A DNA stretch of 38,263 nucleotides, from the NCBI GenBank assembly GCA_045639225.1, contig JAZUCR010000431.1:1-38263 (forward strand). Direction: 5' to 3'. The notes below the pieces were generated by a model. That model saw nothing but the letters and a program-made list of their open reading frames with translations, was not told where the DNA came from and made no database searches. The translations under genes and the position numbers were made by a program. The DNA is from Victivallales bacterium (GTDB lineage Bacteria > Verrucomicrobiota > Lentisphaeria > Victivallales > UBA1829). This document shows positions 1 to 38,263 of the stretch, piece after piece (positions within the stretch are counted from its first letter, which is position 1; every line of letters begins with the position of its first letter).

Positions 1-134
1 ATCATTGAAATTTACAAAGACAGGAAGTATATTCTTGACAAACTGGCAGACTATGAAGTAAATGTCGAAACAGTCATTGAACGCGAGGTGCATTCAATGA
101 CCCATTGACAAATACCAGCTGCGGACAGATGCCC

Positions 135-575
135 TTATTTATCATCATAAGGAATTCCATATTTTTTCAGGAATTGACACAATTCCGTCCGGAAATCCTT
201 TTTGGTGTGATGGACCGCCTGATTCAATATATAATTCTGGACCGCTTGATATTCAGTTGGATTGACAGAAAAAACACCATATCCGTTTTGCCAATGAAAT
301 TCTTCGAATCCAGGAAATGTCTTCTTCAGCCATACGGCCGATTCGGTTTTCACTTTGCCGACCAGTTCTTTGAGTTTCACTTCGCGTGACAGCATACAGA
401 AGATATGGATATGATCCGGCATTCCGCCGATCCGTATCGGCTTGCATTGCAGACCCGAACAGATCCCGCCCAGATATTCCCAAAGCCGAGGACCCAGCGT
501 GTCATGAAGCACAGGTTCACGATCTTTGGTCGAAAAAATAATATGAATATAAACAGCCGATAAGGATTGTGCCAT
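135..575 (-). CDS. Stand-alone HUH-Y1 transposase, IS200/IS605-family-like or RAYT-like
   Basis: 146-aa ORF. HUH motif in PDHIHIF, tyrosine region WQNGYGVFSV, and YILNQAVHH tail typical of Y1_Tnp / REP-associated tyrosine transposases. No tnpB partner. Visibly more AT-rich than the neighbouring genes. Confidence 0.8.
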   Translation of the reverse strand: MAQSLSAVYIHIIFSTKDREPVLHDTLGPRLWEYLGGICSGLQCKPIRIGGMPDHIHIFCMLSREVKLKELVGKVKTESAVWLKKTFPGFEEFHWQNGYGVFSVNPTEYQAVQNYILNQAVHHTKKDFRTELCQFLKKYGIPYDDK

Positions 576-649
576 TAATTTTTCCTGTATATGAGCCGAT
601 GATGCAAATCATTTGCTCGCAAATTATTGAAACGGGGAAATGATGGGAA

Positions 650-1258
650 TCAGGATCCGGAGGAAGGAACTTCAACTTTCACTTTGCCGGAATATTGGTG
701 GACAGTTAATTTATGATCCGTGCCGCCAGTGGGGATTTTATTCCCACCGACATATCTTCCCTGTCTGAGTAAAATTTCGGGATTGCTGCTGACATCGACT
801 AATTGTCCTTTGCTGTCGAAGATCAATGCAGGATATCCTATATCTTTTCCGCCGATATCGGTTGCATCGACTTTAACTGATTTTGTATTGGAAACACTTT
901 CACGGTATATACCATTTGGCAAGGTCTTCCAGTTTTCATCTTCGATCCATTCCTGAAAGTCATTGGCAGAATCAACTACACAAACCCTATAAGCGGAAAA
1001 ACAGCAGTCATCCTTTTTTGTGCCGGCTGAATTTTCAACTACCTCAGGGAGCAGCACCGCTACCTTGCATCGGTTGGTGACGGCGTAAGCTCTGGCGGCC
1101 GAGATCTTGGCGGAGAGCTGACGGATGGCAATCGTCATATTGCTGCCCTGGATCATGGTGGTGAAAGCCGGAATGCCGATCCCGAACAGGATGGCGGCGA
1201 TCACGATGACCGTCATGATCTCAACCAGCGTATAGAATTTTCTGACTGCGCGTTTCAT
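650..1258 (-). CDS. Prepilin-type N-terminal domain protein, GspH-like pseudopilin
   Basis: Start moved to the internal ATG at 1258 (MKRAVRKFYTLVEIMTVIVIAAILFGIG), preceded by AGGAG. It has a class-III-signal-like N-terminus with Glu at +5 and a hydrophobic helix. It lies 25 nt downstream of the ABC permease gene. Confidence 0.75.
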   Translation of the reverse strand: MKRAVRKFYTLVEIMTVIVIAAILFGIGIPAFTTMIQGSNMTIAIRQLSAKISAARAYAVTNRCKVAVLLPEVVENSAGTKKDDCCFSAYRVCVVDSANDFQEWIEDENWKTLPNGIYRESVSNTKSVKVDATDIGGKDIGYPALIFDSKGQLVDVSSNPEILLRQGRYVGGNKIPTGGTDHKLTVHQYSGKVKVEVPSSGS

Positions 1259-1283
1259 AAGACAAAACTCCTTTCCCATCCCC

Positions 1284-3611
1284 CTATTTTTCGGAAGGTA
1301 CGACAATCCCTTTGATGATAATGTTCTGACAGAATATGAAAACCAGCAAAGTGGGAATCGCGGCAATGATGAGTGCGGCAAATCCGACCGCCTGACTGGA
1401 ATTCTGCTGGAGCTGATAGAGATAAACCATCATGGTCCACATGGACTGATCCTGACAGAGCAGGAAAGCCATCATGAAGTTGCCGTAAGCGGCGGTGAAG
1501 GTATTGAGCGCGAGCACGGAGAGGATCGGGGTGGAAAGACCCATGGCGATATGCCAGAAGATCGTCCATTCGCTGGCGCCGTCGAGCTCGGCGGATTCGA
1601 AAAGCTCGTGCGGGAGACTGTCGAAAAATCCTTTGAGCAGGAAAATCATATATCCGTTGGCCATGGAAGGCAGGATCAGCGCGGCGAAAGTATTGAGCAG
1701 ACCGAGGTTCTTGATCAGGAGAAACCGCGGGATGCCGAGCACCATGGCGGGGAACGCCATGGGAAGCATGAGGAAGAGCAGGATCTTATAAGCGGGAGGC
1801 ATTTTGAACCGGGAAAGGCCGTAGGCGCAAAGCGGATTGACCAGCAGGGAAGCGAGGACGGCGAGGGCGCAGTAGATCAGCGTGTTGCGGGCGGCAAAGC
1901 CGTTGGTCAGAATGGTGTCGAAGACCATGATGTAATTGCGTTTGAGGTATTCCTTGATCAGGAGTTTGCGGTTGTCGAGCGCGTTGAACCATTCGTATTC
2001 GGCGAAGGGCGGTGCGATGCGGTTCCAGTCGGAATAGATCAGGCTCCAGGACCGGTTGAGCAGCTGGATGTCGTTCTTATATTTTTTCTTGAGGAACTTG
2101 ATCCAGGAACGGGTGTGTTCCGGAGTGACGGTGAGGGTGCGTCCTTCGGCGTTCTCAGGCTGGAGGATGAATTTCTGGTAAAGATCCTTGACGGTGGAGC
2201 CGATTTCGGGAGAGACCGGGAAAGTGGAATAGAAGGGGATCTCGTAGGGCGAAGTGATCTCCTGTTTGAAAGCCAGGGACAAAGCCTTGTAGTTGATGCG
2301 GCCGTTGGAATTGAAATGGTTGATCATGAACCGGCGGTATTGATTGATGTAATTTCTGGACAGGCCGGTGTCCTCGGGATTGAGCGTGGCGATGAATTCG
2401 AGCCAGTCTTTGCTGCGGTTGAGGTTGCCGCGGCCCTGGGTTTCGGTCAGCTTGATTTCCTCGAAAGAATGGAATCCGAGGTCGAATTTCTGATTGATCT
2501 CATCGACGGAGCGGTAGCGTTTCTGAAGCCATTTGCGGTATTCGTCGACCAGCGTGGTGAGTTCGATATAGTTGATCGGAGTGCCTTCGAGGACGAAATC
2601 GCTCCAGTCGGTTCTCAGCTGTCCGAACTGCGGAACGGTTTTCGGGAGCGCGATCTGATCGAAGGCGGCATAAGCGGTCTCATGGACGCGGTTGAACGAG
2701 GCTATATCGTTATTGTATTTTTTCCGGATGAACTGATGCCAGAGGGGTTGGGCCTCGGGCCGGATGGAAAGGAAAATGAGGTTGACCCGTTCACAGACAT
2801 ATTCGCGCCATCTTCTGATGAAAGCGGAATTCCCTTCGGGGCAGCGGGTCGGCAGGGTGATTTCAGCCCAGGTGTTGTAATTCGTGCCGAGGAGCCGGTT
2901 GAGTTTCGACAGCTTGTTGCCGGAAGGGAGCCGGAGAGAGTTGATAAAGGGAGCATCGATATCGGTCCAGAACGTATTGAACCCGGTGATCTGGGTGTTT
3001 TTGAATTCCAGCAGGTCCTTGAGCAGCGGGGTGGAGTAATTGGTTTCGGTCCGTCTGGTGTAGAAATTTTCATCGGGCAGGGAGACGGAATCCCAGGAGA
3101 CGAAATCGGTATTATAAGCGGCATTGAGAGCCTCGAGCCCTTCCTTTCCGGCGCCGAATTTGCGGATCAGCCAGGAGCGGTATTCGCGCAGGGTAAGGGG
3201 AATGACGCCGACTTCGTAAGCCATGCCGATGGCGCGCCAGTAATGGGGCCGGTTCTGCCGCATCTGGTTCAGGAACTGTTTGAAATCGTTGGCCCGCTCG
3301 CGCGAAAGATTCTCGGGATCGGGCATGTTGATGAGAGACCCGACGGGCAGCCGGAAGAGGTGGAAGATCCGGGTGCTGTTGTTGTTGAACTTGGTGTGAA
3401 GGTATTTCTTGAACAGGAGCGACTGATCGTAAATATATTCGGGGAACAATGAAAAAGAAAAGAAATCGACATTGCTCTTGATGGAGCCGGAGATCATGAT
3501 CAGCAGCGGATAGATCATGGTGACGGCACCCAGCAGGAGGATAATGTGGATGGAGATATTGAGCAGCCTGACTTTCCAGCTTTTGCGTTCGACTTTTCCG
3601 ATGATAGCCAT
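1284..3611 (-). CDS. ABC transporter permease (MalG/CUT1-like) with a roughly 500-aa extracytoplasmic insertion after TM1
   Basis: 775 aa. N-terminal TM helix (ISIHIILLLGAVTMIYPLLIMISG), then a long soluble region. The C-terminal ~215 aa are a typical BPD_transp_1 core with the EAA-loop FESAELDGASEWTIFWHIAMGLSTP. Confidence 0.85.
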   Translation of the reverse strand: MAIIGKVERKSWKVRLLNISIHIILLLGAVTMIYPLLIMISGSIKSNVDFFSFSLFPEYIYDQSLLFKKYLHTKFNNNSTRIFHLFRLPVGSLINMPDPENLSRERANDFKQFLNQMRQNRPHYWRAIGMAYEVGVIPLTLREYRSWLIRKFGAGKEGLEALNAAYNTDFVSWDSVSLPDENFYTRRTETNYSTPLLKDLLEFKNTQITGFNTFWTDIDAPFINSLRLPSGNKLSKLNRLLGTNYNTWAEITLPTRCPEGNSAFIRRWREYVCERVNLIFLSIRPEAQPLWHQFIRKKYNNDIASFNRVHETAYAAFDQIALPKTVPQFGQLRTDWSDFVLEGTPINYIELTTLVDEYRKWLQKRYRSVDEINQKFDLGFHSFEEIKLTETQGRGNLNRSKDWLEFIATLNPEDTGLSRNYINQYRRFMINHFNSNGRINYKALSLAFKQEITSPYEIPFYSTFPVSPEIGSTVKDLYQKFILQPENAEGRTLTVTPEHTRSWIKFLKKKYKNDIQLLNRSWSLIYSDWNRIAPPFAEYEWFNALDNRKLLIKEYLKRNYIMVFDTILTNGFAARNTLIYCALAVLASLLVNPLCAYGLSRFKMPPAYKILLFLMLPMAFPAMVLGIPRFLLIKNLGLLNTFAALILPSMANGYMIFLLKGFFDSLPHELFESAELDGASEWTIFWHIAMGLSTPILSVLALNTFTAAYGNFMMAFLLCQDQSMWTMMVYLYQLQQNSSQAVGFAALIIAAIPTLLVFIFCQNIIIKGIVVPSEK

Positions 3612-3617
3612 GATTGA

Positions 3618-6131
3618 TCACTTCCCTGTAGTTTTGAATTCCATTCTGGAAAGGCGTTTGATGTTGTAAATGGTGAAGAGCAGACTCATGACGCCGAGCA
3701 CCCAGGCCATGGAAATGGCGCTGCCGAAACGCAGATTGGTGTAGGCCTCTTTGAAGATGTGCAGTTCGGCCACTTCCGTATCCGCGGCACCGAAAGTCAT
3801 CACCAGGATCATTCCTCCGGACTGGGAAGCGGCGATGAAGGCACCGACGAAATTGATGATGATCAGCGCTTTCAGCGAGGGCAGGGTGACATGGAACAGT
3901 TTCTGGAAGAAATTGGCGCCGTCGATCTCGGCCGCTTCATAGATATCATCGGGAATCCCCTTGAGCGCGGCCAGATAAATCAGACAGCCGGGTCCGGCGG
4001 AGGACCAGATCACCGGAATGACGCAGGCGAGCATCGCCCATTTGGAATCCTGCAGCCAGGCGATCGGGGAATAATCGAAACCGAAAAAGGTGACGATCGA
4101 ACCGACCACCTGGTTGAGAATGCCCGTGGAACCGCTCTGATAAAAGAGTTTCCACATGAACATCACGACCAGTCCGCTCATGACTGCGGGCAGGTAATAG
4201 ATGGTGCGGTAAATGATTTTGCCGTGCGAGACTTCCTGCAGGAGGATCGCCAGAATGATCGGCGCCGAAAAGCCGATGGAAAGCATCAGGACCATGTAGC
4301 GGAACGTATTCCAGACCGATCCCCACCATTCATCGGAAAACAGTACGCCGGCGAGGTTGTCCAGCCCGACCCAGGAACTTTCACCGACGACCCGGTAATC
4401 CTGGAAGAACAGCTGCGAACCGGTGACCATCGGGTAATAGACCCACAGTGCGATGCTGATGAGCGCCGGAAGCATGATCAGGTAGCCCAGCCAGTTGCGC
4501 CGGAACTCGAAGCCTTTTTTGCGTCCGGAATAGGAATCGACCGGAGAGAAGGTTTTCCAGATGTTGTAAATGACGAAACAGAACATGGCCAGGATCAGGA
4601 TCGCCACGATGATCGCCACTACGGTCCGTTTCTGTTTTTCCGCCGCCGGGATATGCCCGATCATGTGTTCATTGGTGCGGTCTTCCGCGGCTTTCAGGAG
4701 TTTCTGCAGGATGGCCAGACGTTCTTCGCGGACTTCCGGCGAATTGCCTTCGGGGAGCAGTCCGTCGCGGGCCATCTGCATGGCTTCGTCGATCGGTTTG
4801 GTCATGTAGATGTAAACCATCTGACAGTTGCGCCCGTAGGGTTCGGGCTTGCCGTGCTTCATGGCATAATTGTAAGTCTCTTCCAGTCCGGGCGGGAAAT
4901 ACTTGAGATACTCGGTATAGCCGAATTCGCGCAGATACATCGGACTGAGATTGCGTCCGAGACCCATTTCGACCATGGTTCTGGCGTAAACTTCGCGGGC
5001 ATGTTTGGAGATGAAGAAACTGATATAGGTCCAGGCTGCCCGACGGATCTTTTCGGCGGAAATGAAAACGCCTTCGGAATTGGTCCGGCCTTCGATTCCG
5101 GCGAAAATGCCGTAAAGTTCAGAATTGATTTCCGTGGCATTGATCCCCGCCGGCCCCATCGGAAACGGCGCGATCCCGACCAGCGAGGAATCCACGGTTC
5201 CCATGGTCTTGTTGCGCAGATATTCATTATACATGCCGAGCTTGCCCGAAGCCCGGGCCTGTGTTACGGCCCGTTCATCGCCGTTCATCGTGGTGTAACC
5301 GTATTGGGTGACTCCGTCGGAATCCTGCCAGCGTTCCATAGCCAGCCGGAGATAGAAATCCAGTGCGATCGCGCCTTCCCGCGTCCCGAATGCCGCCCGC
5401 CAGCGGCCGTCTTTCATTTTGACCACGGCATCGCCGCCGGCTCCCCACAGATACGGCAGAAAATCCCAGGCCGACTGCGGTCCGGTCGACATGCTCAAAC
5501 CGAAACGGTCCTGCGACGGGTCGGACAGCCGCCGGGCAAAATCCAGCAGCTCGTCCCAGTTTTTCGGCGGACGCTCGGGATCCAGACCCGCTTCCTGAAA
5601 TACATCTTTGCGCCAGTTCAGCACGCGCGTCATCGGCTGTCCTGCCATCAGCCAGACATGGTCTCCGGCTTTGAAGCGGCCGATCGCCGGTCCGTCACGC
5701 AGCAGCAGCGGATGCAGCGCTTCCGGCACCGTTTTCATATACCCTGCAACGGATTTGAATTCCTTGCTCGATTTGATGAAATCGTCCAGCGGCCAGACAA
5801 AATTCTGCTGGATATAAGTGTCGGACATGCGGAAATTGAGGTTCAGCACATCGGGAGCCGCCCCGCCGGCGATGGCCAGCATCAGTCGGGATTCCGCTCC
5901 CACATTCTGAATGGTGATACCGCTGAAAGCGGAAAGTTCGATCTCCGGATGAAGACGTTTGAATTCGCGGATCAGCGCCAGCTGCACCCGGTTTTCCGGA
6001 TACATGGACCGCGGATCGGGCAGTTTCATTACGCGCAGGGGGATTTTTTCGGTACTCCAGACCTGACAGGCCAACAGCAGCAGAAGCATTCCGGTTGCAG
6101 CACCGATTTTTTGCCATATCGTTCTTTTCAT
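3618..6131 (-). CDS. Fusion of an extracellular solute-binding protein (family 1-like) and an ABC permease (MalF-like)
   Basis: 837 aa. Signal peptide (GAATGMLLLLLACQVWS), then a ~500-aa SBP-like region. The C-terminal ~335 aa are multi-TM with the EAA motif YEAAEIDGANFFQKLFHVTLPSLK. There is a 6-nt gap to the next permease gene. Confidence 0.85.
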   Translation of the reverse strand: MKRTIWQKIGAATGMLLLLLACQVWSTEKIPLRVMKLPDPRSMYPENRVQLALIREFKRLHPEIELSAFSGITIQNVGAESRLMLAIAGGAAPDVLNLNFRMSDTYIQQNFVWPLDDFIKSSKEFKSVAGYMKTVPEALHPLLLRDGPAIGRFKAGDHVWLMAGQPMTRVLNWRKDVFQEAGLDPERPPKNWDELLDFARRLSDPSQDRFGLSMSTGPQSAWDFLPYLWGAGGDAVVKMKDGRWRAAFGTREGAIALDFYLRLAMERWQDSDGVTQYGYTTMNGDERAVTQARASGKLGMYNEYLRNKTMGTVDSSLVGIAPFPMGPAGINATEINSELYGIFAGIEGRTNSEGVFISAEKIRRAAWTYISFFISKHAREVYARTMVEMGLGRNLSPMYLREFGYTEYLKYFPPGLEETYNYAMKHGKPEPYGRNCQMVYIYMTKPIDEAMQMARDGLLPEGNSPEVREERLAILQKLLKAAEDRTNEHMIGHIPAAEKQKRTVVAIIVAILILAMFCFVIYNIWKTFSPVDSYSGRKKGFEFRRNWLGYLIMLPALISIALWVYYPMVTGSQLFFQDYRVVGESSWVGLDNLAGVLFSDEWWGSVWNTFRYMVLMLSIGFSAPIILAILLQEVSHGKIIYRTIYYLPAVMSGLVVMFMWKLFYQSGSTGILNQVVGSIVTFFGFDYSPIAWLQDSKWAMLACVIPVIWSSAGPGCLIYLAALKGIPDDIYEAAEIDGANFFQKLFHVTLPSLKALIIINFVGAFIAASQSGGMILVMTFGAADTEVAELHIFKEAYTNLRFGSAISMAWVLGVMSLLFTIYNIKRLSRMEFKTTGK

Positions 6132-6297
6132 CTGATGATTCTTTCCATCTATTTATATTTATCCGGAAAGAAATATATCCGGATTAACCGGATTTGCAAG
6201 CTGTTTAGAGGCATTCCGGCGGAATTTTTATCGAAAATATGCTGAAAAACGCTTTTTTTCAGGAAAAAACTAGCGGAATGAACGGAAAAACTGCCGG

Positions 6298-8037
6298 TTA
6301 CGGATTTTTCCGGGGCCCGTTTGACGGTTTTCTGAAAGTGCATTCGAAAAGCTGACATTCGAAGAAACCCAGCATCGGATGACTGAAATGCACACCCGGC
6401 TTCAAATCACATTCCGCCAGGGTCCGGCGGAGCGATTCATTGGTGATTTTCCGGTAATTTCTGCCCAGCAGCAGATGGAATTTCGGGATCGCGTTCGCCC
6501 GCAGGAACGGACGCGCCTGGTCCAGCGAATCCGCGTTCAGCATCAGCAGTACGCATTTTTCCCGATGGATCCACGCCAGTTCTTCCGGCATCCAGTACAT
6601 ATCGGTCAGGATCACCTGATATTCCGGTTTGGCGATTTCCCGCACATATTCCGCGGAATAATTCCGTTTGATGTTCAGCACGGCGTATCCGCTGACATTG
6701 GCCGCCAGCGACAGAATGATCAGGATCCAGCCGCCGGTCCGGACGGCCCGGGAAAGCTTCTCTTCGGTCCGGAGCAGATACACGCTCAGAATACAGAGCA
6801 GCGGCACGATATTCAGGAAATGCCGGCCGCCCCAGAACATGCCCGGCTGATCGTGATTCAGCAGCGCCGGCGGCAGAAAGATCCCCGCCAGCGTGATCAC
6901 GGTCAGAAACCGGATCTCTTTCCGCTCCGTCCGGAACAGCGTCGGCAGACACAGCAGAAACAGTGCAAAGAGCGGCACATGATCCAGCAGCGACTGATAG
7001 ACAAAAACACCGCCGTGGGGCGTCATGATATTGCACCAGGTGCTTGCGCCGCAGCAGACGATCGCCGCGCTGAGGAACAGACATTCCGCCATCTGCCGGA
7101 TTTTCGGCACCGCCGCCAGACCCGCACTGCCCAGCAGGACCCACGGCAGGATCAGGTTCAGCTGTCCCCAGAACGGCAGACACAGAAGAAACAGATAAAA
7201 ACTGTAATTCAGCAGCTGGTTTTTCACGAACGAACCCGCCGCCTTCGGCAGCTGCGAATAGATGAAATGATGCATCCCGAAAATCGAAGTGGAATCCGCA
7301 TAATTATAAATCAGCAGCGGGATCACGGCCAGAGCAGCCCCGATCCCGTAGGCCAGCACCCGCTTCCAGGAAAAATACCAGATCAGCAATGCCAGTCCGG
7401 TCCCCGCCGCAAAGATGAAACCCTCTTCCCTGAACAGAATGGAGATCCCGGCCAGGATCCCGCAGCCGAAGATCTTCCAGGTTTCCCCCTTGCTTTCTTT
7501 TGCTTCCAGCAGGAGCCACAGGGACATCACGGCAAAGGCCGATGCAAATGTCGTTTCCAGAAAAGTTTCCGAATAAAACCACACCGGCGTGCAGAAGGCG
7601 CACAGCACCATGGCGAGACTCGCCAGCCGGTCATCGGCAAAGATTTTCCGGCCCAGCAGACCCGTGCCCAGAACCGTCAGCAGACCTCCCAGCACCGCGA
7701 TGAACAAGGTGCAGGTCCGGCCGAAAGCCGAATAAACGAAAGACGCCAGCCAGGGAAAAAACAGCTGATACGCGGACCTCCATTGTCCGTTTTTCTGGAT
7801 GAAATAGGGTTTCGGATAAGCCCGGATCCCGGATGGAATATTAAGGATCCCGGACAGCGGATCCGGCAGCGCTTTGCTGCCGTTCAGAGAATACGCCTGG
7901 GTCGACATGATCCGGTTGCCCTCGTCGCTGATCCAGATGGATTCCTGCGGCAGTACGGCAAACATGATCAGATATGCCACAGCGATCACTGCCAGTGTCC
8001 AGACAAAGCAGTAACGGCGGTCCAAAAGTTCTGTCAT
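6298..8037 (-). CDS. Polytopic membrane protein, GT-C-fold-like glycosyltransferase (ArnT/PMT_2-like)
   Basis: 579 aa with many TM helices. An acidic WISDEGNR motif follows TM1 directly, as in GT-C enzymes, and there is a soluble C-terminal domain. The functional call is tentative. Confidence 0.5.
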   Translation of the reverse strand: MTELLDRRYCFVWTLAVIAVAYLIMFAVLPQESIWISDEGNRIMSTQAYSLNGSKALPDPLSGILNIPSGIRAYPKPYFIQKNGQWRSAYQLFFPWLASFVYSAFGRTCTLFIAVLGGLLTVLGTGLLGRKIFADDRLASLAMVLCAFCTPVWFYSETFLETTFASAFAVMSLWLLLEAKESKGETWKIFGCGILAGISILFREEGFIFAAGTGLALLIWYFSWKRVLAYGIGAALAVIPLLIYNYADSTSIFGMHHFIYSQLPKAAGSFVKNQLLNYSFYLFLLCLPFWGQLNLILPWVLLGSAGLAAVPKIRQMAECLFLSAAIVCCGASTWCNIMTPHGGVFVYQSLLDHVPLFALFLLCLPTLFRTERKEIRFLTVITLAGIFLPPALLNHDQPGMFWGGRHFLNIVPLLCILSVYLLRTEEKLSRAVRTGGWILIILSLAANVSGYAVLNIKRNYSAEYVREIAKPEYQVILTDMYWMPEELAWIHREKCVLLMLNADSLDQARPFLRANAIPKFHLLLGRNYRKITNESLRRTLAECDLKPGVHFSHPMLGFFECQLFECTFRKPSNGPRKNP

Positions 8038-8079
8038 GGCGGAGACTCCTGTTTTTATAATTATCCGTCCTATCGGGTT

Positions 8080-9261
8080 TCAGCTTTTTGCCAGTTCGCT
8101 TTTCCAGGCCTCATGGACCGATTGGCGGAATTGCGGATCGGAACAGTAGCGGACCGCCACATCGGACATGGCGGCCGCGGTTTCCATAGTGGCCTGAAAC
8201 GCCTGATCCGAGGCGGCGGCTTCCCGGAATTCCTCCGTGTGCAGCGCCTTGTTTTCACTGCCGGTCACGCCGAAATAATATTGTGCGCACGGCATGATAT
8301 AGGAAACGTCGCCGGTATCGGAGGAACCTTTCCCCTCGGTGCCGTCGGTCATGACAAGGGTTTCGCCGTAACGGTTCTCCCAGGCGCGGACGAATTCCTC
8401 GTTGAGCGGCGTATTGAACACCATGCCTTTGTAGGCGGAGACCCATTTGACTTCCGCCCGGCAGCCGGTTTCCGCCGCGGCGGCCTGCGCCAGCTTTTCC
8501 AGATGTTTTTTCAGGGGATTGATCGCCTGTTCGCTCGGGGCGCGGACATAATAAAATGCTTCGGTATATTCCGGAATGATATTCGGTGCATCGCCGCCTT
8601 TGGTGATGATGCCGTGGACGCGTTCGCGTTCGCCGATCTGCGGGCGCCATTTCCGGATCGCGCAGATGAATTCGCAGATCGCATCCAGCGCGTTGATGCC
8701 TTTTTCCGGTGCGATCGCCGCATGGGACGCCTTGCCGTAGAACGAGATCGTGCAGCGCGCCACGCTCAGACAGCCGGGGTCGGGCGTGGTCTTGTTGAAA
8801 GGATGTCCTTCGATGGAGGCTGCCACGCCTTCGAACGCGCCGCCTTCGATCATCCGCACTTTGCCGCCGAGCGTTTCTTCCGCGGGTGTGCCGATGCAGC
8901 ACAGACGATACGGGGTTCCGGCCTGATCCAGCCGGGCACGGGTTTCCAGCAGGGCCGCCAGCGCGACCGAGGCGATCAGATTGTGTCCGCAGGCATGACC
9001 CAGACCTGCCAGCGCATCATATTCGGCAATAAAACCGAACAGCGGGATCTCCGGTCCGGCGCCGGGCGAATCGCATTCGGCCAGAAACGCCGTTTCCACG
9101 CCGCCGAGATTTTCCCGGATGGAGAAGCCGCGGTCGGAAAGAAATTTTTTCAAGGCCGCAGAAGCTTTGAATTCCTTATATCCGAGCTCGGGATTCTGGT
9201 GGATGAATTCCGAGATCTCATGGATGGCGGCAAATTCTTTCTGGATGGTGTCGGGAAGCAT
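8080..9261 (-). CDS. M20-family metallo-amidohydrolase (M20D aminoacylase/AbgB-like)
   Basis: 393 aa. The N-terminus IHQNPELGYKEFKAS and the metal-ligand motif GHACGHNL are typical of M20D amidohydrolases. Confidence 0.85.
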   Translation of the reverse strand: MLPDTIQKEFAAIHEISEFIHQNPELGYKEFKASAALKKFLSDRGFSIRENLGGVETAFLAECDSPGAGPEIPLFGFIAEYDALAGLGHACGHNLIASVALAALLETRARLDQAGTPYRLCCIGTPAEETLGGKVRMIEGGAFEGVAASIEGHPFNKTTPDPGCLSVARCTISFYGKASHAAIAPEKGINALDAICEFICAIRKWRPQIGERERVHGIITKGGDAPNIIPEYTEAFYYVRAPSEQAINPLKKHLEKLAQAAAAETGCRAEVKWVSAYKGMVFNTPLNEEFVRAWENRYGETLVMTDGTEGKGSSDTGDVSYIMPCAQYYFGVTGSENKALHTEEFREAAASDQAFQATMETAAAMSDVAVRYCSDPQFRQSVHEAWKSELAKS

Positions 9262-9262
9262 C

Positions 9263-9910
9263 TCATTCGCCTTTCAGCAGGTAGTCGGTGAATTGTTCGA
9301 AGGAATCGACTTTGGTTTTGAACACGGTGTCGGCGGGAAAACCGAATCCCCACGTGGCATAGGCTCCGTTGATGCCGGCCTTGGCCGCCGAATTCATATC
9401 CGTATGGTTGTCGCCCAGGATCCAGGAATTTTCCGGCGCGGCACCGTATTTTTTCATCAGGTGAAAGACCGCTTCCGGATCGGGTTTGAGCGGGAAACCG
9501 TCATTGCCGCCGATGATGTCGTCCAGGTATTTGGCAATATCGAGAGCCTTGAGGATCTCGCGGGCTACGATGCCGGGCTTGTTGGTCACCACGGCCAGTT
9601 TCCAGCCGGCGGCTTTCAGCTTCGCCAGACCTTCTGCCACGCCCGGATACAACGCAGTGTTTTCCGCCGGATGATCGTAATAATGCTGAATCATTTTCCC
9701 CAGACCTTCATCCCAGTCGATCGGATGGTCGAAGAATGAGCGTTCCAGCAATTTCCTCGCCCCGTCTCCCGTGTAGGAAACGATCTGGTCGATCGGCTGT
9801 TCGGGCAGACCGTAATCCAGCCGGGTGCGGTTGACGCTCGCGGCGATGTCCCGGATCGTGTCGGCCAGCGTGCCGTCCAGATCGAATATTACGCAATGAT
9901 TCGAATTCAT
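9263..9910 (-). CDS. HAD-superfamily hydrolase, phosphoglycolate-phosphatase-like
   Basis: 215 aa. HAD motif I is VIFDLDGTLADT, with later VTNKP and GDNHTDMNSAAKAG motifs. Confidence 0.8.
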   Translation of the reverse strand: MNSNHCVIFDLDGTLADTIRDIAASVNRTRLDYGLPEQPIDQIVSYTGDGARKLLERSFFDHPIDWDEGLGKMIQHYYDHPAENTALYPGVAEGLAKLKAAGWKLAVVTNKPGIVAREILKALDIAKYLDDIIGGNDGFPLKPDPEAVFHLMKKYGAAPENSWILGDNHTDMNSAAKAGINGAYATWGFGFPADTVFKTKVDSFEQFTDYLLKGE

Positions 9911-9914
9911 GATA

Positions 9915-11003
9915 TCAGTTTCTCCCGTGAAATGGAACTTCAGTCACATGAGGCAGCCGCGCATAGGTGTCCAGCGAAAAATCGCTGAAACGTCCCGCGG
10001 TGTAATAATGATAAGCCAGGCCGCCGACCATGGCGGCGTTGTCCGTGCAGTATTTTTTCGGCGCCAGGATGGGTCGGCAGCCTTTGGGGGCGGTCGAGAC
10101 GAAGCGTTCCCGCAACGCGGAATTGCAGGCGACGCCGCCGGCCAGCAGGACGGTTTTCGCATGGAAATACCGTGCGGCATCGAATGCTTTCGTGCAGAGC
10201 ACATCTACCACGGCTTCCTGATAGGATGCCAGCGTGTCGGTGAGCACCTGGCCTTCCAGATGAGCCGCTTCGCCGTCGGCGGACAATTTGGCGGCATGAT
10301 AAAGCAAGGCGGTTTTCAAGCCGCTGAAGCTGAAATTGAACCGGTGTTCCGGCGGGGTGGCTTTGCCGGCGGTTCCGGTCAACGAACGCGGGAAATGGTA
10401 TTTCTGCGGATCGCCGCCTTTGGCCAGGCGTTCGATGACGGGTCCGCCGGGATAGCCCAGATTCAGGAGTTTGGCGCCTTTGTCCAGTGCTTCGCCGGCG
10501 GCATCGTCGATCGTGGCGCCGGCCACTTTGGCTTTGCCGTCGGAATCGATGATCACGATCGAGGTATGGCCGCCGGAAACCACCAGTGCAGTCATGGGAT
10601 ACAGGTCGGGATTTTCAAAAATCTCCTCGTCCGAATCAACAAAAGCACCGTAAATATGCGCCAGAAAATGATTGATTCCGATCAATGGCTTGCCGTTGGC
10701 GAACGCGAGACCCTTGGCGAAATTCACTCCGACCAGCAGCGCGGGAACCAGACCCGGCGCATGCGTCACCGCCACCGCATCGATTTCTTTCATGGTGACT
10801 CCGGCGGTGTTCAGGGCTTCCGCGCAGACTTTTTCTATGGCTGTAAGATGTTCGCGGGCGGCCAGTTCCGGCACGACTCCTCCGTAAACCGCATGTTTCG
10901 CCATCTGGGAAGAGACCGCATTGGAGCGGACGGTCCGTCCGTTCTCGACCACCGCAGCCGCAGTCTCGTCGCAGCTGCTTTCGATTCCTAGCATCAGAGC
11001 CAT
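9915..11003 (-). CDS. tsaD: tRNA N6-adenosine threonylcarbamoyltransferase
   Basis: 362 aa. LGIESSCDETAAAVV N-terminus, with Kae1/TsaD conservation visible along the full length. Confidence 0.95.
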   Translation of the reverse strand: MALMLGIESSCDETAAAVVENGRTVRSNAVSSQMAKHAVYGGVVPELAAREHLTAIEKVCAEALNTAGVTMKEIDAVAVTHAPGLVPALLVGVNFAKGLAFANGKPLIGINHFLAHIYGAFVDSDEEIFENPDLYPMTALVVSGGHTSIVIIDSDGKAKVAGATIDDAAGEALDKGAKLLNLGYPGGPVIERLAKGGDPQKYHFPRSLTGTAGKATPPEHRFNFSFSGLKTALLYHAAKLSADGEAAHLEGQVLTDTLASYQEAVVDVLCTKAFDAARYFHAKTVLLAGGVACNSALRERFVSTAPKGCRPILAPKKYCTDNAAMVGGLAYHYYTAGRFSDFSLDTYARLPHVTEVPFHGRN

Positions 11004-11083
11004 AAAACAACCTTATTTTCACCTGAAAAAAATTTTTTGTCTTTTAAAATTGCCGATAAATCCAAAAAAATCAAGTGATTTCC

Positions 11084-11112
11084 TTGAAAAATATCAGTTT
11101 TTTGTGTATATT
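11084..11112 (+). promoter_or_regulatory. Putative sigma70-type promoter for the HMGL-family gene
   Basis: TTGAAA (11084-11089), 17-nt spacer, TATATT (11107-11112), in an AT-rich divergent intergenic region. Confidence 0.35.
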
Positions 11113-11122
11113 AATAGTTTAG

Positions 11123-11155
11123 GACACGATTGCGGTATTTTCGTGTCTGTTTTCG
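11123..11155 (+). promoter_or_regulatory. Terminator-like hairpin in the 5-prime leader (possible attenuator)
   Basis: GACACGA (11123-11129) pairs with TCGTGTC (11141-11147) and is followed by TGTTTTCG. It lies between the putative promoter and the start codon. A second stem CGGCGA/TCGCCG lies at about 11177-11199. Confidence 0.3.
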
Positions 11156-11237
11156 AAGTTCCCCAGACCGGAACTGCGGCGAAAGGGATCGGATCGCCGG
11201 TGAAGAACCGGCAGTCACAATCAGGAAGGATGAAAAA

Positions 11238-12551
11238 ATGTTGAAACTGCAAAATGTGCTGGAACCGAATCTGTTCCGGGATACGTTCTCCTATGAACGG
11301 ATACCCGCAATGAAATTTATGGATGAGACTGTTCCGATGCGCCGTCCTGAGCAGATCTGGATCACCGATACGACATTCCGCGACGGACAGCAGGCGCGTC
11401 CGCCTTATACCGTGGAGCAGATCACGGAGCTGTTCAAGTTCATGCACCGGATCAGCGGCACCCGCGGACTGATCCGCCAGAGTGAATTTTTCCTGTATGG
11501 ACAGAAAGACCGCGAGGCGGTGGAAGCCTGTCTGGCGCTGGGCTACGATTTTCCGCAGGTGACCGCCTGGATCCGGGCGAACAAGAATGATTTCGAACTG
11601 GTGAAATCGCTGGGTCTGAAAGAGACCGGGATTCTGACTTCCTGCTCGGATTACCACATTTTCCTGAAGCTGAAAAAGAACCGGCGGCAGACGCTGGACG
11701 GCTACAAGGAGATCGTGGGAGCCGCTTTGGAAAACGGCATCGTGCCGCGCTGCCACCTGGAGGACCTGACCCGTGCGGATATTTTCGGGTTCGTGATCCC
11801 GATGATCAACGAACTCAACGAGATGTGCAAAGGAACCGGGATCAAGGTCAAGATCCGGCTGTGCGATACGATGGGTTACGGGGTGCCGTATGCGAATGCG
11901 GCGCTGCCGCGCGGCGTGCCGGCCATCATTCAGGCGATCCTGAACAATACCGAAACCGCGTCCGAACAGCTTGAATGGCACGGTCACAACGATTTTCACA
12001 AAGTGCTGGCCAATGGCGTTGCCGCCTGGCTTTACGGCTGCTCGGCGGTCAACGGAACCTTCCTCGGTTTCGGTGAACGCACCGGCAATCCCCCGGTCGA
12101 AGGTCTGGTGTTCGACTGGATGTCCATCACCGGCATCCATGACGGTATCGATACCACCGCGATCACCGACATGGCGGCGTTCTTCCGCGATCAGATCAAG
12201 TATAATATTCCGCCGAATTACCCGTTCGTGGGGGCGGATTTCAATACCACCCGGGCTGGAGTCCATGCGGACGGTCTCACCAAAAACGAAGAGATTTACA
12301 ACATTTTCGATACGGAAAAATTCCTGAAACGTCCCTGCAAAGTGGCGGTTTCGAATACTTCCGGGCTGGCCGGGATCGCTTACTGGATCCAATCCAACCT
12401 GCCGAAAGGCAAGGATATCCACAAGGATAATCCGGGGATCGTGCTGATCAAAAACTGGATCGACGAACAGTATCGCGCCGGCCGGACCACTACGATCAGC
12501 GATGAGGAACTGCTGTCCCTGATCCGGGAAAACATGCCTGAACTGCTGTGA
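11238..12551 (+). CDS. HMGL-like enzyme of the homocitrate/isopropylmalate synthase family, probably citrate (Re)-synthase
   Basis: Start taken at the ATG at 11238, after AGGAAGGA. WITDTTFRDGQQ, SEFFLY and HGHNDF motifs are present. By recall, the overall layout matches clostridial Re-citrate synthases. Substrate specificity is not proven. Confidence 0.75.
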   Translation: MLKLQNVLEPNLFRDTFSYERIPAMKFMDETVPMRRPEQIWITDTTFRDGQQARPPYTVEQITELFKFMHRISGTRGLIRQSEFFLYGQKDREAVEACLALGYDFPQVTAWIRANKNDFELVKSLGLKETGILTSCSDYHIFLKLKKNRRQTLDGYKEIVGAALENGIVPRCHLEDLTRADIFGFVIPMINELNEMCKGTGIKVKIRLCDTMGYGVPYANAALPRGVPAIIQAILNNTETASEQLEWHGHNDFHKVLANGVAAWLYGCSAVNGTFLGFGERTGNPPVEGLVFDWMSITGIHDGIDTTAITDMAAFFRDQIKYNIPPNYPFVGADFNTTRAGVHADGLTKNEEIYNIFDTEKFLKRPCKVAVSNTSGLAGIAYWIQSNLPKGKDIHKDNPGIVLIKNWIDEQYRAGRTTTISDEELLSLIRENMPELL

Positions 12552-12583
12552 CGGCAAGCCGGACCGGAAAAACGGAGACCGTC

Positions 12584-13744
12584 ATGGTTCGCGAGCTCAA
12601 TGATCAGTATCTGCTGGAAAACACCGATCTGATGCCCTATGCGGCGCACAACCGGGATTCCCGGGGACGCCGCATTCCCGAGCCGGATCATCCGTTCCGC
12701 ACGGCCTTCCAGCGGGACCGGGACCGGATCCTGCACAGCCGCGCCTTCCGCCGTCTGGAATATAAGACCCAGGTGTTTCTGAACGATGCCGGTGACCACT
12801 ACCGGACCCGGCTGACCCATACCATCGAGGTGGCGGCAATCGCCCGGACCATCGCACGTTCCCTCCGCCTGAATGAAGATCTGACGGAAACCATTTCTCT
12901 GGCGCATGATCTGGGACATACTCCGTTCGGCCATGCCGGCGAACGCGCACTGGACAAGATCATGACTCCCTACGGCGGATTCGACCACAACCGGCAGGCA
13001 CTCAAGGTGGTGGATGAACTCGAGATCAAATATCCCGATTACGATGGACTGAATCTGACCTGGGAAGTCCGGACCGGTCTGGTCAAGCACCGCCGGAATC
13101 AAGACGGTTCCCCGATCCTGCTGGACGGGGAGGAACTGCCGCCGCAGCCCGGTCTGGAAGCGCAGATCGCCGATGTGGCCGATGATCTGACTTATTATGG
13201 CCATGATGTGGACGACGGTCTGGATTCCGGCCTGCTGACTCCGGATATGCTCGAGCAGGTGGAACTGTGGCATCTGGCCAAGAGTGAAGCTGCCAAAAAA
13301 GGATTGCCGGCCGGCGGCGAGCGTTTTGCCGCTTACACCGTGCGCTGTCTGATCGACCTGATGGTGCGGGATGTGATCCTGACTTCCGCAGCGGCGATCG
13401 GACAGGCCGCGCCCGAAAAAGCCGAAAGTGTGTATTATCTGCCGGACAAGCTGATCCGGTTCAGTCCGGAATTTCAGAAAATGACTGATGATCTGCGAAC
13501 GTTTCTGTTTCACAATCTTTATTTCAATCCGGTTCTGAAGAAGCTCAATGAGATGTCCTACCGGAATATGCGGAAACTGTTCCGTTTCTATGTGGCCAAC
13601 CCGTTGGAGATGGGAGAAAACGCCCGGCGCCGCATTGCGCGGATCGGAGTGGAACAGGCGGCTGCCGACTACATAGCCGGGATGACCGACCGTTTTGCGG
13701 CCAGGGAATACCAGCGGATCATTCCTTTGGACCGGGAGGGCTGA
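12584..13744 (+). CDS. dGTP triphosphohydrolase-like HD-domain protein
   Basis: FQRDRDRILHSRAFRRLEYKTQVF, the HD motif RLTHTIEV and LAHDLGHTPFGH. The ATG at 12584 is preceded by GGAG. An alternative GTG start at 12548 overlaps the upstream stop codon. Confidence 0.9.
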   Translation: MVRELNDQYLLENTDLMPYAAHNRDSRGRRIPEPDHPFRTAFQRDRDRILHSRAFRRLEYKTQVFLNDAGDHYRTRLTHTIEVAAIARTIARSLRLNEDLTETISLAHDLGHTPFGHAGERALDKIMTPYGGFDHNRQALKVVDELEIKYPDYDGLNLTWEVRTGLVKHRRNQDGSPILLDGEELPPQPGLEAQIADVADDLTYYGHDVDDGLDSGLLTPDMLEQVELWHLAKSEAAKKGLPAGGERFAAYTVRCLIDLMVRDVILTSAAAIGQAAPEKAESVYYLPDKLIRFSPEFQKMTDDLRTFLFHNLYFNPVLKKLNEMSYRNMRKLFRFYVANPLEMGENARRRIARIGVEQAAADYIAGMTDRFAAREYQRIIPLDREG

Positions 13745-13747
13745 ACT

Positions 13748-15406
13748 GTGGCGATCCATAAAGAAGAGAACATGTCGCCGGGCATTGCGGTTCTTTTCCT
13801 GGTTCTGCTTTTTCTGGTGGTTTATCCGCTGTGGAAACTGGGACTGCGGGATCTTTTCTGGGATGAGGGCGAATATGCGGCGATCATCACGGAAATGTAT
13901 TCGTTTCCGCCGGATGCCCGGGCTCACGGCGAACTGCTCTCCGGCTACTATCCGCTTTATCCCCTGCTGGTGAAAGGCCTGGTCATGCTCGGCCTGAGCA
14001 TGGAATATTCTCTGCGTGTGATTTCCGTGGCGGCTTTGGGCGGGCTGACGGTCATGGTGGGGATCATCGGTTACCGGATGGCGGGGGTCCATGCGGGCGC
14101 GGCATCGGCATCGGTCATGTTTACGACTCTGATCGCAGCGGAAAAAGCGGTGGAAGGTTATCCTAACACGCTGCTGGTGCTGCTGATTTTTTCCGGCTGG
14201 CTGCTGTGGTTCTATCTGGGACAGTTCGGCGGCTCGTGGAACCTGGGCTGGGCGGCCGTCGGTCTGTTTGCCGGACTTTCGTTTTACTGCGGCGGCTGGA
14301 CCGCGCTCTTTTATTTTCTGATTCCCATGATGTTTCTGCAGCGTCCGTTCACTCCGTGGCGGCGGCTGACCGGAATCGGATTTCCTGCCGGGGTGCTGAT
14401 CCTTCTGGCTTTTATCCTGATGTGGATTATTCCTCGCTGGACACCCGGAGCCGACCGGCTCCCTCTGCCCGAAGGAAGCGGTTTCGGACATTATCTGTTT
14501 CATCTTTTTGACATGACCGGAGATATCGCTTTCCGGCTGCTGCCATGGACGTTCTTCCTGTATGCGCCGTATTGCGCCGCGCTGATCGTCATCGACCGCA
14601 ATCCGCTGTTTTCCAAATACCTCCGGATCCTGTTCACGGTTTCTGCAGTTATTCTGATCCTGGATCCTTTCAGCAAAGCCAGGGACATTCTGTATGTGGT
14701 GCCGGCTTTTGCACTGCTGACCGGCCTCAATTATGAGATAGTCGTCCGCCGTCACGGCACGGTAATGTGCCGGATCCTCCGCTGGGGTGCGGTGATCCTG
14801 TTCCTCTGCGGAACTGCTTTTCTCCTGTATGAACTGCTGCCTGCTTCCCTGCTGAAAAAAATAGCGGTGAAGATGCCGCCGGAACTGATCGCCGGCAGAG
14901 CGTCTTTTTCCTGTCTGCTGGAGGCGGCCGGTGCCGCTGTGATGGCTGTCGCCGCCTATTGGCTGGCCGTTCGGAAACGCGCGATCTGGCTGGAGACCGT
15001 CATGCTGTTTGCCGGCGCCATGCTCTGTTTTTATTCGCTGACCACACCCCGCCGGGCCCTCCAGCGTTCCCGCAGCGAAACCGGCATGGCTTTCCGAAAT
15101 GCGCTGGGCGTTTCCTATCGGCCTGACCTCACCGTTTACAAGGACAGTTCCATTTCCGGACTTTACACGGAATGTTATTATATGGGGACCAAGGTCAAGA
15201 CCATAGCATTTTCCGAGACCGACGGGATCAAGGATCAGACGCTTTTCCTGCTTTCCCCCAGCAGCATCCAGCCGCCCGATTCCTCCCGGAGCTGGAGCCG
15301 CACCATGGATATCGTCTACAAAAAACAGAATCTTTATATGTGGAAAGGAGTTCTCAATGGCCGAAAAGAAGGATCTGAACACGACATCCGGAACATGCGC
15401 TTCTGA
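13748..15406 (+). CDS. Polytopic membrane protein, GT-C-fold-like glycosyltransferase (GT39/GT83-like)
   Basis: 552 aa, multi-TM, with FWDEGEYAAI after TM1. The GTG start at 13748 is preceded by GGGAGGG. An alternative ATG lies at 13772. Confidence 0.6.
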   Translation: MAIHKEENMSPGIAVLFLVLLFLVVYPLWKLGLRDLFWDEGEYAAIITEMYSFPPDARAHGELLSGYYPLYPLLVKGLVMLGLSMEYSLRVISVAALGGLTVMVGIIGYRMAGVHAGAASASVMFTTLIAAEKAVEGYPNTLLVLLIFSGWLLWFYLGQFGGSWNLGWAAVGLFAGLSFYCGGWTALFYFLIPMMFLQRPFTPWRRLTGIGFPAGVLILLAFILMWIIPRWTPGADRLPLPEGSGFGHYLFHLFDMTGDIAFRLLPWTFFLYAPYCAALIVIDRNPLFSKYLRILFTVSAVILILDPFSKARDILYVVPAFALLTGLNYEIVVRRHGTVMCRILRWGAVILFLCGTAFLLYELLPASLLKKIAVKMPPELIAGRASFSCLLEAAGAAVMAVAAYWLAVRKRAIWLETVMLFAGAMLCFYSLTTPRRALQRSRSETGMAFRNALGVSYRPDLTVYKDSSISGLYTECYYMGTKVKTIAFSETDGIKDQTLFLLSPSSIQPPDSSRSWSRTMDIVYKKQNLYMWKGVLNGRKEGSEHDIRNMRF

Positions 15407-16454
15407 GGCTGCGGACAAACCGTTTCTTGCGGCGGCCTCTCCGGAACAGCTGAAGGATTTCATCCTGGCCGCCGGCGAAAGCGCTTATCGGGCTGGTCAG
15501 ATATACAGCTGGATCGTCAAAAAATATGTGACCGATCCCGCCGCCATGACCAATCTTTCCGCTGCGGTCAAGGAAAAACTTGCCGATGCTTTCCAATGTG
15601 CTGCCGTCCATATCGAAAAAGAAGAGGAATGTGCTGACGGTTCCCGCAAACTGCTGCTCTCTCTGGCTGACGGCGAAACCATCGAATGCGCCATTCTCGG
15701 AGCGCTGGACGGACGGACCACCTTCTGTCTGTCCACCCAGGTCGGCTGTCCGGTCCGCTGCGCATTCTGTGCCAGCGGCGCCGCCGGATTCGTCCGCAAT
15801 CTTCACGCCGGCGAGATCATCGAACAATACCTGCTCTGCTGCCGCACGATCGGAAAGGCGCCGGATAATGTGGTGATCATGGGGATCGGTGAACCCATGC
15901 TGAATCTGACCAATCTGATCGCCGCGCTGGAAACGATCTGCAATCCGGACGGCATTGCGCTGGCGGCGCGCCGGGTCACCATTTCCACCAGCGGCTGGAC
16001 GCCCGGGATCAGGGAACTGGCACGCCACGGACGGCAATGGAATCTGGCCGTGTCTCTCCACGGCGGCGACGACAAGACCCGTGCACTGCTCATCCCCGGC
16101 AAATTCCGCCGCGATATCCGCGAGATCGTCGAGGCCTGCAAGCTTCATAAGGCCGCGACCGGACGTCTGCTCACTTTCGAATATGTCCTGCTGGCCGGGG
16201 TCAATGATTCCACCGAACAGGCAACGAAACTGGCCCGGGTGGCACGCGACGCCAATGCCAAAATCAACCTCATTCCCTACAACAAAGCCAACGGCGCTTT
16301 CGAACGGCCTTCGAAAGAAATCATAAAAAAATTCGAAAACACCTTGAAAATGCTGCAAATCCCGGTAACAGTACGGGTGGAAAAAGGTTTTGAATCCAGT
16401 GCGGCCTGCGGACAGCTCCGTTCGTCCGCACAAAAGAGAAGGAATAAATCATGA
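15357..16454 (+). CDS. rlmN: 23S rRNA/tRNA (adenine-C2)-methyltransferase, radical SAM
   Basis: 365 aa. YRAGQIYSWI N-terminal domain and the CPVRCAFCASG CX3CX2C cluster. AAAGGAG lies upstream of the ATG. Confidence 0.95.
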   Translation: MAEKKDLNTTSGTCASEAADKPFLAAASPEQLKDFILAAGESAYRAGQIYSWIVKKYVTDPAAMTNLSAAVKEKLADAFQCAAVHIEKEEECADGSRKLLLSLADGETIECAILGALDGRTTFCLSTQVGCPVRCAFCASGAAGFVRNLHAGEIIEQYLLCCRTIGKAPDNVVIMGIGEPMLNLTNLIAALETICNPDGIALAARRVTISTSGWTPGIRELARHGRQWNLAVSLHGGDDKTRALLIPGKFRRDIREIVEACKLHKAATGRLLTFEYVLLAGVNDSTEQATKLARVARDANAKINLIPYNKANGAFERPSKEIIKKFENTLKMLQIPVTVRVEKGFESSAACGQLRSSAQKRRNKS

Positions 16455-17515
16455 AATTTCCGCTGCTAGTTGTCTCGGCCGGGGTCCTGATCTGCTCCCT
16501 GGCAGGCGCCTGTTCCTCCCATCTGATGACGGACCGCCAGCTGGAAGATTCTTTTCGCCTGGACCGGAAAAAGAAGATGAACGACCAGGCGTTCGAGAAT
16601 GCGCTGAAACGCGGCGCCGATCCGAATATGGAATTGAAGAACGGCGGGACTCCGCTGGTCATGGCCATTCTGCTCGACCGTCCCGATCACGTGCAGACAC
16701 TGCTCAAATACGGGGCCGACATCCGGCGCGGCGGCAAGCGCGGCAGCACCCCGCTGCATGTTGCCGCCAGCCAGAACCGTATCAAATGTGTCGAGGTGCT
16801 GCTGAAGGCCGGTGCGGATGTCAATGCCGCCGGAGCTTACGGACGCTCGCCTCTGATGGATGCTTCCCGCATGGGCAATCTCAAGATCATGGAGGAACTG
16901 ATCGACGTCGGGGCCAAGGTCAATGCAAAAGATTCCATGGGCCGCACTGCTTTGATGCATGCCGCCGAAGCAGATAAAAATACACTTGCCGCCTGCCGGA
17001 TGCTGGTTTCTTCCGGCGCCGATCCCATGATGGAAGACCAGAACCTGAAGATCGCCGCCATGCACGCCGCGGAACTGAAGCATACCGATGCCGCTCTTTA
17101 TCTGATCGACCTGATTCCCGATCTCCGTGAAAAACCGGCGCTCAACCTGATGATCATGCATTCCGCCATCAAAGGCAATGACCTGAAAGTCATGGAAAGC
17201 CTGCTCGACCGCCGTCCTCCCCTCAACCGCAGTCTCTCCCTGGTCCTCAAAGGCACCAGGATCATGCAGGTCCACGGTTTCTACCGTATTCTGGTCCGCA
17301 ACGGCTTGCTCGGCAAAGGTCGGGTGCCTCTCCATTGGGCGGCGATTGAAAACAATCTGGATGCGGTCAAGCTGCTGATTGCCCGCGGCGCCGATCCCCT
17401 CCAGCCCGATGAACTCGGACATTATCCCGATGAATTGTCCACTTCCCGCGAAGTGATCGAATATCTGCGCGATCAGCAGAAGATCGTGCAGGACTCTTAC
17501 CTCGATAAAAAATGA
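16451..17515 (+). CDS. Ankyrin-repeat protein with a signal/lipoprotein-like N-terminus
   Basis: The N-terminus is MKFPLLVVSAGVLICSLAGAC. Several ANK repeats follow (GSTPLHVAA..VEVLLKAGADVNA, GRTALMHAA, PLHWAA..LLIARGADP). The start overlaps the rlmN stop codon (ATGA). Confidence 0.85.
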   Translation: MKFPLLVVSAGVLICSLAGACSSHLMTDRQLEDSFRLDRKKKMNDQAFENALKRGADPNMELKNGGTPLVMAILLDRPDHVQTLLKYGADIRRGGKRGSTPLHVAASQNRIKCVEVLLKAGADVNAAGAYGRSPLMDASRMGNLKIMEELIDVGAKVNAKDSMGRTALMHAAEADKNTLAACRMLVSSGADPMMEDQNLKIAAMHAAELKHTDAALYLIDLIPDLREKPALNLMIMHSAIKGNDLKVMESLLDRRPPLNRSLSLVLKGTRIMQVHGFYRILVRNGLLGKGRVPLHWAAIENNLDAVKLLIARGADPLQPDELGHYPDELSTSREVIEYLRDQQKIVQDSYLDKK

Positions 17516-17528
17516 AGGATCCGTAAAG

Positions 17529-19189
<1,661 letters not shown>

Positions 19190-19196
19190 GGTCATC

Positions 19197-19934
19197 ATGA
19201 TCGGCGGCATTTCCGACGGCAGACTGCTTCTGGCGCATGACCGCTCGATCCCGGTCACGGTCAAATATTCCGACCGGGCGCGCCGGATGCGGATGACCCT
19301 TTCCCTTGAAGGAGTTCTGACCGTCACTTTGCCCCGCCGGACCTCCCGCGCCGCCATGGAGGAATTCGTCCGGACCAGTCTGCCGTGGATCGAACGGACT
19401 CTGTTCAAACTTTCGCTGCGCGCCCGCAGAAAAGCGCCGGAACGTGCGGTTTTTCCGACGGAGTTCACCTTCCCCGTCACGGGCGAGCATTTTCCGATCC
19501 GCTATCATTGGCATAATGTCTGCTGGCTCGGTGTCCGGGAAGAGGACGGGGCCATCCAGGTGACCGGCAAAGTGCTCGATCCCGGTCCCGTGCATGAAGC
19601 GCTGACCGGTTATCTGATCCGGAAAGCGGGACAGGTCCTGGAACCGATGCTCGCTCGCCTGGCTGCGGAACATGGTTTCAGGCTCGGCAAGGTGTCGATC
19701 CGGTTTCAGCGCGGACGGTGGGGCAGCTGTTCCCGGGCACGGGATATTTCCCTCAATGCCCAGATGCTCTTTCTGCAGCCTGAAGAAGTGCGTTACGTGC
19801 TGATCCACGAATTATGCCATACGCGGGAGATGAATCATTCCGTCCGGTTCTGGCAGGAAGTGGCGAAATATTGTCCCGATTATCTCCGGATCCGGAAAGC
19901 GTTGAAACAGAACCGTCCCGAGATCTGGCACTGA
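19197..19934 (+). CDS. YgjP/DUF45-type M48-like metallohydrolase
   Basis: 245 aa with a C-terminal HELCH zinc motif (VLIHELCHTREMNHSVRFW). Confidence 0.8.
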   Translation: MIGGISDGRLLLAHDRSIPVTVKYSDRARRMRMTLSLEGVLTVTLPRRTSRAAMEEFVRTSLPWIERTLFKLSLRARRKAPERAVFPTEFTFPVTGEHFPIRYHWHNVCWLGVREEDGAIQVTGKVLDPGPVHEALTGYLIRKAGQVLEPMLARLAAEHGFRLGKVSIRFQRGRWGSCSRARDISLNAQMLFLQPEEVRYVLIHELCHTREMNHSVRFWQEVAKYCPDYLRIRKALKQNRPEIWH

Positions 19935-19951
19935 ATTCTGTTTCCGGATGT

Positions 19952-21481
19952 TCATGGTTTTACTGCGGATCTGAACCAGTCCAGAAAAGCTTCCCGCTGC
20001 CGAACGTATTTTTCCGTTGCGCGGCGGTATTCCTGCTGCAGTTTCGCATCCTTCCGGCTGCGGATCATCGTTGCCTCGTTCCGGAGCGTCAGCCATTCCC
20101 GCTGTTCCACTCCGAAAAACTGCAGGAAACGGTCCGTTTCCGCCATCTTCCGGAGAATTTTCGGTCCCGGATCCTTTCCGTTTTTTTCACGATGGAGCAG
20201 TTCTTCCAGAGCTTTCCATTTGCGGTTCCGTTCCCATTCGATCCCGGCCCGCTGCCAGAGTTCCATCCGTTCTGGATCACGGTAAAGGGTCAAAGTGTCG
20301 GCGCCGACTCCGCTTGTGCATAATCCCTCATAGAATTTACGGCATCCATTCCGTTTTTCCGGATCGGGGATCGAGTTCAGCCAGGTTTCCAATTTCTCCC
20401 GGAAAACGCGGTCCGCCTGATGCTGTTTCAGCCAGTCCAGAAATGCAAACCAGTCTCCGGTCCGGTCGGTTTCCGAAGCATATTCGCGCAGGTTTCCTGC
20501 CTCCGCCAGACGGTTGTATTCCGCCAGGCTCAGCGTGGAATAACTGCGGCGGACTTTCGGAAAATCCGGGATCTCTTCTTTTTTCGGTATTTGCTTTTCC
20601 GGTTTGATATCCGCTGGTTTGACTGCCGGAGCCGATTCGGCACGTTCGGCCGGGACAGTATGCGCAGGAGAACGGAGCAGGAGCAGGAACGGGATCGCCA
20701 GCAGCGCGGCCGCGGTCAGGATTGCCGGCAGCAGATATTTCCGGGTCCGGCGCGGTGCGGGCAGCTGACCGTTCAGAAAATCCATCAGTTCCGCCGTGTC
20801 ATGGATTTCCGGTTCATCTCCGCAGACGGCGATGGCGGCCCGCAAAATCACGGATGCCGCGTCGGAAAGTTCGCCGTCGTAATACGGAAATTTTCCCGGC
20901 TGCTGTCCGGACAGCGCACAGTAAAGTGTTTTGGCCAGTGCGTAACAGTCGGTATATTCATTCGGGGCGGTCTGTCCTTTCAGCAGGGCAGGCGCAAGGA
21001 AGCCGGGCGAACCGGCAAAGGTGGCGTTTTCTCCGCGCGTGACCAGTCCGATATCCCCCAGCACGATTTCCCCGTTCCGGAAGAAGATATTGTCCGGTTT
21101 GATGTCCCGGTGGATCAGCCCGTGTTTATGCAGTTCCGCCAGGGCTCCCGTCAGTTTTTTGGCCATCGGAAGCAGTTCGTCCGGCGGTATTTTCCGTCCG
21201 GCCAGCGGACTTTCGCACCAGTCCATCGTGTAGAACAGCTGTCTGTCCGTTTGCCCGACATGATGGATCCGGATCAGGTTTGGATGTTCGATTTTCTGAT
21301 ACAGCTTCACGGCCTGAAGTTCGCGTTCCGCCAGACTGCCCTGTTCCGGAAACATTTTCAAGGCGAAGCGTTCGCCCGAGATGAGATTTTCCGCCAGATA
21401 AACCGTCCCGCAGGAACCGGAACCGGTTTCTTCCAGCAGTTTATAGCCGTCCAGAATGGAATCAATGATTTCCTGTTTCAT
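19952..21481 (-). CDS. Hanks-type Ser/Thr protein kinase with one TM helix and a C-terminal extracytoplasmic domain
   Basis: GSGSCGTVYLA P-loop, ALK lysine, HRDIKPDNIF catalytic loop, and a DIG variant of DFG. The TM helix is YLLPAILTAAALLAIPFLLLL. Confidence 0.9.
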   Translation of the reverse strand: MKQEIIDSILDGYKLLEETGSGSCGTVYLAENLISGERFALKMFPEQGSLAERELQAVKLYQKIEHPNLIRIHHVGQTDRQLFYTMDWCESPLAGRKIPPDELLPMAKKLTGALAELHKHGLIHRDIKPDNIFFRNGEIVLGDIGLVTRGENATFAGSPGFLAPALLKGQTAPNEYTDCYALAKTLYCALSGQQPGKFPYYDGELSDAASVILRAAIAVCGDEPEIHDTAELMDFLNGQLPAPRRTRKYLLPAILTAAALLAIPFLLLLRSPAHTVPAERAESAPAVKPADIKPEKQIPKKEEIPDFPKVRRSYSTLSLAEYNRLAEAGNLREYASETDRTGDWFAFLDWLKQHQADRVFREKLETWLNSIPDPEKRNGCRKFYEGLCTSGVGADTLTLYRDPERMELWQRAGIEWERNRKWKALEELLHREKNGKDPGPKILRKMAETDRFLQFFGVEQREWLTLRNEATMIRSRKDAKLQQEYRRATEKYVRQREAFLDWFRSAVKP

Positions 21482-21519
21482 TCGGTCATATTTTCAGATT
21501 TCATTCGGTTGAATTTTTT

Positions 21520-21551
21520 TACGGAGTGGTACGGATTAATACGGAGTGGTA
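21520..21551. repeat. Perfect 12-nt direct repeat TACGGAGTGGTA x2, start-to-start spacing 20 nt
   Basis: Copies at 21520-21531 and 21540-21551, in the 86-nt spacer between the sigma factor and kinase genes. Confidence 0.85.
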
Positions 21552-21567
21552 AGGAGGTTGCGAAATC

Positions 21568-22182
21568 TCATCTTTCATCTTTCATCTCTAATTTCAGATT
21601 CGGATCGTCCCGGTTGATTTCGGCAATGATTTCCCGCAGATGCGTGATGCAACGGCTTTTCGCCACATATACCTGATTGATGTCCAGCTTGAGGAAATCC
21701 GCGGTTTCTTTCGCACTTTTTCCTTGGAACGCGGTCAGATGGAATGCCAGAAACGTTTCCGGTTTCACCTGATTGCGGAGACGGTCGAGCGCTTCCTGCA
21801 GCATTTGTTTGCGCCATTCGTCCAGAAACATGTCATCGGCTTCGGCCGGCACGGGCGCTTCCGGGATCTTGTCGGAGAGGATTTCACCCGAGCGCTGCTG
21901 TTTCTCCCTCAGGCAATCATAGATGCAGGAACAGAGGATCTGATTGAAATACGTGCGGAACCGGGCGCGTTTCGAATCATATTTCATGACCAGGTCATGC
22001 TGGAAGAATTTGAGCATGATATTCTGGAGCAGGTCCTTGCATTCATCGGTTGTCAGTCCGTAACTTCCGCCGGCCTGAAAGACGACGGGCGAATACCGGT
22101 CGTAGAATTCCTGCCACGATACTTCATCGCCGGTCTGGATTTTTTCCAGCATGGTTTTATGGGTCGATGGAAAAGCGCTCAT
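21568..22182 (-). CDS. ECF-type RNA polymerase sigma factor (sigma-70 family)
   Basis: Start taken at the ATG at 22182, after AGGAAGGA. It has a region-2-like segment (WQEFYDRYSPVVFQ) and a region-4 HTH (AKETADFLKLDINQVYVAKSRCITHLRE). It lies directly upstream of the kinase. Confidence 0.85.
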   Translation of the reverse strand: MSAFPSTHKTMLEKIQTGDEVSWQEFYDRYSPVVFQAGGSYGLTTDECKDLLQNIMLKFFQHDLVMKYDSKRARFRTYFNQILCSCIYDCLREKQQRSGEILSDKIPEAPVPAEADDMFLDEWRKQMLQEALDRLRNQVKPETFLAFHLTAFQGKSAKETADFLKLDINQVYVAKSRCITHLREIIAEINRDDPNLKLEMKDER

Positions 22183-22317
22183 ATTGGTCCTTCCTGTTTT
22201 CATGCCAATATACACTCCATCGGGTCAAAAGCAAGATTCCGCATTCGATTTCTTATTTTTTCTTGATCGGGGTCTTCGCAAGCCGCATCTGCGGCATCAT
22301 GATATCTTGCCGCATGC

Positions 22318-22707
22318 TTATCGGAATCCGATCACAAAACCGAAGAAAGCTCCTTCAATGATGTCATGGATATCTTCCACCCTGGCGATGGAAAATATCG
22401 GCGAGCCGTTTCCGTTCCCGTTGCTGAAAAATTCGATCAGCGAGCCGTGTTTCCGGAAATACCAGTTCGGCGAGCTGGCACAGTTCGGGTTTGGATAGAC
22501 TTCGACCCAGTCCCTGCCGACTCTCATGCTGTAAACCGGCGAGCCGTTTCCGTTCCCGTTGTTATAGTATTCCACCCGGTTTCCGATGAACCGGAAAAAA
22601 GTCGTCGGACAGCCGCCCATATTGCCGTTCGGGTAACATTCCGTGCAGTCTCTTCTCCTGCGGTAGGAGAAATACGGGGATCCGTTGGCGTTGCCGGTGT
22701 TGTACAC
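22318..22707 (-). CDS. Repeat protein of unknown family (G-N-x-N-G-S-P repeats), apparently 5-prime truncated or frameshifted
   Basis: The 129-aa ORF has a GTG start. Three repeats contain GN(A/G)NGSP(Y/V/I)(F/Y)S. A further repeat continues in frame upstream, with no start codon available. An SD-preceded ATG lies at 22792 in another frame. Confidence 0.6.
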   Translation of the reverse strand: MYNTGNANGSPYFSYRRRRDCTECYPNGNMGGCPTTFFRFIGNRVEYYNNGNGNGSPVYSMRVGRDWVEVYPNPNCASSPNWYFRKHGSLIEFFSNGNGNGSPIFSIARVEDIHDIIEGAFFGFVIGFR

Positions 22708-22979
22708 ATAGAAATCATTTCCGCGCTTGTCGATGCTCGCATAGGGCGAACCGTTCGCGTTTCCGCTTGTTGTAGAATGTCATCAGACTCATTGCTCGTC
22801 CTCCTGTTTTTCTTATATACGGGATTTTTCCGGAAATCTATCACCGTTCCGTTCGAAAATCAAGAAAAATCCCTGTTGGTTTGCATTGGAGAAAAAATCA
22901 TCCGTGAATTCCCGGTCCGTTGAGCTGGATCATCTCAACACGTGATGATTCATGATATCACACTGATTTCCGATTCCGA

Positions 22980-25043
22980 TCATTCTCCGTCCTTGTGGCG
23001 GTTCCTCCCGGTATCTACCATTCCCAGAATTGCCATGAAAAGCAGAAAGGCTTCGATTTTCAGTTCCGCTTTTCCGACATTGGAACAGAGGATGCATTCT
23101 TTGCAGCCGATGCCGCAGCAGCTGTTGACGGAAGAACACCATTTTTCCGCTTCGTTTCCTTTCCTGATTTTTTCGGAAAAATCCTCCAGCATTGCCTTTA
23201 TGCTCGGCACGGCGGGAATACTGAAGATGTGATCCTTAAAACAGAAAACAAAAGGCGGAGTTGCGAAATCCATTTTGATCAATTGCTCATCGGAGACGGT
23301 CCAGCGGGACCAGGAACCGTCTTTTTGTTTGCGGCAGCCGATCTCTTCCATGAACTGGCCGGCGGCAGCAAAATTGCCGTTGTCCTCCGCTTCGGTCATC
23401 CATTGGAAATACCGGTTGTCCCGGCTCCATTTGTCCCGGTTGGCGATGGCGGAAAAATAAAGACTGCTGCTCAGCATGAAACGGCATCGTCTGATGTTGT
23501 CCAGTTCGCCGATCCCGCGGTAATAGGCACATGCCTTTTCCGTCATTTCGCGCAGCTTGTCGATATTCAGGATCGGCTGCCGGGAAAATTCCAGTGCGAT
23601 TTCTCGCAACGGCCCTTCATGTCCATGATCCAGACTGCCCGCGGCAGTCGTTTCCGGTTTTTCCCGTTTCGTTTCCGCTGCCGGGCGATGGTTCCCGGCC
23701 AGGGAAACCGCAGGTTTGGGGTCGGCAGCTTTTTTCGGACGGCTTGCCGACGGCTGCGGACGGGTGATTTCGTTGGCCCGTTCCCAGGCGGCGATCTTTT
23801 CCATGATTTCCGCACATCCGGTCGGGACGGCATTCTGCAGACATTCCTGAAACAGCGGCAGGGAATACCGGGTCATTCTCCGGTCGAAAGCGGTCTGTTT
23901 GATTTTCTGCGCGATCCCGGTCAGGTCCGCTCCGCTGAATCCGTCCGTCCGGGCCGCCATGAAATCGACCGCATCCGGATCCACCGGATATGCAACGTCC
24001 CGGAAACTGTTGCCGATGATTTTCCGCCTCGCTTCCTCGTCGGGGAGTCCCACGTAGGCCTTCACGTCGAAACGGCCGGTGCGCATGAACGCCTCGTCGA
24101 TCAGCCACGGCGCATTGGTTGCGCCGAGCAGCAGCATCGGGTTCCGGTTGTCACGGACCCCGTCCAGTTCCTGCAGGATGACCGAGATGACCTTCTGCGT
24201 GGTCTCATGGACCATTTCCGAACGTTTCTGGAAGATGCTTTCGAGTTCGTCGATGAACACCACCGACAGCGGGTATTTCCGGGCGGTTTTGAAAAAATCC
24301 CGGATGTTGTTTTCCGATTCGCCGACGTATTTCCCGAAAATATCCGCCGCCGTGATCGAGAAGAACGGCAGATCCAGTTCCCCGGCAACCGCTTTGGCAA
24401 TGAAGGTTTTTCCTGTTCCCGGCGGTCCGTAGAGCAGGATGCCGCCGCCCGTTTTCAGCCCGTGTTTCCGTGCTTCCTCCGGGTTGCGCACCGGTTCGAT
24501 CATCCGCAGACGGATTTGCTCTTTCACATCTTCCATGCCCGCCACGTCGTCCATCCGGACTTTCGGTTTTTCCACGCGAATCTTTTCTTCCGCGGCGGGA
24601 TCGGAATCGGGATCGGGATCGGAATCGGAATCGGGATCGGGATCGGGAGCCGAACCGGCAGTCCCCGAGAGCGCCCGCTCCAGACAATCGGAAAGTGACA
24701 TTCTGTTCAGCTGCTCCAGAAAATGATTCTTCTGTGTTTCGAGTCTGTCGCTGTTCAAGATCCGGTCCCGCAGATCATCCAGTTGTTCTTCGAGTTTGCC
24801 GTAGATGATCCTGCCGGATCTGTTTCCTTCCCGCTTTGCCACGGCTCCTAAAGCCTTGGCGCAGGCCCAGGCCAGATTGGCATGCACAAATGCCAGCTCC
24901 AAGTCATTGGATATTAATGCAATTTGTATCAGTATCGTTTCCATGGACAGTCGTTTGACAGTATAGTCTTTCTCACTCGAGGGCAGCAGTTCCTCCATGT
25001 CAAATTCCTGATGGAACTGATCCAGTTCTTCAAAACCATCCAT
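22980..25043 (-). CDS. Classic-clade AAA+ ATPase with N-terminal helical domain, PD/SD linker, long C-terminal domain, Cys-rich motif and hydrophobic tail
   Basis: 687 aa. Walker A is GPPGTGKT and Walker B is VVFIDELE. The second region of homology is GATNAPWLIDEAFMRTGRFD. The C-terminus contains CSSVNSCCGIGCKECILC followed by IEAFLLFMAILGMV. Confidence 0.9.
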   Translation of the reverse strand: MDGFEELDQFHQEFDMEELLPSSEKDYTVKRLSMETILIQIALISNDLELAFVHANLAWACAKALGAVAKREGNRSGRIIYGKLEEQLDDLRDRILNSDRLETQKNHFLEQLNRMSLSDCLERALSGTAGSAPDPDPDSDSDPDPDSDPAAEEKIRVEKPKVRMDDVAGMEDVKEQIRLRMIEPVRNPEEARKHGLKTGGGILLYGPPGTGKTFIAKAVAGELDLPFFSITAADIFGKYVGESENNIRDFFKTARKYPLSVVFIDELESIFQKRSEMVHETTQKVISVILQELDGVRDNRNPMLLLGATNAPWLIDEAFMRTGRFDVKAYVGLPDEEARRKIIGNSFRDVAYPVDPDAVDFMAARTDGFSGADLTGIAQKIKQTAFDRRMTRYSLPLFQECLQNAVPTGCAEIMEKIAAWERANEITRPQPSASRPKKAADPKPAVSLAGNHRPAAETKREKPETTAAGSLDHGHEGPLREIALEFSRQPILNIDKLREMTEKACAYYRGIGELDNIRRCRFMLSSSLYFSAIANRDKWSRDNRYFQWMTEAEDNGNFAAAGQFMEEIGCRKQKDGSWSRWTVSDEQLIKMDFATPPFVFCFKDHIFSIPAVPSIKAMLEDFSEKIRKGNEAEKWCSSVNSCCGIGCKECILCSNVGKAELKIEAFLLFMAILGMVDTGRNRHKDGE
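24597..24650. repeat. Hexanucleotide tandem repeat (GGGATC/GGAATC, 9 units) inside the AAA+ gene
   Basis: Read directly from the sequence. It encodes APDPDPDSDSDPDPDSDP on the minus strand. All units except the last (GGGAGC) end in ATC: five form a full GATC, and three are GGAATC (AATC, no GATC). Confidence 0.9.
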
Positions 25044-25110
25044 TTTCCTGATTCCCGCCTGTTATATTTTCACGGAACCGAGGTTCCCGTTATTGTTTTC
25101 GTGCAAAACG

Positions 25111-25133
25111 GGAGCCGGGTTTCCCCGGACTCC
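25111..25133 (-). terminator. Intrinsic-terminator-like hairpin downstream of the DIP1984-family gene
   Basis: The minus-strand RNA reads GGAGUCCGGGGAAACCCGGCUCC (9 bp with one bulge), followed by CGUUUUG. Confidence 0.4.
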
Positions 25134-25136
25134 CGA

Positions 25137-25311
25137 CCTGACAGAGTGTGAAGTGACAAAGCTAAATTTTGATTTTTGAGTTTTTGGGTGAAAGATGCCG
25201 CGTTGACGCCGTACTTAATTTTACAATCTGAGGAGTACTAGCTTGTGTCAGGCGACATCCTTCAGTTAAGCGGGCCGCCGAAGCGGCCAAATCACTTCAC
25301 TCCCTGTCAGG
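25137..25311. repeat. 175-bp element bounded by 20-nt terminal inverted repeats (MITE/REPIN-like or structured RNA)
   Basis: CCTGACAGAGTGTGAAGTGA (25137-25156) matches the reverse complement of TCACTTCACTCCCTGTCAGG (25292-25311) at 18 of 20 positions. An internal perfect hairpin GGCCGC-CGAA-GCGGCC lies at 25273-25288. Confidence 0.6.
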
Positions 25312-25316
25312 ATTAT

Positions 25317-25766
25317 TCAAAACTCAAACTCAAAACGAGTTTGGGCGTTGAATTCATCTATCTCATCCTGCAGTGTATTGATCCTCTGCTGGAGAGCTTC
25401 CATTTCACTGGTGATTTCTCCCTTTTTGATTTCAGAAGTGTAAACCCTGTCATCCAGAGAGGATACTCCCCTGGGCTGTTTCCCTTCCTTGACGGGAATT
25501 TCCCTCACTCTGGAAAGGAGGTGTTTGACTTCAGCCAGTTCCACCAGCTTGTCACTGATGCCTGCATTGGCATGGCTGATGGCCTGTTTCAGTCTGATCA
25601 GTTTTTCTGAGAGATCATGGAACTCCTGATATTTTTCCCTGATGTCAATACTTCTGACTCCTCCTTCAATCTGGGAATTTTCTTCTTTGATGAGGCTCAG
25701 TGTCTCCATGATTTTCTGATTGAGACGAGATCTTTCCTTGAAAGCTTTAGCCAATGAAATCTTCAT
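25317..25766 (-). CDS. DIP1984-family (septicolysin-like) helical protein
   Basis: 149 aa. The MKISLAKAFKERSRLNQKI N-terminus, the central AISHANAG motif and the C-terminal IDEFNAQTRFEF match my recollection of DIP1984-family proteins. AGGAGG lies before the ATG. The gene is AT-rich relative to its flanks. Confidence 0.6.
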   Translation of the reverse strand: MKISLAKAFKERSRLNQKIMETLSLIKEENSQIEGGVRSIDIREKYQEFHDLSEKLIRLKQAISHANAGISDKLVELAEVKHLLSRVREIPVKEGKQPRGVSSLDDRVYTSEIKKGEITSEMEALQQRINTLQDEIDEFNAQTRFEFEF

Positions 25767-26011
25767 GTTTCATCCTCCTTTTGGGGTTGCTGATGTTGGA
25801 TCGTTCCGATCGTTTCATCCCTCATATACGGCATTTTTTCCCAATTCTGACAGTTTCCTGAAAAAAAGTTGAAAAAGTTTCAAGCTGCAAGACACAAACT
25901 GCAAGTCACAAGCTTTCTGCTTAAAGTCCGCAGAGCGGGCTCACGGATCATTGGCCACGCTTCCGGTTTTCCGCAATCTTTAAGTGAGCAATGCGGGCGG
26001 TCCTTCTCCTC

Positions 26012-28066
26012 TTATGCTTGTCTTTCTTTACCCCCTTGCACCCATGCCCGTGCTTCATCGCGGACCTGTTCGAACGGAATCAGTTCCATGCAGTTCCAGG
26101 TGTTGCAATTCCTGCATTTCCCGTAATCCGAACATTCCGGAAAGATGATTTTATGGCGGCTTTGATCATACGGATGCCAGGTAAGACGGGCATCCCCGGC
26201 GGACAATGTAACAGTCCGGCAGTCGAGCATTTTAAGCAAGTGCATGACCCCGGTGTCATTACCGACCGCGAAAATCCTTTCGGGCCCCCACATGGAAGCC
26301 AAACCGGCAATATCGGAAAGGGCGGCGCCGCAGGCGGTTTTCCATCCGGCGTTCCGGATCGCATCGACATCGTTTGCTTCATCCGGCCCCAGCAGGAAAA
26401 CCGGTTCACGTCCCGCCCGATGCAAGTCAGCCGCCAGTTTCAGATAATTCTGCAGATCCCATTTTTTCCCCTTGTAACTGCCGCCCGGCACCAGCAGAAC
26501 GCCGTTCCGCGGGAAATCATAGCGCTCCTTAACTCTTTCAAAATCGATGCAGAGCTGGTTTCCCGCCAGAACCGGATGCTGGCAATGGTAATCTTTTTCC
26601 GCCAGACGGAACAGGCTGGAACCCTGTTCCGTTACGCTGGTATGGTAGCGTAACTGCTCGTCATCCCACATCGTGAGCGACAGCCAGCCCCCGTTATAGA
26701 TTTCCCGGCACACTTTTTCCGGGATCTCGGTGTTTTCATATCCGTATGCCCGGACATATTTCATTTTCCGGATCAGAGCGGCGGATTCTCCGCCATACCG
26801 GTGATTGAACACCGCATCATATTCCCGGTCCGGGAGAACGGTTTTATCCCCCTGATATTCAACGCAGTGATCGGCAAACGCATAATCCCGGAAAAACGGC
26901 AGCATGCCTTTCGATTCAAAAACGGTGATTTCGCACGGTGCATAGAACCGGACCGCTTCTTCGATGTTGTTGATATTCACCAGCGAATCGCCGATCCGGT
27001 CCTGCATCAGAAAGGCGACCTGGCGGAAACGGGGCTGCGGCAGTTCCAGTTTTTCAAAGAGTTTGCACACCACCTGTTTCACGGAAATACTGCCGATGCA
27101 GAGTTTCTGACACGCGTCGCATTTCTTTTCGTCCGCGCAATCCGGCATGATCAGCGAATGGACCGGCTCCTCGTAGGGATACCAGTTAAAGGCCGATCCG
27201 CTGGCGATGATGTGGATCGTTTTGCGGTGAAATGCCGCGGCGAAGTGCATCGGGCCCGAATCGTTGCCGATAATCAGTTCCGCCCGGTTGACCACATCCG
27301 CCAGCTGCGCGAAGGGCAGGGTATCCAGCACGGGATAGCCGCTTCTTGTCAACTCCGGCATCAGACAGCGGTCCTGCGGGCCGATGGCGAACACCGCTTC
27401 CACTCCTGCGGCTTTCAGGGTTTTCGCTACAGCCAGATACTTGGCGACCGGCCAGTATTTCCCGATCCAGCTCGTACCCGGCAGGAACAGCACGAATTTT
27501 TTCGGCAGGACGCCCGGATACGCTTCCAGCCGGTAGGTTTCCGGAGTCAGCGTCGGATATACATAATTGAAATCCGGATCGGCCAGCCGGATCGGTTCCG
27601 CCATCTGTTCGCAGACCGTCCGGTATTTTTTCAGCGTCACGTTGTCCCAGTATTCCTCGCAGACCCATTTGTCAAAATGGCTCCGGCACATCTCTTCGGT
27701 GATCAGACTGCATTCGGAACCGTAACGCTTTTTGCATTTCAGTTTGTCCTGCAGTTCCAGATAGACCGGATGATACGCCAGATTGAATACCGCGTCGAAT
27801 TCCGTCTCCGGTGCAACGAATTCGGAAAGGTCCAGATCGCCGTGAATCCCGCCTTTCAACGTGACGACCTCATCCGCCCATGCCGAATTTTTCATCAGTT
27901 CGGCGATGAGCGGAATGGCGAAGACCGTTATCCGGCACGGCGCGTAGAGCTTTTTGAGATGTTCCAGCTGGTTCATGCAGCAGATCACATCCCCCAGCGG
28001 CGTCAGCGCTATATAAGCGATTTCCCTGACCGGCAGAGTCTTGTCAGTTTCCTGTTCCCGTCCCAT
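26012..28066 (-). CDS. Tandem (duplicated) glycosyltransferase family 9 protein, heptosyltransferase-like
   Basis: 684 aa in two homologous halves, each with the GT9 signature (GNDSGPMHFAAA and GNDTGVMHLLKM). Each half ends in a Cys4 motif (CADEKKCDACQKLC and CSDYGKCRNCNTWNC). Confidence 0.85.
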   Translation of the reverse strand: MGREQETDKTLPVREIAYIALTPLGDVICCMNQLEHLKKLYAPCRITVFAIPLIAELMKNSAWADEVVTLKGGIHGDLDLSEFVAPETEFDAVFNLAYHPVYLELQDKLKCKKRYGSECSLITEEMCRSHFDKWVCEEYWDNVTLKKYRTVCEQMAEPIRLADPDFNYVYPTLTPETYRLEAYPGVLPKKFVLFLPGTSWIGKYWPVAKYLAVAKTLKAAGVEAVFAIGPQDRCLMPELTRSGYPVLDTLPFAQLADVVNRAELIIGNDSGPMHFAAAFHRKTIHIIASGSAFNWYPYEEPVHSLIMPDCADEKKCDACQKLCIGSISVKQVVCKLFEKLELPQPRFRQVAFLMQDRIGDSLVNINNIEEAVRFYAPCEITVFESKGMLPFFRDYAFADHCVEYQGDKTVLPDREYDAVFNHRYGGESAALIRKMKYVRAYGYENTEIPEKVCREIYNGGWLSLTMWDDEQLRYHTSVTEQGSSLFRLAEKDYHCQHPVLAGNQLCIDFERVKERYDFPRNGVLLVPGGSYKGKKWDLQNYLKLAADLHRAGREPVFLLGPDEANDVDAIRNAGWKTACGAALSDIAGLASMWGPERIFAVGNDTGVMHLLKMLDCRTVTLSAGDARLTWHPYDQSRHKIIFPECSDYGKCRNCNTWNCMELIPFEQVRDEARAWVQGGKERQA

Positions 28067-28093
28067 GTTCCGCGTCCTGCGCTGAAGCGGTTT

Positions 28094-28846
28094 TCATTTA
28101 AGTCTTAAAAATTTCCTGAAATTGCCGGACATGATCCCGTCCGACGCGATTTTCAGAAACTCTTTCAGCACTTTCCGGTAATAGGCGGTCAGCTGCACGT
28201 CGTAATAACACTGCATCACCGGCAGGTCGGTTCCGAACATCACCCGGTCCGCCACGCCGTTCGCTTCCAGCAGCTCGATCCGTTCCGGCGGCATGAACGC
28301 CGTGTCCGTGTAAAGGTTCGGACATTCTTTCATGGCGTCGATCGTCGCCTGGCCCGGACGGCAATGGGCAAAATCCACCCGCAGTTTCGGATGTTTCTTC
28401 ACATACGGCAGATAATCGCCCGGATAGCACCCCGGATCCTCGCCGGTGTGGAACTGCACCGGAACATCCCGTTCTTCCAGCACCGAAAGGATATAATCCA
28501 GGTCTTTCGGCCGCGTGCTCCATTTTGTTTCCAGTTCGTGCAGTTTCACTCCGTCGTAGATGCCCCGGTCCAGAAATTTCAGCCCGCGGTCCGTTTCGAA
28601 CATCGGACCCGAAAGCCAGCAGAACGCATGGGCTCCCCGTCCGAACTCTTTTTTCGTTTCTGCCGCTTCGTTATGGAGACTTTCGATGTCCGTCACCCCG
28701 AAATGCGACGAACTGGAAGAAAAGATGAACTCTTCCACTCCGCAGCGTTTCAGGATGGACGATACTCTTTTCGGCGTATAGTAAAAGGGCCGGTCATAAC
28801 CCTTCCTTTGAAAATAGCCGACATGGACATGCGCGTCGCAGATCAT
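28094..28846 (-). CDS. Amidohydro_2-type metal-dependent TIM-barrel hydrolase/decarboxylase family protein
   Basis: 250 aa. N-terminal ICDAHVHVG (HxH metal ligands), internal HTGE and FAHC, and FGTDLP near the C-terminus. Confidence 0.8.
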   Translation of the reverse strand: MICDAHVHVGYFQRKGYDRPFYYTPKRVSSILKRCGVEEFIFSSSSSHFGVTDIESLHNEAAETKKEFGRGAHAFCWLSGPMFETDRGLKFLDRGIYDGVKLHELETKWSTRPKDLDYILSVLEERDVPVQFHTGEDPGCYPGDYLPYVKKHPKLRVDFAHCRPGQATIDAMKECPNLYTDTAFMPPERIELLEANGVADRVMFGTDLPVMQCYYDVQLTAYYRKVLKEFLKIASDGIMSGNFRKFLRLK

Positions 28847-30282
28847 TTTTTCATCCTCGCTTCCTGTTGCTGATCCACCAGTTTATGGTTGATTTCCGCC
28901 ACCTTGCAGAAATGTTCCGCCGGTGTGAATATATCTCCCGTTTCGTTGATGTTCCGGCACATGCAGACCGAACAGTAATTCCGGTCCTTGCATTTCACGC
29001 ATTTGGGGAAATCCCGTCCCCGGACATTCCTCAGTTTCAGCGTCTCCGGCGATTTCAGCCACACCTCCGACAGTGATTGTCTGTAGCAGTTTCCCAGAAT
29101 ATAGCTGCCGAACGCCGGACACGGATAATAGTTCCCTTCCGCGTCGATGCACATGCTGTCGATCACCGCCCCGCAGACTTTGTTCGCCATCCACTCCTCG
29201 TCGGAAAGCATCTCGTCTTTTTTCGACGGGTCGAAATATTCGCTGTTCATCGGGACCGACTTGAAGATGATGTCCTTCAGCAGCTCTTCCGATTCCGCCA
29301 GGTCCAGACGGCAGGAAAGGTTGCTGCAGTCCCCGTCCATCTTCCCCATGATGATGAAATCCGTCTGCGCCGACATCTTCAGGCTCCGGGCGTAATTGAT
29401 GACGTCCATGTATCCGCGGAAGTTCGATTTCATCGTCGGACACGAGATCCGGCACGGGATCTGCGCTTCCCGGATCTTTTCGATCGCGCTTTTCGTCTTC
29501 TCCCACGAACCCTTCCGACGGGTGATGGCATCGTGGATCTCCGGGTCCATGCTGTAAAGCGACACCTGCACCGTCGATTCCGTTTCCTGCAGCAGCCTGA
29601 TCTTCCGGTCGTCGCACAGCGTCAAGTTGGACAGCACCCCCACGATCAGGTCTTTTTCCCGCGCATAACGCACGATTTTATCAAAATCAGGATGCATCAT
29701 GCACTCCCCGCCCGACAGCGTCAGATCCAGCCCTCCCATCGCCCGGAACTCGTCCAGGATCTCCTTGATTTTTTCGAACGGCAGAAACACCGGATTGTAT
29801 TCCGGTATGTAGCAATGCACGCACCGTTCCGTGCACGCCTGCGTGATGTCCATTTGAAGCCGGAAGATCGTCGGATGCTCCTGAAAATATTTCCCCAGCA
29901 CGTTCTGCGGCAGAAATTCCGCTTCCTCCCGGCTGATCGCGACCGTATCTTTCAGCGTTTTCGGATCGTCCACATCGTAACTGAACGATTCCTCCTGCGC
30001 CGCCAGTTCCCCGGGCGTCTCCCCCGACAGGATCACTTTCCGCTCCAGCAGCGGTTTCAGGAACTCGTCGAAGTCCGCCGCGATCTCCGCCCGGTCCGCG
30101 CCCGTGTAGACCGCACAGATGTTTTCCAGGATCTCCGCTTTCTCCCGCGGTTCCCGCGTGATCCACCGCATGAACACTTCCGCTCCCGAAAACATCTCGT
30201 CATAAAGCGAGATCCGGCTCATGATGTAGGTGAACTCCCCGTATTGGCGGACAAAACTGTTTTTCGACAACTGAAGCAGCAT
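28843..30282 (-). CDS. Radical SAM/SPASM-domain peptide maturase with N-terminal PqqD-like RRE
   Basis: 479 aa. The first ~100 aa are PqqD-like (ILENICAVYTGADRAEIAADFDEFLKPLLERKVI). The CX3CX2C cluster is ACTERCVHCY. The C-terminal SPASM cysteines are CIDAEGNYYPC and CVKCKDRNYCSVCMC. The stop codon overlaps the amidohydrolase start. Confidence 0.9.
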   Translation of the reverse strand: MLLQLSKNSFVRQYGEFTYIMSRISLYDEMFSGAEVFMRWITREPREKAEILENICAVYTGADRAEIAADFDEFLKPLLERKVILSGETPGELAAQEESFSYDVDDPKTLKDTVAISREEAEFLPQNVLGKYFQEHPTIFRLQMDITQACTERCVHCYIPEYNPVFLPFEKIKEILDEFRAMGGLDLTLSGGECMMHPDFDKIVRYAREKDLIVGVLSNLTLCDDRKIRLLQETESTVQVSLYSMDPEIHDAITRRKGSWEKTKSAIEKIREAQIPCRISCPTMKSNFRGYMDVINYARSLKMSAQTDFIIMGKMDGDCSNLSCRLDLAESEELLKDIIFKSVPMNSEYFDPSKKDEMLSDEEWMANKVCGAVIDSMCIDAEGNYYPCPAFGSYILGNCYRQSLSEVWLKSPETLKLRNVRGRDFPKCVKCKDRNYCSVCMCRNINETGDIFTPAEHFCKVAEINHKLVDQQQEARMKK

Positions 30283-30286
30283 TGTT

Positions 30287-31630
30287 TCACTCCCCGTAAA
30301 TTCGTTTGATCACCGCCGCTCGGGCGCACTGGACCGGACTGTGCTGCCGGATGTCGCCAGCGGCATTGAAATTGTGCGCCGGACATACCTTGCAGAAACG
30401 CCGGTTGGAGCATTCCGCACAGCCCGGAAAATCCCGGTTCCGCAATGCCCGCAGCGCATTCATTTTTTCTCCGTTCCAGACCTCGGACAAGGTCTGGTCA
30501 CGCACCGTCCCCAAAATCAGACCGTGCGTCCCGTCGCACGGATAATAGTTTCCCCGGCTGTCCAGACAGATCCGCGCTTTCCCGATGTCGCAGACCTTTT
30601 CATCCGGTCCCGGATTTTCCGCCGCATATTCCTTGCGGAAAAGCTCCCTGTTTTCCCGCAGCAGTATTTCCAGTTCCGCAGCCGACAGCGCATGTTCCAT
30701 ATTAGAACTGTCATGGTCGCATTGCGGGAAAATGTTGAGGTCCGGCACCAGGTGCATGCGGTGCGCTTTCGCGAATTCCGCCAGCGCCGGAAAACTCTCC
30801 CGGTTCTCCTTCAGCGCCGGCGCCGCCAGACGGATATGGATCCCCGCTTCTTCGCATTTCAGGATCGCCCCCATCGTCCGTTTCCAGCTCCCCGGCAGCG
30901 TCGTCACCGCATCGTGGATCTCCGGTTCCATACTGTAAAGCGAGACATTCACGAACTGCGGGTCGATCTCCTTCAGCAGTTCGATCTTCCGCCCGCCGCA
31001 CAGCGTCAGATTCGATAAGATAATGATGTTGATATTTTCATTTTTACAGAATTTCAGGATATCGTCGAACCGCGGGTGCATCATGCACTCCCCGCCCGAC
31101 AGATGCACCGTCAGTCCTCCCAGTTCCTTGTATTCCTTCAAGGCCTTGCAGACCAATCCGTAATCCAGAAAACGGTTGGTATAATCCGGGATGTAGCAAT
31201 GCACGCACCGTTCCGTGCATGCGCTCGTCAGGTCGATATGAAATTCCGCCGGAATGTGATGTTTTTCGAAGAAACTTCCCAGCGGCGTCCACCCTTCAGG
31301 CTGTTCCGTTCCCCCGGCCGAATGACTTTTCTCTGGGACATTCGTTTTGGCTGGTTTTGTCTGCTCTTTCCCTTCGCATTTCACCAGTCCGTTCGCCGTC
31401 AGCGGCGCCATGAACTCTTCGAAATCATCCCGGATCTCGTCCGGTTTCATTCCGAACTGCGCCGCCAGCTGCACAAGGATCTCCTCTTCCGGTTTCGGTT
31501 CCCACCCGATATGCCGCAGGAACGGTTCCGCATCCTCCAGGATCATGCACGCGCTGTTCCGCTTGTGCCACAGCAGCGTTTCATTCCCCAGATGACGAAC
31601 GAAAGTTTGTGATGAATAATGCAGTTTCAT
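30287..31630 (-). CDS. Radical SAM/SPASM-domain peptide maturase with N-terminal PqqD-like RRE (paralog)
   Basis: 447 aa. The PqqD-like N-terminus is ILVQLAAQFGMKPDEIRDDFEEFMAPLTANGLV. The ACTERCVHCY cluster is identical to the paralog. The SPASM cysteines are CLDSRGNYYPC and CAECSNRRFCKVC. Confidence 0.9.
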   Translation of the reverse strand: MKLHYSSQTFVRHLGNETLLWHKRNSACMILEDAEPFLRHIGWEPKPEEEILVQLAAQFGMKPDEIRDDFEEFMAPLTANGLVKCEGKEQTKPAKTNVPEKSHSAGGTEQPEGWTPLGSFFEKHHIPAEFHIDLTSACTERCVHCYIPDYTNRFLDYGLVCKALKEYKELGGLTVHLSGGECMMHPRFDDILKFCKNENINIIILSNLTLCGGRKIELLKEIDPQFVNVSLYSMEPEIHDAVTTLPGSWKRTMGAILKCEEAGIHIRLAAPALKENRESFPALAEFAKAHRMHLVPDLNIFPQCDHDSSNMEHALSAAELEILLRENRELFRKEYAAENPGPDEKVCDIGKARICLDSRGNYYPCDGTHGLILGTVRDQTLSEVWNGEKMNALRALRNRDFPGCAECSNRRFCKVCPAHNFNAAGDIRQHSPVQCARAAVIKRIYGE

Positions 31631-32298
31631 GCCAGTCCGTGCTGTTCAATGTATCCGCCCAGCATGAACAGCTTCTTTTCCCACTCGCTGCCTCTTCCTG
31701 TATTCCTCAGTCCTGCACAGAAATTGAGATAATCAACTGCTTCTGCATTGTCTGCTGTTTGTCGTGTCAATTTGCGGATTGTTTCATTGATTTTTTTCTT
31801 CTTGGCCTTATTGTTTCCCGTATTCGGAGTCGGAATTTTAAATTTATATTGGTCCAAATATAATTTCTGCAAAGCGATTGCCACTCTGGAGTCGTAAATG
31901 TAATATTGGTCCGGATCCCATGCCGCAAGAATCTTGCTCTTCGATGCAATGCCGTTACTTATATCATTCAGTAAAGTGTTGCCAATCAAATCCATTGCAT
32001 ATCTATCAATGGTCGAATCGGCATTCCCTTTGATTCCTCCCCAGTTGACAACAATCAGCCTGATGATTTTTTTGACGCGTGATTGATCTTGGGTTTCGAC
32101 AGCATTTTTCAGCGCATCATGAAATTTTTGAAATAATTTTTCTGTAATCTGCGCTTTGTCTAACTGATCCATCGGATCCATCAGGAAGCAAAGGATTTTT
32201 TGTCCTTCCGGCGGCCACTTCCAGTTGTAAGTAAGATCCACGTTGGGGTAATTGTGTTGAATCCGCTGTTCGATATCGCTGAAATCCGGAAATGGCAT
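31627..32298 (-). CDS. Hypothetical protein, family not recognised; AT-rich orphan coupled to the rSAM genes
   Basis: 223-aa ORF with AGAGGA before the ATG. Its stop codon overlaps the rSAM start codon (ATGA at 31627-31630). Its composition is clearly more AT-rich than the flanking genes. Confidence 0.65.
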   Translation of the reverse strand: MPFPDFSDIEQRIQHNYPNVDLTYNWKWPPEGQKILCFLMDPMDQLDKAQITEKLFQKFHDALKNAVETQDQSRVKKIIRLIVVNWGGIKGNADSTIDRYAMDLIGNTLLNDISNGIASKSKILAAWDPDQYYIYDSRVAIALQKLYLDQYKFKIPTPNTGNNKAKKKKINETIRKLTRQTADNAEAVDYLNFCAGLRNTGRGSEWEKKLFMLGGYIEQHGLA

Positions 32299-32331
32299 TT
32301 TTCTTTTTTCCTCTATTTCGTGTTGTTGAAT

Positions 32332-32363
32332 GCCGGTCTGCGGCGAATCTGCTGCAGACCGGC
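32332..32363 (-). promoter_or_regulatory. Strong intercistronic stem-loop between the candidate precursor ORF and the downstream enzyme genes
   Basis: GCCGGTCTGC (32332-32341) pairs perfectly with GCAGACCGGC (32354-32363) and can be extended by about 3 bp. No U-tract follows. Confidence 0.5.
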
Positions 32364-32387
32364 TGTGAACTTACAGCAGTTCTACTG

Positions 32388-32525
32388 TCAGTTCAGCGGG
32401 CCGCACATGCAGGCGGTGTTGTGGGGGAAACAGCTTCTAGACTCAGGTGTTTTCTCCGGGCAACCGGCGACGTAGGACTTTTTGGCGGACGCTTTCGCGA
32501 CGATCTGGGGTTTCTTGTAAGCCAT
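32388..32525 (-). CDS. Candidate RiPP precursor peptide, 45 aa, four Cys (not in the ORF track)
   Basis: My own translation gives MAYKKPQIVAKASAKKSYVAGCPEKTPESRSCFPHNTACMCGPLN. AAGGAG lies 6 nt upstream of the ATG at 32525, and the TGA stop is at 32388-32390. The N-terminal half is Lys/Ala-rich and the C-terminal half Cys/Pro-rich. It sits directly upstream of the RRE-containing rSAM genes. Confidence 0.55.
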   Translation of the reverse strand: MAYKKPQIVAKASAKKSYVAGCPEKTPESRSCFPHNTACMCGPLN

Positions 32526-32612
32526 TTGAGGCTCCTTTCCGAGGGGATCTCCCTCAATTTGTGTTTATTCTGAAACGCGCCCGGCAGACATGCCGGAATC
32601 AGCGCGGTCCAT

Positions 32613-32735
32613 TCAGCTCATGGATTTGTAAATTAGGATCGCAATGACGATAATGATCAGGATGATGACCGCCCACTTGGGGTGTTTCATAGCCCATGCC
32701 GCAACGTCTTTTCCCAATTCGTAAGAAGAACCCAT
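32613..32735 (-). CDS. Possible 40-aa single-pass membrane peptide
   Basis: My own translation gives MGSSYELGKDVAAWAMKHPKWAVIILIIIVIAILIYKSMS. GGAAAGGAACAGGGAA lies upstream of the ATG at 32735. A hairpin CCGGCA-GACA-TGCCGG at 32581-32596 lies downstream of the ORF. Confidence 0.3.
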   Translation of the reverse strand: MGSSYELGKDVAAWAMKHPKWAVIILIIIVIAILIYKSMS

Positions 32736-32775
32736 TTCCCTGTTCCTTTCCTGTTTTCCGTTTGTTTATCTTCCG

Positions 32776-32874
32776 GTCGGGGCACGAAAAAAGGCGTACC
32801 CCGACTACATTGTCACAGAGGTACGCCAATACACCCAATCACCCATGCAGACAGAGTACGCCATTGCTGGCGTA
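32776..32874 (-). promoter_or_regulatory. Repeat-rich structured leader with mutually exclusive hairpins
   Basis: One hairpin spans 32776-32805 (GTCGGGG...CCCCGAC). Its 3-prime arm GGCGTACC (32793-32800) can alternatively pair with GGTACGCC (32820-32827). A third hairpin, TACGCC-ATTGCT-GGCGTA, lies at 32857-32874. CAGAG(G)TACGCCA occurs as a direct repeat at 32816 and 32852. Confidence 0.4.
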
Positions 32875-33019
32875 TCTGACAAGCAGCGGGTGATTTCCGT
32901 CTATGAAATTGGCGTTTTCTGTGACAGAACCGTTCTTGCAGATACTAACTATTTGCAAAAAAACTATGTTAAATCATAACTCTCGAATAACAGAATCCTT
33001 TCTTCTGATTTCCGTCGTT

Positions 33020-33048
33020 ACAATAACACATCTTTTCGCAAATGTCAA
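33020..33048 (-). promoter_or_regulatory. Putative strong sigma70-type promoter driving the minus-strand operon
   Basis: On the minus strand: TTGACA (33048-33043), 17-nt spacer, TGT-TATTGT extended -10 (33025-33020). Confidence 0.4.
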
Positions 33049-33152
33049 CCCTGTCGTGCAAAATAATCGGAATATATTGACGCACCTGGAATTCTTCCAT
33101 TGTCGTAATATACGGGAGTTTTTCAGCAATCTTACACCGGACTTCAAAAAAA

Positions 33153-33173
33153 ATATGAAATATGAAATATGAA
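33153..33173. repeat. Heptanucleotide tandem repeat ATATGAA x3
   Basis: Read directly from the sequence. It follows an A8 run in the large divergent intergenic region. Confidence 0.85.
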
Positions 33174-33475
33174 AGAGAAAAGGGCGGCGGAGCCGGGAGA
33201 CGAAGTGAAGATTCGAGATCTCGCGTCATGGCAGGTCTTTCACGATTGTCCGGGAGAGTCCGGGTTTGTCTGTGCAGGTCCGTGTCAGTTCGCGTTTCCC
33301 GCGGCTTTCGCGTCATGGCCTGGCTTGTGTGTCGTTCCGAAGGGCCGGGTCAACGTTTTTACGGAAAAAAAGCCGTTAAATCATGCAGAAAGCGAAAAAA
33401 CGACTTGAAAAATCGGTAAAACAGTTTATGTTTCATAATGAAATAATGTAAATACAGCGAAAACGAGGTTGATCG

Positions 33476-35197
33476 ATGGCGCAAAATTACGATTTTATAT
33501 TGGAATTGCTCCTGGAAAACGGGATGGTGACCGAAGAGCAGGTATCGGAAGGCTGGGAAAAAGTCGCGGCCAGCGAAGGTTCGCAGAATATCATCCAGGC
33601 CCTGCAGGAACTGAAATATGTGGATCCGAACGAAATGCTGCAGATGCTGGCACAGCAGTACGGCATGGAGACCCTGGATCTGAATACCTATAAAATCCCG
33701 GCGGAAGTGATCGAGTCGGTTCCGAAAGAAGTAGTCGATCAATACCATGTCATCCCGGTCATGAAACACGACGATGTGCTGACCATTGCGATCGGGGATC
33801 CGACCGATCTGACCACGCTGGATTCCGTCCGTTATGTGCTGAAATGCGATGTGGATGCCGTGGTGTCGCCGCCGGAGCAGATCCAGTCCGCGATCAAGCT
33901 GTATTACAGCGATACGGGGAAGGGGATCAACCAGGCGATGGAAGAGATCCAGGATATGGATGAAGGAGAGATCCCCGCCTCGGCGGATGAAGGCGGTGCG
34001 GTCAATGCGGACGAATCCGGCGAAGGCGATGCCCCGATCATCCGGCTGGTGACCGCGATCATCGTGGAAGCCTACAAGATGCACGCCAGCGATATTCATA
34101 TGGAGCCGCTGGAAAAACGCTACCGGATCCGTTACCGGGTGGACGGTGTGCTGCGGGAAGTGGATGCGCCGCCGAAATATCTGCAGCCGAACATCACCAG
34201 CCGCGTGAAGATTATGTCGCGTCTGGACATTTCCGAAAAACGTCTGCCTCAGGACGGACGTATCCAGATGCGTGTCAGCGGATGCGATATCGACTTGCGC
34301 GTATCGACGATCCCGACCACGCACGGGGAAAGCATCGTCATGCGTATTCTGGAAAAAGCCAGTATCCAGCTGGAGATCCCGCAGCTGGGATTCTATGCGG
34401 ACGACCAGAAGAAAATCAATCAGATCATCAATATGCCGGACGGCGTGTTCCTGGTGACGGGCCCGACCGGTTCGGGAAAAACGACCAGTCTGTATGCGTT
34501 TCTGAATACGATCAATCTGCCGAACCGGAAGATCATCACGGTGGAAGACCCGGTGGAATATCAGCTGCCGGGCATCAATCAGGTGCAGGTGAACAATCTG
34601 GCGGATATGACCTTCGCCAACGCGCTGCGCGCCATGCTGCGTCAGGCGCCGAACATCATCATGGTAGGAGAGATCCGAGACGCGGAAACTGCGACGATCG
34701 CCATCAACGCGGCGCAGACGGGACACCTGGTGTTCAGCACGCTGCATACCAACGACGCGCCCAGTGCGGTGACGCGTATGATCGATATGGGAGTGCAGCC
34801 GTTCCTGGTTTCCTCGTCCGTGCGGGCCATTATGGCGCAGCGTCTCCTGCGCCGCGTCTGCAAAAACTGTGCCGAACCCACGACTCCCACCAAGGAAGAA
34901 CGCCGTCTGCTGAAACTGGATGACAAATTCATGGACACTGCAACGCTGAAGAAAGGCCGCGGCTGTCCGGTCTGCGGCGGCACGGGTTACAAGGGCCGCG
35001 TCGGTATTTATGAAATTTTCCAGGTGGGGGAAGATATCCAGCACCTGATCTATAAGAAAATGTCCGCCGACGTGATCCGTGCGGCGGCCCGGAAGGGCGG
35101 CATGATCACCCTGCGTGAAGACGGTTTGCGGAAAGCGGCCGCGGGTATTACCTCCCTGCAGGAAGTGATCACAACAACCATGGGAGATGCGGAATGA
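33476..35197 (+). CDS. GspE/PilB-family type II secretion / type IV pilus assembly ATPase (paralog 1)
   Basis: 573 aa. N-terminal T2SSE_N/MshEN-like domain, Walker A GPTGSGKTT, Asp/His boxes, and a tetracysteine motif (CKNC...CPVCGGTGYKGR). GAGG lies 7 nt before the ATG. Confidence 0.9.
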   Translation: MAQNYDFILELLLENGMVTEEQVSEGWEKVAASEGSQNIIQALQELKYVDPNEMLQMLAQQYGMETLDLNTYKIPAEVIESVPKEVVDQYHVIPVMKHDDVLTIAIGDPTDLTTLDSVRYVLKCDVDAVVSPPEQIQSAIKLYYSDTGKGINQAMEEIQDMDEGEIPASADEGGAVNADESGEGDAPIIRLVTAIIVEAYKMHASDIHMEPLEKRYRIRYRVDGVLREVDAPPKYLQPNITSRVKIMSRLDISEKRLPQDGRIQMRVSGCDIDLRVSTIPTTHGESIVMRILEKASIQLEIPQLGFYADDQKKINQIINMPDGVFLVTGPTGSGKTTSLYAFLNTINLPNRKIITVEDPVEYQLPGINQVQVNNLADMTFANALRAMLRQAPNIIMVGEIRDAETATIAINAAQTGHLVFSTLHTNDAPSAVTRMIDMGVQPFLVSSSVRAIMAQRLLRRVCKNCAEPTTPTKEERRLLKLDDKFMDTATLKKGRGCPVCGGTGYKGRVGIYEIFQVGEDIQHLIYKKMSADVIRAAARKGGMITLREDGLRKAAAGITSLQEVITTTMGDAE

Positions 35198-36984
35198 GCG
35201 AAAATACGGAAAATATCGAAAATATTGAAAATCCGGAAGGAATGCCGGTCGAGGAGCCGGCGAAAACCAGCGCCGCCGTCGTGCTGGATTCCGAAAGTCA
35301 GAGTCTGCACGATATTCTTCTGACCGAAGGCCTCTGCACGGAGGATCAGCTCAAGGAAGTTGCTGAAGAGCAGTCGCGGAACGGCAAATCGTTCAAAGAG
35401 GTGCTGATCGATTTCGGTTTGCTGACGGAACAGCAGATCCTGGAAGCGATCTCCAGCAACCAGATGCTGGATCTGATCAGTCTTCCGGCCGATCTTCAGG
35501 TGCCGGAAGAGGTCATTGCCAAAGTTCCCCCCGATACGGCGCGTATGCTTGGTGTGCTTCCGATCTCGTTCGACGGCACGACCTTGACTGTGGTGCTCCG
35601 GTCGCCGCTGAACTATCAGATCATTGACGAACTCCGGTTTATCGTCGGAACCGATGTGATCCAGGTGCTGGCTCCGGAAGAGCAGGTGGAAAAGGGGATC
35701 GAGAAATTTTACCCGCTGGATGTTACGCAGTCGATGCAGGACATGCTGGAGGAGATGAGCAAGGATCAGTCTCCGGAAGCGGCGCTGGATGAACTGGAAA
35801 CCACCGAAGACCTGGAAAAACATGCCAATGACGCCCCGATCGTGAAATTCGTGGATGCGGTGATTTATCAGGCGATCAAGGACAAGGCCAGCGATATCCA
35901 TTTCGAACCGTTCGAGAAAAACTTCCGGATCCGGTGCCGCGTGGACGGCGCGCTGTATGAACTGCCGCCCCCGCCGAAGAGTCTGGCCATCCCGGTGATC
36001 AGCCGCGTGAAACTGATGAGCTCCATGAATATTTCCGAACGGCGCAAACCGCAGGACGGCCGTATTCAGACCCGGGTCGGCAGCAAGGCGGTCGATTTGC
36101 GCGTTTCCACTCTGCCGACGCAGTTCGGCGAATCCTGCGTGCTCCGCGTGCTCGACCGGTCGGTGGTGAACCTCGATCTGGATGCGCTCGGAATCGATGA
36201 AAAGAATCTGGCCAAGATCCGCGACCTGATCCACATGCCGAACGGAATTTTCGTGGTGACGGGCCCGACCGGTTCGGGAAAGACCACCACGCTGTATTCC
36301 GCCCTGAAAGAGATCAATACGGTCGGCGATAAGATCCTGACCGCGGAAGACCCCGTGGAATACGACCTCGAAGGTATCATCCAGCTGCCGATCAACGAAG
36401 GGATCGGAATGACTTTCGGCCGGGCGCTGCGCGCCTTCCTCCGGCAGGACCCCGATGTGATCATGCTCGGAGAGATCCGCGACCTGGAATCCGCCCGAAT
36501 GGCCGTCGAAGCTTCGCTGACCGGACACTTCGTGTTCAGCACGCTGCATACCAACGACGCCGCCGGTTCGGTCACCCGTTTTATCGATATGGGTGTGGAA
36601 CCTTACCTGATCACCAGTTCGATGGTCGGCTGTATCGGACAGCGTCTGATCCGCCGCGTCTGCCCCAAGTGCAAAACTCCGTTCGAACCGTCCGATGACG
36701 ACTTGTGGCTGCTGGGGTTGGAGCGCGAGGAACTCGGCGACCGTCCGTTCTATTACGGCAAAGGCTGTGATCATTGCAACCATACGGGCTATAAAGGCCG
36801 GAAAGCGCTGACCGAAGTGCTGACCATGAATCCCGAGATCAACGAACTGGTGCTTCAGAACATGCCGACTGTGGTGATCCGGGATAAAGCCCGCGAGCAG
36901 GGAATGCGCACCATGCGTGAAGACGGTCTGAATGCCATTCTCAATGGCGAAACCACTATGGAAGAAGTTTTGAAATACACATAA
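35194..36984 (+). CDS. GspE/PilB-family type II secretion / type IV pilus assembly ATPase (paralog 2)
   Basis: 596 aa with the same architecture: Walker A GPTGSGKTT and a tetracysteine motif (CPKC...CDHCNHTGYKGR). The start overlaps the stop codon of paralog 1 (ATGA). Confidence 0.9.
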   Translation: MSENTENIENIENPEGMPVEEPAKTSAAVVLDSESQSLHDILLTEGLCTEDQLKEVAEEQSRNGKSFKEVLIDFGLLTEQQILEAISSNQMLDLISLPADLQVPEEVIAKVPPDTARMLGVLPISFDGTTLTVVLRSPLNYQIIDELRFIVGTDVIQVLAPEEQVEKGIEKFYPLDVTQSMQDMLEEMSKDQSPEAALDELETTEDLEKHANDAPIVKFVDAVIYQAIKDKASDIHFEPFEKNFRIRCRVDGALYELPPPPKSLAIPVISRVKLMSSMNISERRKPQDGRIQTRVGSKAVDLRVSTLPTQFGESCVLRVLDRSVVNLDLDALGIDEKNLAKIRDLIHMPNGIFVVTGPTGSGKTTTLYSALKEINTVGDKILTAEDPVEYDLEGIIQLPINEGIGMTFGRALRAFLRQDPDVIMLGEIRDLESARMAVEASLTGHFVFSTLHTNDAAGSVTRFIDMGVEPYLITSSMVGCIGQRLIRRVCPKCKTPFEPSDDDLWLLGLEREELGDRPFYYGKGCDHCNHTGYKGRKALTEVLTMNPEINELVLQNMPTVVIRDKAREQGMRTMREDGLNAILNGETTMEEVLKYT

Positions 36985-37008
36985 AAAAAACGGAAAGGAG
37001 TGTGAATC

Positions 37009-38263
37009 ATGCCCCTATACATGTATACTGCGATCGATGCCAACGGCAAAGAGCAGAAAGGTAAAAAGGACGCGGCGAACGAAGAGGAAGTTTCCAATTT
37101 TCTGAAGAATCAGGGACTTTTCCCCACCTCGATCAAACTCGCTGACAAGGCCGCTGCCAAAAATGCCGCGGCTGCCGCCAAAGCGAAAGCCGCTGCCAAG
37201 AACAATCCCAAAGACAAAGGCAAGAAAGGTGGCGGCGGTGGAATCAACCTGAATATCAACCTCGGTCCCGCGATCATCAAGGAAAAGGACCTGACCATTC
37301 TGACCCGTCAGATGGCGATCCTGCTCGATGCCGGTCTGCCGCTGATCCGCTCCCTGAAAACCCTGGCGAGACAGGCTACCAATCCCGTGGTCAAGAAAAC
37401 GCTGGAAGAGACTGCCGTCTCCGTAGAAGGCGGTTCCACCTTTTCCGAAGCCCTGGCGCAGCATCCGAAATCGTTCGATAAACTTTATTTGAACATGATC
37501 CGCGCCGGCGAGGCTGCCGGTAAGCTGGAACTGATCCTGAACCGTCTTGCCACTTTCCGCGAAAAAGCCGCCAAGATCCAGGGCAAAGTCAAATCCGCCA
37601 TGGTTTACCCGTCGATCATCGTATCGATCGCGGTTTTGATCACCACCGGTCTGATGATCTTCATCGTGCCGAAGTTCAAGAAGACCTTTACCGAACTGCT
37701 CGAAGGCGAACCGCTCCCCGGTCTGACCCAGTTCGTCATGGGTATCAGCGAATTCATGATCACCAACTGGATCATCCTTGTCCCCGGCATTATCGGCTTC
37801 GTCATCGTCTTCAAACTGATTCTCAAAGTCCCGTTTCTGCGGTTTTACATCGACTGGATCAAATACAATATGCCGCTGGTCGGGCCGATCGTTTCCAAGA
37901 CCGCGATTTCCAAATTCTCCCGTACGCTCGGCACTCTGATGGGATCCGGTGTGCCGATTTTGAGCGCATTGAACATCGTGAAAGAAACCTCGGGCAACGA
38001 AGTCGTAGCTCAGGCGATCACCAAGGTTTACGAGGCGGTCAAGGAAGGCGAAGGCATGGCCGGTCCGCTCCAGGCAACCAAGATCTTCCCCGAAATGGTG
38101 ATCAGTATGATCGAAGTCGGTGAAGAAACCGGTAAACTGCCCGAAATGCTGGACAAGATCGCCGACACCTACGATGAAGAAGTCGATAACGCCGTGGCGG
38201 CATTGACCTCCATGATCGAGCCGATCATGATGGTCGGTCTGGCGGTGGTCATCGGCGGTATCG
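37009..38263 (+). CDS. GspF/PilC-family platform protein (partial, runs off the window)
   Basis: The ATG at 37009 follows GGAAAGGAG. My own translation shows two T2SSF-type repeats (LTRQMAILLDAGLPLIRSL... and FSRTLGTLMGSGVPILSAL...) and TM helices. The frame is open to the window end. Confidence 0.9.
   Translation, partial: MPLYMYTAIDANGKEQKGKKDAANEEEVSNFLKNQGLFPTSIKLADKAAAKNAAAAAKAKAAAKNNPKDKGKKGGGGGINLNINLGPAIIKEKDLTILTRQMAILLDAGLPLIRSLKTLARQATNPVVKKTLEETAVSVEGGSTFSEALAQHPKSFDKLYLNMIRAGEAAGKLELILNRLATFREKAAKIQGKVKSAMVYPSIIVSIAVLITTGLMIFIVPKFKKTFTELLEGEPLPGLTQFVMGISEFMITNWIILVPGIIGFVIVFKLILKVPFLRFYIDWIKYNMPLVGPIVSKTAISKFSRTLGTLMGSGVPILSALNIVKETSGNEVVAQAITKVYEAVKEGEGMAGPLQATKIFPEMVISMIEVGEETGKLPEMLDKIADTYDEEVDNAVAALTSMIEPIMMVGLAVVIGGI

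What the first reader, a model, noticed from the sequence alone, without database searches (positions are those of the whole stretch)
26012..32735. Candidate novel RiPP-type operon: Cys-rich peptide, two RRE-rSAM/SPASM enzymes, Amidohydro_2 and a tandem GT9 glycosyltransferase
Seven minus-strand ORFs are tightly packed. ATGA overlaps occur at 28843-28846 and 31627-31630, and other gaps are 4 to 89 nt. They follow a strong predicted promoter at 33020-33048. A small Cys-rich ORF next to rSAM/SPASM enzymes carrying PqqD-like recognition elements is the established signature of sactipeptide/ranthipeptide-type RiPPs. The co-translated double heptosyltransferase-family enzyme and Amidohydro_2 protein are not a tailoring set I know from any described RiPP class; to my knowledge, glycocins use GT2 SunS-type enzymes. 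No protease, exporter or immunity gene is evident. The divergently transcribed GspE/GspF genes are the only nearby export-related functions.
Basis: partly seen in the sequence, partly recalled or inferred. Interest (0 to 1): 0.9.

Follow-up and report, generated by a model that had tools for sequence, protein, structure and literature searches.

The report
Gut-bacterial modified-peptide operon with sugar transferase
This is a real, conserved gene cluster of uncultured gut and rumen Lentisphaeria/Kiritimatiellia that most likely makes a small cross-linked, sometimes glycosylated, ribosomal peptide using an enzyme combination I found described nowhere.

Summary
The seven minus-strand ORFs, the ATGA overlaps, the domain calls and the promoter-like site are all as described.

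Comparative genomics supports the RiPP reading. In about 35 related loci from gut and rumen Lentisphaeria/Kiritimatiellia MAGs the conserved core is:
- one to three copies of a 43-53 aa peptide;
- two radical-SAM/SPASM enzymes, each with a PqqD-like N-terminal domain;
- an Amidohydro_2 protein.

The peptide has the classic precursor layout. Its 21-residue leader (MAYKKPQIVAKSxAKQSFVAG) averages 75% pairwise identity. The Cys-rich core averages 33%, with an invariant Cys22 and a frequent C-x3-N-x2-C motif. A strong RNA hairpin follows the gene in 10 of 10 loci tested.

The tandem GT9 glycosyltransferase is an accessory. It is present in about a third of the loci. Every GT9 relative whose context I checked sits in this cluster, and each GT9 half carries an invariant four-Cys motif.

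The 40-aa and 223-aa ORFs are not conserved. Related loci often add an ABC exporter and an ECF sigma/Ser-Thr kinase pair, and that pair is also present in the window.

No curated family or paper describes this system. The chemistry is inferred, not shown. My verdict is a new variant of radical-SAM RiPPs.

The parts
33020..33048 (-). sigma-70-like promoter candidate (TTGACA-17-TATTGT, TG extension), about 495 nt upstream of the precursor gene
   Evidence: Best consensus match in 25000-33500. This is a consensus match only and function is not shown.
32613..32735 (-). 40-aa ORF with one hydrophobic helix. Its status is uncertain and it is not a conserved member of the cluster.
   Evidence: No tblastn homolog in any related locus. 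Unrelated small hydrophobic ORFs occupy the same position in L001, L003 and L017 only.
32575..32607 (-). GC-rich hairpin in the 5' region of the precursor gene. Related loci have hairpins with different stems at the equivalent place.
   Evidence: Sequence and alignment of upstream regions. No Rfam family matches.
32541..32555 (-). short conserved hairpin (GAGGGAGATCCCCTC) immediately 5' of the conserved ribosome-binding site GGAAAGGAGCC
   Evidence: The stem is kept with base changes in L007, L008 and L010.
32388..32525 (-). precursor peptide, 45 aa: leader MAYKKPQIVAKASAKKSYVAG, core CPEKTPESRSCFPHNTACMCGPLN (Cys22, 32, 39, 41; Asn36)
   Evidence: 41 distinct homologs in related loci. Leader 75% and core 33% mean pairwise identity. 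M1, K5, P6, A10, K15 and C22 are invariant. There are 38 further peptide clusters in the 1.84-billion-protein library. NxxC is present in 29 of 41 cores against 7.9 expected.
32332..32363 (-). strong stem-loop after the precursor stop codon, with no U-tract. It is probably an attenuator or mRNA-stabilising hairpin.
   Evidence: Fold of the 86-nt stretch containing the hairpin: -30.8 kcal/mol, z = -4.9. Non-homologous hairpins sit at the same place in 10 of 10 loci folded.
31627..32298 (-). 223-aa protein of unknown function in the variable slot between the precursor and the first rSAM gene. It lies in a lower-GC stretch.
   Evidence: No Pfam, NCBIfam or PADLOC match. The only homolog is in L001. 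Other loci hold unrelated genes here. GC is 0.47-0.48.
30287..31630 (-). rSAM_A: a radical-SAM/SPASM enzyme with an N-terminal PqqD-like (RRE) domain. It is the more variable maturase (36-68% identity across loci).
   Evidence: CxxxCxxC (C138/142/145) and seven SPASM cysteines are invariant in 28 of 28 sequences. Its clustering follows the core-peptide type.
28843..30282 (-). rSAM_B: a radical-SAM/SPASM enzyme with an N-terminal PqqD-like (RRE) domain. It is the highly conserved maturase (56-97% identity).
   Evidence: C150/154/157 and nine or more C-terminal cysteines are invariant. The best solved relatives by profile are SkfB, SuiB, PqqE and CteB.
28094..28846 (-). Amidohydro_2 TIM-barrel metal-dependent enzyme. 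It is a core member of the cluster and the candidate for a hydrolytic step.
   Evidence: Pfam 57.4 bits against a cut-off of 26.4. Present in all loci with enough sequence. The family is small, 144 proteins. H6, H8, K101, H103, H133, H161 and D207 are invariant. AF2 pLDDT is 95. The nearest folds are ACMSD, LigI-like and dihydroorotase at 12-19% identity.
26012..28066 (-). tandem GT9 (GT-B) glycosyltransferase. Each half has an invariant Cys4 motif (C310/316/319/323 and C645/651/654/659). It is an accessory tailoring enzyme.
   Evidence: GD, K and GNDxGxMH motifs are kept in both halves. AF2 pLDDT is 90. The best folds are 3TOV, WaaF and WaaC. Four of four independent relatives sit in the same cluster context.
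21568..22215 (-). ECF-type sigma factor, a possible regulator of the cluster
   Evidence: TIGR02937 above its cut-off. Orthologs at 32-45% identity flank the cluster in L005, L008, L024 and L035.
19952..21481 (-). membrane-spanning Ser/Thr protein kinase (kinase domain, transmembrane segment near 248-272, about 235-aa outer domain), paired with the ECF sigma factor
   Evidence: Kinase genes lie next to the cluster in about 12 loci.

Best explanation
The locus is a biosynthetic operon for a ribosomally made, post-translationally modified peptide (RiPP) of a so far undescribed family. The family is restricted to anaerobic gut and rumen Lentisphaeria and Kiritimatiellia.

Shown by sequence comparison:
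- The 45-aa gene product is a precursor with a conserved 21-residue leader and a hypervariable Cys-rich core.
- Two radical-SAM/SPASM enzymes, each with a leader-binding (RRE/PqqD-like) domain, and an Amidohydro_2 enzyme always accompany it.
- In a subset of loci a dedicated GT9 glycosyltransferase and an ABC exporter follow.

Inferred mechanism:
1. The RRE domains dock the leader.
2. The two rSAM enzymes use their auxiliary Fe-S clusters to join the conserved cysteines (Cys22, 32, 39, plus or minus 41) to carbon atoms of other residues as thioether cross-links. The conserved Asn36 in the C-x3-N-x2-C motif is the most likely acceptor, by analogy with the Asn beta-thioether made by NxxcB.
3. 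The conserved rSAM_B acts on the invariant part of the substrate. The variable rSAM_A, which co-varies with the core type, acts on the variable part.
4. The Amidohydro_2 enzyme performs a hydrolytic step, most plausibly removal of the leader at the invariant Gly21-Cys22 junction. No other protease is conserved.
5. The two GT9 domains each add a sugar to the core, probably heptose from ADP-heptose. Thr26 and Ser37/38 are weak candidate sites.
6. Export is by the ABC transporter where one is present.
7. The neighbouring receptor kinase and ECF sigma pair may control expression.

The biological role, whether antimicrobial or signalling, is unknown.
For: Precursor:
- 41 distinct homologs. The leader averages 75% pairwise identity and the core 33%. 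Cys22 is invariant. There are one to three copies per locus, with a conserved ribosome-binding site.
- 38 further peptide clusters are found in a library-wide search.
- A hairpin follows the gene in 10 of 10 loci folded.

Maturases:
- rSAM and SPASM domains score above cut-offs.
- The CxxxCxxC motif and seven or more SPASM cysteines are invariant.
- RRE support comes from hits to TbiB1 and PqqD and from 18 of 24 N-terminal domains hitting PqqD.
- The best solved relatives are the RiPP maturases SkfB, SuiB, PqqE and CteB.

Synteny: peptide, rSAM_A, rSAM_B and Amidohydro_2 occur in all of about 35 loci with enough sequence.

GT9 linkage:
- The family has only 59 members.
- Four of four blind context look-ups show rSAM-rSAM-AH2-GT9.
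- 80 generic GT9 loci have none of these neighbours.
- The gap to the GT9 gene is 27 nt and there are ATGA overlaps upstream.

Other points:
- The NxxC motif is in 29 of 41 cores against 7.9 expected and a maximum of 17 in 2000 shuffles. The NxxcB precedent is in PMC9389541.
- rSAM_A clusters by core type, for example L023 and L032. rSAM_B does not.
- An ABC exporter of the bacteriocin/MsbA type follows in 7 or more loci.
- Amidohydro_2 metal ligands are invariant.
Against: - No product has been observed. Every chemical step is inferred.
- Neither rSAM reaches the cut-off of any curated maturase family. The best score is 94 bits against cut-offs of 265-850, so the reaction type cannot be read from homology.
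- The PqqD match is weak on the full-length proteins.
- 12 of 41 cores lack NxxC.
- The Amidohydro_2 protein has no characterised close relative. Its nearest folds are decarboxylases and lactonases at 12-19% identity, and no member of this Pfam family is known to me as a peptidase.
- GT9 is absent from about two thirds of loci. Its nearest relatives act on lipopolysaccharide, not peptides.
- The Thr26/Ser38 enrichment in GT9-positive loci is confounded by phylogeny.
- The window itself has no exporter.
Confidence: 0.72

Rival explanations
1. The peptide and the two rSAM enzymes form a RiPP pathway, but the enzymes make something other than thioethers. Candidates are C-C or C-O cross-links, epimerisation, or thio-oxazole-type heterocycles as made by SbtM.
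For: No curated maturase family is reached, and hits are spread over chemically different families: GeoRSP, NirJ2, ScmE/F, SbtM, AlbA, PapB, MftC and PqqE at similar scores. SuiB, a Lys-Trp C-C cross-linker, is the second-best solved relative.
Against: The only invariant or near-invariant core residues are cysteines plus Asn36. That pattern is typical of thioether-forming systems. SkfB, a thioether former, is the best solved relative. Aromatic residues are not conserved in the core.
Confidence: 0.2
2. GT9x2 (and possibly Amidohydro_2) are cell-envelope genes, such as lipopolysaccharide core heptosylation enzymes. They merely share an operon with the peptide genes and do not act on the peptide.
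For: All sequence and fold neighbours with known function are LPS heptosyltransferases. GT9 is missing from most related clusters, so the peptide pathway works without it.
Against: The tandem-GT9 family is tiny, and every member checked lies directly after rSAM-rSAM-AH2. It fails all LPS heptosyltransferase equivalog cut-offs, for example 79.6 against 185 bits. It has a family-specific invariant Cys4 motif in each half. Generic GT9 loci never have these neighbours.
Confidence: 0.12
3. The peptide is the precursor of a peptide-derived redox cofactor, as in PQQ or mycofactocin. Mycofactocin likewise combines an rSAM/SPASM enzyme, an RRE, a hydrolase and a glycosyltransferase.
For: The gene set resembles that of mycofactocin (my own knowledge of the mft operon). 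rSAM_B is unusually conserved, at 56-97% across two classes.
Against: The core is hypervariable at 33% identity. There are several divergent copies per locus and length variants of 43-53 aa, which is incompatible with one fixed cofactor. MftC and PqqE models score far below their cut-offs. No partner dehydrogenases are conserved nearby.
Confidence: 0.04
4. The Amidohydro_2 protein is not a hydrolase of the peptide backbone. It could instead be a decarboxylase, deamidase or cyclase, or an amidohydrolase-related dinuclear oxygenase, acting on a side chain or terminus.
For: The nearest folds are the decarboxylases ACMSD and IDCase and the lactonase LigI-like proteins. PF04909 also contains oxygenases (PMC13154177).
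Against: The oxygenase signature D-x-P-H-x-D/E is absent; the window protein has D207-L-P-V-M-Q. The hosts are gut anaerobes that use oxygen-sensitive rSAM enzymes. The peptide C-terminus is not conserved, which argues against a C-terminal decarboxylase. The ligand set H-x-H, K, H, H, D fits hydrolytic amidohydrolases.
Confidence: 0.3

Closest known systems
Ranthipeptides and sactipeptides (SCIFF/CteB, freyrasin/PapB, subtilosin/AlbA, SkfA/SkfB)
   Same: A short precursor of about 45 aa with a Cys-rich core sits next to rSAM/SPASM enzymes that carry an N-terminal RRE. The CxxxCxxC motif and the seven-Cys SPASM motif are present. SkfB and CteB are among the best solved relatives.
   Different: None of the curated models for these maturases or their peptides is reached. 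There are two paralogous maturases per cluster. An obligatory Amidohydro_2 partner is present, and a GT9 partner in some loci. The hosts are PVC-group Gram-negatives rather than Firmicutes.
NxxC RaS-RiPP of streptococci (NxxcA/NxxcB), Asn beta-carbon to Cys thioether
   Same: A conserved N-x-x-C motif in the core, in 29 of 41 peptides and enriched over chance. An rSAM/SPASM enzyme is adjacent. The reaction precedent is in PMC9389541.
   Different: The leader and the gene set are unrelated. Homology of rSAM_A or rSAM_B to NxxcB was not tested because no sequence was at hand. Here the motif is embedded in C-x3-N-x2-C-x-C-G-P-L, with further conserved cysteines.
Mycofactocin pathway (MftA-F)
   Same: It combines an rSAM/SPASM enzyme, an RRE, a non-classical hydrolase that trims the peptide, and a glycosyltransferase (my own knowledge of the pathway).
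   Different: Mycofactocin has one invariant core (C-terminal Val-Tyr), a GT2 enzyme and a creatininase-family peptidase. Here the core is hypervariable, the transferase is GT9 and the hydrolase is Amidohydro_2. The MftC model scores 75 against a cut-off of 265 bits.
Glycocins (sublancin/SunS and relatives)
   Same: Ribosomal Cys-containing peptides that are glycosylated by a dedicated transferase encoded in the cluster.
   Different: Glycocins use GT2 (GT-A fold) S-/O-glycosyltransferases and disulfides, with no rSAM enzymes (my own knowledge). Here the transferase is a tandem GT9 of GT-B fold.
Bacterial autotransporter heptosyltransferases (TibC, Aah)
   Same: GT9-type enzymes that glycosylate a polypeptide rather than LPS and bind iron through cysteines. 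PDB titles 4RAP and 4RB4 describe an iron-containing heptosyltransferase. The GT9 here has an invariant Cys4 motif in each half.
   Different: A sequence profile of the window family does not find TibC. The fold match to TibC (TM 0.41-0.48) is weaker than to WaaC, WaaF and 3TOV (0.70-0.75). The tandem fusion and the small-peptide context are also different.
Bottromycin amidohydrolase (BotAH/PurAH)
   Same: A TIM-barrel amidohydrolase-superfamily enzyme that cuts a RiPP precursor in place of a classical protease (my own knowledge). This is the precedent for the role proposed for the Amidohydro_2 protein.
   Different: It belongs to a different Pfam family of the superfamily. No sequence relationship was detected, since there were no PDB sequence hits at E < 0.1. 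The proposed role here is untested.

Membership tests
rSAM/SPASM-dependent RiPP (sacti-/ranthipeptide type) | Short precursor gene next to the maturase, with a conserved leader and a variable Cys-rich core | tested here: met
   41 peptides. Leader 75% and core 33% identity. Invariant Cys22. Adjacent in all loci with upstream sequence.
rSAM/SPASM-dependent RiPP (sacti-/ranthipeptide type) | Radical-SAM CxxxCxxC cluster motif | tested here: met
   C138/142/145 in rSAM_A (28 of 28) and C150/154/157 in rSAM_B (26 of 26). Pfam Radical_SAM is above its cut-off.
rSAM/SPASM-dependent RiPP (sacti-/ranthipeptide type) | SPASM domain with seven cysteines for two auxiliary Fe-S clusters | tested here: met
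   rSAM_A C347, 365, 404, 407, 413, 416 and 435 are invariant. rSAM_B has nine invariant C-terminal cysteines. Pfam SPASM and TIGR04085 are above their cut-offs.
rSAM/SPASM-dependent RiPP (sacti-/ranthipeptide type) | RiPP recognition element (PqqD-like domain) | tested here: met
   The full-length proteins are below the Pfam cut-off. The isolated domain of rSAM_B reaches it at 23.4 bits. 18 of 24 domains hit PqqD. The profile hits the RRE protein TbiB1 at E = 9e-5, plus PqqD-family chaperones and PqqD.
rSAM/SPASM-dependent RiPP (sacti-/ranthipeptide type) | Cys sulfur to alpha (sacti) or beta/gamma (ranthi) carbon thioether in the product | not testable with these tools
   This needs MS/NMR of the product. 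Only the conserved Cys/Asn pattern is available.
Named maturase families (PapB, SCIFF maturase, AlbA, SkfB, StsB, MftC, PqqE, SbtM, GeoRSP, ScmE/F) | Score at or above NCBIfam's curated cut-off | tested here: not met
   The best score is 93.9 bits (GeoRSP, cut-off 400). PapB is 72 against 340, AlbA 74 against 850, and MftC 75 against 265.
NxxC RaS-RiPP | N-x-x-C motif in the core peptide | tested here: met
   29 of 41 cores, including the window's N36-T-A-C39. Shuffled cores give a mean of 7.9 and a maximum of 17.
NxxC RaS-RiPP | Maturase orthologous to NxxcB | not tested
   No NxxcB sequence or model was available in the tools used.
Glycosyltransferase family 9 | PF01075 match and GT-B fold with the GD, K and GxDxGxxH nucleotide-sugar motifs | tested here: met
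   117 bits against a cut-off of 22, in two stretches. Motifs are invariant in both halves. The fold matches 3TOV, WaaF and WaaC at TM 0.70-0.75.
LPS heptosyltransferases I/II/III (WaaC/WaaF/WaaQ) | Score at or above the equivalog cut-off | tested here: not met
   79.6 against 185, 58 against 135, and 63.7 against 170 bits.
Autotransporter heptosyltransferases (TibC/Aah) | Sequence and fold relationship closer than to the LPS enzymes | tested here: not met
   TibC is absent from the profile hits. TM is 0.41-0.48 against 0.70-0.75 for WaaC and WaaF. Only the presence of a Cys4 motif is analogous.
Glycocins | SunS-type GT2 glycosyltransferase in the cluster | tested here: not met
   No GT2 domain is present in the operon. 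The only transferase is GT9.
Peptide-derived cofactors (PQQ, mycofactocin) | An invariant core residue pair that becomes the cofactor, with one precursor type | tested here: not met
   The core is hypervariable, and there are several divergent copies per locus.
Amidohydro_2 (PF04909) metal-dependent TIM-barrel enzymes | Pfam match, TIM barrel, and conserved His/Asp metal ligands | tested here: met
   57.4 bits against 26.4. pLDDT is 95. H6, H8, H133, H161 and D207 are invariant. Fold neighbours are all amidohydrolase-superfamily members.
Amidohydrolase-related dinuclear oxygenases (ARO) | C-terminal D-x-P-H-x-D/E motif (PMC13154177) | tested here: not met
   The window protein reads D207-L-P-V-M-Q. 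Only D207 and P209 are conserved in the family.

The most novel reading that the evidence does not exclude
This would be the first RiPP class with three features:
- A radical-SAM cross-linked (thioether) peptide is glycosylated by a dedicated, metal-binding tandem GT9 heptosyltransferase.
- The leader is removed by an Amidohydro_2 enzyme instead of a protease.
- The cluster is built from a constant module (rSAM_B, Amidohydro_2, plus or minus GT9) and an exchangeable module (precursor copies, a variable gene slot, rSAM_A). This diversifies the product between strains.

It may also be autoregulated through the neighbouring receptor Ser/Thr kinase and ECF sigma pair. That would make it a secreted signal or weapon of abundant but uncultured gut and rumen Lentisphaeria/Kiritimatiellia.
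Probability: 0.3. Interest if true: 0.78.

Novelty: new variant of a known kind. Interest (0 to 1): 0.6.

Why it matters
Radical-SAM RiPPs are a main source of new peptide chemistry. Known examples come mostly from Firmicutes and Actinobacteria.

This family has several unusual points:
- It is confined to poorly studied, uncultured gut and rumen PVC bacteria.
- It is widespread there, with hundreds of enzyme variants and dozens of distinct peptides.
- It pairs the usual maturases with two partners I found in no described RiPP class: an Amidohydro_2 enzyme in every cluster, and a cysteine-motif tandem GT9 glycosyltransferase in a subset.

If the inferred steps hold, the family would give:
- a peptide-acting member of a transferase family known mainly from lipopolysaccharide assembly;
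- a new type of leader-processing enzyme;
- a natural library of variable cores for studying substrate tolerance.

It would also point to a peptide-based interaction system in animal gut communities.

Tried and rejected
- **Exact look-ups.** Look-ups of the window's peptide and rSAM_B found nothing on record.
- **JGI metagenome scan.** The scan with the GT9 profile returned only generic GT9 genes at 20-33% identity, with no rSAM, AH2 or peptide neighbours. It was useful only as a negative control.
- **TibC-like protein heptosyltransferase.** I considered this but it is not supported by the sequence profile, and the fold match is weaker than to the LPS enzymes.
- **Cofactor precursor.** Rejected because the core is hypervariable.
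- **Selenocysteine read-through of the TGA stop with the downstream hairpin as SECIS.** Rejected because most homologs end in TAA and the hairpins are not homologous.
- **Oxygenase (ARO) reading of Amidohydro_2.** Rejected on the missing motif.
- **The 40-aa membrane ORF and the 223-aa ORF as conserved parts.** Rejected, as there are no homologs or only one.
- **Rfam.** No known RNA family is in the region.
- **PDB sequence search for Amidohydro_2.** No hit.
- **Literature.** Searches for Lentisphaerae/Kiritimatiellae plus radical SAM, heptosyltransferase plus RiPP, ranthipeptide plus glycosyltransferase, the MAYKKP motif, Victivallis plus ranthipeptide, and PF01075 plus RiPP found no description of the system.
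- **Acceptor site for GT9.** Thr26 occurs in 14 of 15 GT9-positive cores against 3 of 10 GT9-negative ones, and Ser38 in 8 of 15 against 0 of 10. This is confounded by phylogeny and is not conclusive.

Full report
**Observation**

The seven minus-strand ORFs are present at the stated coordinates. The ATGA overlaps at 28843-28846 and 31627-31630 are real, and the other gaps are 4, 27, 87 and 89 nt.

The 45-aa ORF (32388-32525) reads MAYKKPQIVAKASAKKSYVAGCPEKTPESRSCFPHNTACMCGPLN. It has an AAGGAG ribosome-binding site.

Pfam and NCBIfam confirm the following:
- two Radical_SAM + SPASM proteins of 447 and 479 aa;
- an Amidohydro_2 protein of 250 aa;
- a 684-aa protein with two Glyco_transf_9 stretches.

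The 223-aa and 40-aa ORFs and the peptide match no family. No NCBIfam equivalog cut-off is reached by any protein.

The promoter-like site at 33048-33020 is the best consensus match in the region, but such matches are frequent.

The surrounding genes are ordinary chromosomal genes: TsaD, RlmN, Tgt, sugar ABC permeases, two GspE and a GspF.

**Relatives**

rSAM_B has hundreds of relatives at 56-97% identity. The named ones come from Lentisphaeria and Kiritimatiellae MAGs.

I collected loci from three sources: look-ups of contigs encoding rSAM_B homologs, a scan of species-representative genomes that gave 32 loci, mostly gut and rumen MAGs, and look-ups of contigs encoding GT9 homologs.

A tblastn of the seven window proteins against the loci shows a constant core:
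- one to three copies of the peptide;
- rSAM_A at 36-68% identity;
- rSAM_B;
- Amidohydro_2.

The core is found in every locus with enough sequence. In L023 and L034 the Amidohydro_2 gene lies upstream instead.

GT9 is present in 11 of the 32 representative loci, as a tandem or a single domain. These are mostly Lentisphaeria. The 40-aa ORF has no homolog, and the 223-aa ORF has one, in L001.

**The peptide is a RiPP-type precursor**

- The 41 recovered peptides are all different.
- Residues 1-21 average 75% pairwise identity, with M1, K5, P6, A10 and K15 invariant. The rest averages 33%.
- Cys22 is invariant, and most cores have 3-4 cysteines.
- N-x-x-C occurs in 29 of 41 cores. Shuffled cores give a mean of 7.9 and a maximum of 17. 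C-x3-N-x2-C occurs in 26 of 41.
- The ribosome-binding region is conserved.
- A strong but non-homologous stem-loop follows the stop codon in 10 of 10 loci folded. To my knowledge this is a common arrangement for precursor genes that must out-express the enzymes.
- A phmmer search of 1.84 billion representative proteins found 38 further small-peptide clusters and one spurious repeat protein.

**The maturases**

- Both have invariant CxxxCxxC motifs and at least seven invariant SPASM cysteines.
- A profile of 24 N-terminal domains hits the lasso-peptide RRE protein TbiB1 (E = 9e-5), PqqD-family chaperones and PqqD.
- 18 of 24 domains hit Pfam PqqD, and the isolated rSAM_B domain reaches the cut-off. 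The second refutation test is therefore passed, although the signal is modest.
- The best solved relatives by profile are SkfB, SuiB, PqqE, MoaA and CteB.
- Average-linkage clustering shows that rSAM_A groups follow the core-peptide type. For example, L023 and L032 share a CCxxAGSGxGSxCEIRRLK core and cluster together in rSAM_A but not in rSAM_B. L005 and L015 join the window's group only in rSAM_A.
- A Y1 transposase gene sits exactly between the two rSAM genes in L001, L002, L005 and L006.

Together these points suggest a variable module (precursor, a variable slot, rSAM_A) and a constant module (rSAM_B, Amidohydro_2, plus or minus GT9). This is an inference.

**Amidohydro_2**

The family is small, with 144 proteins found. 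H6, H8, K101, H103, H133, H161 and D207 are invariant.

The AlphaFold model is confident, with pLDDT 95. Its nearest solved folds are ACMSD, LigI-like hydrolases, CAC3332 and dihydroorotase, at TM about 0.7 and only 12-19% identity. There are no PDB sequence hits.

The oxygenase (ARO) motif D-x-P-H-x-D/E described in PMC13154177 is absent.

Its reaction therefore cannot be assigned. I propose leader removal at the invariant G21-C22 junction, for two reasons. No protease is conserved in the cluster, and an amidohydrolase-superfamily enzyme does such a job in bottromycin biosynthesis (my own knowledge). I put this at about 30-40%.

**GT9**

- Each half keeps the GD, K and GNDxGxMH motifs and an invariant C-x5-C-x2-C-x3/4-C motif. 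A further pair of conserved cysteines is also present.
- The model (pLDDT 90) is a double GT-B fold. It is closest to 3TOV, WaaF and WaaC at TM 0.70-0.75. TibC is more distant at 0.41-0.48, and TibC is absent from the sequence-profile hits.
- The family has only 59 members.
- Four members chosen without regard to context all sit directly after rSAM-rSAM-Amidohydro_2. Ten others share contig lengths with rSAM_B hits.
- 80 generic GT9 loci have none of these neighbours.

The transferase is therefore dedicated to this pathway, and the peptide is the most economical acceptor. This is inferred, not shown. The sugar and the site are unknown. The Thr26 and Ser38 enrichment in GT9-positive loci is confounded by phylogeny.

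**Accessories**

- A roughly 600-aa ABC exporter of the MsbA/bacteriocin type, without a peptidase domain, follows GT9 or Amidohydro_2 in at least seven loci. There is none in the window.
- An ECF sigma factor and a membrane-spanning Ser/Thr kinase flank the cluster in about a dozen loci. In the window they lie at 21568-22215 and 19952-21481. The sigma factors are 32-45% identical to the window's in four loci.

**Comparison with known systems**

The system works like a sacti-/ranthipeptide pathway, and its NxxC motif recalls the NxxcB reaction (PMC9389541). It fails every curated family cut-off.

It differs from glycocins, which use GT2 transferases and no rSAM enzymes. It differs from mycofactocin, which has an invariant core, a GT2 transferase and a creatininase-type peptidase.

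Nine literature searches found no description of the system. One further search retrieved the NxxcB precedent used above.

I classify it as a new variant of a known kind.

**Confidence**

| Claim | Confidence |
|---|---|
| It is a RiPP operon | about 0.85 |
| The cross-links are thioethers | about 0.5-0.6 |
| GT9 acts on the peptide | about 0.6 |
| Amidohydro_2 is the leader peptidase | about 0.3-0.4 |

Noticed in passing
window 19952-22215 (-); L005 4152-6117; L008 536-2462; L120 12845-14768: An ECF sigma factor and a membrane-spanning Ser/Thr kinase lie about 4 kb downstream of the GT9 gene. Orthologous pairs (sigma 32-45% identical) flank the peptide cluster in many related loci. They are possible dedicated regulators.
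   Followed up: partly
L001 9525-9983; L002 1256-1714; L005 9523-9981; L006 481-939; window ~135-575 (-): A 152-aa Y1 (IS200/RAYT-type) transposase gene is inserted exactly between rSAM_A and rSAM_B in four loci. A homolog lies near the start of the window.
   Followed up: no
rSAM_A and rSAM_B across L001-L037: rSAM_A clusters by core-peptide type, whereas rSAM_B follows a different, apparently phylogenetic, grouping. This suggests exchange of a precursor + rSAM_A module against a constant rSAM_B + Amidohydro_2 backbone.
   Followed up: partly
window 32541-32555 and 32575-32607 (-); equivalent sites in L005, L007, L008, L010, L015, L024, L026, L035: There are hairpins in the 5' untranslated region of the precursor gene. 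A short one directly precedes the conserved ribosome-binding site, with base changes that keep pairing. A second hairpin further upstream has different stems in different loci, flanked by conserved GTCCGTAAT and CGGAAATA. No Rfam family matches.
   Followed up: partly
window 31627-32298 (-) and the same position in L119, L121, L122, L024, L026, L028, L032: The slot between the precursor and rSAM_A holds unrelated genes in different loci: the 223-aa protein here, an 8xMP-family protein, and unknown proteins of 441, 558 and 583 aa. In the window it coincides with a drop in GC to 0.47-0.48.
   Followed up: partly
window 22980-25043 (-) and 25317-25766 (-): A 687-aa AAA+ ATPase has sub-threshold matches to the anti-phage ATPase IetA/IteA. 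A 149-aa coiled-coil-like protein with a weak LmuB/SMC match lies between the GT9 gene and the sigma/kinase pair. Neither is conserved in related loci.
   Followed up: no
window 33476-38263 (+); L007 7947-9047; L027 8160-9485; L037 ~14262: Type II secretion / type IV pilus genes (two GspE and a GspF here; GspE- or GspF-like genes elsewhere) lie next to the cluster in at least four loci. This may be chance in these pilus-rich genomes.
   Followed up: no
L007 + L010 (MAG SIG91); L012 + L033 (MAG RGIG2398): Some genomes carry two separate copies of the cluster, each with different precursor cores.
   Followed up: no
P0143 (998 aa, JGI): One relative of the tandem GT9 is fused to an FGE-sulfatase-like domain. 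An FGE-sulfatase-like gene also lies next to the kinase in L001.
   Followed up: no
L009 (contig JAZRZG010000183.1): One locus with the full core cluster is labelled as a Synergistaceae MAG. All the others are PVC-group bacteria. This could be mis-binning or a horizontal transfer.
   Followed up: no
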